From the NCBI GenBank assembly GCA_963826115.1, contig CAWGVS010000005.1, positions 736,001 to 800,000 on the forward strand: a stretch of 64,000 bases of DNA, given 5' to 3'. Each line of letters opens with the position of its first letter. Position 1 is the first letter of the stretch. Below are positions 1-64,000 of this stretch, piece after piece. Under the pieces are notes generated by a model. It searched no databases. It was not told where the DNA came from and saw nothing but the letters and a program-made list of their open reading frames with translations. Origin of the DNA: an uncultured Candidatus Rokubacteria bacterium. Its GTDB lineage: Bacteria > Methylomirabilota > Methylomirabilia > Rokubacteriales > DASRDR01. A program made the position numbers and the translations under genes.

Positions 1-1071
1 CTCGACGTGGCGGGGGAGGGAGGGGGCGCGCGGCTCCACGGCGTCGTCGCGCCTCCGGCCCTCGCCCGCAGCCATCGCGACGACATCCACCTGATCGTCA
101 ACGGCCGCGTCGTGCGCGACACGCTCCTGACGCAGGCGCTCCTCGAGGCCTTTCGGCCCCAGCTCCCGCGCGACCAGTTTCCGCTGGCCGCCATCGCGTT
201 CGACGTGGATCCGGGCGAGGTCGACGTGAACGTCCACCCCGCCAAGACCTGGGTGCGCTTCCGCCGGCCGCGGGTCCTCTACGGTGTCCTCCTCGACGCG
301 GTGCGGGCGTCGCTCCGCCAGCTGGACGCGGCGCCGGCGGGACTGGCCGCCCGGGTTGCGGGCGACGAGACGGTCCCCGGGGCCGTCCAGGGACCCGGCC
401 TTGGCGGGATGCCCACGCCAGCCGGCGGGGACGGCAGCGACGCGGGACAGGCCTCGCTGTTCCGCGAGGGCGAGGCGGGCTACCGCAGCGAGCCCTTCTT
501 CGGCCGCGTCGTCGGCCAGATCGAGGACACGTTCATCGTGGCCCACACGCCCGACGAGGTCTTCTTCGTGGACCAGCACGTCGCGCACGAGCGTGTCCTC
601 TTCGAGCGTCTCCGAGCGGAGCTCGACGCGGGCGTCCTCGCGTCGCAGGAGCTCCTGTTCCCGCTGCCCCTCGAGGTCGCGCCGGCGCGGCTCCGGGCGC
701 TCGAGCGGGCGCGCCCGGAGCTCGAGCGCCTCGGGTTCGCGCTGGAGGGATTCGGAGCCGGCGCCGCTCTCCTCCGAGCGGTGCCCTCGCTCCTCCGGAC
801 CGAGGACGTGGCCCGCCTGGCCGACGAGCTCGCCCAGGAGCTGGACGAGGACGCGGGGCCGGGCGCCTCGCCCGTCCTGGACCGTCTCCTCGCCTTCGTC
901 GCGTGCCGCGCGGCGATCAAGGCCCACCAGCCGCTCGCCACCGAGGAGATGGCGCAGGTCCTGACCGACCTCGCCGGGACGGCGACGCCGTACTACTGCC
1001 CACACGGCCGGCCGATCGTCTCGCGGATCCCGCTCGGAGAGATCAAGCGCGAGCTGCGCCGGACCTGGTGA
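1..1071 (+). CDS. mutL: DNA mismatch repair protein MutL, C-terminal part (5' end outside window)
   Basis: VDVNVHPAK, DQHVAHERVLFE endonuclease motif, ACRAAIK and CPHGRP; directly upstream of miaA. Confidence 0.97.
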   Translation, partial: LDVAGEGGGARLHGVVAPPALARSHRDDIHLIVNGRVVRDTLLTQALLEAFRPQLPRDQFPLAAIAFDVDPGEVDVNVHPAKTWVRFRRPRVLYGVLLDAVRASLRQLDAAPAGLAARVAGDETVPGAVQGPGLGGMPTPAGGDGSDAGQASLFREGEAGYRSEPFFGRVVGQIEDTFIVAHTPDEVFFVDQHVAHERVLFERLRAELDAGVLASQELLFPLPLEVAPARLRALERARPELERLGFALEGFGAGAALLRAVPSLLRTEDVARLADELAQELDEDAGPGASPVLDRLLAFVACRAAIKAHQPLATEEMAQVLTDLAGTATPYYCPHGRPIVSRIPLGEIKRELRRTW

Positions 1072-1075
1072 CGCC

Positions 1076-2059
1076 GTGGCACCGGAGCCCGAGGCCCCGG
1101 CGGCGGCCGTGCCGCTCCTCGCGATCCTCGGACCGACCGGCGTCGGGAAGACACGTGTCGCGGGCGCGCTCGCCGAGGAATGGCCGATCGAGGTGGTGAG
1201 CGTGGACTCCCGGCAGGTGTACCGGCGGATGGACATCGGCACCGCCAAGCCCACGCCCGCGGAGCGCCGCGCGGTCCGCCACCACCTGGTCGACGTCGTC
1301 GAGCCTGACGAGGCATACGACGCGGGCCGCTTCGTCCGCGAGGCGGCCGCCGCGATCGAGGACGCACGTCGCCGCGGGCGCCGGCCGATCCTGGTCGGGG
1401 GCACGGGCCTCTACTTCCGGGCGCTCGTGCGTGGGCTTCTCCCGCGCCCGCCCGCCGACCCGGCGCTCCGCGCCACGCTCCAGGCCGAGGCGCGCGCCGC
1501 AGGGTCCGAGTCTCTCCACCGCCGGCTCCGCGACCTCGACCCCGAGGCGGCGACGCGGCTCCACCCGAACGACGCGCTCCGGGTCACGCGGGCGCTCGAG
1601 GTCGCGATCCAGACCGGCGCACCGGGCGAGCGGCGCGGCCCGGGCCGGTGGGCGGAGCGCGCCGCCGCACCGCGCTACCGCATCGTGGGGATTGGGCTCA
1701 CGGCGCCGCGCCCGGCGCTCTACGCGACGCTCGACGCCCGGGTGGACCGCATGCTCGCCGACGGGCTCCTCGACGAGGTCCGCGCCCTCCTGGCGGCGGG
1801 GTACGGTCCGGACCTCCCGGCCATGCGAGGGATCGGCTACCGGCACCTCGGCCCCGTCGTCCGGGAGGGCCGGAGCGTCCAGGCCGCGGTGGCGGCCATG
1901 AAGCGGGACACGCGCCGGTACGCGAAGCGCCAGTGGACCTGGTTCGCGCGCGAGCCGGACCTCGCCTGGGTCGAGACGAGCCCCGGCGACGTGTCGACCG
2001 CGATCGACGCGATCAAGAAAATCGTTGAACGGACGCGGCCTTTCGACTACCCTGGCTGA
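1076..2059 (+). CDS. miaA: tRNA dimethylallyltransferase
   Basis: GPTGVGKT, SVDSRQVYRRMDIGTAKP, VGGTGLY and TRRYAKRQWTWF motifs. Confidence 0.97.
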   Translation: MAPEPEAPAAAVPLLAILGPTGVGKTRVAGALAEEWPIEVVSVDSRQVYRRMDIGTAKPTPAERRAVRHHLVDVVEPDEAYDAGRFVREAAAAIEDARRRGRRPILVGGTGLYFRALVRGLLPRPPADPALRATLQAEARAAGSESLHRRLRDLDPEAATRLHPNDALRVTRALEVAIQTGAPGERRGPGRWAERAAAPRYRIVGIGLTAPRPALYATLDARVDRMLADGLLDEVRALLAAGYGPDLPAMRGIGYRHLGPVVREGRSVQAAVAAMKRDTRRYAKRQWTWFAREPDLAWVETSPGDVSTAIDAIKKIVERTRPFDYPG

Positions 2060-2061
2060 GC

Positions 2062-3405
2062 GTGCCGCGCGTAGAGAGGGCTGTCGATCGGGCCATCCTC
2101 ATGGGGCTCCGGCTTCCCCGCCAGAAGCGCTGGGAGGTGGAGGAGTCGATGGAGGAGTTGAGCCGCCTGGCCGAGAGCGCGGGCGCGTCGGTCGTCGCCA
2201 GCGTCGTCCAGGAGCGCACCGAGCGGAACCCGCGGCTCCACTTCGGCAAGGGCAAAGTGGAGGAGGTGCGCGGCCTCGCCCGGGCCCTCGGCGCCGGGCT
2301 CCTGATCTCCGACGATCCACTGACGCCGGTCCAGGAGCGCAATCTGACCCGCGCGCTCGAGCTCCGCGTGATCGACCGGACCGCCCTGATCCTCGACATC
2401 TTCGCCCAGCGGGCGCGGACGAGCGAGGGGAAGCTCCAGGTGGAGCTCGCGCAGCTGACGTATCTCCTGCCGCGCCTCGTGAGGCAGTGGGCCCATCTCG
2501 AGCGGCTCGGAGGCGGAATCGGGACGCGCGGACCCGGTGAGACGCAGCTGGAATCCGACCGGCGCGTCGTGCGACGGCGTATCGGCCAGATCCACGAGGC
2601 GCTGACGGACGTCCAGCGTCACCGGCGACTCCTCCGGACGCACCGGCGCGACGTCGGCCTTTCCGTGGTGGCGCTGGTCGGGTACACGAACGCCGGGAAG
2701 ACGACCCTCCTCAACCGGATCGCCGGCGCGAACGCGCCGACGGCCGACCAGCTGTTCGTGACGCTCGACCCCGCGGCGCGGCTCGTGTCGGGCGGCCGTC
2801 GGGCCCCGTTCGTGCTGACCGACACGGTCGGCTTCATCCAGAAGCTCCCGACCCAGCTCGTCGCCGCCTTCAAGGCGACCCTCGAGGAGCTGGAGGACGC
2901 GCAGCTCCTCCTGCACGTCGTCGACGCGAGTCATCCCCAGGCGCGGGAGCACATGTCGGCCGTCTACCGCGTGCTCGAGGACCTGGGGCTCGAGGACCGC
3001 CCCTCGCTGGTGGTGATGAACAAGATCGACCGCCTGGCGGAGGCGAACGGATTCCTCCGCGAGCTGGAGGTCGAGGGCGCGACGGCGGTATCGGCGCGGA
3101 CCGGGCAGGGGCTGGACACGCTCCTCGCGAGGATCGGCGCGGCGCTCGGCGCGACGCGCTCGACCTGTCGCCTGCGCGTACCCTACGAGCGCGGCGGAGT
3201 CCTGAGTCGCGTGTACGCGCGCGGCCGTGTGCTGGGGCGGGAAGACCGCCCGGACGGAATCTGGCTCGACGTCGAGGTCCCACACGCGCTGGAGGGTCTG
3301 GTGCGACCCTACCGCGTCTCGGGTCCGAATGGTGCCGGCGCGCGAGAGCCCCTCGAGGCCTGGGCGGCCGGTCGTGGAACCACTCTTCAGGAGGCAGGGT
3401 CATGA
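2062..3405 (+). CDS. hflX: GTPase HflX
   Basis: LILDIFAQRA, GIGTRGPGETQLE, GYTNAGKTT, DTVGFI and NKID motifs. Confidence 0.97.
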   Translation: MPRVERAVDRAILMGLRLPRQKRWEVEESMEELSRLAESAGASVVASVVQERTERNPRLHFGKGKVEEVRGLARALGAGLLISDDPLTPVQERNLTRALELRVIDRTALILDIFAQRARTSEGKLQVELAQLTYLLPRLVRQWAHLERLGGGIGTRGPGETQLESDRRVVRRRIGQIHEALTDVQRHRRLLRTHRRDVGLSVVALVGYTNAGKTTLLNRIAGANAPTADQLFVTLDPAARLVSGGRRAPFVLTDTVGFIQKLPTQLVAAFKATLEELEDAQLLLHVVDASHPQAREHMSAVYRVLEDLGLEDRPSLVVMNKIDRLAEANGFLRELEVEGATAVSARTGQGLDTLLARIGAALGATRSTCRLRVPYERGGVLSRVYARGRVLGREDRPDGIWLDVEVPHALEGLVRPYRVSGPNGAGAREPLEAWAAGRGTTLQEAGS

Positions 3406-4637
3406 GAGCGTGGGCGCGAGTGCTCCTGATGTTGGCGGCGGCGGGGATGATCTGGGGCGGGACGGCCGAGGCGCAGCTCTTCGGCCCCAAGGCCACCGTG
3501 ACCAGTCCCACGGACGGGAAGTCGATCGACCAGGCGCAGCAGGAGGCCTACGACGGGCCCAAGGCCCGGGTGGCCGTCTCGCAGTTCAAGGACAAGACCG
3601 GCAAGGGCTGGTGGACCGGTGCGATCGGCGACGGCATGGCCGACATGCTCTCGACCGCCCTGTTTCATTCCAATCGCTACATCCTCCTCGAGCGGCAGCA
3701 GGTCAGCGACGTCCTGCGCGAGCAGGACCTCGGCGCGTCCGGGCGGATCCAGAAGGGCACCGAGGCGCCCATCGGCCAGATCGAGGGCGCGGAGCTCCTG
3801 ATCACCGGCGCCGTGACCGAGTTCGAGGGCGCGGCGTCGGGCGGGGGCGGCGGGATCGGCGGCATCGGCGGGACGGCCGGGCGCGTGCTCGGCGGGATCG
3901 CCGGCGGGATCAAGAAGGCCCACATGGCCATCGACGTCCGCGTGATCGACACGCGGACCTCCCGCGTGGTGGCCGCGACGTCGGTCGAGGGCGAGGCCAC
4001 GGACTTCGCGCTGGGTGGCGCTCTTGCGGGGGCGGGGAGCGGCGGAGCGCTCGGTGGAGCGCTCGGCGGCTGGTCGAAGACGCCCACGGAGAAGGCGCTC
4101 CGGCTCTGCATCCAGGAGGCCGTGAAGTTCATCGTGTCGAAGACGCCGCAGACCTACTACCACTACGGGGCGAGCGGCCAGCCCGTCGCGGCGGCCGCCC
4201 CGAAGGCGGCTCCGGCGGCGGCGCCCGCCGCGGCGGCCGCGACGACGATGGCGGCGGCCGCGCCCGCGGACGCCACCGGGACCCCGTCGGCGCTCAAGGT
4301 CATCCAGACCATCAAGGCCGACCAGGACAAGGCACTGCTCGTCGATCTGAACGAGGCGAGGGTCCGGGGGGCGACCCTGTCCGTCGTGGTGACGCTGCGT
4401 CACACCGGCGGCAAGCCCTCGGCGTGGGTCCTCATCAACGACAAGAAGAGCGGGGTCATGAGCTACGACTCCGGCGAGACGGCCGAGACCATCAAGCTCG
4501 ACGACATAGTGAACTCGGCACTGAAGCCCGGCGAGGTCAGGACCGTCCGCGCGGTGTTCAAGGTGCCGAAGGGCGCCAAGAAGGTCGCGATCACGCTCGG
4601 CGGTGTCGGGACCTTCGACGACGTCGATCTCCAGTAA
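3402..4637 (+). CDS. CsgG/HfaB-family exported protein with Ala-rich linker and extra C-terminal beta domain
   Basis: Signal peptide; LERQQVSDVLREQDL, GAELLITGAVTEFE and IDVRVIDTRT resemble the CsgG family. Confidence 0.75.
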   Translation: MRAWARVLLMLAAAGMIWGGTAEAQLFGPKATVTSPTDGKSIDQAQQEAYDGPKARVAVSQFKDKTGKGWWTGAIGDGMADMLSTALFHSNRYILLERQQVSDVLREQDLGASGRIQKGTEAPIGQIEGAELLITGAVTEFEGAASGGGGGIGGIGGTAGRVLGGIAGGIKKAHMAIDVRVIDTRTSRVVAATSVEGEATDFALGGALAGAGSGGALGGALGGWSKTPTEKALRLCIQEAVKFIVSKTPQTYYHYGASGQPVAAAAPKAAPAAAPAAAAATTMAAAAPADATGTPSALKVIQTIKADQDKALLVDLNEARVRGATLSVVVTLRHTGGKPSAWVLINDKKSGVMSYDSGETAETIKLDDIVNSALKPGEVRTVRAVFKVPKGAKKVAITLGGVGTFDDVDLQ

Positions 4638-4671
4638 CAGGCCCGGTACCGCACGCCGGATCGGCTCGACA

Positions 4672-4705
4672 GGGGGCCCCGGGAGATCCGGGGCCCTCGC
4701 CCTTT
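4672..4705 (+). terminator. Probable intrinsic terminator
   Basis: GGGCCCCGG...CCGGGGCCC hairpin followed by a short T run after the CsgG-family gene. Confidence 0.4.
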
Positions 4706-4809
4706 GCGGCAGCGTTCACGCGGCGCGTCATCCACCCCCGTGGTATGCTGGCGCAGCCTGGCGGGCTCCCAGGGAACGCCACAGGACCGCCCCCCGGCAA
4801 CACACCCCC

Positions 4810-5355
4810 ATGGGTCTAGCAAACTGGCTGACAATCGTACGAATCCTCCTCGTCCCGGTGCTCGTGATCTGCCTGGTCTACAACCGGGTGCTCCTGGCGC
4901 TGAGCACGTTCATCGTGGCGGGGGTGACCGACACGATGGACGGGTACATCGCCCGGACGCGGGGCACGAAGACCCGGCTGGGCGCGTTCCTGGACCCCCT
5001 GGCCGACAAGCTCCTCCTGATCGCGTCCTTCGTCACCCTCACGTACAAGTTCCCGAAGATCCTGCCCTTCTGGCTGACCGCGATCGTGCTGAGCCGTGAC
5101 CTCCTGCTCACCGTCGTCGTGGTGCTGATCATGCTCACCGGCGGCCAGCTGAACCCCACGCCGACCTGGCTCGGCAAGCTCAGCACGGTGGTCCAGATGG
5201 TGACGGTCGGCGTGGCGCTCTTCATCGTCGGAGGCGGGCACGACTTCTGGCTGGTGCGGAAAGGCCTTCTCGTCCTGACGGCGGTGCTCACCGTCGGGTC
5301 CGGCATCCAGTACCTGCTGGTCGCGCCGCGGTACGTGGACTGGGGGAACCGCTGA
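4810..5355 (+). CDS. pgsA: CDP-alcohol phosphatidyltransferase (PgsA-like)
   Basis: ANWLTIVRI and DTMDGYIAR...GAFLDPLADKLL motif; start placed at ATG 4810. Confidence 0.85.
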   Translation: MGLANWLTIVRILLVPVLVICLVYNRVLLALSTFIVAGVTDTMDGYIARTRGTKTRLGAFLDPLADKLLLIASFVTLTYKFPKILPFWLTAIVLSRDLLLTVVVVLIMLTGGQLNPTPTWLGKLSTVVQMVTVGVALFIVGGGHDFWLVRKGLLVLTAVLTVGSGIQYLLVAPRYVDWGNR

Positions 5356-6698
5356 TGCCGAAGAAGGTCCCCGAGGCGGGCGTCCGCGTGCTGCAGGTGG
5401 ACCCGAAGGGACTCGCCGCGCGCGCCGGGCTCCGGCCGGGCGACCGGCTCCTCCGCGTGAACGGGCAGGGGCTGCGCGATCTCGTCGACTTCCACGCGCA
5501 GGCCGGCGAGGAGGAGCTCGCGATCGACGTCGAGCGCGCCGGGCGGCCGTGCTCGGTCACGCTCGAGCGGAAGTGGGGACAGGACCTTGGCCTCGAGTGC
5601 GAGCCCCCGGTCCCCGCGGAGATCTCGACCTGCGCCAACAAGTGCGTGTTCTGCTTCATCCACCAGCTGCCGAAGGGCCTCCGGAAGAGCCTCTACGTCA
5701 AGGACGACGACTACCGGCTCTCGTTCCTCCACGGGAACTACATCACGCTGACCGACCTCCCCGAGGCCGAGATCCAGCGCATCGTGGACCTCCGGCTCTC
5801 GCCGCTCTACATCTCCGTGCACGCGACGGACCCGGTGCTGCGGCACTTCCTCCTCGGGAGCCCGAAGACGATCCGCGGTGACCTCATGGACCGGATGCGC
5901 CGCCTCGCCGATGCCGGGATCCGGATGCACGCGCAGATCGTGCTCTGCCCGGGGCTCAACGACGGCGCGCCCCTCGAGCAGAGCGTCCGGGAGCTGGGGG
6001 CGCTCCATCCCGGCGTGGCGACGGTGGCCGTCGTCCCGGTGGGCCTCACGCGCCACCGGGACGGTCTCTATCCGCTCCGGTCGATCACTCCCGTCGAGGC
6101 GGCCGCGACCCTCGACGCGATCCACGGCTGGCAGGCGAGCTTCCTCGAGCGCCACGAGACGCGGTTCGTCTTCGCGGCGGACGAGCTCTACCTCCAGGCC
6201 GGCCGCCCGATCCCGCCCGCCGCGGCCTACGAGGGCTTCACGGTCGTCGAGGACGGCGTCGGGCTCGTCCGCCGGTTCGAGGACGACTTCCGGCGCATCG
6301 CAGCCCGGCCCGGACGGCCCCGCTGGCGCGGGGCGCGCGCGGCCACCGTGGTGACGGGCGAGCTCTTCGGCCCGATCCTCCGGCCGCTCCTCGAGCGGCT
6401 CCGCGTGCCGGGCCTCCGCGTCGAGGTCGCCCCGGTGCCGAACGAGTTCTTCGGTCGCGCGATCACGGTGGCCGGGCTCCTGACGGGCCAGGACGTGTCC
6501 CGCGCCCTCACCGGCCGGCCGCTCGGAGACGTGGTCCTGATCCCGCGCGTCGCGCTGACGGAGACGAAGGGCGTCTTCCTGGACGACGTGGCGCCGGAAG
6601 ACCTGTCGGGCCACCTCGGCGCGCCGGTGGTCACCGTGGACGCGAGCGCGCGCGGGCTCGTCGACGGTCTCCTCGGCCGGCCGCCGGCCGCGGCGTAA
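5355..6698 (+). CDS. PDZ + radical-SAM-like DUF512 protein
   Basis: N-terminal PDZ-like segment, CANKCVFC (CxxxCxxC), KDDDYRLSFLHGNYITLT; usual position upstream of der. Confidence 0.9.
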   Translation: MPKKVPEAGVRVLQVDPKGLAARAGLRPGDRLLRVNGQGLRDLVDFHAQAGEEELAIDVERAGRPCSVTLERKWGQDLGLECEPPVPAEISTCANKCVFCFIHQLPKGLRKSLYVKDDDYRLSFLHGNYITLTDLPEAEIQRIVDLRLSPLYISVHATDPVLRHFLLGSPKTIRGDLMDRMRRLADAGIRMHAQIVLCPGLNDGAPLEQSVRELGALHPGVATVAVVPVGLTRHRDGLYPLRSITPVEAAATLDAIHGWQASFLERHETRFVFAADELYLQAGRPIPPAAAYEGFTVVEDGVGLVRRFEDDFRRIAARPGRPRWRGARAATVVTGELFGPILRPLLERLRVPGLRVEVAPVPNEFFGRAITVAGLLTGQDVSRALTGRPLGDVVLIPRVALTETKGVFLDDVAPEDLSGHLGAPVVTVDASARGLVDGLLGRPPAAA

Positions 6699-6709
6699 GG
6701 GGAGATCCG

Positions 6710-8050
6710 GTGCGGCTCCCGGTGGTCGCGATCGTCGGACGGCCCAACGTCGGGAAGTCCACCCTCTTCAATCGCCTGACCGGGAGCCGGAAGGCGATCG
6801 TCCGCGACACCCCGGGGGTGACGCGCGATCGCATCCACGGCGTGTGCGAGTTCGCCGGCTGGCGGGCCACCGTGATCGACACGGGCGGGCTCGACCCGAG
6901 CTCGGAGGAGCCGCTCGCCACGCAGGTCCGGAAGCAGATCCTCGCCGCCATCGCCGAGGCGGACGCGCTGGTCTTCGTCATCGACGGGCGCGATGGGCTG
7001 ACGCCGATCGACGAGGAGGTCGCGCGCCTCCTCCGCCGCGTGGCGAAGCCGGTGGTGGTCGCGGTCAACAAGGTGGACGCGCGGGGGCACGAGGCCGCGG
7101 CGGCCGAGGCCTACCGGCTCGGGATGGATCCGGTGCTGCCGGTCTCCGCCGAGCACGGGCGCGGCGTCGCCGAGCTGATCGAGGCGCTCGCGATGCGACT
7201 CCCCATGGTGCCGGGCGCGGGCGCCGACGAGGAGGCCAGCCCCCTCCGGATCGCGGTCGTCGGCCGCCCGAACGTCGGGAAGTCCTCGCTGGTCAACGCG
7301 ATCGCCGGGCAGGACCGCGTCGTGGTCCACAGCGAGCCGGGCACCACGCGCGACGCCGTCGACACGCTGGTGACGGTCGAGGGGCGCCCCTACGTCATCG
7401 TCGACACCGCCGGCCTGCGCCGCAAGGGGCGGACCGAGGGCGCGCTCGACAAGCTCGCCGCCGTCATGGCCAGGCGGAGCCTGGAGCGCGCGGACCTCGC
7501 CCTGGTGGTCCTGGACGGCGGCGAGGGCGTGACGACGCAGGACGCGCGGATCGCCGGCTACGCCGAGGCAGCGGGTCGCGCCGTGGTGCTGGTGGTCAAC
7601 AAGTGGGACCTCGTGGAAGCCGCGGACCGGGCGCCCAAGATCGTGCGCTCGCTCCGCGAGCGACTCCCGTTCCTGGCGCACGCCCCGGTCGTCTTCACGT
7701 CCGCGCGCGATGGCACCGGGCTCCGCGAGCTCTTCGAGACGGTCGACCGCGTCGCGCTCGACTACGCGAAGGAGATCTCGACCGGCGAGCTGAACCGCGT
7801 CCTCACGGCCGCGGTGGAGCGGCGGCCGCCGGGCGGGGTGCACGGGAAGACGCTGAAGATCTTCTACGCGACGCAGACCGCGACCCGGCCGCCCACCTTC
7901 CTCCTGTTCGTCAACGATCCGGCCGCGCTCCACTTCTCCTACGAGCGCTACCTGGTGAGCGCGCTCCGCGAGCGCTTCGGGCTGGCGGGCTGCGCATTGC
8001 GGCTCAAGCTCCGGCGGCGGCGACCCGCGCGCACGCGCCTGTCGACGTGA
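6710..8050 (+). CDS. der: Ribosome biogenesis GTPase Der (EngA)
   Basis: Two GRPNVGKS G-domains, DTGG/DTAG and NKVD/NKWD, C-terminal KH-like domain. Confidence 0.97.
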   Translation: MRLPVVAIVGRPNVGKSTLFNRLTGSRKAIVRDTPGVTRDRIHGVCEFAGWRATVIDTGGLDPSSEEPLATQVRKQILAAIAEADALVFVIDGRDGLTPIDEEVARLLRRVAKPVVVAVNKVDARGHEAAAAEAYRLGMDPVLPVSAEHGRGVAELIEALAMRLPMVPGAGADEEASPLRIAVVGRPNVGKSSLVNAIAGQDRVVVHSEPGTTRDAVDTLVTVEGRPYVIVDTAGLRRKGRTEGALDKLAAVMARRSLERADLALVVLDGGEGVTTQDARIAGYAEAAGRAVVLVVNKWDLVEAADRAPKIVRSLRERLPFLAHAPVVFTSARDGTGLRELFETVDRVALDYAKEISTGELNRVLTAAVERRPPGGVHGKTLKIFYATQTATRPPTFLLFVNDPAALHFSYERYLVSALRERFGLAGCALRLKLRRRRPARTRLST

Positions 8051-8724
8051 CGCGGGGGCTCGGGCTCGTCCTTGGCCTGGCCCTCGCCGGCTGCGCCGCG
8101 GCGGCGCCCGCCCGTGATCCGCTGAGCGCCGAGCAGCACAACGACCTTGGGGTTCTCTACTTCGGGCGGGGCGAGCCGGCCCGAGCCGTCACGGAGTTCG
8201 AGCGCGCCGTGACGCTCCGACCGGGCTGGGCGCGCGCGCTCGTGAACCTGGGCGACGCGCGCCTCGCGGCGGGCGACGTGAAGGCGGCCATCGCGGCGTA
8301 CGAGCGCGCGGTGGCGGTCGCGCCCGACGATCCGGCTGCCGCGAACAACCTCGCCTGGGCCCTCCTCCAGGATCCGACGCGCTGGCCGGAGGCGGAGCCG
8401 ATCATCGACGCCGCGCTCGCGCGGCGCCCCGAGCCCCGCGGCTACTACCTCGACACCCTCGGCGTCCTGCGCCTTCGCCAGGGGCGCGATCGGGACGCGC
8501 TCGATCTGTTCCGGGAGGCCCTGGCCGACGGCGCGCTCGAGCTGGGCGCGTCGCGCGCGCTGGTCCTGGATCACGCCGCCGACGCCCACGCGCGCCTGGG
8601 CGACCTCGCCGCCGCGGCCCGTTGCCGCGCCCTGGCCGAGCGCGAGCGGTTGGCGCCGCGCTCCGCCGGGGTGTCCGGGTCCGCCGGGATTCCACCTGTT
8701 GGTGAGGGCGGGACCGTGTGCTAG
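8047..8724 (+). CDS. TPR-repeat lipoprotein
   Basis: GTG overlaps der stop (GTGA); lipobox LAGC; HNDLGVLY, LVNLGD and NNLAWAL TPR units. Confidence 0.8.
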   Translation: MTRGLGLVLGLALAGCAAAAPARDPLSAEQHNDLGVLYFGRGEPARAVTEFERAVTLRPGWARALVNLGDARLAAGDVKAAIAAYERAVAVAPDDPAAANNLAWALLQDPTRWPEAEPIIDAALARRPEPRGYYLDTLGVLRLRQGRDRDALDLFREALADGALELGASRALVLDHAADAHARLGDLAAAARCRALAERERLAPRSAGVSGSAGIPPVGEGGTVC

Positions 8725-8766
8725 GATTGGCCAGCTAACATCCTGTCGTATTTGGGGAATTCGAGC

Positions 8767-9699
8767 ATGAGGCGAGTTAAGCCCGACGTGTCGCACCGGA
8801 TACGACGCCAGCCGAGCATCTTCAGCGTGCGCTGGTTCCGGATCGCGCTGGGCGTCGGCCTGGTGCTCATCCTCGCGCTCCTGGTGGGTCCCTCCGTCGC
8901 GAGCTGGTTCCGGGGCGATCTGCCGAAGAGCGCCTTCCTCCTGGTACCGGGCGGCGGGCCCGCGAAGACGGCAGAAACGACGACGCCGGACTCGTCCTCC
9001 GCGCGGCCGACCGCGCCGCCGACCGCGCCGCCATCCGCTCCGCCGTCTGCCGGTGGAACGGCCTCGGCGTCGTCCGCCGGGAAGAGCGCGGCGGCTCCGG
9101 CCGAGGGCGCGCCCGCGAACCCGCCGATCGTGGGCAGCCCGTCGCCCGCGCCCTCGACGACGAGCGCGATGCCCTCGGCTCCCCGGGAGACGGCAAAGGC
9201 CGCGCCGGCCGCCGGCGATGGCGCGGCGCCGCGCCCCGGCTCGCTCTCGTCGCCCCCCTCCGTCTACTGGATCCAGGTGGGGGCGTTCCTGGACCACAAG
9301 AACGCCGACCGTCTCGCCGAGCGGCTGAAGAACGACGGGCTCTCCGCGTCGACGACCTCCTTCGAGCAGAGCCGCGTGATGTACCGCGTGCTCCTGACGA
9401 GCGCCGACGGCGGCCGCGGGCCCGACGAGGCCGTCGAGCGCGCGAAGGGCCTCGGGCACCCGGTGGAGGCGACGGCGGACGGGCCGGCGGTGACCGGCCT
9501 GGTCCCGCTCCGGAAGGCGGTGGAGACGTCGCACGCCCTCCGGCAGCAGGGGATCCCGGTGCGCTTGAAGCAGGAAGTGAGCTCGTCGACCTTCCGCGTC
9601 GTGCGCGTGGGATCGTTCCCGACGGTGGCCGAGGCCGAGACGGCGCTCGCGGCGCTCTCCGTCAAGGGCGTCGAGGGCGTGGTGGTCCGGGAGCGCTGA
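8767..9699 (+). CDS. Membrane-anchored SPOR-domain protein
   Basis: N-terminal TM helix, Pro/Ala/Ser linker, YWIQVGAF and VRVGSF SPOR motifs. Confidence 0.8.
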   Translation: MRRVKPDVSHRIRRQPSIFSVRWFRIALGVGLVLILALLVGPSVASWFRGDLPKSAFLLVPGGGPAKTAETTTPDSSSARPTAPPTAPPSAPPSAGGTASASSAGKSAAAPAEGAPANPPIVGSPSPAPSTTSAMPSAPRETAKAAPAAGDGAAPRPGSLSSPPSVYWIQVGAFLDHKNADRLAERLKNDGLSASTTSFEQSRVMYRVLLTSADGGRGPDEAVERAKGLGHPVEATADGPAVTGLVPLRKAVETSHALRQQGIPVRLKQEVSSSTFRVVRVGSFPTVAEAETALAALSVKGVEGVVVRER

Positions 9700-9732
9700 G
9701 TCCTCCGATGGACAGCATGACGGCGAGGGGGG

Positions 9733-10017
9733 GTGAGTAGGCTGACGAAGAACGACCTCATCAACTCCGTTGCGGGGCACGGGCTCTCGAAGCGACAGTC
9801 CGCCGCGGTCGTCGAGGCCGTGTTCGACAGCATGATCCGGGCGTTCGAGCAGGGCAGCGACGTCAAGATCGTGGGATTCGGGCACTTCAAGCTGCGGAAG
9901 AAGGCGTCGCGCAAGGGCCGCAACCCGCAGACCGGCAACGAGATCGAGATCACAGCTCGCCGGGTGCTGACGTTCAAGCCATCGAAGGGATTGAAGGCGC
10001 AGGTGAACCACCGTTGA
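9733..10017 (+). CDS. ihfA: Integration host factor alpha / HU-family protein
   Basis: [18 protein letters not shown] and RRVLTFKPS; ihfA-merR-tRNA-Pro context. Confidence 0.85.
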
Positions 10018-10427
10018 TCGAGCCGGAGGTCGACCGCGAGCGGCGAGTCGTGGAGGTCGGGGTCGAGGCCCCGATTCCCGACAAGCTGTTCTTCCGGATC
10101 GGCGAGGTGGCCGACCTCACCGGCGTGCCGCCCTACGTGCTGCGGTACTGGGAGTCGGAGTTCAAGCTCCTCCGGCCGCGGAAGAATCACGCGGGCCAGC
10201 GTGTCTACCGGAAGCACGACGTGCAGATGGTGCTCCGCATCAAGAGTCTCCTGTACGAGGACCGCCTGACGCTGGAGGGCGCGAAGAAACGTCTTCAGCA
10301 GGAAGGCCGGCAACGCAACCAGCAGCTCGAGCTCCCGGCGCCGGATCCGCAGACGCTGGCCGCGCTCCGGTCGATTCGGGCCAGGCTGGAGGCCATCCGC
10401 CAGACGCTCCGACGAACTGCCCCTTGA
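10014..10427 (+). CDS. MerR-family transcriptional regulator
   Basis: [13 protein letters not shown]...VLRYWESEF, typical of the ihfA-linked MerR family. Confidence 0.9.
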
Positions 10428-10452
10428 ACCGCTCCGGGGCGCAACGTACAAT
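10424..10452 (+). promoter_or_regulatory. Sigma70-type promoter for tRNA-Pro
   Basis: TTGAAC-17 bp-TACAAT, 10 nt before the tRNA. Confidence 0.55.
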
Positions 10453-10462
10453 CCGTGGGGTT

Positions 10463-10539
<77 letters not shown>

Positions 10540-10614
10540 TTTCCCGCCGACCCCCAGGCGCGGCGTCCTCGCGGCGTTGCGGTCCCGGTCGCGACCGGAA
10601 AGACCGCACGCCGC

Positions 10615-11412
10615 GTGACGAGACCGAGCCGCCCCGTCATCCTCGTCTCCAACGACGACGGCATCCACGCGCCCGGCATCGCGGCGCTGGCCACCGCGCT
10701 CGACTCCGTCGGCGAGGTGTGGGTCGTCGCGCCCGACCGCGAGCGAAGCGCCGTCGGGCACGCGCTGACGCTCCATCGTCCGCTCACCGCCGACCAGCTC
10801 GGGCCGCGCCGCTTCGCCGTCAACGGCACGCCGTCGGACTGCGTGAACCTGGCGCTCCTCGGGCTTCTGCCGGTGCGCCCGCATCTCGTCGTCGCGGGCG
10901 TCAACGCCGGCTCGAACCTCGGCGACGACGTGACGTACTCCGGCACGGTCTCGGCCGCCCTCGAGGGCGCGCTCCTCGGCGTTCCCGGGCTCGCCGTCTC
11001 GCTCATCAAGCCGGCGGGGCCGGCGAGCTACCGGCCTGCCGCGCGCGCGGCCGCGCGGCTGGTCGGGCTTCTCCTCCGAGACCCGGGCCGCGGCGCGACG
11101 CTCCTCAACGTGAACGTCCCGCCCGGGCAGCCCCGGGGCGTGCGCGTCACGCGCCTCGGGCGGCGCCTCTACAGCGAGAAGGTCGTCGAGCGCCAGGATC
11201 CACGCGGACGACGCTACTTCTGGATCGGCGTCGGCCCGCCGGCCTGGGAGGCGGGGGAGGACACCGACTACGCGGCCGTCCACGCGGGCTACGTCTCGGT
11301 CACGCCGCTGATGCTCGATCTCACGGACTATCCGGGCCTCCGCGCGCTGAAGGACTGGGAAGGGGAGTCGCGGCGACCGTCGCGGAGCCGGGTCCCGGGC
11401 GGCCCGCGGTGA
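10615..11412 (+). CDS. surE: 5'/3'-nucleotidase SurE
   Basis: ILVSNDDGI, GTPSDCV and NLGDDVTYSGTV motifs. Confidence 0.97.
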   Translation: MTRPSRPVILVSNDDGIHAPGIAALATALDSVGEVWVVAPDRERSAVGHALTLHRPLTADQLGPRRFAVNGTPSDCVNLALLGLLPVRPHLVVAGVNAGSNLGDDVTYSGTVSAALEGALLGVPGLAVSLIKPAGPASYRPAARAAARLVGLLLRDPGRGATLLNVNVPPGQPRGVRVTRLGRRLYSEKVVERQDPRGRRYFWIGVGPPAWEAGEDTDYAAVHAGYVSVTPLMLDLTDYPGLRALKDWEGESRRPSRSRVPGGPR

Positions 11413-12095
11413 GCGGGGGCCGGGCCGTCGGGACGGGAGCGGGCTGGCAGGAGGCGCGGGCCGCCCGCGAGCGGGAGCGCATGGTCGAGGAGCAGCTCGT
11501 GCGGCGCGGGGTCACGGATCCCCGGGTGCTCGACGCCATGCGGCGGGTTCCGCGCCACCGGTTCGTCGAGGAGGCGCTGCGGGATCGCGCATACGGCGAT
11601 CACCCGCTGCCGATCGGCGAGAACCAGACGATCTCCCAGCCCTACATCGTGGGGATGATGACGCAGCTCCTCGCGCTCACCGGGACGGAGAAGGTGCTCG
11701 AGATCGGCACCGGCTCCGGCTACCAGACGGCGGTCCTGGCGGAGCTGGTGCGGCGCGTGTGCTCGGTCGAGCGGTTCATGTCGCTCGGGGTCCGGGCCCG
11801 GCGCATCCTGGAGGAGTTGGGGTATACTAGCGCAGTCGTCAAGATGGCCGACGGGACGTACGGGTGGGCCGACGAGGCCCCCTTCGAGCGGATCATCGTG
11901 ACGGCCGGCGCACCGGCGATCCCGGCGCCCCTGGTGCAGCAGCTGGCCGAGGGCGGTCGGATCGTGGTGCCGGTGGGCGGACCGCAGTCCCAGGTGCTGC
12001 ATGTCGCCGAGAAGGTGGACGGTCGCATGCGGCTCACGATGGACTGCGACTGCTCGTTCGTGAAGCTTGTCGGGAAGTACGGATGGGAGACCTGA
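11409..12095 (+). CDS. pcm: Protein-L-isoaspartate O-methyltransferase
   Basis: QTISQPY and VLEIGTGSGYQTA; GTGA overlap with surE (alternative start ATG 11481). Confidence 0.95.
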   Translation: MSGGRAVGTGAGWQEARAARERERMVEEQLVRRGVTDPRVLDAMRRVPRHRFVEEALRDRAYGDHPLPIGENQTISQPYIVGMMTQLLALTGTEKVLEIGTGSGYQTAVLAELVRRVCSVERFMSLGVRARRILEELGYTSAVVKMADGTYGWADEAPFERIIVTAGAPAIPAPLVQQLAEGGRIVVPVGGPQSQVLHVAEKVDGRMRLTMDCDCSFVKLVGKYGWET

Positions 12096-12148
12096 GCCCC
12101 CGATTCCGGGGGCGGCTCGGGCTGATGGTTCCGAGGCCCGGGTGGGGT

Positions 12149-12225
12149 CGGGGCGTAGCGCAGCTTGGTAGCGCGCCTGCTTCGGGAGCAGGAGGTCGCT
12201 GGTTCAAGTCCAGTCGCCCCGACCA
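12149..12225 (+). tRNA. tRNA-Pro(CGG)
   Basis: Anticodon arm CCTGC-TTCGGGA-GCAGG; GTTCAAGTC T-loop; CCA end. Confidence 0.96.
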
Positions 12226-12276
12226 TCTCCTTCCATCCCGTGGTCATCCGGATCGTCGTGAGAACCTTCGGCGCAG

Positions 12277-12609
12277 ATGAGTGAGGCGGACAGCCGCGCG
12301 GGCCATCGCCGCCCCGGCGGACGTCTGGGCGCCGTGGAAGTCCTGGTCGGGGGACGCGTCCAGGGGGTCGGCTACCGGAACTTCGCTCAGCGGCGCGCTC
12401 TCGAGCGGCGCCTCACCGGATACGCGGTGAATCTCCCGAACGGCAGCGTCAAGATCCGAGCGGAGGGGGACCTGGAGGCCATCGAGCAGTTCGTGCGTGA
12501 CCTCGGGAAGGGCCCGCCCCTGGCCCGCGTGGAGCGCATCGACGTGAGCGCGGTCGCGTTCACCGGACGCTACGGGGAGTTCGGCATCCGGTTCTCGGAG
12601 GGGCGGTGA
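12277..12609 (+). CDS. acyP: Acylphosphatase
   Basis: GRVQGVGYR and [11 protein letters not shown] motifs. Confidence 0.93.
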
Positions 12610-13409
12610 GGGACCGGCCGACGCGGTGGGCGGTCCTGGTCGCGGTCCCGCTGACCCTGGTCGGGGTTCCGGCGGGGGCCGCCGGCCCCCCGAGCCCCCA
12701 GCGAACGGCCCCGAAGTCCCAGGGCATCGCCGTGAAGCTCCGGCAGCCGGCCCCGCCGGCCGCGACCCTCGGGCACGTCGTCAGGCCCGGGGAGACCCTC
12801 TGGAGCATCGCCCGCGAGCACGGCGTGTCGGTCGAAGCGCTCATGCGGGCCAACCGGCTGACGCCCAAGTCGAAGCTCCAGGTCGGCCAGCGCGTCAGCA
12901 TCCCGCTCACCGAGGTCCAGGAGGGGAGCCAGGAGCCTCCGTCCCTCGCCGACATCGTGCTGGAGAGGCCGCCGATGGCCTCCGTCGTGAGCCTCGTGCG
13001 CCCGGTGCCCGGGCCCATCGTGTCGCCCTTCGGTCCACGAGGCCGAGCCTGGCACGGCGGCGTCGACCTCCGGGCCGAGCGCCACGATCCCATCCACGCC
13101 GCCCTGGCGGGCATGGTGATCTCGAGCAGCTGGGAGCGCGCCTACGGCCACGTGATCAAGATCTGGCACCACAGCGACCTCATGACCGTGTACGCCCACA
13201 ACCTCGAGAACCTGGCGAAGGTCGGCGACTGGGTCGAGCAGGGCCAGGTGATCGCGGTCGTCGGGAGCACGGGCCGCGCCACCGCGCCCCACCTCCACTT
13301 CGAGGTGCGCCTGAACGGGCGGAAGTACGACCCCGCCTTCTGGCTGCCCGAGTCGGAGGCTCTCGCGCCCCCCGTCCGGGACCTCCGGAGTCCCGCCGCC
13401 GACCCATGA
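12606..13409 (+). CDS. LysM + M23 peptidase domain protein (NlpD-like)
   Basis: [13 protein letters not shown] LysM; HGGVD, YAHN and HLHFE M23 motifs; lies between pcm and the sigma factor. Confidence 0.9.
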
Positions 13410-14413
13410 CCGCCGCGCGCGAGCCGCCGCCGCGTGGGGACGACGATCCCGCGCGCCGGCTGCCGCCGGACCCGCCGCCGGACGACCCCGAGGCGGAGTC
13501 CGCGGACGACCTCGCCGACGACGGCGCCGCGCTCGAGCTCCCGGCCGACGAGGAGCTCGACGCCGAGGAAGCGGAGGGACCGGGGTACCGCCCTCCCATC
13601 GAGATCTACCTCAGCGAGATCCGCCAGATCCCGCTCCTGACGCGGGAGCAGGAGGTCGAGCTCGCGAAGCAGGTCGCCGCGGGCAGCGAGACCGCGAGGA
13701 AGAGGATGGTGGAGGCGAACCTCCGCCTGGTCGTGATGCTGGCGCGCCGCTACCAGCACCGCGGGCTCCCGCTGGGCGACCTCATCGCCGAGGGGAACCT
13801 TGGCCTGATCCGCGCCGTCGAGAAGTTCCGCTGGGACCGCGGGACGCGCTTCTCCACGTACGCCACGTGGTGGATCCGGCAAGCGATCCAGCGCGCGCTC
13901 GCGAACCAGGCGCGGCTGATCCGGCTTCCGGTGCACGTGGAGGCCCAGCTGGGAAAGCTCCGCCGGACGCAGGAGCGGCTCACCAAGGAGCGCGGCGAGC
14001 CGCCCGTGCCTGCCGAGGTGGCCGCCGAGATGGGCGTGACGGTGAGGGACCTCCAGGCGCTCGAGGAGGCGGCCAAGATGCCGCTCTCGCTCGAGACGCC
14101 GGTCGGCGGGGACATGGAGGGCGTTCAGCTGAAGGACGTGGTTGCCGACCGGGACGACCTGGGCGCGTCGGCGATCGCCGGTCTGCTGCGCCGTCAGGCG
14201 AGCCTCCGGGAGCTCCTGGACGACCTGCCGCCGCGAGAGCGGGAGATCCTCGTCGACCGCTTCGGCCTCGGCAGCGAGACGCCCATGACCCTCGAGGCGA
14301 TCGGCCACCGGATGGGCCTGACGCGGGAGCGCGTCCGGCAGATCGAGGCCGCCGCGCTCCAGAAGCTCCGCGGCCGGCTCCAGGCGCGTGGCATCGACAT
14401 GCCAGGAGCGTGA
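13406..14413 (+). CDS. rpoS: Group-2 sigma70 factor (RpoS-like)
   Basis: [36 protein letters not shown] and TRERVRQIE; no region 1.1; surE-pcm-nlpD context. Confidence 0.8.
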
Positions 14414-14415
14414 CC

Positions 14416-15432
14416 ATGGCGGGCCTGGAGATCCTGTTCCTGTCCAAGGAGGACGTGGACGCCGTCGAGCTCGGGCTCGGTGAGGCGATGGACGCCATCG
14501 AGCTGGGGCTGCGCGCCCACGGCCAGAAGAAGGTGGTGATGCCCTCCAAGGACCACCTCGCCCTCGACCGCTCCGAGCGCCACTGGAACATCCTGAAGGG
14601 CTACGTCGAGCCGATCGACGTCGCCGGCGTGAAGGTGATCGGGGACTTCGAGGGGAACTACCGGTTCGGACTGCCCTCGGAGCTGGCGCTGATCACGCTG
14701 TACCGGTCGGACACCGGGGCGCCGTTCGCCATCGTCGACGGCACGCTCATCACGTGGATGCGCACCGGGGCGGTGACCGCGGTCGGCGCGAAGTACCTCG
14801 CCCCGGACCGGCCGCGTGTCCTCGCGCACGTGGGCGCTCGCGGCACCGCCTGGTACAACGTCCCGATGCTGGACCGGCTGTTCGACTTCGAGGAGATCCG
14901 GGTCACCAGCAAGCGGCCCGAGTCTCGCGAGCGGTTCGCAGCGAAGGTGTCCGGGCAGCTCGGGAAGCCCGTCCGGGTCACGGCGACGGTCGAGGAGACG
15001 GTGCGGGACGCCGACATCATCATCGACGCCTCGCGGCTCGTGACGGCGGAGGTCCTCGTCAAGGACGCGTGGGTCAAACCGGGCGCCCTGATCCAGCCCT
15101 ACGGGGTGGAGCAGTCCGTCGAGTCGTCGCTCCCGCTCTCGGTCGACAAGATGGTCGTCGACGACTGGAACCAGTGCCAGAAGTCGGAGTACGGGCAGTT
15201 CGCCGCGATGATCCGCGCGGGCGCGCTCCGTGGGGAGCACATCTACGGCGAGATCGGGGAGATCGTCGCCGGGCTGAAGCCGGGCCGCGAGTCGCCCCGG
15301 GAGCGCATCCTCTTCTGGCACAAGGGCTTCGCGATCAGCGACATCGTGCTGGCCCACGTGGCCTACGAGAAGGCCCGGGCCAAGGGGATCGGCACGGTCC
15401 TGAGCTACTACCGCCGCCCCCAGGACATGTGA
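14416..15432 (+). CDS. Ornithine cyclodeaminase / mu-crystallin family protein
   Basis: GVKVIG, ITWMRTGAVTAVGAKYLA, EIGEIVAGLKPGR and GFAISD motifs. Confidence 0.9.
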   Translation: MAGLEILFLSKEDVDAVELGLGEAMDAIELGLRAHGQKKVVMPSKDHLALDRSERHWNILKGYVEPIDVAGVKVIGDFEGNYRFGLPSELALITLYRSDTGAPFAIVDGTLITWMRTGAVTAVGAKYLAPDRPRVLAHVGARGTAWYNVPMLDRLFDFEEIRVTSKRPESRERFAAKVSGQLGKPVRVTATVEETVRDADIIIDASRLVTAEVLVKDAWVKPGALIQPYGVEQSVESSLPLSVDKMVVDDWNQCQKSEYGQFAAMIRAGALRGEHIYGEIGEIVAGLKPGRESPRERILFWHKGFAISDIVLAHVAYEKARAKGIGTVLSYYRRPQDM

Positions 15433-15790
15433 GGGGCCGGGGCGGCCGGCGGTCGCGGGCAGCCCGGCCGGGCTGACGCGACGATGCGCGCCGTGCGTCA
15501 GCCGAGCTAGCCTGCGGATCGCGTGACGGCTCGAGCTGCGGGCCCGGTCGAGGAACGGTCGTGCCCTCCTGATGCCACCCGCGCCGGGCCGCATCCGCCT
15601 CTACGCGCGTGACTACAAGTGCGCCCCGATTGCCGCGAAGGCGCGCTTCCTCGCGGCCGGGCTTGCCGTGCTGGCCTGCAGTCTCTCTACGCGCCGTGCG
15701 CTCGCGCGCTGACCGGCCACGGCGAGACGCTGACGGTCGCCTGCCGACCGACGCCGTCGTGAGCGGCTCGCGCTCGCCCGCTCCTCGGGA

Positions 15791-15799
15791 TGCTAGAAT
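15791..15799 (+). promoter_or_regulatory. Extended -10 promoter for tRNA-Arg
   Basis: TGCTAGAAT about 28 nt upstream of the tRNA. Confidence 0.5.
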
Positions 15800-15827
15800 C
15801 AAGGCCGACCGTCCCGCGAATCCGCGT

Positions 15828-15904
15828 GCCCCCGTAGCTCAGTTGGATAGAGCAAGGGTTTCCTAAACCCTGGGCCGGGTGTTCGATTCACCCCGGGGGC
15901 ACCA
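15828..15904 (+). tRNA. tRNA-Arg(CCT); integration site
   Basis: Acceptor GCCCCCG/CGGGGGC; anticodon arm AGGGT-TTCCTAA-ACCCT; GTTCGATTC; ACCA end. Confidence 0.96.
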
Positions 15905-17555
15905 ACTCCGCTACAGCACCCTCGAGCAGCGGGTCCACCGTCACCGTCCCGGTGATTTCGTAGCAGCGACCCTCCGGGGTCTCCCGTGGCGTCAGCGTCA
16001 ACCGGCCCGGCAACAGGCGCCGCAGAATGGGTCGGGCCTCGCTGGGCTCACCGCGCAGCAAGGTGGCCCACTCAGCCAACACCGCGCGCACCATCGCCTT
16101 CAGGGCCGGGGTGACCGTGGGCCGGGTTGACCGACGTCGCGCCTCGACGTTCTGTAGCTGGGCCGCCAGGGTGGCCCGGTGCTGCTCCTGCTCGCGCATC
16201 TTCTCCATCAGGCGCGCCGGGGGCTTGCCATCGGCGATGGCCGACACGAAGTTGTCGAGGATCCGGTCCACTCGCTTCATGTCGCGCTCCAGACGCTGGC
16301 ACTGGGCGTCGAGCGTGGCGTACTGCGCCGCGGCCTCCGCCACGGCCTGCGCCAGCACGTCCTCCAGCAAGGTGGTCGTCAGCACCTCCTCGTCCAACAC
16401 CGCCAGCATCGCCGCGTCCAGGTCGGGCAGGGGCAGGGACCAGCCGTTCGTACAGGTGCCATCGACGCGCCAGCCGTTGCAGACGTAGTAGACGCGCGGG
16501 GTGCCGCGTCGGCTCGTCCGCTTGATTGCATGCATCGCCCCGCCACACGTTCCACAGCGGACCAGGCCTCCGAACAGGTGGCGCGACTCCAGCGCCGGGT
16601 CGGGGCGCGCCCCCGTCTCCCGATGATTGCCGACGCCCCCGGTGTACGTCTGCCGGGTGCGTGCCAGGCGAGCATGGGCGGCGGTCCACAGGGTCTCGGG
16701 GATGATCCGGCACTCGGGCACCTTGACGTCGATCCAGTCGTCGGCAGGGACGGCTTCCTTGACCTTGGTGCCGCCGCGGTCCACCCAGCGTGTCTTGCCG
16801 TAGATCGACCGGCCTCGGTACAGGTCGCGGAAGGCCATCTCCCACAGGCACGTCTTCGCCCACCCTCGGCCCGGTCGTGGCCCCGGCACCCCCTCGGCAT
16901 TGAGCCCGCGGGCGATGCGCGCGTAGCCGCGGCCCTGGGCGATCTCCGTGAACACGCGGGTGACCACGGCGGCCTGGGTCGGGTCGATCACCCGCACCAC
17001 ATGGCCCTCGCGCCGCACGTTGGTGTACCCGTAGACCTTGCCGCCGGCCACGTGGCCGGCGCGTGCCTTGCCCCGCCCGACATCGCGCGCACGCTGCTGG
17101 TCCTGCTGTCGGTGCATCTCATCCACCATCGCCATCGTGGACACTAGGTACCGGTCCAGGAGGGTGTCGCGCTTCACCTCGCTGTCGGTGAGGTAGCAGT
17201 AGATGCGCACCCCGGCGTCGGTGATGCGTTTGAGCGCCACGGGGACCTCCTCCAGCGAGCGTCCCAGCCGGCTTTGCTCCATGGTGACCACCACCTGGAA
17301 TGAGGGCCGGGGTTTCAGGGCGTTCATCAGCCGCAGGAACCCTGGCCGCTTCACGAACTCGGCCCCGCTGATGCCGTCGTCGATGTACACGTGCGCGGGG
17401 TCCACCGTCCAGCCCTTGCGTGTCGCGTAGGCGGTGGCGTGCTCGACCTGGCGGGTGACGCTCTTGGCCTCGTCGGCCACCCCGCCTTGCTCGGTGCTCT
17501 TGCGAGCGTAGATGGCTGCGGTCAGGTGGGGGGGTGCTACACTGGGCCTGCTCAT
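15888..17555 (-). CDS. Large serine recombinase (integrase), 555 aa in integrated state
   Basis: IYARKST catalytic Ser, YIDDGISG, SRLGR, recombinase domain, Zn ribbon CGTCG...YYVC...C, coiled coil; SD GGAGGAGG; stop codon lies inside the tRNA. Confidence 0.95.
   Translation of the reverse strand: MSRPSVAPPHLTAAIYARKSTEQGGVADEAKSVTRQVEHATAYATRKGWTVDPAHVYIDDGISGAEFVKRPGFLRLMNALKPRPSFQVVVTMEQSRLGRSLEEVPVALKRITDAGVRIYCYLTDSEVKRDTLLDRYLVSTMAMVDEMHRQQDQQRARDVGRGKARAGHVAGGKVYGYTNVRREGHVVRVIDPTQAAVVTRVFTEIAQGRGYARIARGLNAEGVPGPRPGRGWAKTCLWEMAFRDLYRGRSIYGKTRWVDRGGTKVKEAVPADDWIDVKVPECRIIPETLWTAAHARLARTRQTYTGGVGNHRETGARPDPALESRHLFGGLVRCGTCGGAMHAIKRTSRRGTPRVYYVCNGWRVDGTCTNGWSLPLPDLDAAMLAVLDEEVLTTTLLEDVLAQAVAEAAAQYATLDAQCQRLERDMKRVDRILDNFVSAIADGKPPARLMEKMREQEQHRATLAAQLQNVEARRRSTRPTVTPALKAMVRAVLAEWATLLRGEPSEARPILRRLLPGRLTLTPRETPEGRCYEITGTVTVDPLLEGAVAELVPPG
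15893..15905 (+). repeat. attL core (tRNA 3' end)
   Basis: 13-bp identity with 24494-24506. Confidence 0.85.
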
Positions 17556-17663
17556 CACGGTCCTCCTCCAAAGGTCGGGCTTGATGGGCCAGCGCCCGGC
17601 GGTGTGCACCGCGCGGGCGCTACCTATTTACGGTCACGCAGCATACACGACCGTCCTGCCAGG

Positions 17664-19046
17664 CTACGCTCTCTTCGCCGACGCCCTCGGCCCCGGCCCC
17701 TCCGTGCGTGCCATGGTCGCGACGGGGGCGGGGATACCCGAGATCAACGCGAACCACGTCTCCCGCGAGACGACCACATCGGCGCGCAGCACGGCCCGAA
17801 TCCACAGTTGGTAGGCCGCGAATGCGCTACCGCTGCTGTCGGCCGCGTCCCGACTGATGGTCAGTTCCAGGGCCAGCCGCAGGCAGATGAACAGGTTCGC
17901 GAACGGCCCGAGGTAGGCTTCGCTTTCGTTTGTCCCGGCGCCGCCGGTGGCACTCACCTGCGTGGTGACGAACTTCTGGAGCCGGCCCCAAGACTCCGGG
18001 GGCCGCAGCGGCTGCTGGGTGCTGTCCTTCAGGCGATCCAGCGCCCCGGCATCCCGCGGGTGCAGAATCAACGACACGCCCTCCGCCGGCCCGTTGGCCG
18101 CCAGGATTCCTTCGTAGGCTTCGCTGATCGTGTCGTAGGTCAGCGCGCCGCCGGCCGGCATCGCGATGATGCCAGGCGTGAACTTGATGCCGCGCGGCTG
18201 GTCCTGGCCGGCGGCGGAGGGATCGCCCCGAAGGGCCGCGAGGTCGAGGCCGTTCGCGAGTTCCTCGCCGAAGACCTGCTCGATGACCGGCGGCGCGCTG
18301 GGCGAGCTGTCCCGGGCCAGCTCTTCGCTCATCTTCACCCAAATCATCTGCGTCCGCGCCTTCGCGGACACGCGATCCAGCACCACGTCGGTCGCCGGGG
18401 CGGCGACATTCTCCGGCTTCCAGAGCGGCGGCCCGGCCGACACGACTCGGGCGAAGTGTAGTTCCTGCGTGTCCATCGGAATCGTGCGAGCCCCGGCCCG
18501 AAAGACGGTACTGGCGGCGCGCGCGCGGTCCAACACATCGAGGGCTATCGCCTCCGGGACGAGATAGCCGCCACTGGCGCCGGGGCTGGTGGCCATCACG
18601 CGCTGTTCGGCCTGGGCGTCGCGCCAGTCCCCGGTGATGATCGCCCGCAGGGCGCGACCGAACGAGAGGTCGCCCGGCCGGATACCATCCGGCAACCGCA
18701 CCGGCACGTGGCTGCGCAGCGACTCGGATGGCGTCAGCGCCAGCACAGACCCTCGGTCGCTGATCGCCGCGTCCTCCTGCCGGCGAGCGGCCCGGGTCGG
18801 CAGCGGCTCGCTCAGTTCGCGCTCCACCGCGTCGAGGTTCTCGCGGCCGGCGATGTACGACCGCCGCGGGGCGTGGTCGGGGTCGAGGGCGGCGATCTGC
18901 TCGGCCGCGCGGCCCTGCACCAAGTCGAGGCGATCCCACTCGGCCGACTCCGTGTCGGTCATCGCGCGGCCCTCGGTGCTGGCCACCAGGGCGCGCATGG
19001 ACTGGACGATTTCTCCCCGCTTCTGCCGTAATTCCGTGAGGGTCAT
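17664..19046 (-). CDS. HK97-family major capsid protein
   Basis: Delta-domain-like N-terminus (MTLTELRQKR...AEWDRL), GGYLVPE, SEELARDS, LDLAALRGD..QPRGI, LDRLKDSTQQPL. Confidence 0.9.
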   Translation of the reverse strand: MTLTELRQKRGEIVQSMRALVASTEGRAMTDTESAEWDRLDLVQGRAAEQIAALDPDHAPRRSYIAGRENLDAVERELSEPLPTRAARRQEDAAISDRGSVLALTPSESLRSHVPVRLPDGIRPGDLSFGRALRAIITGDWRDAQAEQRVMATSPGASGGYLVPEAIALDVLDRARAASTVFRAGARTIPMDTQELHFARVVSAGPPLWKPENVAAPATDVVLDRVSAKARTQMIWVKMSEELARDSSPSAPPVIEQVFGEELANGLDLAALRGDPSAAGQDQPRGIKFTPGIIAMPAGGALTYDTISEAYEGILAANGPAEGVSLILHPRDAGALDRLKDSTQQPLRPPESWGRLQKFVTTQVSATGGAGTNESEAYLGPFANLFICLRLALELTISRDAADSSGSAFAAYQLWIRAVLRADVVVSRETWFALISGIPAPVATMARTEGPGPRASAKRA

Positions 19047-19323
19047 CGGGCACGCTCCCCTACTGCGGGCCTCGGGAGCGGGTGGGAGGGCGTGGCGGAG
19101 GCCCAATCGTGGCCACGCGTCCACCCGCCCCCGAAGCACGCATGCTCGGACGGTGATGGTCGCGCGCCTGATCGCCTGAGCCACAGCCGGCGGGCCAGCG
19201 CAGCGCCGGTCGCGCCCGGTGCCCCACAGGGCCGCGCGCGCCGGTGGCCGGTTCAGTTGTGGGCGCATCATATGGCAGAGCGGGGCTGAGAAGGCAAATC
19301 CCCCTGGTGATACCCTGGTGCCC

Positions 19324-20082
19324 GTGTCTCCGCGGGTCGAAGTCCTTCCCATCCGCCTGATGCTGCCGGGAGCCTTGCCCGAGAGCGACGTTCGCACGGT
19401 CCCGCTCCTGCGGCTCATGGCGGCCACGAACGACACCCGCCTGATGGAGCGGCTGTTCTTGGTGACCCGCCGGCCCGAGAATCACATCGAGAGGCTCGTA
19501 TGCCTCGCAGAGGCGGGCTACTACGGTCGCATGTTCCTGGCGCACCTCTACGAAAGCGGAGAGGCGCTCGGAGCCTTGGACCATGTGGCCCACGCCTGGG
19601 TGACGAACACCGCCGCCAGCTCGGCTGAAGCCCAGGCGGCACTGACCAGCTTGCGGGAGGCCTTTGCGGGTGAACCCACGGCGGGCTTCTACGGGTTCTT
19701 GGCGTGGATGCGCACGAAGGCCGCGTTCCACTACAAGGACGCCTCGTTCCGGGACGCACTGAAGACCACCGGGAGGCAATCGGGCCACGTCATCCTCGGT
19801 AGGTATGCCGGAGCGAGTCGGTACATCGTCGTGGACGTCCTGATGGATGAGGTCCTCAAGAAGGCGGGGAAGGAGATGATGGTGGACTACGACGCGGCCC
19901 TTGGTCGCGCGGTCGAACTGGGGAACGCCCTGGAGCGGCTCGTCGCCCATCTCCTCACCCACTACCTGCAGGAGCGCCCTGCCACGTGGCGCGAGGAACC
20001 GTGGGAGACGGTGCACTGGCCCGCAGCCCTGAGGAAGCGGACGAAACAAAGCGAGACAGACGAAGGGCCGCCGGCATGCTAG
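19324..20082 (+). CDS. Hypothetical helical protein with HEPN-like R-x5-H motif (start uncertain)
   Basis: WMRTKAAFHY motif; the only gene on the opposite strand within the element. Confidence 0.55.
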   Translation: MSPRVEVLPIRLMLPGALPESDVRTVPLLRLMAATNDTRLMERLFLVTRRPENHIERLVCLAEAGYYGRMFLAHLYESGEALGALDHVAHAWVTNTAASSAEAQAALTSLREAFAGEPTAGFYGFLAWMRTKAAFHYKDASFRDALKTTGRQSGHVILGRYAGASRYIVVDVLMDEVLKKAGKEMMVDYDAALGRAVELGNALERLVAHLLTHYLQERPATWREEPWETVHWPAALRKRTKQSETDEGPPAC

Positions 20083-20456
20083 GCCTGGCCCTCCTGATTC
20101 GTTTCGGCCGCCGCGGTGATCTCGGCCCAGGGCACCGCGAGTAGTTCCGTCAGTTGCACGTCCCGGCCTTCGGCATCCACGGGAAACAGCATGACCCGGT
20201 CGAATCCCAGCAGTCCCGCACAGGCGGCATTGAAGCGCGTGGACTCCTGGAAGAAGCGCCGGATGGTGGCCCAGCGTTCCCGTTCCGCGTCATCCGTGGC
20301 CCGCCGCTCGTTGAGCCAGTGCCGCGCATCCCGGTCGAATCCGTAGGCCAGCGCCCCCAGCACGTTCAGCGGCTGGCCCTGCAGCAGCCGCACCGTCTGC
20401 AGGTGGGCCAAGGCCACCGCGGTGCCGGGTGTCATCGGTCCGGGGTCGGTTGTCAT
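20079..20456 (-). CDS. Hypothetical protein
   Basis: ATGA overlap with terS stop; 125 aa of protein-like composition. Confidence 0.65.
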   Translation of the reverse strand: MTTDPGPMTPGTAVALAHLQTVRLLQGQPLNVLGALAYGFDRDARHWLNERRATDDAERERWATIRRFFQESTRFNAACAGLLGFDRVMLFPVDAEGRDVQLTELLAVPWAEITAAAETNQEGQA

Positions 20457-20926
20457 GGGCGGCCCCCCTCCTGCGCCCGCAGCAGTGACTCCATGGCGTC
20501 CGGCGGGGCCGCGGGCGTTAACGGTTCCACCGTGCCGCGGGCTGCCGGTGCCAGCCCCAGCGCGCGCAATGCGAGCAGACAACGGCGCCACGCATCGGCC
20601 ATCAGCGCGCACTCGGGCCGTACCCGGATGAGTCCGTTGTGGGCGTACGACTCTCCGTGCTCACGGAGGAACGCGCGGTGCCGATCGAAGTCGGCCCGTG
20701 CACTGGCCGCCAGCAGGATCGCGGCGCCGTCTCCCCGCGTGGCGAGCCGCTGCGCGTCCATCTCGGCCGCCAGGGCGTCGTAGTGGGCGCGCACGTCAGC
20801 ATCGAGCCCCAGCGGGGCCGGCGGCGCTCCCACGTCCGCGGGTTTCATCTCCAGCGCCGGCCGCTCGCGGTCGGGGCGCAGCGTGCCGCGGCGGGCCTTC
20901 GATTCACGGCGACGGCGAGGAGGCAT
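20453..20926 (-). CDS. Phage terminase small subunit, P27 family
   Basis: RGTLRPDR, PPAPLGLD and RPECALMADAWRRCLLALRALGLAPAAR match the P27-type TerS pattern. Confidence 0.88.
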   Translation of the reverse strand: MPPRRRRESKARRGTLRPDRERPALEMKPADVGAPPAPLGLDADVRAHYDALAAEMDAQRLATRGDGAAILLAASARADFDRHRAFLREHGESYAHNGLIRVRPECALMADAWRRCLLALRALGLAPAARGTVEPLTPAAPPDAMESLLRAQEGGRP

Positions 20927-21153
20927 CAGTCAGACCACCGGGTGCCCAGGAATCTCGGCGCGCGTGGCCATCGGACCGTCGTGCCTGCGCAGGCGGGTAG
21001 GGACCACTCAGGCGCTAGCTTTTTGCCCCGCCCTCCCCCGCGCGAATCCGACGCACAGGCCACAAGGTGGCCCGCCGTCCCCACGCCCAGCCCTTGGCCT
21101 ATGTGCACGTAGCTCCCCCCTCCACCCCCGTGGGGCTCAGGGCAACGTCGGGG

Positions 21154-21390
21154 TCATGCATGGAGCGGGCAGGCGCACCGCGCGGGGTGCGGGGGCATCG
21201 GAGCCGTCGGGCAGTTCCCGCAATCGCAGCCCGCCCGGTGGGGCTGGTTGAGCCGCAGGAGTCGCATCCCGAACACGCGCTTCCGCATCCGGCGAAACCG
21301 CGGCGGGGGCTTCTGCTCTTTCTGTGCGGCTGCGACGGCGCGGTAGGCGTCCTTCGGGGTGGTGCTGTCGTCGTTCGTCCTGTCCGTCAT
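21154..21390 (-). CDS. Small protein with Cys/His-rich C-terminus
   Basis: SD GGAGG before ATG; HRAGCDCGNC...HPARCACPLH. Confidence 0.5.
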   Translation of the reverse strand: MTDRTNDDSTTPKDAYRAVAAAQKEQKPPPRFRRMRKRVFGMRLLRLNQPHRAGCDCGNCPTAPMPPHPARCACPLHA

Positions 21391-21473
21391 GGTCGTGTCC
21401 TCCCTGCTGTTGGTGTGGGGCTGGGGCGCTCCATCAAAGAGGCCGATCTCCAGGTCGCTCCATCGCCGGCCCA

Positions 21474-21755
21474 TCATCGAAGCTCCTGCAGGTCGGGCGT
21501 GCGTGCTCGGTGCCGCCAGCGGTGCAGCAGCTTGCGCACGTTGGGCGGCACCGCGTACTCGGTCAGAGCCGCGCGCTCCAGCAACCCCGGCCAGTCCCGC
21601 GTGCGCACCTGCACCAGCACCACGTCGGTGGTGCCGATGCCGACGATGTCCCACTCGCCCAACGAGGCCGCACTGCGCGTGCAGCGGTAACCCGCGGCTT
21701 CCAGCAGGGCCATGGAGCGGTGCTCGTTCCGGGTGCCCTTCCGCTTCGCGTTCAC
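21474..21755 (-). CDS. Hjc-like PD-(D/E)XK nuclease (Holliday junction resolvase-like)
   Basis: KRKGTRNE...LEAAGY...RSAASLGEWDIV...LVQVR resembles the archaeal Hjc pattern; GTGA overlap with upstream frame. Confidence 0.7.
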   Translation of the reverse strand: MNAKRKGTRNEHRSMALLEAAGYRCTRSAASLGEWDIVGIGTTDVVLVQVRTRDWPGLLERAALTEYAVPPNVRKLLHRWRHRARTPDLQELR

Positions 21756-22283
21756 TCCAGGGGCTCCAACGACGACGGCCGCTGCGGCAGGCGGGCACCG
21801 AGACGACGCGGGCCGGGGTCGGCGGCCGGTGCCGGCGGGGGTGAGGGCACGCTCGGCTGCGGGGCCGGCGCCAGGGCGCTCGCCCGGTGCAGAAACTCCG
21901 GGGGCAGGCCGCCCAGCCGGCGCAGCGCCTGGGTGTACACGGCCTGCACGACGGCCTCTTGCTGCTGGAGCCACTGAAGCTCCCGGCGGAACGGAGCCAG
22001 CCGATGGTCGCGGGTGCGGGCCGTCGTGGCCGTCGCGAGCGCCGTGCAGCCGGCTGACGACGGTCTCCGTGCAGCGTGGGCAGGCCAACGCGGTGCTCTG
22101 GTCCTCCGTGTTGAAGACTGCGAACGTGACGAGGAAGTGATCGAGCAGGACCCCACACCAGGCGCAGCGGGTCAGTCGGGGCACGAACCACGACAGACGG
22201 TCAATCGGTGGCGGCACCGGTCGCCGGCGGCGCGGCTTGCCCTTCTTCGTCGGCTGGGTCATGTCGTCGGGCTGGCCGCTCAT
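21752..22283 (-). CDS. Hypothetical Zn-finger protein, possibly frameshifted or two genes
   Basis: CAWC...CPRC in the frame starting at 22283; a second frame (RRELQWLQQQEAVV...LEPLE*) ends at the Hjc start. Confidence 0.4.
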
Positions 22284-23266
22284 GCGGCCTCCGCCCCGAC
22301 GTTGCCCGCGCCCCAGCCATACCGAACCAGATCGCCCCAGCGGCGCGGTCGGCCCGTCACGCTGGGGTCGTCGTCGGGGTCGGCCACCTCCAGGTCGTCT
22401 CCTGGTGGCGGGGCCGGTGCCTGCGCCCCGCCGTCGTCGCCGGTCGGGTGATCGTCGTTCTCGGTGTGCATCCGTGCCTCCGGTTCTCGCCCGTAGGTTG
22501 CGCAGCGCGCCAGCGTGGCCATGAATCCATCGTCGCGGTCCAGGATCGGTCCGATCCGCTCCGGTCCGGTTTCGATCCGGCCCCTTGAGGCTGAAAGCCC
22601 ATCCGAACCCCCCCGTGCGTCGGGGGGGTAGGGGGGGTTCTTTCGAACCCTTTCTGTCGGAGTCTGAGAAGAAGTCGGCGGGACCATCGGCGCTCGCGTG
22701 TCTGGGACCATCGGCGCTCGCGCAACACCCGGCGCGGAATCGGTAGACCTGGAGCGGCGATTCCTGGGCGATACCATCGGCGCTCGCGGGTCGTCTACCA
22801 TCGGCGCTACCATCGGCGCTGACCCCCCTAGCATCGGCGCTCCGCTGGGCTGCACCATCGGCGCTGGCGCCAGGCCGTCACTCCGTGATGGCACGTCTTC
22901 GTGCGGGGTTGCGGTGCCACGGACCATCGGCGGTGACGCGCCGTGTACCATCGGCGCTTCCAGGCCCATGGCCCCCGGCAGGATGCGGATGGTGGTGAAG
23001 CCGGCGCTGCCCTCGTCGGGGTACCGCACAGCCTCCGTGGCGATCCAGCCGCGGGTCCGCAAGGTCTGAAGGAACCGACTCACGGCACGCGGGCTCCACC
23101 CCCAGCGCCGGGCGAGTTCGACCTGGGACGTGTCGAGCACCAGCGCGCCTGTGTGCCAGTGTGCGGAGAGCAACAGGTACAGCCAGGCGTCCAGGCGGTT
23201 GATGCGTCCCGTTGGCCAGAGCGGATCATCCAGGAGCGAACGCGGCAGCTTCACCCAGCCGGTCAT
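22280..23266 (-). CDS. Phage-type replication initiator (wHTH) with internal iterons
   Basis: MTGWVKLPRSLL...DAWLYLLLSA...SQVELARRWGWS..VSRFLQTL...GWI replisome-organizer-like N-terminus; repeated APMV peptide. Confidence 0.75.
   Translation of the reverse strand: MTGWVKLPRSLLDDPLWPTGRINRLDAWLYLLLSAHWHTGALVLDTSQVELARRWGWSPRAVSRFLQTLRTRGWIATEAVRYPDEGSAGFTTIRILPGAMGLEAPMVHGASPPMVRGTATPHEDVPSRSDGLAPAPMVQPSGAPMLGGSAPMVAPMVDDPRAPMVSPRNRRSRSTDSAPGVARAPMVPDTRAPMVPPTSSQTPTERVRKNPPYPPDARGGSDGLSASRGRIETGPERIGPILDRDDGFMATLARCATYGREPEARMHTENDDHPTGDDGGAQAPAPPPGDDLEVADPDDDPSVTGRPRRWGDLVRYGWGAGNVGAEAA
22683..22958 (+). repeat. Iteron-like array, 9 x ACCATCGGCGCT (putative origin)
   Basis: Copies at 22683, 22707, 22773, 22797, 22809, 22830*, 22854, 22923* and 22947 (* = one mismatch). 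Confidence 0.8.
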
Positions 23267-23469
23267 TCCCTCGTCTCCGGCCGAGTGCCCGGCTGGTCCG
23301 ACTCCGCGGCCAGCCGACGCTCGGCCTCGCGCAGGATCATCCTCGCCAGCAGGCCCACCAGGTCCTCGTACTCGACCGACCCGCGGGTCGGCACGCGGAA
23401 GAGCCGTGCACCGGCGACCGGCCGCGCCTGGTGGATCACGCGGGCGGGGCGGGGGCGCGCTGTCCTCAT
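23263..23469 (-). CDS. Small hypothetical protein (68 aa)
   Basis: ATGA overlaps with both the XRE gene and the rep gene. Confidence 0.55.
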   Translation of the reverse strand: MRTARPRPARVIHQARPVAGARLFRVPTRGSVEYEDLVGLLARMILREAERRLAAESDQPGTRPETRE

Positions 23470-23687
23470 GGCTGGCCGTTGCGGGCGAGAGGCGGGTCGA
23501 ACAGGTTGCCCAGCGGGACGCGGAGGGAGCGAGCAAGGCGCACCTTGGTCTGCCAGGACGGCACGGACAGACCTCGTTCCGCGCGCGAGATGGTGCCGAT
23601 GTCGAGGCCGGTCAGGTGGGAGAGGTCGCGCAGCGTGAGGCCACGCTCCTTCCGCCAGCGCCGCAGAGGATGCGGGTGCGCGCCCAT
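23466..23687 (-). CDS. XRE/Cro-like HTH regulator
   Basis: LRRWRKERGLTLRDLSHLTGLDIGTISRAERG. Confidence 0.88.
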   Translation of the reverse strand: MGAHPHPLRRWRKERGLTLRDLSHLTGLDIGTISRAERGLSVPSWQTKVRLARSLRVPLGNLFDPPLARNGQP

Positions 23688-23920
23688 GGGTCCACCACGC
23701 GGTCACAAGGTGGCTGGCGAGCGCGAAGCGGCACCGCCATGGTGCTGAACCGCTCGCCGGACCGGCACCCGCTCGTTGTGTGGGCGCGCGCGCAGGTGCT
23801 CGCTGAGAGCACCGCCGATCCGCGATGTGGGTGGGGACGCGGGGTGGTGCTCTCAGCCGTATCATCTACACCGGCCCCATGGGCAGCGCAACAAAAAAAC
23901 GCTTGGCTCGGGTCGCCGCG

Positions 23921-23995
23921 TCAGGCGGCGCGACGAAGGGTGACGATTGTCCGGATCGGCCAGGCGTAGCGCGGGCCGGACCCCGCCGGGGGCAC
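23921..23995 (-). repeat. Internal att / integrase C-terminal tail module, copy 1
   Basis: Reads VPPAGSGPRYAWPIRTIVTLRRAA* on minus strand; core CCGGGGGCAC at 23986-23995. Confidence 0.85.
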
Positions 23996-24045
23996 ACCCT
24001 TACACCTGGTGCGCGGTGCTATCCAGAATTCGCGCGGGCGCCCGC

Positions 24046-24372
24046 TTACTTGAGCATGCGAATCATCAACGCGACGACTAGTAGACTGGAGATCGGAACG
24101 GTCAGGACCAACCAGGTTAGGACATGGAGTTGCCGGCGAAGTCTCAGCAGGGCAGTGTCACCGCGAAGGATCTCCGCCGATCGCTGCCGATAGAAGAAGA
24201 ACAGCTGTTCCGGATGGCGTATCCCCCAAAAGGCCTCGGGCATCACCTTCTCTGCAACGTTGGGGTACCGTCGCATGAACTGAAGCTGCAATCGGGCGCC
24301 CACGATGCCCATTGCAAGGAAGAGGATCCCGTTGCCGAGGAACAGAAGCACACCTACCAGCGGGCTGACCAC
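24046..24372 (-). CDS. Small two-TM membrane protein (cassette cargo)
   Basis: 108 aa with hydrophobic helices at both ends; lower GC than its flanks. Confidence 0.7.
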   Translation of the reverse strand: MVSPLVGVLLFLGNGILFLAMGIVGARLQLQFMRRYPNVAEKVMPEAFWGIRHPEQLFFFYRQRSAEILRGDTALLRLRRQLHVLTWLVLTVPISSLLVVALMIRMLK

Positions 24373-24428
24373 GACCCCACCCCCGCGCGACTCCTCAGGT
24401 TTGTGTCGGCGGCCGCTATTCTACGCTC

Positions 24429-24506
24429 CTACGCTGCGCGCCGGAGCGCGACGAGTCGCCGGATCGGTCGCGAGTAGCGTGGGCCGGACCCCGCCGGGGG
24501 CACCAA
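24429..24506 (-). repeat. attR with integrase C-terminal tail module, copy 2
   Basis: Reads LVPPAGSGPRYSRPIRRLVALRRAA* on minus strand; core at 24494-24506. Confidence 0.88.
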
Positions 24507-24548
24507 TTAATCAAGTAGTTACGCGACACCATTTCTGAGACGAGCCGG

Positions 24549-24572
24549 TTTTGTGGCGATTTTTGTGGCGAT
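24549..24572 (+). repeat. Perfect tandem 12-bp repeat TTTTGTGGCGAT x2
   Basis: Seen directly, about 43 bp beyond attR. Confidence 0.7.
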
Positions 24573-24761
24573 CTTGAGTCGGAGGTCCTGAGACGGCCCC
24601 CAACATCCCAGGCGGCGGAAGGAACCGTTATCATCCCAGTCGTGGGCTAGGCGTCGGCTACCTACCGACGTTTAACGAGCAGAATCCTCGCCGCCCTGCC
24701 CGCGGAATGTCCCCCGAGGCGTTCCACCCGAGGAGAAGCGACACGTAGAGGAGGGCGATCA

Positions 24762-25187
24762 ATGCCGGCGAATCCGCTCATCGGGACGTGGCGGCTCGTG
24801 TCGTGGGAGCTGCGGGACGCGGATGGCCGTGTCACGTACCCCTGGGGTCGCGATCCAGTAGGGTTCATCACGTATACCGTGGACGGGCGCATGGCTGTGC
24901 AGTTTGGGCGTTCGGACCGCGCTCAGCTCTCCGTTGCCGATTGGCTGGCCGCATCTGACGCGGAGATCGTGGCGGCGGCCCGGGGCTACTTCGCATACTG
25001 CGGCACCTACGAGTGCCGAGACGACACGGTCGTGCACCGGCTGGACCTCTGCCTGATGCCCAACTGGATCGGCGGAGAGCAGGTGCGCCAGGTCGCGTTG
25101 AAGGGGGACACCGTCACTCTCTTCACGCCGCCCACCCAGCTCGGCGGCCAGCAACGGGCCAGCAGCCTCGTCTGGCGGCGAGTGTGA
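24762..25187 (+). CDS. Lipocalin-like domain protein
   Basis: LIGTWRLVSW, GFITYTVDGRM, YFAYCGTY, PNWIGGEQVR and LVWRR. Confidence 0.85.
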   Translation: MPANPLIGTWRLVSWELRDADGRVTYPWGRDPVGFITYTVDGRMAVQFGRSDRAQLSVADWLAASDAEIVAAARGYFAYCGTYECRDDTVVHRLDLCLMPNWIGGEQVRQVALKGDTVTLFTPPTQLGGQQRASSLVWRRV

Positions 25188-25221
25188 AGCCAACCCCGTA
25201 AGCGACAGGCTCGTGGGCTAG

Positions 25222-25252
25222 TGAACCGCCCCGGGAAACCCGGGGCGGTTCA
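25222..25252. mobile_element. Abutted IS3-family-like terminal inverted repeats without transposase
   Basis: TGAACCGCCCCGGG-AAA-CCCGGGGCGGTTCA, a perfect 14-bp IR like IS629/IS6110-type ends. Confidence 0.6.
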
Positions 25253-25416
25253 GTCGCACGGTGCGAGCTTGGGCGCTTCCGTTCTTCGCTACGCGTCCTG
25301 GCCATCGCTTTTCAAGGCCATGAAAGTGTGGGAGGGGTTATGTACCATCTGAACGACTCGACCCACACGGAGGTCGATCCAAGCGCGGCAGTTCAATGCT
25401 CACCAGGAGGCGGGAC

Positions 25417-25914
25417 GTGACAACACACACCGCGGAGAACCCCGGCGAGGCGCAAGCCAAGCGTCTTGAGCATGTCTACGAGGAGGTGGCCAAGCTGCTG
25501 CGAGACCCCAAGGTGGCCTCGCGTCTGCGCACGGCGCCGGGTGAAAATGAGTGGTCAGCGATGCAGACGCTGGGACACATGACGGAGCTGATCCCGTACT
25601 GGTTGCATCACTGTCGCGCCCTGATCGCCGCGACGGGAGCCCCGCCCACGTTCGGACGCACGCCCGGCTCGCCTGAGCGACTCGCTGGGGTCGCGTACGG
25701 GGCTGCCGCTCAACCCGACGTGCTGTTGTCCCAGCTAGAGAAGGAAGTTCGGGCAGCAGCCGGCACGATCCGGAACCTGTCCACAGCCGAGCGCGGTAAG
25801 CGGGGTATTGACCACGAGAGGGGCGAGGTGACCGTCGCCGACGTCCTCGAGAGGTTCATTGTCAGCCACGCCGAAGGGCACTTGGCACAGGCACAGGCCG
25901 CGCTTCGGGGTTAG
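25417..25914 (+). CDS. DinB-family protein
   Basis: SD AGGAGG; EWSAMQTLGHM and HAEGHLAQ metal-binding His pattern. Confidence 0.8.
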   Translation: MTTHTAENPGEAQAKRLEHVYEEVAKLLRDPKVASRLRTAPGENEWSAMQTLGHMTELIPYWLHHCRALIAATGAPPTFGRTPGSPERLAGVAYGAAAQPDVLLSQLEKEVRAAAGTIRNLSTAERGKRGIDHERGEVTVADVLERFIVSHAEGHLAQAQAALRG

Positions 25915-26071
25915 TCATCGGCCTCCGGCACCCGACGTGGTCTTCGCCCTTGACGTGGACTGGCGGCCCGCAGGCGCGACCCGACGGCTGGCCCGTGGGC
26001 AAGCGCGGCCTTTGATCTCAGTCCCGCCGCGCGATGATGAGCCAGCGAGGTAACTCGGCACCGCTGCGCAC

Positions 26072-26215
26072 TTACTCGATCACCTCATCCGCCCGTGCCA
26101 GCACCGCCGAGGGCAGGTCGGTCGGCTTGGCGCCTTTGAGGATCTTGTCCACGTAGGTGGCGACGCACCGAAACAAATCACCAAGGGCTGCACCGTGAGA
26201 GATGAGGCCCCCGGA
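26072..26215 (-). pseudogene. Remnant of ABC_sub_bind-family substrate-binding protein gene
   Basis: GGLISHG...[15 protein letters not shown] joined directly to [12 protein letters not shown], indicating an internal deletion; no 5' part. Confidence 0.75.
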
Positions 26216-27188
26216 TCAGCGGGTGGAAAACTCCTGCTGGATGCGAGCCACGTCGGTGATGTTGTTGGCCAGGAGCAGCTGGAGCAGCACGCGGGCCTTG
26301 GGCGGGTTGAGATCGAGCGCGGCCACGAAGCCCAGTTGGTCGTCGTTGAGCTCCGCGTTGCGGAGTGTGAAGCCCGAGCCGACTCGGCTGGAGCGGACCA
26401 CGATGACCCCCTGTTTCGCGGCGGCGGACAGCGCGTCGACGACCGCCTTGGACGAGTTGCCGTCGCCGACGCCGGCGAGGACGATACCCTTGGCGCCGCG
26501 CTTCACTGCGTCGGACACCTCATCGGCCATCATGTGTGAGTGCGAGTAGATAATGTCCACGCGGGGGAGGGGAGCCTTGTCGGGCGCCTTGAAGCGAGGA
26601 CGCGGGTAGTTCACAAGGGGAGCGACAAACCGCACGGACGCGGCGTCGACGTAACCGGCCGGGCCGCTGTTCGGGGAAGCGAACGTCTGCAGGCTCGTGG
26701 TGTTGGTCTTGGTCGCGTCGCGTGACTCGTGGATCGTGTCGTTCAGGACGAGCAGCACGCCGCGCCCGCGCGCCTCCTCGGAGGCGGCGACCTTCACCGC
26801 GGCGTAGAGGTTGGCAGGGCCGTCGGCGCCGACGGCGGTGGATGGGCGCATGGACCCCACCAGCACCACCGGCTTGTCGCTGGCGACGACCTGCTCGAGG
26901 AAGAACGCCGTCTCCTCCATGGTGTCGGTGCCGTGCGTGACCACGACTCCGTCGGCATCTCCCGTGCTGAAGAGCTCGTTGATCCGCCTGGCCAGGGTGA
27001 CCCACACCTCGTCGTTCATGTCCTGGCTGCCGATATTGGAGATCTGGTCGGTGGTGAGCATCGCGAGCTTCTCGATGCCAGGGACGGCGTCGATGAGGTC
27101 TTTGGCGGATGCCTGGCCCGACGTGTAGCCCACCTCGGAGATGGTGTTGGCCTTGCCGGCGATCGTCCCGCCCGTGGCGAGGATGGTC
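26216..27188 (-). CDS. ansB: Type II L-asparaginase, apparently 5'-truncated
   Basis: ILATGGTIAG, NIGSQDM, THGTDTMEETA and LNPPKARVLL; no canonical in-frame start upstream of the catalytic Thr motif. Confidence 0.85.
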
Positions 27189-27862
27189 CAAAGCCTGTTG
27201 CGTGCCCCCTCCCCAGGCTCGTGTCAGCTCAGCGGGCGGATTCCCAGGGTGGCCGGACTCTATCGCGCGGCGGGCCGGCCCGGCAAGGGCCAGAGCGGGC
27301 CGGGACAGCCTCGGGGAGACGTAGGTGAGAACCGGCTTCCAGGGGTCGACGGGCAGACTGGGATGGCGGCGGCTGGGACGTCGAGATCGACGGCGGGTCA
27401 CGGGGCGGTGAGTGAACAGTACGGCGACGGCTGGGCCGCCAGTCCGAGCGCGCCGACCAGATGCCGCACACGTGCGGTTCCGTCAGCGCCCCAGGGTCCG
27501 CCGCGGGCCGCCGCAGCGCGGACAGACCAATGCTCCGGTCTCTACGCCGCGCGAATCAGAAGCGTCCCGCCAAGGGGAACTGTGTCATACCGGGCAGTCT
27601 CCTTCGGGGCCACCAACTCTTTCGAATACCTACCCGACCGAGTCCGCGACGATCCCGGCCGATTTGGACCGTTCTGACACTGAACCACTCGGATCTCTCC
27701 GACCAACCGGAGCCAAAAGTGGATCGACGTGTAGACCCCGGGACCACGGTATACTGGGGGCCTCGAATCACGCCCGGATCGGCCGCAAAGCGATTGAGCT
27801 TCTGCGGTACCCGCCTCCCCGTGCAACGAGCCACGCAGCCATCCCCCGGGTGAGGTGTCTTC

Positions 27863-28138
27863 ATGACGAACGTCGATCCCGAACTTGCTCGGCCGCGATT
27901 CACGCTCCACGGCCCGATCCGGATCCTGGACCTCCCGGAGCGGCGGCTGAGCCTCGGCGAACGTAATCTCTGGCTGGCGCCGGACGTCCCGACCGGCGAC
28001 CTCGAATTCGGCGCGGAGGTGGTGGCGAAGGGCTACAAGGAAGAGGATCGATGGATCGTGGATCTCATCACGATCACCAGCGTCGCGGCCTCGAGGCGCC
28101 GGCCGATCTCACTTCGAAGCTCGCGACCTCGTTACTAG
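27863..28138 (+). CDS. Small hypothetical beta-rich protein
   Basis: SD GAGGT; 91 aa of plausible composition. Confidence 0.5.
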   Translation: MTNVDPELARPRFTLHGPIRILDLPERRLSLGERNLWLAPDVPTGDLEFGAEVVAKGYKEEDRWIVDLITITSVAASRRRPISLRSSRPRY

Positions 28139-28596
28139 CCGTGAGGGAGCCGCATCCGGAAGCGGTCGTGGAAGGTCCGAGAGCCACATCCAGTAGAGGG
28201 CGGGTAGACCAGGACGCGCGGGGCGCGGCGTCGGAGAGCTCGGAGCCGGCCGGGGGCGGCCGAAGGGCGGGGACGAGATCAGTCGCGCGACGCGCCGACC
28301 ACGCTCTCGCCGTCGTGCGCGAGCAGGATTTCGCCGTTCGACAGGGCCGTGATCGTGAAGTCCTCCGCGTCGCTCCGCCGCTTCTTGTCGTCGCGGACGT
28401 CACACATCGCAGGAGGTTGGCAAGGGTCCACGGGCCCGCACCAGGTGGTGCCAGGCCTAGTGTCACTAGCGGTGTCAGTTCAGGAGTACACCTTACGTAC
28501 CGTTGACCTGTTACCGCCCGTCGGGCAGTATGGCCGCGTCCTTGCGATGCAGCTACCTACGTGTCAACCCGAACCGTCGAGAGAATGGAGTGTCCG

Positions 28597-28905
28597 ATGC
28601 GCTTTGTCATGAAAGTCAGCATTCCGGTCGAGAAGTTCAACGCTGCGGTCCGAGACGGGAGCGCAGGTAAGAAGCTCCAGCAGATCCTGGACGACACGAA
28701 GCCTGAGGCGGTGTACTTCTGGGAGGAAGACGGCAAGCGCGGAGGCATCATGGTCGTCAACCTCGAGAAGGCGTCCCAAATCCCAGCGTTTGCCGAGCCG
28801 TGGTTCCTGTCTTTCGATGCGAGTGTGGCGTTTCACCCTTGCATGACACCGCAGGATCTCGCTGCGGCGGGTCTGGACGCGCTGGGAAAGAAGTACGCCC
28901 GCTAG
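28597..28905 (+). CDS. Small conserved-type hypothetical protein (DUF3303-like)
   Basis: KPEAVYF..EDGKRGG...SQIPAFAEPWF...HPCMTPQDL. Confidence 0.75.
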   Translation: MRFVMKVSIPVEKFNAAVRDGSAGKKLQQILDDTKPEAVYFWEEDGKRGGIMVVNLEKASQIPAFAEPWFLSFDASVAFHPCMTPQDLAAAGLDALGKKYAR

Positions 28906-29259
28906 AAGGTTCGGTACCGAGATCGACACTCCGGCTTGACGTGGGTCGGGAGGTCGGAGGGGTGGAGCCCGGCCGGTGAGGCCGATGCCCAGCATTCGCG
29001 GGGCGACACCGGCGAGCTTCATCGCGCGTTGCTGTCGGAGGTGCGGAGGCGGCCGAGCCGGTAGGGCCGGATCCACGTTTCTCCGGTGTCGGAGCATTCG
29101 ATCCGCGGTCGCCACGTCTACACCGAGCTCTTGCGCGATCGTGGTGCAGGAATGCCCCCTCCCGCCTCGCGTCGCCAGCGCGTCGGTGACGTGCACCGGG
29201 CCGATTCTGGTCCTCTGGCGTCGCTTGGAGGGCACGAGTGGGCCGCGTTCGTGTTTCGA

Positions 29260-29349
29260 TGCCGTGTGAACAAGCTCGAAGCCGGGAAGGAGGACCCTTC
29301 ATTGGCCACGATCAGTTCGCTCGCCAAAGCGCCCTCGGCCTGCCGGTGA
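29260..29349 (+). pseudogene. XRE HTH remnant
   Basis: VNKLEAGKEDPSLATISSLAKA without its N-terminal helices. Confidence 0.45.
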
Positions 29350-29369
29350 CGGCGCTGCTGGAGTAGGAG

Positions 29370-29915
29370 ATGCCCAGTCGGCTCCTGGTCGAGCCCGAGC
29401 AAGAGCACGTCGAGCCGGAAAATGCCGTTGGAAGTTTCTCCCTGTTTCGGATCGCAGCGCGCGGGGGAGCATCGCGGCGGCGCGGTTTCGGCGTAGCTGC
29501 ACTTCTCTTCTTTCTGTTTGACGGGTGCGCCGCGTCGGGACCGAAGCTTAGTCCGGCGGACTACGCATTCCATAGCGTGGTGCTGCCAACGGCGGAATAC
29601 CCGGCGGTCTATCCATTGCCCAGCGTGGAGCCTCAAATCGAGCTCCACTGGCGGGTGATCGTGGATTCGAACCGTGTTCAAGCCGACGGATTGATGGAGC
29701 GGCAGCGTGAGTCCCACATCAAGGAGGCGTGGCTGCAGCTCGTCGGAATCGACGCGACGGGCCGGATCGTGAGCTTCACGCCGCCAACCCGGTTCTCCTG
29801 GCGATCTGCCAGCGCGCTCGAGTCGTTCATGATTGCGCTCGAGCCTCGGGGCGGCGAGAAGCGCTACGAAGTGCAGCTGTACATGTTCGAGTTTGAGCCG
29901 CAGTTGACGCATTAG
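29370..29915 (+). CDS. Hypothetical probable lipoprotein
   Basis: Basic plus hydrophobic segment ending DGC, followed by a beta-rich domain; start uncertain. Confidence 0.6.
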   Translation: MPSRLLVEPEQEHVEPENAVGSFSLFRIAARGGASRRRGFGVAALLFFLFDGCAASGPKLSPADYAFHSVVLPTAEYPAVYPLPSVEPQIELHWRVIVDSNRVQADGLMERQRESHIKEAWLQLVGIDATGRIVSFTPPTRFSWRSASALESFMIALEPRGGEKRYEVQLYMFEFEPQLTH

Positions 29916-30044
29916 TCCGGCGGCCCGCGATGCTCTTGTCATGGCGTCGTGGAGCTTAGCCAGAGCGGTGATGCGGGCCACGCGGCCGTGGTGACTCAGG
30001 CGTCGTTCTGACTGGGGGCAAAGGCGCGGCTGGGCCGATGGCGA

Positions 30045-30110
30045 CCTCGAGGCCGGTTCACGTACTCGCGGGTGATCTTTGCCCGTTTCGCCAGCTCGGC
30101 CTGGCCATAT
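30045..30110 (-). pseudogene. XRE HTH remnant
   Basis: QAELAKRAKITREYVNR followed by a frameshift. Confidence 0.4.
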
Positions 30111-30200
30111 TCTTGGTCCCGCAGATCAGATGATGTGGATGAGGGTGGCCGCCGTCGAGAGGACGAGATACAAGAAAGCCGCGGCGGATACCGATGAGAG

Positions 30201-30644
30201 CTAACTGGCGCATTTGAGTGTCCGTACTCGCGTCTGCATGTACTTCACGAACTCAGGCGAGTAGTCACCACAGTTGAAGACACCCTGTTCCAGATAGCCA
30301 CGGTGTTGGCGAAGTATTGAGGCGATGGCTCTCTCCCATCGCGGGTCATTGCCAACCAGGTCCCAAAGAGTCTCGGCAGTGAACAGCGCGTGCGTGGCAA
30401 ACCAGCCATATCGGGCATCCACGGGTTGGTCGTGGCTTCGGCTGGCCAAGTCAGGGTGCTCTACGGTCAGCTTGAGGTACTCCTGAAGAACGCCGAGGGC
30501 AGCAACTTGCCGTTGCTCGGCCGCGCTGCGCTGATACGTCAGCACCCCGAACACCACGGATACGGCGGTGACGACTGCGCCAAGAATCGTCGCTAAGTGC
30601 GCCGGGCGCTGCCATCTCAGTTCAGGTGTGGCAATCCTGTCCAC
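30201..30644 (-). CDS. Hypothetical protein with N-terminal TM helix
   Basis: 147 aa; lower GC and atypical codon use suggest foreign origin. Confidence 0.7.
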   Translation of the reverse strand: MDRIATPELRWQRPAHLATILGAVVTAVSVVFGVLTYQRSAAEQRQVAALGVLQEYLKLTVEHPDLASRSHDQPVDARYGWFATHALFTAETLWDLVGNDPRWERAIASILRQHRGYLEQGVFNCGDYSPEFVKYMQTRVRTLKCAS

Positions 30645-30762
30645 CGGCGGCCTCCATCGCTATGCGCGGGCGGGACGGTCGGTGCAGCGGGGAGAGTAGC
30701 GCAGCGCCCGAGGGCCGAGGGCTGACCCGCAGTCGATTCGACGCCACGACACGTGAACTTCT

Positions 30763-30774
30763 CCGGGGGCACCA
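30763..30774 (+). repeat. Further copy of the tRNA-Arg 3' end (possible attR of an older island)
   Basis: Exact CCGGGGGCACCA in the same orientation, intergenic. Confidence 0.55.
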
Positions 30775-31040
30775 TTGTCAGGCAGTCGAGATCAGCCGCC
30801 GCCTAGCCCGCGAGGCCTACGCCACTCGTCATACTTCGGCTCGCAGCGCGGGCATGTCGGCGACTCGACCCGAGACGAACCTGAGGAGCTTCCCGTTCCT
30901 CGTAGGCCAGGTGGAAGCACTTGCCTTGGATGCCCGACTCGCGGAGCGATCCGCTGGCCGGGCAGCCTTGCAGGGGCTACGCCGCCACGAGGTCGGGGCA
31001 AGCCCGACCGACGTGGCGGCGACGCGCAGCCGAGGGCCGC

Positions 31041-32033
31041 TCAGCTCCCTGGCGCGTTGGGGACGAACTGGTTGGTGTAGAACGCGTCGGCGCTCATGCT
31101 CGTCTCCAGTCCCATGAACTGCTTCATGAGCGACAGTGTCTGGGCCCAGTCCTCGGGCGCGAGGTAGCCGATCGGCTTGCCGGCGGTGGCCTTCGACGGC
31201 ATCAGCGAGATCCCGACCCTGAGCTGCTCGAGGCCGAGCTCGGTCTCGAGATCGGCCTTCACCTTCTGTCCGGCCTTGATCGCCGCCGCCGGGTCGGCGA
31301 TCGCGGCCTGGAAGCTGCGCACCGTCGCCTTGACGAATCGCCGGACGAGGTCGGGGTTCGACTTGATGGTGTCCTCGTGGGTGTGGATCTGGAGCCCGGT
31401 GGTGTTGACACCGTACTTTGCGTACCCGAAGTCGGTGATCGGCACGCCTTGCCGCGGCAGGGTGATCGACTGGTTGTCGAGCCCGGCCATGATCGCCTCG
31501 ACGCGCTTCTCGGCGATCGCCACCATCTTGCCCGCGCCCTCGACGCGCAGGATCTTGACCTTGTCGCCGTCGACGCCATTGGCCTTCCACAGTGCGGGCA
31601 GCAGCTGAAGCCCCGCCTCTCCGGGCGCGCTGGCAATCGTCTTGCCCTCGAGATCCTTGAGCGCCTTGACGCCGGCGTCGGTGCGCACCGAGACGGCGTA
31701 GGGCGAGGAGCTGGTCACCGACATGACGGCGCGGATCGCCCCGCCCTTGGTCGCGACGTTGATCACGCTGGGGCCGTCGGACAGGCCGAACATGTCGCCC
31801 TTTGCGCCGACGGTCTGCGCCGAGCGCACCGAGCCCTGACCCTCGCCGATCTCGAGCGCAATGCCCTCCTCGCGGTAGTAGCCGCGCTCGAGCCCGAGAT
31901 AGAAAGGCGTGTGGAAGCCGTACATGATCCAGTTCAGGCGGAACGTCACCTTGTCCTGCGCGGACGCGCCGCCGGCGGCGAGCAACGCCGCCGCCAACAC
32001 GGCGCTCGCGGTCACGAATCTCAGGATGCGCAT
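31041..32033 (-). CDS. NMT1/THI5-like ABC transporter substrate-binding protein
   Basis: Signal peptide; FRLNW..YGFHTPFYLGLERGYY, LKDLEGKTI and NPDLVRRFVKA. Confidence 0.9.
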   Translation of the reverse strand: MRILRFVTASAVLAAALLAAGGASAQDKVTFRLNWIMYGFHTPFYLGLERGYYREEGIALEIGEGQGSVRSAQTVGAKGDMFGLSDGPSVINVATKGGAIRAVMSVTSSSPYAVSVRTDAGVKALKDLEGKTIASAPGEAGLQLLPALWKANGVDGDKVKILRVEGAGKMVAIAEKRVEAIMAGLDNQSITLPRQGVPITDFGYAKYGVNTTGLQIHTHEDTIKSNPDLVRRFVKATVRSFQAAIADPAAAIKAGQKVKADLETELGLEQLRVGISLMPSKATAGKPIGYLAPEDWAQTLSLMKQFMGLETSMSADAFYTNQFVPNAPGS

Positions 32034-32059
32034 GGTCTTCTCCTTCATCGAAGCGTTGA

Positions 32060-32854
32060 CTAGATCGTCGTGCCGCCGGCGTCGGCGACGCGGCGGGACA
32101 CATGCCACGGAATCGCGATGCGCTCGACCAGCTCGACCGCGCCGTAGAGCAGCAGGCCCATGGCGCAGAGCACGAGGATGACGCCGAAGGTCATGGGGGT
32201 GTTCATGTTGTTGGAGTGCTCGATCAGCTGGTAGCCGAGCCCGCGGTCCGACGCAACGAACTCGGCGACCACGGCCGCGGTGGCCGACAGCGCCGCCGCG
32301 ACCTTGATTCCGGTGAAGATCAGGGGCAACGCGTGCGGCAGCTGGACCATGCGGAAGACCCGCCAGCCTGAGGCGCCGGTCGAGCGGGCGAGGTCCATGA
32401 TCTCGGGGTCGACGGACTTGAGGGCCTGGATCGAGTTGAGCAGCACGGGGAAGAACGAGAGCAGGAAGACCAGCAGCACCTTGGGCGTCAGCCCGTAGCC
32501 GATCCAGATCAGGAACAGGGGCGCCACCGCGATCTTGGGCACGATCTGCAGGAACAGCACGACCGGGTAGACCAGCGCTTCGAGCCGGCGCGAGAACGCG
32601 ACCAGCACTGCGAGCGCGACCCCGATCACCACCGCCACCGCGAAGCCGATCAGCATCGCCTCGCCGGTGTAGAGCGTGCCGCTGACCACGGTGGCCCAGC
32701 GTTTGGCCATCTCCGCCGGGATCGCGGAGGGCGCGGGCAGGATGTAGGGCTTGATCGCGAGCCAGCGGACGAGGAATTCCCAGAGCAGCAGGAACCCGCC
32801 CAGCCCGGCCACGATCAGCCCGGCCTGCCGCCAGCGTTCGGTGCGCGTGTTCAG
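32060..32854 (-). CDS. NitT/TauT-family ABC permease
   Basis: ILPAPS, PKIAVAPL and AVVAEFVASDRGLG; probable CTG start after GGAGG. Confidence 0.9.
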   Translation of the reverse strand: MNTRTERWRQAGLIVAGLGGFLLLWEFLVRWLAIKPYILPAPSAIPAEMAKRWATVVSGTLYTGEAMLIGFAVAVVIGVALAVLVAFSRRLEALVYPVVLFLQIVPKIAVAPLFLIWIGYGLTPKVLLVFLLSFFPVLLNSIQALKSVDPEIMDLARSTGASGWRVFRMVQLPHALPLIFTGIKVAAALSATAAVVAEFVASDRGLGYQLIEHSNNMNTPMTFGVILVLCAMGLLLYGAVELVERIAIPWHVSRRVADAGGTTI

Positions 32855-33162
32855 TCCCCGATCCTCCGCACAAGGTGTCTTTCCGGTTGACGCGATCGTA
32901 GCGGGTGGAACACCATGCCGTCAATGTCGACGATCCGCTCCGACCGTGACCGCGCGATCCAGGTGGTCGTCGGCCCCTGCGCGATCGCCGACAGGCTCTC
33001 GCCGGCCAGCAGCTCGAGGCTCGCCGAAGGCGACGTGTCGCGAAGCGAGCGTTCGCACGGCTTCGGGCCTGCCGACGCCCGCGGAGTGTGCAGAGTAAGC
33101 GTCGTCGGGCCGATGTTGCACGCGGCGCCGGCGCGCACCTCCGGCCGGTGGGAGGCGAGGAC

Positions 33163-33987
33163 ATGAGCGCTGTGCCCGCCGCCGCTTCCTCGGGCGAGCC
33201 CGGCATCGCGGTCCGCGGCGTCTCGAAGGTCTTCCGTCGTGGCCCGCTCGAGACGCTGGCGCTCGACGATGTCTCGCTCGAGGTCTCGCGGGGCGAGTTC
33301 GTGGCGATCGTCGGGCCCTCTGGCTGCGGCAAGTCGACGCTGATGCGCCTGGTCGCCGGGCTGATCCTGCCATCGAAGGGCGAGCTCGCGGTGTTCGGGC
33401 GGCGCGTCGCCGGGCCGGTCACCGATCTCGGCATCGTCTTCCAGAGCCCGATCCTGCTCGACTGGCGCGACGTGCTCGCCAACGTGCTGTTTCAGGTCGA
33501 GATCCGGGGATTGCGCGCCGCGGAGTACCGTGACCGCGCGCGGATGCTGCTCGCGCAGGTCGGCCTCGCCGAGTTCACCGACCGCTACCCGCACGAGCTG
33601 TCGGGCGGCATGCGGCAGCGCACCGCGATCGCGCGGGCGCTGCTGCACGACCCGCCGCTGCTGATGATGGACGAGCCCTTCGGCGCGCTCGACGCCCTGA
33701 CGCGCGAACAGATGCGGCTCGACCTCGAGCGCATCTGGATCGACGCGCGCAAGACCGTGCTGTTCATCACTCACTCGATCGACGAGGCGGTGCTGCTCGC
33801 CGACCGCGTGGCGGTGATGAGCCCGCGCCCGGGACGGATCGAACGCATCCTCGAGATCGGGATCCCGCGCCCGCGCGGGCTCGCCGGGCGCAAGCACCCG
33901 CGCTTTCTCGAAGCGGTCGACGAGGTGACGCAGATCTTCCTCGCCCGTGGGGTGCTCCACCGCGCGGACGGCCCGGCAGCGTCATGA
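33163..33987 (+). CDS. NitT/TauT-family ABC ATP-binding protein
   Basis: GPSGCGKST, LSGGMRQR, MDEPFGALD and ITHSIDEA. Confidence 0.95.
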   Translation: MSAVPAAASSGEPGIAVRGVSKVFRRGPLETLALDDVSLEVSRGEFVAIVGPSGCGKSTLMRLVAGLILPSKGELAVFGRRVAGPVTDLGIVFQSPILLDWRDVLANVLFQVEIRGLRAAEYRDRARMLLAQVGLAEFTDRYPHELSGGMRQRTAIARALLHDPPLLMMDEPFGALDALTREQMRLDLERIWIDARKTVLFITHSIDEAVLLADRVAVMSPRPGRIERILEIGIPRPRGLAGRKHPRFLEAVDEVTQIFLARGVLHRADGPAAS

Positions 33988-34140
33988 GCGGCGGGGCGCT
34001 GGCGAGAAGCGGCGAAGCGTCGCGACGCGACTTCTCGCGAGCGGGCCTGACTGCGGGCGCTAGCAACGGGGTGCGTTGTCCGGTCGGCGCCCGTCGTGGC
34101 CGAAGTCGCGGGAGTCGGCCAGGGATCAAATGCGCGTAGG

Positions 34141-34566
34141 CTAGCCGGGTCGCCTCTTGCTCGCTCGCCGGGCTGGCGTGATCTTGGCCTCGAGATTGAG
34201 CGCCACGGCGGCGCGGATGAGATCCTTCAGGGCCGCCTCGTCGACCTTCTCGCCCTCTCGGATGTCGATGGCGCGCCGGACATGTCCGTCGAGGCTCGCG
34301 TTGAAGAGACCTGAGGGATCCTTCAACGCGGCGCCCTTGGGAAAGGTCATCTTGACGACGTTCCTGTACGTCTCTCCCGTGCAGACGATGCCGCCGTGGG
34401 ACCAGACGGGGGTCCCCATCCACTTCCACTCTTCGACGATCTCGGGATCTGCGTCGTGTATGAGCGCGCGCGCTGTCGCGAGCGTCTTCCCGCGCCAGTC
34501 CCCGAGTGCCTTGATCTTCTCGGCGATCAGTGCAGAGGCAGATTCCATCGGGACGGGTCTTTTCAT
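34141..34566 (-). CDS. DUF1801 (YdhG-like) protein
   Basis: LGDWRG, EEWKWMGTPVW, FNASLDG..RRAID. Confidence 0.85.
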   Translation of the reverse strand: MKRPVPMESASALIAEKIKALGDWRGKTLATARALIHDADPEIVEEWKWMGTPVWSHGGIVCTGETYRNVVKMTFPKGAALKDPSGLFNASLDGHVRRAIDIREGEKVDEAALKDLIRAAVALNLEAKITPARRASKRRPG

Positions 34567-34826
34567 GTGCGGGCCCTACGTCGCAGCTGGGCTAGCTGCG
34601 CTCAGCGTAACCTGAACCTCCTCGGGCGGAGTCACGATGCGACGTGTTCACGCTGGGCGATGGCAATCGACGCATGGTGGCGGAGTCGAGCATAGCCCGG
34701 CGTGATCGTGATTGTCACGGCCCGGTTGAGACAGGCTCGGACAGCGGGCGAGAGGTGTATCGTCGTCTGGACGACCCGAAGCGACTCCGCTCCCGGCCAC
34801 GATTCTTCCGAAAGGAGTGCGCCCGA

Positions 34827-35789
34827 ATGAAGGCCATCCGCGTCTCGGAATATGGCGGTCCGTCCGTGCTGAAGCTGGAAGAGGTCCCGAGTCCGGAGGC
34901 CGGGCCCAACCAGGTGCTCGTGCGGAATCACGCGGTCGGCGTGAACCCGGTCGACACCTACTTGCGCTCGAACACCGACAACCGGGGGCCGAAGCTGCCG
35001 TATACACCGGGTTCCGACGCGGCGGGAGTGGTGGAGGCGGTGGGCCCGGGCGTGGCCGACGTCAAGACCGGGGACCGCGTGTACGTCGGCGGGACCGCCA
35101 CCGGCGCCTATGCCGAGCTATCGGTCTGTCCGGATGCGGAGGTCCACCCGCTGCCCGCCAACGTGAGCTTCGCCCAGGGCGCGGCGGTGAATGCTCCGTA
35201 CGCCACCGCCTATCACGCCATCTTTCACCGCGCCCATGGAGAGGCGGGCGAGACGGTTCTCGTGCACGGCGCCAGCGGCGGGGTCGGGATCGGAGCCGTG
35301 CAGCTCGCGCGGGCCCGTGGGCTCACGGTGATAGGCACGGCCGGGTCCGACCGCGGCCGTCGCCTCGTGCTCGAGCAGGGCGCGCACCACGTGCTGGATC
35401 ACACGGCGCCGGGGTACCTCGACGAGCTCCTGCGTCTGACCGGCGGTCGGGGCCCCGACATCATCCTCGAGATGCTGGCCAACGTGAACCTCCAGAAGGA
35501 CCTCGGAGTGATCGCCCTGCGGGGACGGATCGTGGTGATCGGCAATCGCGGCAACATCGAGATCAACGCCCGGCTCGCCATGAACAAGAACGCCGCCATC
35601 CTCGGCATGGCCCTCTTCCACGCGTCTCCCGCTCAGCTGGCCGGGATCCACGGCGCCCTCGGGGAGGGCCTGCGCAACGGGACGCTGCGGCCGGTGATCG
35701 GCCACGAGCTGCCGCTGGCTCAGGCCGCGCGCGCGCACGAGGTGGTCATGGAACCGGGCCACATGGGCAAGGTCGTGCTGATTCCGTAG
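34827..35789 (+). CDS. NADPH:quinone reductase (zeta-crystallin/MDR family)
   Basis: MKAIRV, GVNPVD, VHGASGGVG and GKVVL. Confidence 0.92.
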   Translation: MKAIRVSEYGGPSVLKLEEVPSPEAGPNQVLVRNHAVGVNPVDTYLRSNTDNRGPKLPYTPGSDAAGVVEAVGPGVADVKTGDRVYVGGTATGAYAELSVCPDAEVHPLPANVSFAQGAAVNAPYATAYHAIFHRAHGEAGETVLVHGASGGVGIGAVQLARARGLTVIGTAGSDRGRRLVLEQGAHHVLDHTAPGYLDELLRLTGGRGPDIILEMLANVNLQKDLGVIALRGRIVVIGNRGNIEINARLAMNKNAAILGMALFHASPAQLAGIHGALGEGLRNGTLRPVIGHELPLAQAARAHEVVMEPGHMGKVVLIP

Positions 35790-35880
35790 GCGAGGGCCTA
35801 GCGGCTCGCCGAGCGTAGACCAACGAAGCGCGGCGTGGGAGTGGAAAGCGCTTGACGGATCGTATGGACGGCATGAGGAT

Positions 35881-36753
35881 GTGGGCCTCATGGCCATGTT
35901 TCGTTACGGTTACGACGGTTCGGAGAGCGAGCGCGAGACGACGACGGAGGCGAGACCGCCGCGGCATGTGGCGATCCGTCGAGCTGACGCGCCGATCCTG
36001 TGGTGGTGGTCCTTCCTGTTCGTGGCGTCAGTGGGCAATCTGGTCTTGTGGGTCGCCATCGCCCGTGCCATGCGCGCCCCCTTCGACGCCTACGTCACCC
36101 AGCAGCTCTGGCTGTCCGGCATTTTCGCTCTTGCCTGCGCGTTTCGTTCGGTGCTCCCGCGGGTCGACCTGGAGCGGCAGTGCCTGTGGGACTCGCCCCT
36201 TTCGTCGATCTTCGTGGGCCGGAGCGTCGCGACGGTGGCCGAGCTCTGCTTCGCGGTACAGTGCGCGCTGCTCGTGGCGAAGCTGTCCACGCTGACCGGG
36301 CATCCCTTGCTGCAGATGGTGGCCTGGTCGATCGTGCCGCTCATCGTCATTGCCCAGGCGTGCTGCTGGTTCGCCGTGATCAGCCTGAATCACCTCGGCC
36401 ACGCCGTCGAGGAGATCCTCTGGTCAGTCATGGTGGTTCTCGTGGCGATCAGCCTGGGGCTGAGCTGGGGACACATGGCGACGGGGATCAGGATCCTGAG
36501 CGCGGTCGGGATGGTGGCGTGCGCGGGGGCGGTTGTCCTGATGCTGGCCGTGGACGTTCCCATGTACTTCGCCCGATGGCGGCAGGGGAGGCGGAGCGGC
36601 GTCCGGTATCTTCCCGTGATGGAGGGTCTTCGGGATGCCCTCCAGCGCCGGCGGGTTGCCCGCCGCTGGAGCGAGTGGAGACCCGAGGTCCCCTGGATGA
36701 GCCTCTACTTCACCGCGGGAGTCTGGATCAGCTTCTGCCTCGTCTTCGCCTGA
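35881..36753 (+). CDS. Multi-pass membrane hypothetical protein
   Basis: About 7 hydrophobic segments; GRSVATVAELCF. Confidence 0.75.
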   Translation: MGLMAMFRYGYDGSESERETTTEARPPRHVAIRRADAPILWWWSFLFVASVGNLVLWVAIARAMRAPFDAYVTQQLWLSGIFALACAFRSVLPRVDLERQCLWDSPLSSIFVGRSVATVAELCFAVQCALLVAKLSTLTGHPLLQMVAWSIVPLIVIAQACCWFAVISLNHLGHAVEEILWSVMVVLVAISLGLSWGHMATGIRILSAVGMVACAGAVVLMLAVDVPMYFARWRQGRRSGVRYLPVMEGLRDALQRRRVARRWSEWRPEVPWMSLYFTAGVWISFCLVFA

Positions 36754-36833
36754 GCGAGGCGACTGCCTCGACTTGCGGCGTGCCCTGCGAGAGGCGGCGG
36801 CAGCGGGCGGGTCTCGCCGGCTGCCGCGGCCGA

Positions 36834-37015
36834 TCAGTGGCCGTGCTGGTCGCGCTGCCCGCGAATCTCGTCGCCGGTTCGGATCTCGGTGTGCACGTTT
36901 GACGTAGGTCACCCCGGCGCGAATCGCCCGCACCAGTTTCGCGAACTCGCCGGCGGCGATCCCCTGGGCGGCCGCCCCGGCGCCGACGTTGGCCGGTGTG
37001 ACCGTGTCGGTGATC
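36834..37015 (-). pseudogene. CHRD-domain remnant
   Basis: QGIAAGEF...AGVTYV / NVHT...EIRGQ with a frameshift near 36899; 5' part missing. Confidence 0.65.
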
Positions 37016-37024
37016 GCACGGCGC

Positions 37025-37306
37025 CTACCTCGGCTGCGGCGGTCCGTAGCGCTCGAGCGGATTCGTCTCCCGGGCGGGGTCCCAGATGGGCACGAGGTGC
37101 CACCAGCCCCGGCCCACCGGCACCGGGATGTACTCGGTCGTGCAGCCGCACCAGTCCGGGATGTGGAGGGTCTGGGGCGGCGTCCAGCCGTGAGGACGGA
37201 GATCGCTCGTCCGGAGCCGCATCGGCGCGACGTCACGGCCGCATGTCCAGCACGCCCGCGTCGGGCGGGGCCGACCGGCGCCGTCGAGCCAGATCGGCGG
37301 GACCAT
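37025..37306 (-). CDS. Small Cys/Trp-rich hypothetical protein
   Basis: CWTC and WCGC motifs in 93 aa. Confidence 0.5.
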   Translation of the reverse strand: MVPPIWLDGAGRPRPTRACWTCGRDVAPMRLRTSDLRPHGWTPPQTLHIPDWCGCTTEYIPVPVGRGWWHLVPIWDPARETNPLERYGPPQPR

Positions 37307-37488
37307 GGCGCCGACCCTACCGCGGTCGAGCGGCGGGCGCCAGACAGCCCCCCGCGGCGCCTGGCACCCCGGTCTGTGGCAATGTCGAAGTGACGTGTGG
37401 TCGCGCGACTAGGGGACAGAGGGCAGCGGGTCGGACCCGGGTGGGTCTGTCCGCTGGCCGACGACCCAATAGCTGAAAGGAGCACGAC

Positions 37489-37971
37489 ATGGCCAAGCCG
37501 ATCCGCGATGGGTTCCACACCGCGACGCCGTACCTGACCGTCAAGGGCGCTGCCAGGGCGCTCGAGTTCTACAAGCGGGCGTTCGGCGCGCACGAGACCG
37601 ACCGCATGACGACCCCCGACGGCCAGAGCGTGATGCACGCCGAGATCCGGATCGGGGACTCGATGCTGATGCTGTGCGACGAGTTCCCGCAGCCGGGGAG
37701 CGGCCGCTCGCCCGAGACGCTGGGCGGCACCACGTCGGCCGTCTTCCTCTACGTGCCGGACGTGGACGCCGCCTTCAAGCGGGCGATCGACGCGGGCGCC
37801 AAGGCGGTCATGCCGCCGACCGACATGTTCTGGGGCGACCGGTTCGCCAAGCTCGCCGACCCCTTCGGCCACCAGTGGGCGATGGCGACCCACAAGGAGG
37901 ACCTGAGCCGCGAGGAGATCCAGAAGCGCGGCGCGGCGGCGATGGCCGCCATGGCCAACCAGAAGGCCTGA
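37489..37971 (+). CDS. VOC/PhnB-family protein
   Basis: TPYLTV, FYKRAFGA, MHAEIRIGDS and FWGDR..DPFGHQW. Confidence 0.92.
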   Translation: MAKPIRDGFHTATPYLTVKGAARALEFYKRAFGAHETDRMTTPDGQSVMHAEIRIGDSMLMLCDEFPQPGSGRSPETLGGTTSAVFLYVPDVDAAFKRAIDAGAKAVMPPTDMFWGDRFAKLADPFGHQWAMATHKEDLSREEIQKRGAAAMAAMANQKA

Positions 37972-38235
37972 CCGCGGGCGCGGCGGGGGAGCCGACGGGA
38001 TGACGCCGTTCTACGGGTGGGGATCGTCGGGGTCGGCTGCCGTGACTGCATCGGCGCCGCCACGATCGGGCTCGGGGCGGTGGCGATCGCCACCACCTTC
38101 CGCTCGCCGCGCGCGGTGCCGATGCCCCTGCCGGCGCCGAGCCTGGCCCGCTGAGTGGGCACGCCAGACATGCAGCGGGCCGGGCGCGCGTCGCCCGGCA
38201 GGGAAACCCGACGCTCAGCTCGCCGGGAAGCGGCG

Positions 38236-38469
38236 CTAGGCGGCGCCGCGGAGCTTCTCGAGGTACTTCGATAGCTTGGCGACCTCGACGTAGTCGTCCT
38301 GGCCGCCGGGGCTCGTGAGCCGGTAGCCGCGCTCACCGTCGTGCTTCCAGGCCGTGATCACGCCGGCCTGATACGCGGCGATGAGGGCCGCGCGATCGGT
38401 CGTGGAGATCTCGACGGGGGCCGGGGGCGCTGCCGTTGCCGCGCTCTTGGTCGACTTTCGCTTGGTCGT
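38236..38469 (-). CDS. Small hypothetical protein absent from the ORF track; apparent ACG start
   Basis: GAGGAGG, 5 nt, ACG, then TKRKSTK...GYRLT...DYVEVAKLSKYLEKLRGAA*; GC3-rich codons. Confidence 0.55.
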   Translation of the reverse strand, partial: TTKRKSTKSAATAAPPAPVEISTTDRAALIAAYQAGVITAWKHDGERGYRLTSPGGQDDYVEVAKLSKYLEKLRGAA

Positions 38470-38700
38470 GGTGGCCTCCTCGCTCGGCTGCCCACCGGCC
38501 GGGACGGTCGATCGGAAGGCCGGGTGGGGCAGGGCGACGTTGGGGGAGGCCCGAGCCTCCCGGGCGTCAGATGCGTTGCTTCTGGCGCGCCGGACGGTGT
38601 CCGAGTCCTCCCGCTGATATTTCCAGTCTACACGATCCGTCCAGCCGAGCAGGCCAGCCGCCGGGGTGAGGTCGCCGGCGGGACGCCGGCGGGGGACCGC

Positions 38701-39660
38701 TCAGTTCCACTCCCCGCCGCGCCCGGCGAGCTTCCGCAGCTTGACCTTCACCCCCTCGGAGAGCCGGAAGCGCGCGATCTTGACCGGGTAGTAGGCGAGG
38801 GCGCCGAGGGACTGGAAGAAGATCCGGAACAGGGCGTGGGGCGGGAAGGTCGTGAGCGAGGCCGTGTCGGCCGGATGGACCCGCAGGTGCCCGCCCGGAC
38901 GGCCCACGCCCAGGAAGTCCAGGAGCTCCTTGCTCGGGTTCGGCGGCAAGAAGGACGGGTTCACCAGCAGGCGCTCCGTGTCGTCCGAGTCGGCGTCGAT
39001 CTCGAACCAGAACGAGATGCGCGGACGAGGCGCGCCCGTCCAGTAGGAGCCGCGGTGGACGGTCCGGATGTCGGCGAGGACGAGGTCGCCCGCCTTGCCG
39101 GAGGCGGCCACGAGCTTGTCTCCCCAGGTCTTCTGGACGAAGGAGTCCGTGAAGTTGCTCGACCCGAACTGGTGGGAGGCGTGGTGGCTCCCGGACGCGA
39201 ACTGCGTCGCGCCGTTGTCGGTGTCGATCAGGTACATGATGAACGCCAGCCCCTTCACGGGGGTCTTGCTGGTGTCCACCTTGTTGTCCGTGTGCCAGGG
39301 GAACTTGTAGTAGCGCCAGGTGCTGTAGACCCGGTGGCACTTGAGCCGCAGGTTCTTGCCGAGGTACGCCTCGGCGATGTCGCGGACCTTCTTCGACGTC
39401 AGGATGTCGAAGGCGGTCTTCGAGTAGGCGGCCACGTTCGAGAAGAAGAGCGCGTCGTCCTGATAGACCGGCGACAGCTCGTTCGAGTTCAGGCGGTGCG
39501 TGCCGACCAGGACTTCCTTGAGAGATGCGATCTGCTCCGCGGACAGGAACCCCGGGATGACCACGAAGCCGTCGCGGTCGAGCGCCTGGACGATCTCGTC
39601 CAGCGCGCTGGCGCGAACGGCCTGTCTCGGCTTCGGCGGCGACGCGACGACCCCGCTCAT
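38701..39660 (-). CDS. Phytanoyl-CoA dioxygenase family Fe(II)/2OG oxygenase
   Basis: DGFVVIPGFL, WHTD (HxD), NGATQFASGSH and HRG. Confidence 0.85.
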   Translation of the reverse strand: MSGVVASPPKPRQAVRASALDEIVQALDRDGFVVIPGFLSAEQIASLKEVLVGTHRLNSNELSPVYQDDALFFSNVAAYSKTAFDILTSKKVRDIAEAYLGKNLRLKCHRVYSTWRYYKFPWHTDNKVDTSKTPVKGLAFIMYLIDTDNGATQFASGSHHASHQFGSSNFTDSFVQKTWGDKLVAASGKAGDLVLADIRTVHRGSYWTGAPRPRISFWFEIDADSDDTERLLVNPSFLPPNPSKELLDFLGVGRPGGHLRVHPADTASLTTFPPHALFRIFFQSLGALAYYPVKIARFRLSEGVKVKLRKLAGRGGEWN

Positions 39661-39751
39661 CGGGTCCTAGTCTAGCGCAACTCCCCCACGTCGGGTCGCT
39701 TTCGGGGGTGTCGGATCGGGACCTCCGGCTCCGGACCGGCGGCCGCGCCGG

Positions 39752-40105
39752 TCAGGGGATCCGGAGGCCCGGGTTCGGGTCGGGGTTGTCCGGTCCGGGC
39801 GGGTCCAGCATCGGGGCGGGGTCGCCCGCCGCCCACTTCGCCCAGCGGCCCTGGGCGGCGACGCAGTCGTGGAAGTTCCGCTCGATGAGGGCCGCCTCGG
39901 GCCCCCGGGCCCAGACCTGCACGGCGCCGTAACGGTCCACGTCGAAGTGGGCGACGTCGGGCAGCGCCTGGCTGCACGCCTGACCCTTGGCTCGGAGGTC
40001 GGCGACGCGCTCGGGAGGCGCCGTGTCCACCGAGGCGCAGGCCGCGAGGAGCCCCATCGCGCCGAGAAGCACCGCGGAGTGCCGAGAACGCCGCACGGTC
40101 GCCAT
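39752..40105 (-). CDS. Hypothetical lipoprotein
   Basis: SD GGAGG; lipobox LAAC. Confidence 0.65.
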   Translation of the reverse strand: MATVRRSRHSAVLLGAMGLLAACASVDTAPPERVADLRAKGQACSQALPDVAHFDVDRYGAVQVWARGPEAALIERNFHDCVAAQGRWAKWAAGDPAPMLDPPGPDNPDPNPGLRIP

Positions 40106-40232
40106 ACGCCCTCCCGGGCGCGCCCCGCGCCGATCGCGCGCTGACGCCGCCCCTGACCTGACGCTACCAAGAGCCGGGCCGTAGCGCCACCGTGATGCGT
40201 GGCGCGCCGGCGGCACCGGTTAGTCTAGCGGT

Positions 40233-40838
40233 GTGATCCCCGAGGTGACCGGCCTCCTGACTCACTGGGGCTACCTCGCCATCTTCCTGGCCGTGGTGAT
40301 CGGCAACGTCGGCTTCCCGGTCCCGGAGGAGACGGTCCTGGCGGTCGGTGGCTACCTCGCGCAGCGGGGCGAGATGCGCCTCTCCCTGGTCCTGGCGGTC
40401 GGCGTCGTGAGTGCGGTCGCCGGGGACAGCCTGGGCTACTGGGTCGGCCGGCGCTACGGACGGGCGGCGATCGAGCGCTACTCCCGGCTGGCCTTCGCGA
40501 CACCCGCCCGCCTCGAGAAGGTGTCGAGCTTCGTGCGGCGCTACGGCGGCCGCGCGGTCTTCGGGGCGCGATTCGTGACGGGGCTGCGCTGCCTCGCGGG
40601 CCCGCTCGCGGGCGCGACCGGGCTGCCGCCCCGGACCTTCGTGACCGCGAACGTCCTCGGCGCGCTCCTCTACATCCCGTACGCCGTGGGCATCGGGTAC
40701 GCGGTCGGCTACGGCTTCGGCGACGACATCGAGCGGGCGCTCGGCCGCGTGGGGTGGATCGCCCTCGCCGCCGTCGCGCTCGCGGCGTCGGCCGTCGCGC
40801 TGGTCCGGTTCGTTCGCGCCCGCCGCGCGGCCCGCTGA
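40233..40838 (+). CDS. DedA-family membrane protein
   Basis: GFPVPEET, GDSLGYWVGRRYG and ARFVTGLR. Confidence 0.92.
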   Translation: MIPEVTGLLTHWGYLAIFLAVVIGNVGFPVPEETVLAVGGYLAQRGEMRLSLVLAVGVVSAVAGDSLGYWVGRRYGRAAIERYSRLAFATPARLEKVSSFVRRYGGRAVFGARFVTGLRCLAGPLAGATGLPPRTFVTANVLGALLYIPYAVGIGYAVGYGFGDDIERALGRVGWIALAAVALAASAVALVRFVRARRAAR

Positions 40839-40869
40839 GCGTGGGCGCGCGGGCGGAGGCGCCCGGTCC

Positions 40870-41847
40870 CTACCGCCGTGCGGCCGCGGGCTCGGCGACG
40901 CGGGCGCCGACGCGAACCTGGGTCAGCCAGTCCGCGTAGCGCGGCGACCGGCCCCGCACCGTGTCGAAGAACGCGGTCCGGAGGTGCGTCGTGATCGGGC
41001 CGATCTGGCCCTGGCCCACGGGGCGACCGTCGATCGCCTCGATCCAGGCGATCTGGACGCCGGTGCCGCAGAAGAACGCCTCGTCCGCGACGTAGAGCTC
41101 CGTCCGGTCGATCTCGCGCTCCTCGATCCGGATGCCGGCGTCGCTCGCCATGCGGAGCACCGACCGCCGCGTGATGCCCTCGAGGATGTCGCCGGTGATG
41201 GGCGGGGTGATCAGCGTCTCGTTGCGCACGACGAAGAGGTTGCAGCCGCTGCCCTCGGCGACCTTCCCGGCGGTGTTGAGCATGATCGCCTCGTCGGCGC
41301 CGGCCTCCTCAGCCTCGTCCTTGGCGAGCGACGAGTTCACGTAGGCGCCGCTCAGCTTGCCGCGGCTCGGGATCGCGTTGTCCGGGATCCGGAACCAGGA
41401 CGAGACGACCGCGCGCTGGCCGCGATCGAGCGCGAGGTACTCCCCGAGGGGGAGCATGTACACCGCCAGCTCGTCGCCCATGCCGCGGAGGCGCGGGGTG
41501 AGCGTCACCGCCGGCTTGTAGATGAACGGACGGATGTAGCAGTCACCCTTCGGGGCGTTCCGCTCGATCAGGGAGACGATCGTCGCGGCGAGGGAGTCCC
41601 GGTCGAAGGGCAGGGACGCGCGGAGCAGGCGGCCCGAGTTCAGGAGTCGCTGCGCGTGGTCGGGCAGCCGGAAGACGTTGATCGTCGAGCCGTCGTCGTC
41701 GAGGTAGCCGCGGATTCCCGCGAAGGCGCCGGTCCCGTACTGGACCGTGTGCGTCCCGATGCTGATCCGCGCCTCGGCGAAGGGCACGATCCGGCCCTCG
41801 AAGAACGCGTACTCCATCATTGGCTGGGAACCCTTGGGCGTGGCCAT
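40870..41847 (-). CDS. ilvE: Branched-chain amino acid aminotransferase
   Basis: YGTGAFAGIR, FRLPDH, KLSGAYVNS, EGSGCNLF, LEGITR and EAFFCGT. Confidence 0.9.
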   Translation of the reverse strand: MATPKGSQPMMEYAFFEGRIVPFAEARISIGTHTVQYGTGAFAGIRGYLDDDGSTINVFRLPDHAQRLLNSGRLLRASLPFDRDSLAATIVSLIERNAPKGDCYIRPFIYKPAVTLTPRLRGMGDELAVYMLPLGEYLALDRGQRAVVSSWFRIPDNAIPSRGKLSGAYVNSSLAKDEAEEAGADEAIMLNTAGKVAEGSGCNLFVVRNETLITPPITGDILEGITRRSVLRMASDAGIRIEEREIDRTELYVADEAFFCGTGVQIAWIEAIDGRPVGQGQIGPITTHLRTAFFDTVRGRSPRYADWLTQVRVGARVAEPAAARR

Positions 41848-42053
41848 GCGGGACCTCCTCGTGGCGATGTGGGCGGAGTATGGCACGGGCCCCAGGCGCT
41901 CCCAATAGCCAACGCGACCGGATGGCCTCAGCAAGCTCGCGCGCCGCGTCACGCGGCGGCGGGGTCCTTGACCGTCCGGCAAGGGCGGCCTACGGTCCTG
42001 CCAACGAGCCCGTCCGCCGCTCGGCGGACCCGTGGGCGAGGGGAGACGAGGGC

Positions 42054-42677
42054 ATGCGAAGGATCGAGCCGGGAGGCGTCGCCGGGGAGGGCGAGGACAG
42101 CTCTCGGGGCGGGCTCACCGTCTGGATGGCGTGGGTCCGCCGCCAGCCCCTCCTCGCGGCCGCGCTGCTCGGCTTCTGCGTCGTCGCGGTCGTCGGACTG
42201 ATCGTGAGCCTGCCGCGCGGCACGCCCTCGACCGCGCGAGCCGGTCGCACGTCCGGAGGCGCGTCGTCGAGCATTCCGGAGCCCGCTGCGCCCGTCCCGC
42301 GCTCCGCCGAGGCACCCGCCGAGGCCCCGAGCGAGGCGCCGGGCCCGTGGGTCGGATCCGCGCCCTCGCCGGCATCGGCGCGCGGCCTCGCTCTCGTGTA
42401 CCGCTACCGGACGCTCCCGCCGGGCGGCGAGTCGCGCTACGAGTGGATCGTCCAGGTGCAGGGCGCCCGGACGGTACTGGACCGCGTGGACATCGTCACG
42501 TGGCAGATGGAGCCGGCCCCGAAGGACGGCGGGGAGCTCATCTCCCGCGATCGCGCGGCGGACGGATTCCCGCTCTTTGGCGATGGCCCGGGCGGCTGGT
42601 TCGGCGTGGCCGCGAAGATCCGGTTCCGGGACGGCTCGGAGGAGACGCTGTCGCGCCGGGTCGAGCTGTCGGACTGA
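42054..42677 (+). CDS. Membrane-anchored protein with C-terminal pYEATS-like domain
   Basis: TM helix and Pro/Ala linker, then YEWIVQV...LDRVDIVTWQM.P...DGF.L..G.FGVAAKIRFRDGS. Confidence 0.55.
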   Translation: MRRIEPGGVAGEGEDSSRGGLTVWMAWVRRQPLLAAALLGFCVVAVVGLIVSLPRGTPSTARAGRTSGGASSSIPEPAAPVPRSAEAPAEAPSEAPGPWVGSAPSPASARGLALVYRYRTLPPGGESRYEWIVQVQGARTVLDRVDIVTWQMEPAPKDGGELISRDRAADGFPLFGDGPGGWFGVAAKIRFRDGSEETLSRRVELSD

Positions 42678-42680
42678 CGG

Positions 42681-43871
42681 TCAGCGCGCGCGCTGGCGCC
42701 GGCTCGGGCCGAGCACCACGACCGCCGCGCCCCCGGACCCGACCAGGACGAGCGCGACCGCCGCCGCGCCGACTCCGAAGCCTCCCCAGCCGGTCAGCCA
42801 GCCGACGATGACGGGCGCGGCGACCATGCCGAGGTCCGTGATGAACCGGTAGATGCTCACCGTCCGGCTGCCGAAGCGCCCGTGGAGGTACTCCGCGAGG
42901 AGAGACGCCGGGATCATCCACACGGTCATGCCGACGATGACGAGCGCACAGGCGAGCGTGTAGCCGGCGAGGCTCTGCGTCAGGGGGAGGAGGACGACGC
43001 CGGCCACGAGGACGCCCATTCCCGGGACCAGCACCCGGAGCCGGCCGAAGGTGTCGGCAGCCCAGCCCACCGGGATCAGGAGGACCGCCTCGGCCACGTA
43101 GCCGATGGCCAGCGCCCGGCCGATCGCGGCCGCGCTGAAGCCGAGCACCTGGCCCCCGTAGAGCGGCGCGAGGGTCACGATGGCGCCCGCCCAGCCGAAG
43201 GCGAGCCCGAACGCCACGAGGTAGATCGCGAACAGCGCGAGCGGCGCGGGCCGGGCTGCGGCGACGGAAGGGGATGCGCTCGGCGCGGCCACCGGCGGCG
43301 CCTGGAACATCGCGCGGATCGCAGGCAGGACACGCCAGGTCGCGATCAGCCAGCCGGCGCCGACCGCGGCGGCCGCCGCCGCGAAGCCCCAGCGCCACCC
43401 CGCGTACACGGAGACCGTGCCGGCGAGATACCCGCTGACCGCGTTGGCGCTGATCAGCGAGCCCTCGTACATGTTGCCGCGGCGGGTCCGCTGGGTCGGC
43501 GGCCCCGCCTGCATGAGGTACACGATTCCGACCAGGGCGGTCGCTCCGTACCCGAGGCCCACGAGCGCCCGGGCGATCGCCATGCGGGCCAGAGACGAGG
43601 CGGTCGCCGCGACCAGCGTGCCGACGAGGACCAGCGCCATGCCGGCATGCATCATCCGGGTCGGCCCGATGCGCTCGACGAGCACGCCGGCCGGCAGGGC
43701 CAGGAGTGACCGCGGCAGGCTGAAGGCCGTGCCGAGGAAGCCCGCGGCGGCGAGGCTCAGACTGAGGGCGGTCACGATCTCGGGCAGGAGCGGCGGGTAG
43801 ACGCCCTGACCGAAGTTCAGGAGGAAGCAGGCGAACAGGAACCACCGGAGCCCGGCGTGCTCACCAGCCAC
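42681..43871 (-). CDS. MFS transporter
   Basis: About 12 TM segments; GVLVERIG and GWAADTFGR motif A. Confidence 0.9.
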   Translation of the reverse strand: MAGEHAGLRWFLFACFLLNFGQGVYPPLLPEIVTALSLSLAAAGFLGTAFSLPRSLLALPAGVLVERIGPTRMMHAGMALVLVGTLVAATASSLARMAIARALVGLGYGATALVGIVYLMQAGPPTQRTRRGNMYEGSLISANAVSGYLAGTVSVYAGWRWGFAAAAAAVGAGWLIATWRVLPAIRAMFQAPPVAAPSASPSVAAARPAPLALFAIYLVAFGLAFGWAGAIVTLAPLYGGQVLGFSAAAIGRALAIGYVAEAVLLIPVGWAADTFGRLRVLVPGMGVLVAGVVLLPLTQSLAGYTLACALVIVGMTVWMIPASLLAEYLHGRFGSRTVSIYRFITDLGMVAAPVIVGWLTGWGGFGVGAAAVALVLVGSGGAAVVVLGPSRRQRAR

Positions 43872-43904
43872 TCGCGCCGACCTCGCGCGTCGTTCGCGCC
43901 CCCC

Positions 43905-44885
43905 TCAGGACGCGAGGAAGTCCTGGAAGTACTCCTCGACCGTGATCCGCCGGCTGGTCAGCCCCAGCCGGAACGCCTCGCCCGCGAACATCTCGATCTG
44001 GGTCCGGTTCGGCTCGAGCCCGTAGGGGTGGAAGTCCTGGCCCATGACGGCTTCCGTGTCCTCGAGCTCGGCCTCGAGCCAGGGCGTCGCGTAGGGGAAG
44101 CCCTTCTGCGCGGCCGTGAAGACGTCGTTGGCGGCGCGGAACGCATCGGTGAGACGGCGCGCGATCCACCGGTGGGCCTCCCACGCCTCGCGCCGGAGCA
44201 CGATCAGGTGCTGGGGTGGAAACGCGCCGGTCTTCCGGAAGTACTCCTGCTCGACGGGGCGGAAGTCCGGGAAGAGGCGCGCGATGGGTCCGGTGCCCGG
44301 CCGGTAAGCTTGGGGCCGCGGCGGGCTGTAGATCGCGTCGAGGTCTCCCGCGACGAGCATGTCCGAGAGCGACCGCCCCGGCGGCGGCGTCTTCACGCCG
44401 GGCGGCAGGCTCGTGTCCATCGGCGTCGCCGACCACGGCGTGTCGATGTCGCCCACCCACCACTGGATGGCCAGCGGATCGAGGCCGAGGTAGCGGAGGA
44501 AGTGGCGGTACCAGATCGAGCCGCTGGCGGTGTAGCTGTACATGCCGATGCGCTTGCCGGCCAGATCCTCGGGTCGGCGGATCGGCCCATCGCGGCGGAC
44601 GTAGAGATCGCGGGCGGTGAAGTTCCTCAGCGGGAACACGGGCAGGCCGACGTAGCGGCGATCGCCCTTCTCCATTCGGTAGAGGTACTGCGCCATCGAC
44701 CACTCGCCGCCCTGGACCTCGGGGTCCTGGACGGCTCGACGCAGCATCTCGGCGCGGGCCGGCCACGAGCCGCGGTTCCCCAGGATCATCGTGAGCGCGA
44801 TGCCGTCCGGTTTCACCTCGCCGGTCGCGAGAGGGAGGATGCGGGCGTAGTCCGCGCAGGTGAGCGCGACTCGGAGGTCGGACAT
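43905..44885 (-). CDS. 4,5-dihydroxyphthalate decarboxylase-like / SBP-fold protein
   Basis: CADYARILPL.TGEVKPDGI, LPVFPLR, DLAGKRIG and PYGLEPNR. Confidence 0.8.
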   Translation of the reverse strand: MSDLRVALTCADYARILPLATGEVKPDGIALTMILGNRGSWPARAEMLRRAVQDPEVQGGEWSMAQYLYRMEKGDRRYVGLPVFPLRNFTARDLYVRRDGPIRRPEDLAGKRIGMYSYTASGSIWYRHFLRYLGLDPLAIQWWVGDIDTPWSATPMDTSLPPGVKTPPPGRSLSDMLVAGDLDAIYSPPRPQAYRPGTGPIARLFPDFRPVEQEYFRKTGAFPPQHLIVLRREAWEAHRWIARRLTDAFRAANDVFTAAQKGFPYATPWLEAELEDTEAVMGQDFHPYGLEPNRTQIEMFAGEAFRLGLTSRRITVEEYFQDFLAS

Positions 44886-45023
44886 GGTCAGCTCCTGGAC
44901 CGCGCCCCGCCCGGAACGGTCCGGAGGCGCGCGCGCGAGACGGGCGTCAAGGTCGTCGGGTCCCGGCGGAATTGGGCACCAGTCGCGACGGGCCGTCAAG
45001 CCCCGCCGCGCCGACCGGCGCGC

Positions 45024-46403
45024 CTAGAGCAGCGTGCCGCGGAGGATGAGGGCGGCGACGGAGAAGTAGATGACCAGCCCCGTCACGTCGACCAGCGTCG
45101 CCACGAACGGCGCCGAGGACGCGGCGGGGTCGAAGCCGAGTCGCCGCAGGACGAACGGCAGCATGGAGCCGGCGAGCGTGCCCCAGAGCACGATGAAGAG
45201 CAGCGCGACCCCCACCGTGACGGCGACGAGGAACCAGTGGGGTCCATAGAGGTCGGAGAACAGGGACCAGACCGAGATGCGGAGGAAGCCGATCGTGCCC
45301 AGGATGCTCCCGAGGACCAGGCCGGACCAGACCTCGCGGTGCATCACGCGCCACCACTGGCGCAGCGTCACCTCGCCGAGGGCGAGCGCCCGGATGACCA
45401 GGGTGGCCGCCTGCGATCCCGAGTTGCCGCCGCTCGAGATGATGAGGGGAACGAAGAGCGCGAGGACGACGGCCCGCTGGATCTCCTTCTCGAAGAACGC
45501 CATGGCCGTCGCGGTCAGCATCTCGCCCAGGAACAGGACGACCAGCCAGCTCGCCCGCCGGCGGATCATCGAACGGAACGGCATCGCCAGGTACGGCTCG
45601 TCCAGCGCTTCCATGCCGCCGAACCGCTGGAGGGTCCGGGTGGCGGCGGACTGGGCGACGTCCAGCACGTCGTCGACGGTGACGATGCCGATCAGCGCGC
45701 CGTTCGAGTCGGTGACCGGGAGGGCGACGCGGTCCTCCCGCTGGAACAGGGTGATGGCCGACTCCTGGGTGTCCGCGGCCTTCAGCGAGACGACCCGCCC
45801 GTCCATCACGTCGGCGACGCGAGTGTTGGGCGGGAGCAGGAGGATCTTGCGGATGGGGATCTCGCCGATGAGCCGGCCCCGGTCGTCGATGACGTAGACG
45901 ATCGACAGGGTCTCGCTGTCGTGGCCGTAGCGGCGGATGTGGTCGAGGACGTAGGCCATGGTCCAGTCGGGCCGGACGCGGACGTAGTCGGGCGTGAGAA
46001 GCCGGCCGATGCTGCCCTCGGGGTAGCCGAGCAGCTTGATCGCGACCGACCGCTCTTCCGGGGTGAGGAGCTGGAGGAGCTGCTGGGTCACCGTGGCCGG
46101 CAGCTCGTCCAGGAGCGCGGTGCGGTCGTCCGGCGCCATCTCGTTCAGGATCTTGGCGACCTCCTCCTTGGCCATGGCCTTGAGCAGCCGCTCCTGGGCC
46201 TCGAGCGGGACGTACTCGAAGACGTCGGCGGCGAGGTCGCGTGGCAACACCCGGAAGGCGAGCACCTGCTGCTCGACCGGCAGGCCCTCGAGGAAGCCGG
46301 CCGCCGTGGGCGGGGTGGAGTGCCGGAGCGCGTCCTGGAGAGCGGAGAAGTCCCGGGTCGCGATGATCCGGGCAAGGTCCGGGGCGGCGGGCTCGACGGC
46401 CAT
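45024..46403 (-). CDS. mgtE: Magnesium transporter MgtE
   Basis: MAPDDR, CBS pair, GGNSGSQAATL and SAPFVATLVDVTG. Confidence 0.96.
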   Translation of the reverse strand: MAVEPAAPDLARIIATRDFSALQDALRHSTPPTAAGFLEGLPVEQQVLAFRVLPRDLAADVFEYVPLEAQERLLKAMAKEEVAKILNEMAPDDRTALLDELPATVTQQLLQLLTPEERSVAIKLLGYPEGSIGRLLTPDYVRVRPDWTMAYVLDHIRRYGHDSETLSIVYVIDDRGRLIGEIPIRKILLLPPNTRVADVMDGRVVSLKAADTQESAITLFQREDRVALPVTDSNGALIGIVTVDDVLDVAQSAATRTLQRFGGMEALDEPYLAMPFRSMIRRRASWLVVLFLGEMLTATAMAFFEKEIQRAVVLALFVPLIISSGGNSGSQAATLVIRALALGEVTLRQWWRVMHREVWSGLVLGSILGTIGFLRISVWSLFSDLYGPHWFLVAVTVGVALLFIVLWGTLAGSMLPFVLRRLGFDPAASSAPFVATLVDVTGLVIYFSVAALILRGTLL

Positions 46404-46468
46404 GGGGCGCTCCCTCGGGCGGTCGGGACGGTCGGGCGAAGTCGAGGCCGAGCCTACCACGTCGAACT

Positions 46469-46533
46469 CGGGGTCAGGTCTCAACTTTGGTGCTGTCCCG
46501 GTGGGCGCGATTTCAACGCGAGGCCTGACCCCG
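46469..46533. repeat. REP-like inverted repeat
   Basis: CGGGGTCAGGTCTC ... GAGGCCTGACCCCG, 14-bp arms with one mismatch. Confidence 0.5.
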
Positions 46534-46580
46534 GACCTTGGGCCGTGGGCATGAAACCTCTGAGGGTCAGGGGACGGCCG

Positions 46581-48457
<1,877 letters not shown>

Positions 48458-48500
48458 GCGCCCGGGGACTCCGAGCGGGGCGGTCGAGCGGCCTGACGCG

Positions 48501-48941
48501 TCAGGCGGCGGCGCCGACGACGAGCACCGGGCGGCCCGCCTGAGCCGCCACCTCGCTCGAGACCGACCCGAGGAGCATCGCCCCGAGCCGGGTATGTCCT
48601 CGGCTCCCCACGACCACGAGGTCGTAACCTCCGGCGCCCGCGGTCTCGATGATGGTCGCGGCCGGGGATCCCGCCAGCGCCTCGACCTGCGGGTCCCGCG
48701 CCCCGGCGTTGACCGCGACGCTTCGCGCCTCGTCCAGGACGCGCTGCGCGTCGGTGAGAGCCTGCCCCAGGGCCCGCGAGTAGTTCGGTTCACCCAGCGC
48801 GTCCGACGGGGCGTGGTACGCGGTCATGATGGTGAGCTTCGCCGAAAGCGCCACGGCGAGTCGTGTCGCGGTGCGGACCGCGGCGTAGGCGTGGTCGCTC
48901 CCGTCCACCGCTACGAGGATGCTTTCGAAGGGTCGCTCCAC
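48501..48941 (-). CDS. Universal stress protein
   Basis: ILVAVDGS, DLVVVGSRG and LLGSVS. Confidence 0.93.
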   Translation of the reverse strand: MERPFESILVAVDGSDHAYAAVRTATRLAVALSAKLTIMTAYHAPSDALGEPNYSRALGQALTDAQRVLDEARSVAVNAGARDPQVEALAGSPAATIIETAGAGGYDLVVVGSRGHTRLGAMLLGSVSSEVAAQAGRPVLVVGAAA

Positions 48942-49099
48942 GGGTGGCCTCCTTCCGGGCTCTCGAATTGCCGACCGCCCGGCCTGCTTCCTGCCTCCAT
49001 TGTGAGGGCTCTCGCGAGTCGGCCGCCACACGGCGCCAGCCGGGCGGGCGGGGAGGGGCGGCCCGTGATTCGCCGACAGCCCAGATCGCCCCGCTTTCC

Positions 49100-49128
49100 T
49101 TGACACTCCGCAGGGTCCTCTGTAAGGT
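49100..49128 (+). promoter_or_regulatory. Sigma70-type promoter
   Basis: TTGACA-17 bp-TAAGGT upstream of the bactofilin gene. Confidence 0.55.
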
Positions 49129-49163
49129 AACAGTGTTTCGGAACGTCCATGCGGGAGGCGCTC

Positions 49164-49607
49164 GTGTTCAGGAGTCTCCGGAAGTTTTTCGGGTTTGACT
49201 CCGTCGAAGACGACGAGCTCGAGCCCGTGACGGCGCTGGCTTCGGGGAGTACTCATTCCGGCGCGTTCCGGGTGGGCGAGAAGCTCTCCATCAAGGGAGA
49301 GATCGTCGGGGAGGGGGACCTCGAGCTGGCCGGGCGGTTCGAGGGCATCGTCAACGTGAACGGGCGGGTGATCGTGGGGGAGCGGGCCGAGGTCGACGCG
49401 GACATCAGCGCGTCGAACATCGTGGTCGGCGGCAAGGTCCGCGGGAACCTCAACGCCACCGGCCGGGTCGAGATCCTGCCGCAGGGCATCCTCACCGGGA
49501 ACCTGAAGAGCGGGAGCTTCACTGCGGCGGACGGTGCGCTCGTGAAGGGGGAGATCGTGGTGGATCGAGGCAGGGGACGGGTCGAGGTCGTGGGAGGTCA
49601 GCCGTGA
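49164..49607 (+). CDS. Bactofilin (polymer-forming cytoskeletal protein)
   Basis: IKGEIVGEGDLELAGRFEG and VGGKVRGNL beta-solenoid repeats. Confidence 0.9.
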   Translation: MFRSLRKFFGFDSVEDDELEPVTALASGSTHSGAFRVGEKLSIKGEIVGEGDLELAGRFEGIVNVNGRVIVGERAEVDADISASNIVVGGKVRGNLNATGRVEILPQGILTGNLKSGSFTAADGALVKGEIVVDRGRGRVEVVGGQP

Positions 49608-50374
49608 GGGGTCTTCTGGCCGTGTCGGTCGCCCTCCTGGCGTGCGGTCCCGCGGCGGCCGGTGAGCTGATCTTCGCGAACGGCAACCGCCTCGAGGGCG
49701 AGCTCTCCAACGAGGCGCTGATGCTATCGACCGGCTCCGGCCTGGTCGAGATCGCCCCCGACGAGATCGCCGCGCTGACGCGCGACGAGGTCCGCCTCCG
49801 CGACGGGCGCGTCGTCCAGGGGACGCTGGTCGGCGGCCAGATCAAGGCTCGCACCTCCCTCGGTGAAATTGCCATCAAGGTGGACGACCTCCAGTCGTAC
49901 CGGGCGTCCGCCGTGGCCGCGGAGGCCTCCGCCGGGACCCAGCCCGCGGGCAAGGCGACTCCGGCCGTGGCCACGACGCCGACGGCGGCCACGACGCCCG
50001 CCGGACCCGGCGCGACGAGCACCGGGGTCGTGGGTGGCCTGCCGACCGTCGCGGCCTACCAGGACCCCACCGGACGCCAGCCGACCGGTGCGGCCGGCCC
50101 GAGCGTGCAGAAGGCGATCCTCACGCCGGACACGCCCGGCGGTCGCACCTACGAGGTCGTCGGCGAGAGCGTGCTCTACCGCGACGCGCTCGTCAGCTCC
50201 TCGCGGGTCGGTCGCGTCTCGGCCGGCCAGCAGGTGCGGTACGTGGACTCGATCGACCGGCGGCTCCGGATCCTGAACCTCCTGGTGTTCGACGGGGGCC
50301 ACTGGGTGAAGATCCGCCTGGCCGACGGCACCGAGGGCTGGGTCCCGGCCGACTCCGTGCGCGAGGTGCGGTGA
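49604..50374 (+). CDS. Exported hypothetical protein with C-terminal SH3-like domain
   Basis: Signal peptide; duplicated LxDG/NG..L.G beta units; WVKIRLADGTEGWV. Confidence 0.7.
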   Translation: MRGLLAVSVALLACGPAAAGELIFANGNRLEGELSNEALMLSTGSGLVEIAPDEIAALTRDEVRLRDGRVVQGTLVGGQIKARTSLGEIAIKVDDLQSYRASAVAAEASAGTQPAGKATPAVATTPTAATTPAGPGATSTGVVGGLPTVAAYQDPTGRQPTGAAGPSVQKAILTPDTPGGRTYEVVGESVLYRDALVSSSRVGRVSAGQQVRYVDSIDRRLRILNLLVFDGGHWVKIRLADGTEGWVPADSVREVR

Positions 50375-51012
50375 GCGGACTCCGCGGCTGGTTCTCCGCG
50401 CTTCCCGCGGGGGCCCGCTGGATCCTCCTGGGCATCGTCCTCGTCTTCGTCCTGAGCGTCCTCGCCGGTGGCGTGTGGAGCTGGCTCGGCCATCGCGAGG
50501 AGGTTGCCCAGCGCGCCTTCGCTCCGGTCTTCGCGAACGCGCAGCGGGCGGTCGGCTCCGGTCAGCCCGGGGACCTCGAGGCGGCGGCGACCGCCCTCCG
50601 GCAGTTCCTCGCCGGCCACTCGGGCAAGGCGACCGTCCAGGCCTGGTACGTGCTCGGCCAGGTCGAGTTTCGGCGGGGCCAGTGGGACGCCGCGGCGTCG
50701 GCGTACGCGGAGGCGGCCCGCCGCGACCGCGGCAGCATCGGCGCCCTGAGCCGGCTCGGCCAGGGATACGCGCTCGAGGCCAAGGGGGATCTGGCCCGGG
50801 CCGTCGAGCTGTACCAGCAGGCCCTGGGCGGCCTGGGGCCGAAGGACTTCCTCTACGGCGACCTTCTGCTCGGCAAGGCGCGGGCCCAGGAGCTGGCCAA
50901 GGACTCCACGGGCGCCGTGGCTACCTACAAGCAGTTCCTGAAAGACCTGCCGGCGGCCGACCGCGCGCAGGACGTTCGCATCCGCCTCGCGCTGCTCGGC
51001 AGCGCCGCCTAG
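50371..51012 (+). CDS. TPR protein (YfgM-like)
   Basis: N-terminal TM helix followed by TPR helices. Confidence 0.75.
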   Translation: MSGLRGWFSALPAGARWILLGIVLVFVLSVLAGGVWSWLGHREEVAQRAFAPVFANAQRAVGSGQPGDLEAAATALRQFLAGHSGKATVQAWYVLGQVEFRRGQWDAAASAYAEAARRDRGSIGALSRLGQGYALEAKGDLARAVELYQQALGGLGPKDFLYGDLLLGKARAQELAKDSTGAVATYKQFLKDLPAADRAQDVRIRLALLGSAA

Positions 51013-51285
51013 CGCGCGCGGGCCGACCGAGACCGCCAGGGCGCCAGCCCGCAGGCGGGGATTGCGAGTTCCGGCGGGATCCAGGCGCGGGCGTCGGCCT
51101 GGGTGGCGGTTTCTGGTGAATCTGACAGAATCCTTGTTATCGGACATTAGAGCGCCACGTGTGAGCCAGCGCGATGCCGGGCCCAGGTCACACATACATC
51201 GAGTTGCGGGGTCCTCGCCTTGTGTGCTGCGCTGTGGCTACCGCGCTCCGGTCGCTGGGAGGGTCGGACGGCGCTCGGGAGTCCC

Positions 51286-51558
51286 ATGACGGCCCGGGCG
51301 GGTCGGCTGCTGATCATCAAGACCCTCCGGCGAGACGGCGCTCGGTGGTTGGCAGACGCAGAGTACGGGTCCGGGCCGGACCACCTGGAGCGGGTCGAGC
51401 TGACGGCGACCGCGGCCGGCGTGGAGGTCGCTGTCACGTTCGTGACCGGTCACGGGTATCGCGTGAGACTGACGCTGGTTCAGGCAGACGTCCTGGAGGG
51501 CACCCAGACGGTCGGCGACGGGTACCCGATCGGGCTGCGACTGAATCGGACGCGTTAG
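51286..51558 (+). CDS. Small hypothetical protein
   Basis: SD GGAG; beta-rich, 90 aa. Confidence 0.45.
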   Translation: MTARAGRLLIIKTLRRDGARWLADAEYGSGPDHLERVELTATAAGVEVAVTFVTGHGYRVRLTLVQADVLEGTQTVGDGYPIGLRLNRTR

Positions 51559-51583
51559 AGGACGGCGGGGCGACCGAGGCCCC

Positions 51584-52420
51584 TCAGCCCGGGATCTGCG
51601 CCTCCTCCGGCAGGGATTCCCAGGCCGGCTTCCAGTCAGGTACGCGCCATCCGAGGGGCTCCACGAGGCCGCGGACCTCGTCCGAGAAGGCCCGGCGCAC
51701 CTCGTCGTTGTCGCGACGCTTCAGGCCCAATTCCTGGTAGAGACGGTTCTTCGGGCTTCCCGGGCGTCCGAAGATGTTCATCGTCCGGACGTACCACTTG
51801 TGAAACGTCCGCTCGGCGTCATCCCGGGTGTCCCGTCCGTCCGCGAGGCGCCGGACCCAGAGCTCGCCGTGGCGGATGTGCATCCGCTCTTCCTTGAAGA
51901 TCCCCTCGACGCCCCGCCGCCAGGGCCCGTAGGACGAGTGCCGCACGTCCTCCAGCTGGTGGCCCGCACCGCGATCCATGCAGAAGTTGAACATCACGAA
52001 GTCCGCCCAGGTGTCGATCGGGTAATAGAAGATGTTCACCCGCTTGTCGGCCGACACGCGCGCGGTGCCGATGTCGGCCTCCGAGTCGTCGAGGCGCCGC
52101 GCGAAGCTCTGGTCGTGGGTGCCCACGTGGGCGGCGACGTTGACGCCGAGCTCCCCGAGGAGGTCGTACATGACCTTGGCGTGCCGGGTCTCGTCCTTCA
52201 CGATCTGCGAGACGACCAGCTTCTCCTCGACGCCCGGCGCCTTCATGATCCATGGCACGTAGCCGTAGGCGCCGGCGAGCTCCGAGTCCGCCTGCATGGT
52301 CATGAGGTGGATCAGGTTGTCGCGGTAGGTGGCGCTCATCTCGTCCTGCGCCTCGACGCGCTCGCCCCGCGCGATGCGGGCCATCAGGCGCTCGTGGCGG
52401 GTGTGCTCCTGCTCGCTCAT
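51584..52420 (-). CDS. PaaA-like di-iron ferritin-fold protein (phenylacetyl-CoA epoxidase family)
   Basis: QADSELAG, KAP, KDETRH, VNIFYYP..TWAD, SSYGPW and KEERMH. Confidence 0.85.
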   Translation of the reverse strand: MSEQEHTRHERLMARIARGERVEAQDEMSATYRDNLIHLMTMQADSELAGAYGYVPWIMKAPGVEEKLVVSQIVKDETRHAKVMYDLLGELGVNVAAHVGTHDQSFARRLDDSEADIGTARVSADKRVNIFYYPIDTWADFVMFNFCMDRGAGHQLEDVRHSSYGPWRRGVEGIFKEERMHIRHGELWVRRLADGRDTRDDAERTFHKWYVRTMNIFGRPGSPKNRLYQELGLKRRDNDEVRRAFSDEVRGLVEPLGWRVPDWKPAWESLPEEAQIPG

Positions 52421-52818
52421 GGCTCTCTCCCTCCGCTGACGGCCCGCCCCGGGATCCGCCGGCGCTCGGGCACTGGGTAGCACTGCTCCACCGGGGTCTG
52501 CCGCGCGAGGCCGAGGGCCTCGCGCTGGATGATGAGGTGATGGCGGACGAGCATCGCGTCGTCCCGCAGGCGGTTGCGCGCTTCGGTCTCGGCGCGGACC
52601 CGATCCGGGACGGGCTCCCCGGGCCCGGCGAGGAGCGCGTCGAGGCGACGATCCATCTCGGCGAGGCGGTCGAGGATGTCCTGGAGGCGCTCCCCCGTGC
52701 GACCGAGGGCCTCGGCCTGAGCCTGGCGTATCTCGCGCTCGACGGTGGACAGGCGCTCCGCCCGCTGGATAGCGTCGTTCCCGGCGGCGCGCGCGAGGTC
52801 GTCCCGCCTCAGCTCCAC
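52417..52818 (-). CDS. Helical hypothetical protein (DUF6665-like)
   Basis: EIRQAQAEALGRTGERL...LIIQREALGL...YPVP. Confidence 0.65.
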   Translation of the reverse strand: MELRRDDLARAAGNDAIQRAERLSTVEREIRQAQAEALGRTGERLQDILDRLAEMDRRLDALLAGPGEPVPDRVRAETEARNRLRDDAMLVRHHLIIQREALGLARQTPVEQCYPVPERRRIPGRAVSGGREP

Positions 52819-53960
52819 GCCCGCTCTCCCCTGGCCCGGCGGTACGCGGCGACCAGGCGCTGCGCGATCGCGATCGACGCGAGCGGCGCGACGGCCTCGA
52901 CGGTGCCCGCGGCGAGCTTCTCGCGGAGGTCCGCGTCCGCCAGCATCTGGTCGACGGCGGATGCGAAGACGGCGGGGTCCTCGGGCACGAGGAGCCCGGA
53001 CACGCCGTCGGTGACGACCTCCTCGATGCCGCTCGCCCGGACCGCCACCACCGGGAGGCGGCACGCCATGGCCTCGAGGACGGCCAGCCCCTGGGTCTCC
53101 GTCGTCGACGCGAAGACGAACGCGTCAGCCGCCCGGTAGTACACCGGCAGGCCGTCGGGTGGGCACCCGCCACGGAACTCCACCCGGTCGGCGAGACCCC
53201 GCGCCGAGACCAGGCGGCGTAGCACGTCGGCCCGGGTCCCCCGCCCCACGAGGAGCAGGCGGAGCCTGGGGGCCCGCGCGCGGGCCACCGCGTCGATCAG
53301 GAACTCGAGGTTCTTCTCGCGGTCCAGCCGGCCGACGTAGAGGAGGACGCGCTCGTCCGGATCGAGCCCGAGCAGGCGCCGGGCCCCGCTGCGGTCGCCG
53401 GGCCGAAAGCGCTCGAGGTCCACGCCCGTGGGCAGGACCTCGATCGGGCGCCCGACGCCCTGCGCCCGGAGCCGCCGCGCCACGAACTCCGACGGGGCCA
53501 GCACGAGGTCGGCCGTGTTCGCGAAGCCCGCGCTCCGCCGGATGGCCTGCCGCGCCACCACGTTCCGCGGCAGCGGGACGTAGTGGGCGTACCGGTCGTA
53601 GAGCGTGTGGTACGTGAACACGAGCGGGCGGCGGGCCGCGCGGGCCAGGCGCCGGGCCGAGGCGCCCAGGAGGAACGGGTGTTGCGCGTGGTACACGTCG
53701 AGCTCGAGGGCGCGGAGGCGACGCGTCAGGGCCGGGCCGAGGGGCAGCGGAAGGGCGAAGTCGGGATACGTGGGCGCCGGGACGGCGGGAACCCGGATCA
53801 CCGAGGGGTCGCGGTCGTCCGTCCCGGCCATCCGCGGGGCGACGATCACCGCCTCGTGGCCGAGCGCCGCGAGGCCCCGGCGGATCGTCTCGACGGCGGT
53901 GGGAACGCCCCCGAGCATCGGAAAGTAGTTGTTGGTGAAGAGGCCGACCCGGAGGCGCAC
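52809..53960 (-). CDS. Glycosyltransferase family 4
   Basis: FTNNYFPMLGGV, FTYHTLY, VGRLDREKN and ETQGLAVLEAMA. Confidence 0.92.
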   Translation of the reverse strand: MRLRVGLFTNNYFPMLGGVPTAVETIRRGLAALGHEAVIVAPRMAGTDDRDPSVIRVPAVPAPTYPDFALPLPLGPALTRRLRALELDVYHAQHPFLLGASARRLARAARRPLVFTYHTLYDRYAHYVPLPRNVVARQAIRRSAGFANTADLVLAPSEFVARRLRAQGVGRPIEVLPTGVDLERFRPGDRSGARRLLGLDPDERVLLYVGRLDREKNLEFLIDAVARARAPRLRLLLVGRGTRADVLRRLVSARGLADRVEFRGGCPPDGLPVYYRAADAFVFASTTETQGLAVLEAMACRLPVVAVRASGIEEVVTDGVSGLLVPEDPAVFASAVDQMLADADLREKLAAGTVEAVAPLASIAIAQRLVAAYRRARGERAWS

Positions 53961-53974
53961 GGCCGCGGAACCCG

Positions 53975-54463
53975 CTACATCTTGTACCGGCCGAAATCCT
54001 CCGGCTTCAGGTTCTCGAGCCACTCTTTGAGCTTCTCCTGGTCGTCGGCTTCCTTCGGGGCGGTCTCCACGGACTTGGCCCGGCGCACGACGTCGTCGTC
54101 GACGAAGATCGGGGCTCCGGCCCGGAGCGCGAGCGCGATCGCGTCGGAGGGCCGCGAGTCGACCGTGATCTCTTCCTCGCCCATCCGCAGGTGGATGAGG
54201 GCGAAGAACGTGTTCTCGCGCAGGTCGTTCACGACGATCTTCTCGACCTTCGCGTCGACCGCCTCCAGGACGTTCTTGATGAGATCGTGGGTCATCGGCC
54301 GTGGCGTCGCGACCTTCTCGAGCTCGAGAGCGATCGCGTTGGCTTCGAAGATGCCGACCCAGATGGGCAGCGACCGCTTCTCCTCCTCGTCACGGAGGAT
54401 GATGATGGGCATGTTCGACACGGGATCCAGAGCGAGCCCCCGGACCTTCATCTCGACCCACAT
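53975..54463 (-). CDS. Bifunctional nuclease (DUF151)
   Basis: LPIWVGIFEA, RPMTHDL and DSRPSDAIALA. Confidence 0.93.
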   Translation of the reverse strand: MWVEMKVRGLALDPVSNMPIIILRDEEEKRSLPIWVGIFEANAIALELEKVATPRPMTHDLIKNVLEAVDAKVEKIVVNDLRENTFFALIHLRMGEEEITVDSRPSDAIALALRAGAPIFVDDDVVRRAKSVETAPKEADDQEKLKEWLENLKPEDFGRYKM

Positions 54464-54610
54464 CGGAGCGGCCTCCCTGCGGTGCGTCGGGGATTCGAGA
54501 GCCACGGTAGCATCGGCCTCTGGGGTTGTCAAACCGCCGACGCCGCGCGAGGACGCGCCGCGCGCCCGGCGAGAGGCGTCGCCGAGCGCGCGGCGAATGC
54601 GGAGCGAACG

Positions 54611-56086
54611 TCAGGGGCGCGCGGGTGTCCGGGCGCCCGCCGGCTTCGGGCGCTTGCCGTTCCCGTTCCACACCAGCGGGGGCTTCACGTCGAAGCGGGC
54701 GTCGAGCCGCCGGCGGCGCTCCTTCCACCCGTCCTGGTACTCCAGCTCCTCCTCGGGCAGCGTCGCCGGCTGGCGCACGCCGTGCGCGCTCCGGAACTGC
54801 ACCGCGAGCTCGGACGCCCGGGTGCGGACCCAGTCCCACGGCGTGCCGAGCGCGAACTGGTCGGAGATGGCGCCGATGCGGCCGGAGTTGATGTTGATCG
54901 AGAGCGTCACGCATGAGAGGATCGGCCCCGACCAGTAGGACGTCTGCCAGTTGATCGGCACCGGCAGGATGTGGAGGTTGTGGCTGCCCCGGCAGTCCCC
55001 CGCGACCATCGGGCAGGTCGCCCAGGGGGATGACAGCTCGCCCGGCGCCGGCCAGTCCCCCTGCGCGAGGGCCAGCATCACGGGGTCGTCCTTCCCGCCG
55101 TAGGTGAAGCCCTTCTTGGTCTTGATGTTGTGGAGCCGCTCTGCCGAGACGACGTAACCGAGCTGGGCCGGCTGGTCCTTCTCGTCGCGGCTCCAGATGC
55201 GCGCCACCACAAACCGCGACGAGCGCGTCAGGCCCTCGATGTCGAAGAGGTCCTCGGGCCCGCGGAGCGTGAGGACGCGCTCCTGGAGCCCCTTGGCCAG
55301 CTCCTCCATCTTGCCGTCGAGCGCCTTCTGGTCCCGGGGGTGCGCTCCCGCCTCGACCGCCTGGGCCTTCGTGTCGAGGTCGACGATCTCGAAGAAGTAG
55401 CCGCGCTTCATCCTCGACGACGCGATGACGAGACCGCTGTTGAAACGAGGGTTTAGGTAGGCGCCGGTCGCGAAGTAGTTGAACGCCATCGGCTCGGTCT
55501 TGTCCGCGAACGACACCACCACCGTCTGGGAGGGGTTCTCGGGACGGATCGGCAGCGGAAGGACGACGCTGGCCGGTCCGGCGCCCCGGAGGTTCCCGGT
55601 GAAGGCGTCGGCGATGAGGTCCTGGCCGGGCCCGTAGAGGCCGAGCTCGGCGGCCTTGTTCGCCCCCTCGGTGAGGGCGTCCCACATCAGCTCGTCGATG
55701 ACCTCGTTCGGCACCTTCTCGGTGGTGAGGCCGGTGACCGCGACGTCGTCGCCGGTGTGCGTCACCATGAGCGAGGTGAACATGGGCTCGCCCTGGTACG
55801 AGTTGTTGTCCAGGACGAACTTGGTGATGACGCCCTTGACCTCCTCGGCGGCGACCACGTGGCCCCCCACGCCGCCCACGTCGGCCTTGGTGGCCTTCAC
55901 GAAGCGCTGCACCAGCTCGGGCTTCTTGGCGAAGACGTGGGAGCGGTGGGAGAAGATGTTGGGCGTGTTGGTGGTGATGATCTTCTCGGTAGTGCTCGTC
56001 GGGTATTCTGCGGCGTTGTCCTTGGACTGGTGATAGTCGGCAAGGGGGACCGCACGCCCGTTCTTGGGGCCATACCGCTTCGCCAT
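54611..56086 (-). CDS. fbp: Fructose-1,6-bisphosphate aldolase/phosphatase (class V FBPase), enlarged
   Basis: KADVGGVGGH, GDD, YGPGQDL, ADKTEP and YGGKDDP motifs. Confidence 0.88.
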   Translation of the reverse strand: MAKRYGPKNGRAVPLADYHQSKDNAAEYPTSTTEKIITTNTPNIFSHRSHVFAKKPELVQRFVKATKADVGGVGGHVVAAEEVKGVITKFVLDNNSYQGEPMFTSLMVTHTGDDVAVTGLTTEKVPNEVIDELMWDALTEGANKAAELGLYGPGQDLIADAFTGNLRGAGPASVVLPLPIRPENPSQTVVVSFADKTEPMAFNYFATGAYLNPRFNSGLVIASSRMKRGYFFEIVDLDTKAQAVEAGAHPRDQKALDGKMEELAKGLQERVLTLRGPEDLFDIEGLTRSSRFVVARIWSRDEKDQPAQLGYVVSAERLHNIKTKKGFTYGGKDDPVMLALAQGDWPAPGELSSPWATCPMVAGDCRGSHNLHILPVPINWQTSYWSGPILSCVTLSININSGRIGAISDQFALGTPWDWVRTRASELAVQFRSAHGVRQPATLPEEELEYQDGWKERRRRLDARFDVKPPLVWNGNGKRPKPAGARTPARP

Positions 56087-56151
56087 GTCGTCGCCTCCGT
56101 CGGGATCGAGTGGGTCACGGGCGACGCCGTGCCTGCGCCGCCGCCGCCTCC

Positions 56152-56191
56152 TGCTAGAATGACCGTAGCCTGACCGGTCAGGCGCCGTCAA
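56152..56191. promoter_or_regulatory. Overlapping divergent promoters with 16-bp palindromic operator candidate
   Basis: Plus strand TGCTAGAAT; minus strand TTGACG-18-TACGGT; GCCTGACCGGTCAGGC at 56168-56183. Confidence 0.55.
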
Positions 56192-56232
56192 GACACCACA
56201 TTCACGCACTGAAATTTATTGCAGGAGGCGCG

Positions 56233-57231
56233 ATGCGGCGGGAGCGCGGAGTCCAGCCGGACGAGGTCCGGCAGATGGTCAGGTGCGTGCAGCTCTACTA
56301 CCGCGCGCAGCGCCATCAGAACGAGATCGCCCGCGAGCTCGGGCTCTCGTCGTCGAAGGTCTCCCGGCTCCTCAAGCGGGCGTTTGCCGAGGGCCTGGTA
56401 CGGGTCGAGATCGAGCTGCCGAAGCGGCCGCGCCTCGAGGTGGCCCTCGTCGATCGCTTCCGGCTTCGGGATGCCGTCGTCATCCCGCTCGGCGAGGCGC
56501 GGGAGCTGAAGGAGGACCTGGGCACCGCCGCCGCCCGGTATTTCGAGAAGGTGGCGGCCGACGGCGCCCGGGTCGGCCTGTCGTGTGGCTACACCCTCTA
56601 CCAGCTCATTCGCGCCCTCCGGGAACGGCGGTTCCGCGACCTCCAGCTCTATCCCCTGTCCGGGGAGAGCACGCTCCAGCTGGTCGACCTCTTCCCCAAC
56701 ACGCTGGTGGGGATGATGGCCGCGAAGTACCGCCCGCACGTTCGCGCGTATGCCCTGCCCGTCCAGGTTCTCGGCTCCTTCGCCGCCGCCCAGCGCGAGC
56801 GCCGGCGCCTCCTCCAGAAGGGCGAGGTCCGGCGCATCTACGAGGCGGCGGCGGACGTCGACATCGTGCTGGTCGGGATCGGGATGATCGGGGAGGCGAC
56901 CGCGGGATTCTGCTCGGTGGCCGAGTTCTACGGGGTGAGCGTCCGGCGGCTTCGCGCCCTCGGCGTCGTCGGCGAGATCAACTACCACCCCTTCGACCGG
57001 GACGGAAAGCTGATCGACAGGAAGGAGCTGCGGCCACTGACCCAGCGCGTCCTGGCGGTCCCGCCGAGCCGCCTGCGCGAGCTCTCCGGCCAGTACGGGA
57101 AGCTGGTCGTCGCGGTCGCGGGCGGGGCCGACAAGCACGCGGCCATCCTGGGCGCCATGCGGGGGCGCTTCGCCAACGTGCTGGTCACCGACGAGGAGAC
57201 TGCCGAGGCGCTCCTGGCGGCGACCGGCTAG
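56233..57231 (+). CDS. SorC/DeoR-family sugar-binding transcriptional regulator
   Basis: LYY...QNEIARELGLS..KVSRLL HTH; DIVLVGIG, AGGADK and LVTDE. Confidence 0.92.
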   Translation: MRRERGVQPDEVRQMVRCVQLYYRAQRHQNEIARELGLSSSKVSRLLKRAFAEGLVRVEIELPKRPRLEVALVDRFRLRDAVVIPLGEARELKEDLGTAAARYFEKVAADGARVGLSCGYTLYQLIRALRERRFRDLQLYPLSGESTLQLVDLFPNTLVGMMAAKYRPHVRAYALPVQVLGSFAAAQRERRRLLQKGEVRRIYEAAADVDIVLVGIGMIGEATAGFCSVAEFYGVSVRRLRALGVVGEINYHPFDRDGKLIDRKELRPLTQRVLAVPPSRLRELSGQYGKLVVAVAGGADKHAAILGAMRGRFANVLVTDEETAEALLAATG

Positions 57232-57322
57232 TGCGAGAGGCTGCCATCGAGCCGACCCTGCGGGAAGCCAGGCCCGGGGTCCCGTCGGGAACGCCCCGCC
57301 AGGGCCGGCCCGGAGCCGATCG

Positions 57323-58288
57323 CTAGGTCTCCTCGAAGATTCCCATTCGCCGGAACTTGGCGTAGCGCTGCTGGACGAGCTCGCCCGGCGAGAGCGGGAC
57401 GAGCTCCGCCAGCGCCGCGGCGACCGCGCGCTGCATCGCCTGGGCGGCCGCCGGCCAGTTGCGGTGGGCGCCACCGGGTGGCTCCGGGATGACGCCGTCG
57501 ATCACGCCGAGCTTCAGGAGATCGGGCGCCGTGATGCGAAGCACCTCGGCGGCGTCCTTCGCGCGACTCGCGTCCTCCCACAGGATGGCCGCGCAGCCCT
57601 CGGGGGAAATGACCGAGTAGATCGCGTGCTCGAGCATGAGCACCCGGTCCGCGACCGCGAGCGCCAGCGCCCCGCCGCTCCCTCCCTCCCCCGTCACCAC
57701 CGTGACGATCGGGGTCTCGAAGCCGGCCATCTCCCGGAGGTTCCGCGCGATCGCCTCCGCCTGACCCCGCTCCTCGGCGCCCAGCCCGGGATAGGCGCCC
57801 GGTGTGTCCACGAGCGTCAGGATGGGCTTCCGGAAGCGATCGGCCAGCTGCATGAGGCGGAGCGCCTTCCGGTAGCCCTCGGGGTGCGGCATCCCGAAGT
57901 TGCGGTGGAGCTTGTCCTCGGTGTCACGGCCCTTCTGGTGGCCCACGACGACGATGGAGCGTCCCTCGAACCGGGCGAGGCCTCCCACGATGGCGTGGTC
58001 GTCGCCGTACAGTCGGTCGCCGTGGAGCTCGACGAAGTCCTCGGTGAGGAGCCGGATCAGGTCGAGCGCGTAGGGGCGCCGCGGGTGGCGGGCGAGCTGC
58101 ACCCTTTGCCAGGCGGTCAGCTTGCCGAAGACCTTGCGCTGGAGACGCTGGAGGCGCTCCTCGAGCCGCGCGACCTCGGCGGGGTTGCCCGGCCGGTCCT
58201 CGCGGCGGAGGGCGTCGATGCGGGCCTCGAGCGTGACGAGCGGACGCTCGAAGTCGAGGGCCTTCTCGAGGTCGACCGCCTCGGCCAC
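57323..58288 (-). CDS. accA: Acetyl-CoA carboxylase carboxyltransferase alpha
   Basis: [25 protein letters not shown] and GEGGSGGAL. Confidence 0.97.
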
Positions 58289-58293
58289 CCGGG

Positions 58294-61200
58294 TCAGGCC
58301 TCGACCGTGACGCTCCCCGGCCCCAGGAGCCCCTCCACGGCCTCGACGAAGGCCGCCGACGGGCGCACGCGCAGGGTCCGGGAGCGGACGTCGACCTCGG
58401 CGCCGTCCACCCGGAGGCGGAGGGCCAGCGGAACGGTCCCCCGGTGCGCCTCGCAGATCGCACGGAGGGCGGCGAGCGGGTCGGGTCCGGAGGCGCTCAG
58501 GACGGACACCCGGCAGGCCCGGGGGAGGGCCGGCGCCTCGCCCCGCTCCTGCTCGGCGGGGAGCGGGCGGATGTCGTCGGCCAGGAGCTTCCGGGCGGTC
58601 GTGGTGCCCTCGACCTTCCCCCGGACCAGGAGCGGCGCGCCGCTCCGGAGGTGCGTCACGCTCTGCTTGAAGAGCTCCGGGAAGATCGTGACCTCGATCG
58701 TCCCCTCGACGTCCTCGATCGTCGCGAACCCCATGCGGTTGCCGTTCTTGGTGTTGATCTCCCGCAGCGCCGAGACGAGGCCACAGAGCAGGACGCGCGC
58801 CCCGTCCTCGACCTGGCCGAGCTGGCCCGTGCCCAGCGCGCCGAGCCGCTGCGCGTGGTCCCAGACCTCGCGGAGCGGGTGTCCCGAGAGGTAGAAGCCC
58901 AGGACCTCCTTCTCGTTGAGGAGGCGCTGCTCCGTGTCCCACTCCGCGACCGAGGCGTCCAGGAGGTCGGGCTCGACCCCCGGGCCGGCCGACGAGCCGC
59001 CCATCAGGTCGAACATCGACACCTGGCCCTGGTCGCGCTCCCGCTGGTGGCGCTGCCCCGCCTCGAACGCGTGGTCGAGGGCGGCCATGAGCCGGGCCCG
59101 CGGCCGCTCCCCGGAGTCGAAGGCGCCGGCCTTGATGAGGCTCTCCACCACCCGCCGGTTCACGAGCTGGAGGTCGAGCCGCCGGCAGAAGTCGGCGAGA
59201 GACACGAAGACGCCGTCCTGCTCGCGCGAGGCGACGATGGCCTCGATCGCCTTCTGCCCGAGGTTCTTGATGGCGCCGAGCCCGAACCGGATCGTCTCCC
59301 CGTCGACCCCGAACGAGAACCGAGAGACGTTGACGTCGGGGGGCAGGACGCCCATGCCCATGGCGCGGCACTCGTCCATGTGCACGACCACCTTGTCGGT
59401 GTTCGCCATCTCGGACGTGAGGAGGGCCGCCATGAACTCCACCGGGTAGTTCGCCTTCAGGTACGCCGTCTGGTACGCGACGATGCCGTAGGCGGTCGCG
59501 TGAGCCTTGTTGAACCCGTAGCCGGCGAACTTCTCCATCAGCTCGAAGACGCGCTCGGCGACCTTCTCCTTGACGCCGCGCCCCTTGGCCCCCTGCAGGA
59601 ACTTGGCGCGCTGGTCGGCCATGAGCGCGGGGATCTTCTTGCCCATCGCCTTCCGGAGGTCGTCGGCCTCGCTCATCGTGAAGCCGGCCATGTCGTTCGC
59701 GATCTTCAGCACCTGCTCCTGGTAGACCATGATTCCGTAGGTCTCCTGGAGGTGCTTCTCCATGACCGGGTGCTCGTACGTCGGCTTCACCTTCCCGTGC
59801 CGGCGGGCCGTGAAGTCGGGGATCATCTCCATCGGGCCGGGCCGGTAGAGCGCCACCATCGCGATCACGTCTTCCAGGCGCTCGGGGCGGAGCAGCCGGA
59901 GGGCGTTCCGCATCCCGGTCGACTCCAGCTGGAACACGCCGAAGGTCCGGGCGTCCGCCAGGAGCTGGTAGGTCTTGGCATCGTCGAACGGCAGCCGCTC
60001 GGGGTCGATCCGGACCCCGCGGCTCTCCTGGATGAGCCGGACCGTGTTGGCGATGACGGTGAGCGTCCGCAGCCCAAGGAAGTCCATCTTGAGAAGGCCG
60101 AGCTTCTCGATGGGGCCCATCGGGTACTGGGTGATGATCTCCTCGCTCTTGGGGTCCCGGTAGAGCGGGACGTGCTCCATGAGCGGCTCGTCGGAGATCA
60201 CGACGCCGGCGGCGTGCTTGCCCGCGTGGCGGGCCAGCCCCTCGAGGCGCTTGGCGGTCTGCCAGAGCTCGGCGACCTCCGGCCGGCTCTTCACCGCTTC
60301 GGCGAGCGGCGGACTCTGCTTGAAGGCGTCGTCCAGTGTGATGTTCAGCGTGTCCGGCACGAGCTTGGCGATCTTGTCGACGTCGCCGAACGGCATCCCG
60401 AGGACGCGCCCGACGTCCCGGATGACGGCCTTCGCCTTGAGCACGTTGAAGGTGATGATCTGGGCGACCCGCTCGCGCCCGTACCGCTGGACGACGTACT
60501 CGATGACCTCGTCCCGGCGGTCGTCCGCGAAGTCGATGTCCATGTCGGGCATGGACTTCCGGCCTGGATTCAAGAATCGCTCGAAGACAAGCCCGTAACG
60601 CATCGGATCGACGGTGGTAATGCCGAGACAGTAGGCCACGAGCGACGCGGCTGCCGAGCCGCGGCCCGGCCCCACCGCGATTCCCCGGTCCTTCGCGTAG
60701 CGGATGAAGTCCCAGACCACCAGGAAGTAGCCGGGGAACTGCATCTGCTGGATGACGCCGAGCTCGTAGTCGAAGCGGGCCAGGATCTCCGCCGTCGGCT
60801 CGGGGTAGTGCCGGCGGAGACCGGTCTCGGCGACCTCCCGGAGGTAGGAGTCGAGGGTCCGGCCGGGCGGCACCTCGTAGCGCGGCAGACGGAACTGGCC
60901 GAAGGTGAGCTCGAGGTCGCACCGCTCGGCGACGGCCAGCGTGTTCGTGCAGGCCTCGGGCAGCTCCGCGAAGACCTTGCGCATCTCCTCGGCCGACTTC
61001 AGGTAGAACTCCTCGGTCGCGAACTTCCACCGGTTGGGGTCGGCGATCTTGGCGCCGGTCTGGAGGCAGAGCAGCACCTCGTGCGCGCGGGCGTCGGCCG
61101 CCTCGAGGTAGTGGGAATCGTTCGTCCCGCAGACCCCCACTCCGAGCGCGCGGGCGATGCGGATGGTGCCGTCCGTGACCCGGATCTGGTCGGCGAGGCC

Positions 61201-61749
61201 GTGCGCCTGGATCTCCGTGAAGTAGTAGTCGCGGCCGAAGACGTCCGCGTACCAGCCCGCGACCTCGAGGGCCTTCCGCTCCTCCCCCGCCAGGAGGAGC
61301 CGCGAGACCTCGGAGTTGAGGCAGCCGGACAGGACGAGCAGCCCGTCGGAGTGCTGGGCGAGGAGCTCCTTGTCCACCCGCGGCTTGTAGTAGAACCCCT
61401 CGAGGTACCCCTTGGAGACGAGCTTGATGAGGTTGTGATAGCCCGTCTCGTTCCGGACCAGCACCGTGACGTGGTTGGCCCCCTCGTACTGCCCGTCGGT
61501 CGGCGCCCGCTCGAACCGGCTACCCGGCGCGACGTACAGCTCGCAGCCGAGGATCGGCTTGATCCCCGCCCCGCGGGCGTGCTGGTAGAAGTCGATGGCG
61601 CCGAAGAGGTTACCGTGGTCGGTCAGTGCGATCGCCGGGAAGCCCAGCGCCGCGGCCCGATCGACCAGCTTCTTCAGGCGCGCCGCGCCGTCGAGGAGGC
61701 TGTACTCCGAGTGAACGTGGAGGTGGACGAAGTCGGCCGAGGCTGCCAC
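58294..61749 (-). CDS. dnaE: DNA polymerase III alpha subunit
   Basis: [18 protein letters not shown] domain, [21 protein letters not shown] and [10 protein letters not shown]. Confidence 0.98.
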
Positions 61750-61753
61750 GCGG

Positions 61754-62254
61754 TCAGCGTCTCTTCGAGCCGCCGGTCAGGAGCCCGAGGAACATCCCGA
61801 CCGCGCCGGGAATCCCGGCGAGCATCAGCAGGAGCCCGCCGAACCGCGCGAGCCAGCTCAGGCCGTCACCGGGTTTCTGGCCGAGGGCCAGGCCCGGGAC
61901 GAGCCGCGTCACGACGGGATCGACCGACAGGAGGATCGGCTGCCCCACGTCGGGCACCGCCGCGGCGAGCAGGAGGGCGTAGACGGACAGGAATATCCCG
62001 GGCGAAGCGAGCTTGAGCCAGAGGGGCCCCTCGTCCATGAACGTGTCGCGCAGGAGCATCAGCATGCCGATCGGCGTCACGACGAACGTCAGGAGCGCGT
62101 AGACGGTCTGGCGGACGTCCGAGCTGACGGCCTGGTCGATGTAGGGCGCCAGCTCCCCCGGGCTCTCGAGCCCGACCATCAGCCAGAGCCCGATCACCCC
62201 GACGACCCAGAGCAGGCCCAGTCCGACGCAGAGACGTCCCAGCCGCTCGAGCAT
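61754..62254 (-). CDS. Hypothetical membrane protein
   Basis: About 4 hydrophobic segments, in operon context. Confidence 0.7.
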   Translation of the reverse strand: MLERLGRLCVGLGLLWVVGVIGLWLMVGLESPGELAPYIDQAVSSDVRQTVYALLTFVVTPIGMLMLLRDTFMDEGPLWLKLASPGIFLSVYALLLAAAVPDVGQPILLSVDPVVTRLVPGLALGQKPGDGLSWLARFGGLLLMLAGIPGAVGMFLGLLTGGSKRR

Positions 62255-62260
62255 CGGAGG

Positions 62261-63235
62261 CTAGCGCCGCGTCCCGTCGCCCGACCCGCTCGCGGGGGCC
62301 TGGAGCTGGACGAACGGGACGGCGCCGCTTCCGAACGTGGTCTGGGGCAGACGCCCGTCCCACTTCGAGAGGTACTGCTGCTGGATCAGGGGCTGGGTCA
62401 GCGAGGCGGCGACCCGCGCGTTGTAGGTCGCCTCGGCCTCGCCCTTGATCCGGGTGGCGTCGGCGACCCCCTTGGCCTCCTCGCGGGCGGCGTCGCCGCG
62501 CCCCTTGGCGGCGGCCGCGATGATCTCGGCCTGGCGCTGGGCCTGGATGAGCTCGTAGCGCTTCTGCTCCGCCTTCTGTTCCTCGATCTGCTTCGCCTCG
62601 ATGGCCTTCTCGTAGTTCTGGTCGAATCGGATGTTCGCCAGCGACGCCTCCTTCAGCTCCACCCCGTACTTGGCGAGCCAGGTGGTGAGGTCGCGCTGGA
62701 TGTCGGCCTTGATCGCCGGCCGCCGGAGCAGGATCTCCGCCGCGTTGTGCGTCGCGGTGTTCGCTTTCAGGACCTCCTGGGCGGCCGGGTCGATGATCAC
62801 CGCCGAGTAGTCGAGGCCGATGGACTTGTACACCTCGGGGGCGCGGTCGGGATGGAGCCGGTAGTTCAGCACCATCTCGACGTGGACGGCCTGGAGGTCC
62901 TTCGACGCCGCGTCGTACCGCGCCGAGTGCTTCCCCACCCGCCCATCCATGACCACGATGTCGTAGAGTGGGTTCAGGACGACGTTCAGGCCCTCGCGGA
63001 GCGGCGCGGGGTCCACCTCCCCGAACAGCACCTTCACGCCCACGTGGCCCGCCGGGATGATCCGGAACACCGAGAAGAACAGGATGAGGGCCGGGACGCC
63101 GAGGGCCAGCAAGAGGACGATGCGCGGCCCGACCGTGCGGAGCGCGGGCGGGAGGCCCTCGTTGCGTCGGCGGAGGGCGCCGTGGATGACGAGCCCCGCG
63201 AGCAGGACGACGGCCGCGAAGACCAGCTTGCTCAT
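62261..63235 (-). CDS. Prohibitin/SPFH-domain protein
   Basis: IPAGHVGV..LFG, ASKDLQ, AIEAKQIEEQ and KWDGRLP. Confidence 0.9.
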   Translation of the reverse strand: MSKLVFAAVVLLAGLVIHGALRRRNEGLPPALRTVGPRIVLLLALGVPALILFFSVFRIIPAGHVGVKVLFGEVDPAPLREGLNVVLNPLYDIVVMDGRVGKHSARYDAASKDLQAVHVEMVLNYRLHPDRAPEVYKSIGLDYSAVIIDPAAQEVLKANTATHNAAEILLRRPAIKADIQRDLTTWLAKYGVELKEASLANIRFDQNYEKAIEAKQIEEQKAEQKRYELIQAQRQAEIIAAAAKGRGDAAREEAKGVADATRIKGEAEATYNARVAASLTQPLIQQQYLSKWDGRLPQTTFGSGAVPFVQLQAPASGSGDGTRR

Positions 63236-63266
63236 CCTTGGATCGCCTCCGGCTGCGTCTGGTTGC

Positions 63267-64000
63267 TCACTCCCACTCGATGGTGCTGGGGGGCTTCGAG
63301 GAGATGTCGTAGACGACGCGGTTCACGCCCTTGACCTCGTTGATGATCCGGGTCGAGATCCGGGCCAGGACGTCGTACGGGAGGCGGGCCCAGTCGGCCG
63401 TCATGGCGTCCTGGCTCACCACCGCCCGCAGGGCGACGACCTGCGCGTAGGTCCGGAAGTCGCCCATCACGCCGACCGTGCGCACCGGCAGGAGCACGGC
63501 GAACGCCTGCCAGAGGGACCGGCCGAGGCTCGCGGCCTCGATCTCCTCCTGGACGACGGCGTCGGCGCTCCGCACCACCTCGAGCCGCTCTTCGGTCACG
63601 TCGCCCAGGATGCGGACGGCGAGCCCGGGGCCGGGGAACGGCTGCCGCCAGACGATCTCCGGCGGAAGCCCGAGCACCTCGCCGAGGGCCCGTACCTCGT
63701 CCTTGAAGAGCTCCCGCAGTGGCTCCACCAGGGTGAAGCGGAGGTCCTTCGGCAGCCCTCCGACGTTGTGGTGCGTCTTGATCGTCGCCGACGGCCCCCG
63801 GAACGACGTGGACTCGATGACGTCCGGGTAGAGCGTGCCCTGGGCCAGGAACGGGATCGTGCCGAGCCGTTCGGCTTCCTCCTGGAACACGGCGATGAAC
63901 TCCGCGCCGATGATCTTGCGCTTCTGCTCGGGGTCGGCCACGCCCTGGAGGCGCTCCAGGAAGCGCTTGGCGGCGTCCACGTAGAGGAGCCGCATTCCGA
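63267..64000 (-). CDS. guaA: GMP synthase, C-terminal part (5' end outside window)
   Basis: [30 protein letters not shown] and [14 protein letters not shown]. Confidence 0.97.

Follow-up and report, generated by a model that had tools for sequence, protein, structure and literature searches.

A serine integrase gene spanning the attachment site of a satellite-like island at tRNA-Arg(CCT), with a candidate degron at the attP-form C-terminus

Can site-specific integration alter the very enzyme that carries it out? This question is raised by a phage-satellite-like island of 8.6 kb (15906-24493), integrated at the 3' end of a tRNA-Arg(CCT) gene in the window, the 64,000-nt stretch of Candidatus Rokubacteria DNA analysed here. 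The large serine recombinase (LSR) gene of this island ends within tRNA sequence, and in the rebuilt attP its frame runs on to a different C-terminus.

The island and its integrase gene

The target tRNA-Arg(CCT) gene (15828-15904, plus strand; ARAGORN; Rfam RF00005, 67 bits) has its 3' end restored by the island. The 13-bp core CCGGGGGCACCAA, which consists of the 3' acceptor stem, the discriminator base, CCA and one extra base, was recognized by sequence reading and as a direct repeat (by script at attL: L = 13, 8601 bp apart), and its two identical copies bound the island at attL (15893-15905) and attR (24494-24506), the latter being a displaced 3' piece of the tRNA with host flank beyond it. 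A 13-mer is weak evidence by itself, as shuffles searched for a 12-mer with at most one mismatch gave at least three matches in 9 of 100 cases. The host flank at 24634-24704 recurs 3' of tRNA-Arg-like fragments in one relative, G008.

Nine island ORFs were scanned with Pfam and PHROG, and the serine recombinase is the sole recombinase among them. Besides the LSR, all on the minus strand, the island carries an HK97-type major capsid protein gene (17664-19058; Pfam Phage_capsid 2.6e-22; PHROG 10 major head protein), a small terminase subunit gene (20453-20926; Pfam Terminase_4 3.5e-10; PHROG 83), a winged-helix, DnaD-like replication initiator candidate (22280-23536; PHROG 186/391; HTH families) with iteron-like repeats inside its ORF (22675-22958, repeat families D1 and D2), and an XRE-type HTH regulator (23466-23687; Pfam HTH_31 and HTH_3) that is not crossed by att, together with four ORFs without family. 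Portal, protease, large terminase and tail genes were not detected in the island ORFs with Pfam or PHROG. A 108-aa ORF (24046-24372, minus strand), in which inspection by eye suggests two hydrophobic stretches, lies between the two P arms described below and gave no Pfam or PHROG match. In its build the island resembles PICI-like satellites and tycheposons, which, in the part of the published account drawn on here, are small tRNA-gene islands with an integrase, a replication module and a major capsid protein and/or terS (10.1101/2020.12.28.424599). The same part of that account assigns tyrosine recombinases to 910 of 937 such elements and LSRs to the rest, and, unlike the present case, mentions no integrase ORF crossing attP (10.1101/2020.12.28.424599).

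The LSR ORF (15888-17609, minus strand) is the sole long minus-strand ORF with LSR domains, and from the ATG at 17555 it encodes the prophage form of 555 aa ending AELVPPG (15888-17555; PHROG 95 integrase, E 5.9e-73). Pfam places Resolvase at residues 13-167 (1.3e-21), Recombinase at 192-299 and Zn_ribbon_recom at 327-387, and R18 and S20 of the catalytic region are invariant in 30 aligned homologues (alignment A2). The stop codon (15888-15890) falls within tRNA-Arg(CCT), left of the repeat and 3 nt past the core; the original prediction, that this stop lies in the tRNA outside the 13-bp core and closes a 555-aa protein ending VPPG, was recovered at the same coordinates. For dyad symmetry, the rebuilt attP scores 12/22 and the rebuilt attB 10/22, both inside a background with a mean of 11.0 and a 95th percentile of 13.

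The three-domain architecture, the short identity core and the presumed need of a directionality factor for excision are as in integrases of the phiC31, Bxb1 and A118 type. Canonical phage serine integrases of this type typically have attP outside the int ORF and attB in protein-coding genes. In the excerpted text of one source, Int-S sites are given cores of 5-8 bp inside ORFs (PMC8092301). A 2015 survey, as far as its cited portion goes, knew of no serine-family integrases targeting tRNA genes (PMC4383910), a picture from which the present family departs, with 76 of 155 members abutting tRNA genes.

The reading frame across attP and a relic P arm

Across the shared core, the int frame exchanges its final G for 21 residues, giving a protein of 575 aa with the end LRRAA. 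The last 21 LSR codons and stop in the rebuilt attP (...RRLVALRRAA) are supplied by the P arm of attR (24429-24493, minus strand), and the segment 24408-24503 (minus strand) translates straight to VPPAGSGPRYSRPIRRLVALRRAA*, with the stop at 24429-24431. Translation thus confirmed the earlier claim that joining the ends in frame through the core adds an RAA-ending tail from 24429-24493 and yields 575 aa. These readings support an LSR ORF that spans the att crossover, whose C-terminus integration swaps. Since the 13-mer is weak alone and a 21-codon open extension is unremarkable in DNA of 70% GC, the support comes from conservation and not from junction arithmetic.

A first line of conservation is found within the island itself. 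The tail-coding P arm, together with 10 bp of core, occurs a second time as a relic at 23921-23995 (minus strand; repeat D3, 82% over 71 nt), where the same frame gives VPPAGSGPRYAWPIRTIVTLRRAA*. The presence of this second arm makes it ambiguous which attR is in use. The relic differs from the attR P arm at 16 of 75 nt, yet 20 of 25 residues are kept in the int frame, and codon analysis distributes the differences over third, first and second positions as 8:5:1. The LRRAA end and its stop are retained through four synonymous changes plus a tag/tga exchange, an outcome that randomly placed changes reach in 143 of 20000 trials, and the similarity between the arms stops at the stop codon.

Conservation of the P arm might also reflect a constraint on DNA, such as a binding site for the recombinase or an accessory protein or a gene on the opposite strand, with the peptide being incidental. 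The inner ~30 nt beside the core are indeed near-identical in both arms, as expected of a recombinase half-site, but past this half-site the DNA diverges while the peptide end stays (gca gcg tag in one arm, gcc gcc tga in the other). The int frame is, moreover, the best conserved of the six, the other five keeping 12-17 residues and being less conserved or interrupted by stops, and the tails of other family members differ in length and share no DNA or peptide similarity save in the last residues. A DNA-level explanation is therefore very unlikely, and selection on the encoded tail is the preferred reading of the relic.

Tail ends in homologous integrases

In the homologue survey, 233 sources gave 155 distinct ORF ends. 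Among the 76 ends that abut a tRNA gene, none is AA or VA, and among the 79 that do not, 14 are AA and 7 VA (P = 1.5e-9 against a base rate of 2.15%), leaving 58 of the 79 with neither. Homologues on viral contigs end in AA in 7 of 12 cases and in VA in one of 12. The original prediction had proposed that attP sites rebuilt for homologous tRNA-targeting LSRs would reveal a conserved in-frame tail, and such tails were obtained: with a direct repeat of at least 13 bp of the tRNA 3' part required for rebuilding, the tRNA-inserted homologues gave AA in 9 of 13 and VA in 1 of 13, and the two control frames gave AA in 1 of 26. Two of the three remaining tails resemble a second tRNA copy. The rebuilt attP tail of a further locus, L183, also ends in AA. 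Among representatives at 50% identity, drawn as an independent sample, an AA end is carried by 18 of 119 full-length proteins. There is overlap between the protein and the locus samples, and the relatives behind these counts are not independent of one another.

A composition effect deserves attention here, as 70% GC could keep the frame open past the core and Ala-rich ends could simply be common; long ORFs occur in all frames at this locus, 13% of the residues in long ORFs are Ala, and the length of the extension is ordinary. Only 301 of 14929 ORFs of this genome (2.0%) end in AA, a rate far below that of the rebuilt tails, and neither the lack of AA ends in the integrated forms nor the purely synonymous upkeep of the relic LRRAA end fits such an origin. 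Chance is thus extremely unlikely to account for the conserved tail end.

What is conserved in the family tails is confined to the last 2-5 residues, with length and remaining sequence varying freely. In 40 distinct tails, a set picked by construction for A at -1 and A or V at -2, so that unbiased counts come from the other samples, the last five positions hold L in 12, R in 13, R or K in 23, A in 30 or V in 10, and A in all 40, which gives the family consensus L-R-[RK]-[AV]-A. At position -3, 18 tails have R, 5 have K, 5 have I and 4 have A; this element has R. As read from these sequences, the arrangement and an [RK]-[AV]-A end present in the attP form only are shown to recur across an LSR clade that targets tRNA-Arg, -Glu, -Ala and -Ser, and the tail end is therefore selected at the protein level. 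Some genes in the attP form (L122 and L125) lie on large chromosomal contigs and are thereby left unexplained by a simple free-versus-integrated picture.

A candidate degron set by integration state

The tail might act as a protease tag. The host tmRNA tag is ADTQLALAA, with an LALAA end, and clpX adjoins clpP in the host genome. The free-form homologue P0020 has an AF2 model with a mean pLDDT of 83 over the body and values of 43, 59 and 45 over the three final 10-residue blocks; long helices are predicted at 370-508, in keeping with the coiled coil inserted in the zinc-ribbon domain of LSRs, and a weak strand within the tail, at 553-561. The tails thus resemble ssrA degrons in their Ala-Ala or Val-Ala C-terminus and in a flexibility suggested by the low pLDDT of P0020. 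In the section of an E. coli degron screen cited here, ClpXP degrons are marked by a final Ala-Ala and by a top-ranked tag with an LVA end, Arg is depleted at the last two positions, the consensus has Leu at -3, and no statement is made on Arg at -3 (PMC10862746). Unlike ssrA with its Leu at -3, the clade tails mostly carry Arg or Lys there, and recognition in this phylum is putative. From the tmRNA tag, the clpP-clpX pair, the low-confidence tail of P0020 and the portion of published degron screening drawn on here (PMC10862746), we infer that the tail could be a ClpXP degron and that integration state could set the stability or directionality of the integrase.

The same conservation would also suit a tail that is selected without being a degron, in which a basic-Ala-Ala end modulates the recombinase, for example by autoinhibition, by contacts of the coiled coil or between subunits, or by binding a directionality factor, and integration alters activity instead of stability. 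The mostly basic -3 and -4 positions, which depart from the classic ssrA pattern, and the weak strand in the P0020 tail would agree with this, but conservation of the terminal residues alone points to a recognition tag at the terminus more than to a docking surface. Proteases are known to recognise an Ala-Ala-COOH end, and the host tag has the same end. Modulation of activity is accordingly a rather improbable account of the tail.

The best explanation overall, and probably the right one, is an LSR gene that crosses att and loses an ssrA-like degron tail upon integration. The LSR has integrated the island at the tRNA-Arg(CCT) 3' end, and the last codons and stop of the integrated gene come from tRNA sequence. 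In the attP form the frame runs about 20 codons further on the P arm to the L-R-R-A-A end. This tail would be a flexible ssrA-like degron, recognised by ClpXP or a protease like it, and would make the integrase expressed from a free or circular element, or from one delivered by a virion, sensitive to proteolysis and short-lived. On integration the tag would be carried physically to the opposite end of the island, leaving a stable integrase, potentially harmless because an LSR alone cannot excise, and ready once a directionality factor appears. Excision would restore the tag and thereby limit re-integration.

The mechanism may be real in the family and this copy a fixed, inactive remnant without excision, so that no switch operates in this genome. 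No circle junction was seen in the contigs of four sequencing runs, in which just 5-8% of the sampled words were present, so that rare circles could not have shown up; no clean empty site was found among 40 relatives, Pfam and PHROG pointed to no directionality factor in the island ORFs, and the relic arm marks past decay at the locus. Against this stand the intact LSR ORF with all three domains, the identity of the core copies, and the open capsid, terminase, replication and regulator genes. A remnant is consequently somewhat unlikely, and the degron switch is considered further below in relation to known systems.

In BPs-type phages, as presented in the parts of the sources cited, attP lies within coding sequence, the viral form bears a C-terminal ssrA-like XXXAA tag, and integration cuts the protein short at a stop close to attL, so that the tag is lost (Broussard and Hatfull; PMC3694055, PMC8092301). 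XXXAA tags on Rep and Int are likewise described there for integration-dependent phages (PMC8092301, PMC3694055). The island matches this description in having attP in coding sequence and viral and prophage C-termini that differ, with a stop close to attL. In BPs it is the repressor that is split and a tyrosine integrase keeps its own tag, whereas here the split gene is that of the integrase itself, an LSR. Also unlike BPs, the island has no evident link to immunity.

The integrase ORF spans attP here as it does in Mx8, whose integrase is altered by integration, and in SSV, whose integrase is split by it; those enzymes are tyrosine recombinases, in contrast to the serine recombinase here. Tojo et al. 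are said to have given the details for Mx8 in 1996, including the altered integrase. Integrases of the Mx8 or SSV type are not known to have a conserved degron-like terminus. That Mx8 IntP/IntX and SSV-type integrase genes extend across attP is recorded in the relevant part of the 2015 survey (PMC4383910). A prior description of a tag-removing att crossing for serine integrases was not found in the literature, and what is judged new is the union, in a serine integrase, of integration-dependent tag removal, known from BPs repressors, and an attP-crossing integrase, known from Mx8.

Taken across the family, a tRNA-targeting LSR clade may, tentatively, add and strip an ssrA-like degron on itself by recombination, being short-lived when episomal and stable when integrated, a stability memory that would aid commitment and directionality without extra regulators. 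This clade would perhaps comprise Methylomirabilota/Rokubacteria, Acidobacteriota, Nitrospirota and their phages. A large clade of LSRs targeting tRNA genes is documented in any case, and catalogues of prophage-derived LSRs list the protein in its prophage form, which differs at the C-terminus from the integrating form. The natural integrating enzyme of the clade bears an extra tail, and in bacteria this tail may lower its stability. Should the tail function as a degron, site-specific recombination would directly rewrite the half-life of its own enzyme; this would be a very economical coupling of integration state to integrase dosage, and would extend the BPs principle from the repressors of tyrosine-integrase phages to serine integrases.

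Attachment site and integrase gene

A tRNA-Arg(CCT) gene lies at 15828-15904 on the plus strand according to ARAGORN, with which Rfam agrees, and an Rfam scan of 15000-25500 gave no match apart from it. Directly to the right, on the minus strand, is the open reading frame of a large serine recombinase (LSR; 15888-17609), which encodes 555 aa from the ATG at 17555 and ends ...AELVPPG. It carries the Pfam domains Resolvase, Recombinase and Zn_ribbon_recom and matches PHROG 95 'integrase' (E 5.9e-73); judged on this domain content, the window integrase is a bona fide LSR. Its stop codon (15888-15890) falls within the tRNA gene, three bases past a 13-bp core at 15893-15905, and this core has one further, identically oriented copy at 24494-24506. 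Translated straight, 24408-24503 on the minus strand reads VPPAGSGPRYSRPIRRLVALRRAA and reaches a stop at 24429-24431. The shared core supplies the first three codons of this translation, and any crossover within it therefore yields the same protein, the attP form of the free element, in which the final Gly is exchanged for 21 residues ending LRRAA to give 575 aa in total. The original prediction that the att site splits the LSR gene, with the LRRAA tail in frame, was thus borne out as written, in its coordinates, straight translation and protein length. Taken alone, this site arithmetic would be no more than chance; the local DNA is about 70% GC with long open stretches in all frames, and a short repeat by itself is weak evidence. 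Dyad symmetry, tried for placing the central dinucleotide of the att site, was within background.

The 8.6-kb island between the two 13-mers encodes an HK97-type major capsid protein, a small terminase, an XRE regulator and a DnaD-like winged-helix protein, together with several ORFs without an assigned family, and by this gene content it looks like a PICI-like phage satellite. Within the gene of the DnaD-like protein, at 22675-22958, are five to six direct repeats ending ACCATCGGCGCT (families D1 and D2); they translate as repeated APMV motifs and are iteron-like, as where an origin sits inside an initiator gene. In its own genome, this is the only LSR of its kind, and a 22-mer of the P arm, the segment at 24429-24493 that codes for the attP-form tail, occurs only at its two known places.

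A second tail-coding arm and the surrounding DNA

A second tail-coding arm, here called the relic arm, is present at 23921-23995 and is 82% identical to the P arm over 71 nt, followed by 10 bp of the core and then divergence. In the integrase frame it reads VPPAGSGPRYAWPIRTIVTLRRAA before a stop, equal in length to the P-arm tail, and its stop aligns with that of the P arm. Over 75 nt the arms have 16 differences, with those at codon positions 3, 1 and 2 in the proportion 8:5:1, and share 20 of 25 residues in the integrase frame versus 12-17 in the other five frames. All four base differences in the last five codons are synonymous, with tga replacing tag as the stop; when the same number of changes was placed at random, LRRAA was kept in 143 of 20,000 trials. 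The nucleotide likeness of the arms ends at the stop codon. Their inner ~30 nt, the expected recombinase half-site, are almost identical as DNA, while in the outer part the DNA has diverged and the peptide end is kept. The relic arm lies 508 bp inside the right end of the island, and the segment between has a lower GC content (63%) and a 108-aa hydrophobic ORF. This second arm points to a related element, earlier or in tandem, at this tRNA; the working attR is either 24494-24506 or 23986-23995, and both would give the LRRAA end.

Neither joint, the circle junction or the empty site, was found in the contigs of four of five runs, which held 5-8% of the sampled words and are uninformative either way; there was no RNA run. 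Short contigs from these four runs matched two places exactly, attL (15864-16014) and the relic-arm junction (23958-24108). Among 40 relatives, no empty attB with a full match to the right flank (24494-25400) was found; the left flank and tRNA are kept in 13 of 14 genus members, and the sequence after the tRNA is different in each.

Several further features were observed around this tRNA. A ~70-nt motif (GGGCTAGGCGTCGGC...ACCGACG...AACG) at 24634-24704, upstream of a lipocalin-like gene, is the one right-flank sequence that recurs in a relative (G008; loci L007:1501-1571 and L014:1501-1599). There it is 73-81% conserved and follows truncated tRNA-Arg-like copies at a distance of ~290 bp. No Rfam family matches the motif, which may have a regulatory role. 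The tRNA 3' 12-mer CCGGGGGCACCA has a third exact copy, again in the same orientation, at 30763-30774, 6.2 kb to the right of attR. Its left side is unlike the LSR P arm, the frame there has no early stop, and the genes between attR and this copy are lipocalin-like, DinB-family and asparaginase genes, with no mobile genes found. This copy may be due to chance, as 9 of 100 shuffles give three or more matches. In genus relatives, 45-49-nt copies of the 3' part of tRNA-Arg(CCT) lie several kb and ~20 kb downstream (G014:C10:334248-353892 and G010:C32:14169-19873), which makes this tRNA a hotspot of repeated integration, with longer-core elements probably among those using it.

C-termini of homologous recombinases

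A phmmer search against 1.84 billion representatives placed 1048 proteins in the family at E 1e-30 or better. Loci were drawn from relatives' genomes, viral contigs, one-per-species genomes and metagenome contigs (233 sources, including the window); removal of 45 without an LSR match of 150 bits or more, 22 with ORFs past the locus end and 11 duplicates left 155 distinct ORF 3' ends. For 76 of these, the ORF runs up to or into an oppositely oriented tRNA gene (Glu-TTC 44, Ala-CGC 10, Arg-CCT 9, Glu-CTC 6, Ser-GCT 5, Met 1, Gln 1), and none of the 76 ends in AA or VA. The 79 ends without a tRNA include 14 AA and 7 VA (P = 1.5e-9 against the base rate of this genome, in which 301 of 14,929 long ORFs, or 2.0%, have an AA end); many of them are neither AA nor VA, and some of these are frameshifted or inserted elsewhere. 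Viral contigs (n = 12) gave AA in 7, VA in 1, tRNA in 2 and other ends in 2, compared with tRNA 44, AA 3, VA 3 and other 27 on genome contigs, which is how the split should fall if AA is a mark of unintegrated elements. Two further samples, which overlap with the others and contain relatives that are not independent, agree with this: they gave 18 AA ends, 45 running into tRNA-like sequence and 56 others among 119 proteins of 520-660 aa from the best 150 of the 50%-identity representatives, and 54 [VA][PA]PG ends like that of the window, 8 AA and 2 VA among the closest 120 proteins of a word-indexed search.

Attachment sites could also be rebuilt, as had been proposed as a test of the prediction. 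Among the 44 tRNA-abutting elements whose locus covers 6 kb or more on the element side, 13 had a direct repeat of at least 13 bp of the tRNA 3' part; the in-frame tail ended in AA or VA in 10 of the 13 (AA 9, VA 1), versus AA in 1 of 26 when these junctions were read in the two remaining frames. The rebuilt tail of locus L183, which has no tRNA by ARAGORN, also ends in AA. Three of the 13 misfit (L039, L048 and L110, the last ending TA), and in L039 and L048 the pairing seems to be with another tRNA-like copy.

Homologue tails have nothing in common except their ends. The last five residues of 40 different tails ending AA or VA are, in order, L in 12, R in 13, R or K in 23, A or V in 30 and 10, respectively, and A in all 40, and the LRRAA of the window is therefore the family consensus. 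Among LSRs at 22-30% identity on viral contigs, only L065 had an AA end in 23 ORF ends read, so the tail belongs to this clade and not to all LSRs. A distant pair has the same pattern, with L065 carrying, after ...WLPGTD, a tail that ends RRAA, and L066 reading ...WLPGTDSNRRLSD, which is tRNA-derived.

The LSR reading frame thus spans the crossover, and integration swaps a tail of ~20 residues for one to a few tRNA-encoded residues, with the C-terminal [RK]-[AV]-A conserved solely in the attP form. Judged from sequence comparison, the tail is under selection. The relic arm, the homologue ends and the rebuilt attP tails are three independent lines of evidence that lift the arrangement above chance.

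The tail as a putative degron and its relation to known switches

On circumstantial grounds, the tail may be an ssrA-like degron and may function as a switch. The host tmRNA tag is ADTQLALAA, and clpX adjoins clpP in the host genome. In the AF2 model of P0020, a homologue in its natural free form (565 aa, 34-sequence alignment), mean pLDDT is 83 and the folded part extends to roughly residue 538, with pLDDT below 50 at residues 541-552 and 562-565. Excerpts of an E. coli C-terminal pentapeptide screen report Ala enriched ~7-fold at the last two positions, a predominance of ClpXP-dependent ssrA-like tags and a top tag ending LVA (PMC10862746), and excerpts on mycobacteriophages describe XXXAA tags on Rep and Int of integration-dependent phages (PMC8092301, PMC3694055). 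The basic residue at position -3, in place of Leu, counts against an ssrA-like degron, and the many no-tRNA ends other than AA or VA also count against the proposed reading. Two attP-form LSR genes (L122 and L125, ending RRVA and RRAA) lie ~12.8 kb apart on one 428-kb chromosomal contig with no adjoining tRNA; a tandem array, nesting within another element or a binning artefact is possible, and attP-form genes on such large chromosomal contigs count against the proposed switch.

The arrangement resembles BPs-type integration-dependent immunity, in which, according to the accessible text, attP lies inside a gene and a degradation tag is removed on integration; there, however, it is the repressor gene that is split, and a tyrosine recombinase serves as integrase (PMC3694055, PMC8092301), whereas here the split gene is the LSR. 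The window system would work like a BPs-type switch yet lacks two defining features of that family. Integrase genes of Mx8 and SSV also extend across attP but are tyrosine recombinases, as stated in excerpts of a 2015 paper, according to which tRNA genes were not a known target of serine-family integrases (PMC4383910). That excerpted statement contrasts with this LSR clade, which has several insertions in each of no fewer than five tRNA species (Glu-TTC, Glu-CTC, Arg-CCT, Ala-CGC and Ser-GCT; loci L109-L291) and for which record titles name Rokubacteria/Methylomirabilota, Acidobacteriota, Nitrospirota and others. The accessible part of a tycheposon preprint reports that an LSR is present in a minority of its tRNA-associated elements and does not mention an ORF crossing attP (10.1101/2020.12.28.424599), nor did a term search of the accessible text of two LSR discovery papers find such a mention (PMC10083194, PMC12884075). 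The principle is known from BPs-type systems; for the serine-integrase version, no prior description of a gene crossing attP or of an integration-removed tag was found in the full-text literature outside subscription papers and supplementary files.

For the element itself, we infer a safe prophage form, protease-tied integration and curbed re-integration. An LSR alone only integrates, and an untagged, stable prophage-form enzyme would therefore be safe, remaining at hand for excision when a directionality factor is made. In the episomal state, the tagged LSR would tie integration to the state of the host's proteases and, once excision had occurred, would limit re-integration.

Follow-up and report, generated by a model that had tools for sequence, protein, structure and literature searches.

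Duplicated integrase tails behind a tRNA-Arg(CCT) gene in a Rokubacteria genome, a probable record of serial integration by large serine recombinases

Two 75-nt copies, in direct orientation and 508 bp apart, lie behind a tRNA-Arg(CCT) gene in the window, a stretch of 64,000 nucleotides from an uncultured Candidatus Rokubacteria bacterium. Judged from their sequence, these copies are P arms of attR-type sites that hold the C-terminal tail of a large serine integrase as it would be read in the excised form. Serial site-specific integration followed by decay at a tRNA hot spot (tandem accretion) probably left the 508-bp remnant that separates them. The features at the two junctions are as follows.

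15828..15904, plus strand: intact tRNA-Arg(CCT), left junction (attL); called by ARAGORN, Rfam tRNA score 67 bits
15893..15904, plus strand: 12-nt core CCGGGGGCACCA, exact also at 24494-24505 and 30763-30774
15888..17609, minus strand: large serine recombinase, 573 aa, predicted integrated isoform; Pfam Resolvase, Recombinase and Zn_ribbon_recom
23921-23995, minus strand: inner copy, predicted P arm of an attR-type site plus the tail VPPAGSGPRYAWPIRTIVTLRRAA and a stop
23996..24045, no strand: 50-nt spacer after the inner core, with ACC in place of CCA and without an integrase remnant
24046..24372, minus strand: small hydrophobic protein P0002, 108 aa, an orphan cargo gene; from its translation and relatives
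24429-24503, minus strand: outer copy, predicted P arm of a second attR-type site plus the tail VPPAGSGPRYSRPIRRLVALRRAA and a stop; its core keeps CCA

The large serine recombinase carries three domains, all of which scored above their cut-offs (PF00239, E 1.3e-21; PF07508, E 1.6e-16; PF13408, E 3.6e-13). Its 3' end reads GTG CCC CCG GGG TGA (...AELVPPG and a stop), and the stop codon lies inside the 3' end of the tRNA, which is the single tRNA-Arg with the CCT anticodon in the genome. We propose that the members of this large-serine-recombinase family integrate into the 3' end of tRNA-Arg(CCT), that their attP sits within the last codons of the integrase ORF, and that integration alters the C terminus of the integrase. 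In the integrated state, the integrase would read into the tRNA antisense and stop at ...VPPG. In the excised circle, translation would continue through the core into the P arm, which would add a conserved tail of about 20 aa, in most cases with Ala-Ala at its end.

The two copies were re-read and aligned. Their coordinates and 75-nt lengths, the minus-strand 24-aa peptides VPPAGSGPRYAWPIRTIVTLRRAA and VPPAGSGPRYSRPIRRLVALRRAA, and the identity of 19 of 24 residues between these peptides were exactly as the initial annotation had reported, and we could also confirm its observation that four of the five codons of the LRRAA ends differ silently and that the stop changes from TGA to TAG. At the nucleotide level, 59 of the 75 positions are the same, and the 16 differences are distributed over codon positions 1, 2 and 3 as 5, 2 and 9. 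The tail frame was the best kept of the six frames (20 of 25 positions including the stop, versus 12-17 of 24-25 in the others). When 16 random substitutions were simulated in 30,000 trials, an identity of at least 19/24 aa arose by chance with P = 0.004-0.007, and for this identity combined with an intact ORF whose stop keeps its codon position, P was 0.0008-0.0009. The similarity is bounded by the tRNA-like core at one side and by the stop codons at the other. Within the core-proximal 30 nt (GTAGCGYGGGCCGGACCCCGCCGGGGGCAC), a single base differs between the copies; a pair of this kind arose in 0 of 100 shuffles.

Both copies open with GTG CCC CCG in the same phase as the end of the integrase, and it is because of this in-frame start that we assign them to the P arms of attR-type sites, each of which would hold the final 21 or so codons of a serine integrase gene. 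The initial annotation had associated the copies with att sites and had proposed that they become coding only through recombination, once an att core links them to the serine recombinase gene; both points were supported. It had also stated that neither copy has an upstream gene of its own. This is the case for the outer copy, which has an in-frame stop one codon upstream; upstream of the inner copy, by contrast, no stop interrupts the frame for 54 codons. This open stretch runs into the end of the 108-aa gene, which is read in a different frame, and it showed no integrase likeness (best E 0.69). No promoters or terminators were found in a scan of positions 23400-24800.

Three exact copies of the 12-nt core were found, all on the plus strand; with up to 1 mismatch, the chance expectation was 1.14. 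The inner copy holds the first 10 nt of CCGGGGGCACCA. Exact GTGCCCCCGG core sites occur 53 times in the genome, and only 2 of the 53 carry such an integrase tail. By eye, the reconstructed attP reads GTAGCG-N14-CC-N14-CGCTAC. GTAGCG lies 14 nt from the inferred centre in both P arms, the same distance as that of CGCTAC on the P' side, and from this arm symmetry we infer that the first two core bases (CC) are the crossover. All 48 tRNA spans ending in CCA look like the real tRNAs of the genome, and every convincing tRNA gene encodes this CCA. A tRNA joined to the inner flank would be unusual, because the inner core is followed by ACC and not by CCA. Over about 25 nt, the flank of the outer core is similar to what follows this tRNA in several relatives. 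We do not call this outer flank native, since some of the similar flanks are parts of islands with a tyrosine integrase. Between the inner and outer cores, the right flanks are unrelated.

Relatives of the integrase were collected at a threshold of E <= 1e-60, which gave matches in 27 of the 183 genomes of the order. Widening the search from the order to the phylum yielded no further relatives, and a scan of genome contigs with the integrase gave one locus only, with a 23-aa match. Integrase ORFs that end with VPPG and a stop in tRNA-Arg(CCT) were present at six related loci, two of them decayed. Far-end tails were read only at the two of these six loci that had enough DNA and an exact far core; the in-frame tails there are VPPEGLARLAQQPIEILIAA and VPPGWAARSRPVAFSATWRPAA, of 20 and 22 aa, and they finish with ...PIEILIAA and ...ATWRPAA before the stop. 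An uninterrupted integrase among database proteins, P0011, ends with VPPGANERAYNIQVSVLVRAA, and an uninterrupted but pseudogenised integrase copy in the genome L031 ends with VPPERFAAFAQHPIDVLLVA and a stop. In the tRNA-Arg clade, eight of ten tails end with AA, one with VA and one with AG; the background of AA endings is 1.75% of 145,950 stop-to-stop frames in this genome. Fifteen integrase relatives from IMG/VR were also considered: three ran off the contig, one was not read through and four ended in tRNA antisense, and the remaining seven complete ORFs, which did not end in tRNA antisense, finished with AA (five) or VA (two). A search of IMG/VR with the pattern GTGCCCCCGGNGGGGTCCG gave two hits, both unrelated and with no integrase upstream. 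Relatives that target tRNA-Glu were left outside the tail rule, as their far-end repeats give no Ala-Ala tails. One such relative, in L107, belongs to an element of about 10.3 kb whose far end bears two partial tRNA repeats, at 1645 and 1792, 147 nt apart; this right end, too, is doubled, and it has no Ala-Ala tails.

The tag of the host tmRNA, ADTQLALAA, likewise has an Ala-Ala ending. In the AlphaFold model of P0011 (mean pLDDT 81), the tail is placed in a beta strand (residues 325-333, pLDDT about 70-86), and a low-confidence linker precedes this strand. Translation of the tail in the excised form is well supported by the comparison of sequences, and the tail may act as a degron like the ssrA tag, as a structural strand, or as both. 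Given its beta-strand placement in the model and its Ala-Ala ends, the two roles are not separable here.

Between the left junction and the inner copy, the resident 8.1-kb element has three further recognisable genes.

17664..19436, minus strand: HK97-type major capsid protein (PF05065, E 5e-22; phrog_10)
20453..20926, minus strand: small terminase subunit (PF05119; phrog_83)
22280..23536, minus strand: HTH / DnaD- or O-like replication protein (Pfam and PHROG matches)

With its integrase, capsid, small terminase and DnaD/O-like genes, the element resembles, in predicted gene content, a capsid-encoding phage satellite. Large terminase, portal and tail genes were not found by Pfam or PHROGs among the ORFs scanned. 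The capsid ORF has 590 aa, and the HK97-type domain covers residues 289-564 only; the N-terminal region of about 280 residues may be a fused protease or scaffold. Inside the DnaD/O-like gene, at 22675-22958, at least six copies of the repeat ACCATCGGCGCT are spaced 36-93 nt apart (repeat families D1 and D4), and they resemble the iterons of a replication origin located inside the gene for the initiator. No homologues of the capsid, terminase and replication proteins were detected in other tRNA-Arg elements, in the genome L091 of the same genus or in positions 24504-31500 of the window. The inner copy is probably the resident element's own right end. The host context on the other side of the tRNA is ordinary, with tRNA-Pro GGG and CGG at 10463-10539 and 12149-12225, a sigma-70 gene at 12626-14413 and an ornithine cyclodeaminase-like gene at 13867-15432.

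The 508-bp unit contains one intact gene, its only ORF, with flanks of 50 and 56 nt. This gene, which the initial annotation had called low in GC and two-TM, lies in a dip in G+C (about 60% versus about 70-72% around). The predicted product, P0002, matched no Pfam or PHROG family. Over its length, it is 73% identical to the metagenome protein P0004, and for this reason 24046-24372 is, by its sequence conservation, a real gene. The motif RHPEQ(L/V)xFF is also present in two more distant relatives of P0002. A search of a large protein collection at E <= 0.01 gave only two matches, one of them at 99% identity, and no relatives were found in IMG/VR; within the order, the gene occurs in 1 of 183 genomes, that of the window itself. 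Neither a core nor a tail was found beside the two metagenome relatives, which lie on contigs of 1.2-1.3 kb. An atlas search with P0002 returned hypothetical clusters only, and UspB on 11% of the members of one cluster is a weak lead. The unit has att cores at both ends, the left one without CCA, and a tail that is 19/24 identical to that of the resident element. No remnant of an integrase or of another element gene was detected within it, nor was an integrase 3' remnant found beside the inner, the outer or the 27613 junction.

The array extends further behind the tRNA, where two more features were recognised.

27542..27613, minus strand: degenerate third tail module, VAPKETARYDTVPLGGTLLIRAA and a stop, from a relaxed scan, with the decayed core GTGGCCCCGA
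30763..30774, plus strand: bare exact 12-nt core without a short tail, from the core search; likely the outer limit of the array

The distance from the module at 27613 to the bare core at 30763 is about 3.2 kb, and the two features split the region 24.5-30.8 kb into units of about 3.1 and 3.2 kb. The genes at 24.5-31 kb are lipocalin-like, DinB-like, asparaginase and others, with no integrase in this region. In L091, three tails lie behind the same tRNA, at 16653, 14786 and 14060, with the endings ...GVLILRAA, ...RLQIRAA and ...SVLLAG before their stops, and all three are intact ORFs. All three are fused, on their far sides, to 3' remnants of serine integrase genes. The remnant at 16416-16630 has a match at E 2.5e-15, that at 14710-14778 is 87% identical to residues 543-565 of the window integrase, and that at 13967-14068 is weak (E 0.009). 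From their sequence, these P-O-P' (P arm - core - P' arm) junctions would be the product expected of serial integration beside a resident element. The other array units are 0.7-3.2 kb long with several genes, or have integrase remnants. The third tail, the bare core and the three L091 modules show that the duplication is not unique.

Several further observations concern the region behind this tRNA in the relatives. At 16620-16652 of L091, 13 nt (GATGTGCTACTGC) occur twice in tandem, and this duplication puts the integrase remnant out of frame immediately ahead of the core. A tyrosine integrase of 415 aa (18006-19253), with homologues in L095 and L097, adjoins the same tRNA-Arg(CCT) in L091; hence, two unrelated integrase types use this tRNA. 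Nine of the regions downstream of the tRNA in relatives comprised at least 6 kb, and tails were found among them in L091 only. The contigs of many relatives stop no more than a few hundred bases past the tRNA, as expected at a variable hot spot; in L096, L097, L098, L100 and L102, they end about 100-400 nt behind it, which suggests strain-level variation that disrupts assembly. Window positions 30188-30711, which hold a 147-aa ORF (30201-30644), are about 90% identical to L091 14162-14684. The core adjoining this segment has opposite orientations in the window and in L091, which hints at an inversion between cores.

From these features, we infer the order of the insertion events. The resident 8.1-kb element would be the newest occupant, with the inner copy as its P arm and tail. 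The outer copy would have belonged, as P arm and tail, to an earlier, related occupant, of which the 508-bp unit would be the remains. Older occupants would have decayed, and their P arms would have survived with the tail coding intact. The 508-bp unit, with a foreign membrane-protein gene, att cores and no integrase, would then resemble a cis-mobilizable accretion remnant. The silent differences between the copies may reflect purifying selection on the tails in separate lineages while the elements were active in their free form; selection on the duplicate in its present position cannot be read from them. A scar of tandem integration was the outcome that the initial annotation had named as refuting its own proposal of cassette capture, and this scenario fits better than a cassette because of the additional tail and core relics in the array and the L091 tails with integrase remnants.

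Some observations do not fit easily with accretion and simple decay. The inner junction is without an integrase remnant, unlike all three L091 junctions, so the remnant must have been cut off precisely at the core, unless the unit lacked an integrase from the outset. In addition, the unit is very compact and looks tidier than random decay would leave it. Two further points against the accretion account are that the inner core is followed by ACC and that only one other tailed array was found in the nine regions of at least 6 kb. Recombination between attP and attL is not expected of classical serine integrases (established knowledge; see also the abstracts of PMC3783163 and PMC5499577), which makes the accretion route hard to place. 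The exact core cut and the tidiness of the unit keep alive two other explanations, a composite element with two right ends and a mini-element moved in trans.

In a composite element with two working right ends, the integrase, together with a directionality factor, would pair attL with either the inner or the outer site, and circles of 8093 or 8601 bp would result, the larger one carrying the membrane-protein gene. This explanation, which is compatible with a relic origin of the unit, is possible but unlikely. The two candidate right ends do lie 8093 and 8601 bp from the left core, as the initial annotation had calculated. Both P arms keep the core-proximal 30 nt with one change as well as the GTAGCG spacing, both tails are intact ORFs, and the outer core has retained the CCA of the tRNA together with a flank like those of relatives; moreover, accreted remnants are cis-mobilised in other elements, according to parts of PMC5704250. 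However, the relic tails of L091 are also intact in units without an integrase, so intactness is no proof of activity, and no directionality factor was identified. Public reads gave no circle joints. Five runs contained no more than 5-8% of the sampled words, and the source sample may be among the runs; four of them were used, and they yielded low-depth contigs identical to parts of the element. A 151-nt contig from X1 covers 23958-24108 without a difference and bridges the inner junction, another contig covers 15864-16014 and bridges attL, and none bridges the outer junction. The lack of joints and circle junctions in these contigs, at their low depth, weighs neither for nor against the 8093-, 8601- and 508-bp circles. 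A broader, joint reading is that the integrase has two isoforms depending on the integration state (free, with a beta-strand tail and Ala-Ala; integrated, with a single Gly and the stop) and that the detached tail/att modules are live secondary right ends, which would let a satellite-like element gain or drop genes such as the 508-bp unit, a form of gene capture through accretion by a serine recombinase. We regard this combination as doubtful.

The initial annotation had suggested att-mediated cassette capture or a non-autonomous mini-element, loosely like an integron. In the corresponding reading, a dedicated cassette system, the serine integrase would insert and excise a 508-bp integrase-less mini-element in trans, and what lies behind the tRNA would be cassette arrays. 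The compactness of the unit with its one intact, conserved gene, its left edge without an integrase remnant and the serial tail/core modules in two genomes would be in keeping with such a system. Nevertheless, we consider it improbable. The recombinase is a serine enzyme, and no attC-like single-strand fold was found in the copies: in four folds, one for each strand of each copy, z ranged from +0.55 to +1.15, and 140-184 of 200 shuffles folded as well or better. The variable one-gene cassettes that had been anticipated were absent from the relatives compared. No att module was found beside the cargo gene elsewhere, the other units differ in size and content, and no unit was seen twice in different places. 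Two direct copies 508 bp apart would also result if the right end had been duplicated in tandem by a local event without site specificity, and if the copies had then diverged and a gene had been inserted, but this is very improbable: the repeat comprises 75 nt only, with the core and the stop codon as its limits, 21% of the bases differ with a synonymous bias, the intervening DNA differs in G+C, and the right flanks of the cores have nothing in common. Hardly credible is the view that the repeat is merely a protein-binding att half-site, with peptide conservation as a by-product or by chance. The near identity of the core-proximal 30 nt is what a binding site would show, yet the core-distal 41 nt, at an identity of only about 63%, keep 9 of 13 residues as well as the position of the stop. 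The simulation (P about 0.001) and the tails of similar length and ending across diverged relatives, including uninterrupted ORFs, also argue against it. Serial integration and decay remains our preferred account, and under it the 508-bp piece is most likely the leftover of an earlier insertion, not an integron-like cassette. The duplication would be a serial-integration scar at a tRNA hot spot, possibly a cis-mobilizable one.

Taken alone, the duplication would be a scar of an ordinary type that is known from other integrative elements. The integration-state-dependent C terminus of the integrase is the more novel part; in the literature searched, of which the coverage was partial, we found no description of a serine integrase whose gene runs across its own attP. 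Should translation of the tail be confined to the excised form, the tail would provide a serine integrase with a built-in sensor of its integration state, and it could tune the stability or direction of the integrase without a separate regulator. Serine integrases are widely used as genome-engineering tools. Repeated tail modules could also serve as a readable record of past insertions at one tRNA, and they point to a simple way in which small satellite-like elements may acquire cargo.

Integrons consist of serial units that each end in a recombination site and lie next to a recombinase gene, and in this respect they are similar to the array described here. Three things on which they rely were not seen at this locus: the tyrosine recombinase IntI, attC sites that fold as single strands, and a common promoter.

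A close parallel to the 508-bp unit is found in integrative and conjugative or mobilizable elements. Tandem accretion of ICEs and IMEs, including CIMEs of the ICESt1/ICESt3 type and members without an integrase, is treated in parts of PMC5704250. There, a decayed element keeps its att sites without an integrase, a later element of like specificity inserts beside it, into the same end of a tRNA or other gene, and composite excision is possible. The 508-bp unit shares the traits of a CIME in that it is flanked by att sites and has no integrase or transfer genes, only a 108-aa ORF without a family match. CIMEs, as portrayed in those parts, mostly involve tyrosine recombinases, whereas here a large serine enzyme is present and the att arm also encodes the integrase tail. 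The ssrA islands of Dehalococcoides, which use the serine recombinase DsiB, form tandem arrays with integrase-less members (portions of PMC3146451). As in the window, the serine-recombinase gene lies beside attL at the 3' end of a gene for a small RNA, and the tandem islands are marked by 3'-end repeats; some of them have no integration module and were proposed to be cis-mobilizable. They differ in that the target is tmRNA rather than tRNA and the repeat is 20 bp long, and these portions of the paper make no mention of an integrase ORF crossing att or of peptide-coding repeats.

Two other systems resemble the integrase itself. In the mycobacteriophage BPs, attP lies inside an ORF, and integration removes a C-terminal extension with an ssrA-like tag; the tyrosine integrase of BPs is also said to carry a C-terminal proteolysis signal (sections of PMC4557955). 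The split gene in BPs is the repressor, whereas here it would be the serine integrase itself, and proteolysis is a possibility suggested only by the Ala-Ala ends. The archaeal "suicidal" integrases of the SSV type have att within the integrase gene and target tRNA genes, and a review calls them exclusive to archaea (parts of PMC8371274). According to the same parts, they are tyrosine recombinases that are split into two inactive halves. In the window integrase, by comparison, about 20 C-terminal residues would be exchanged upon integration, and all of the recognised domains stay intact.
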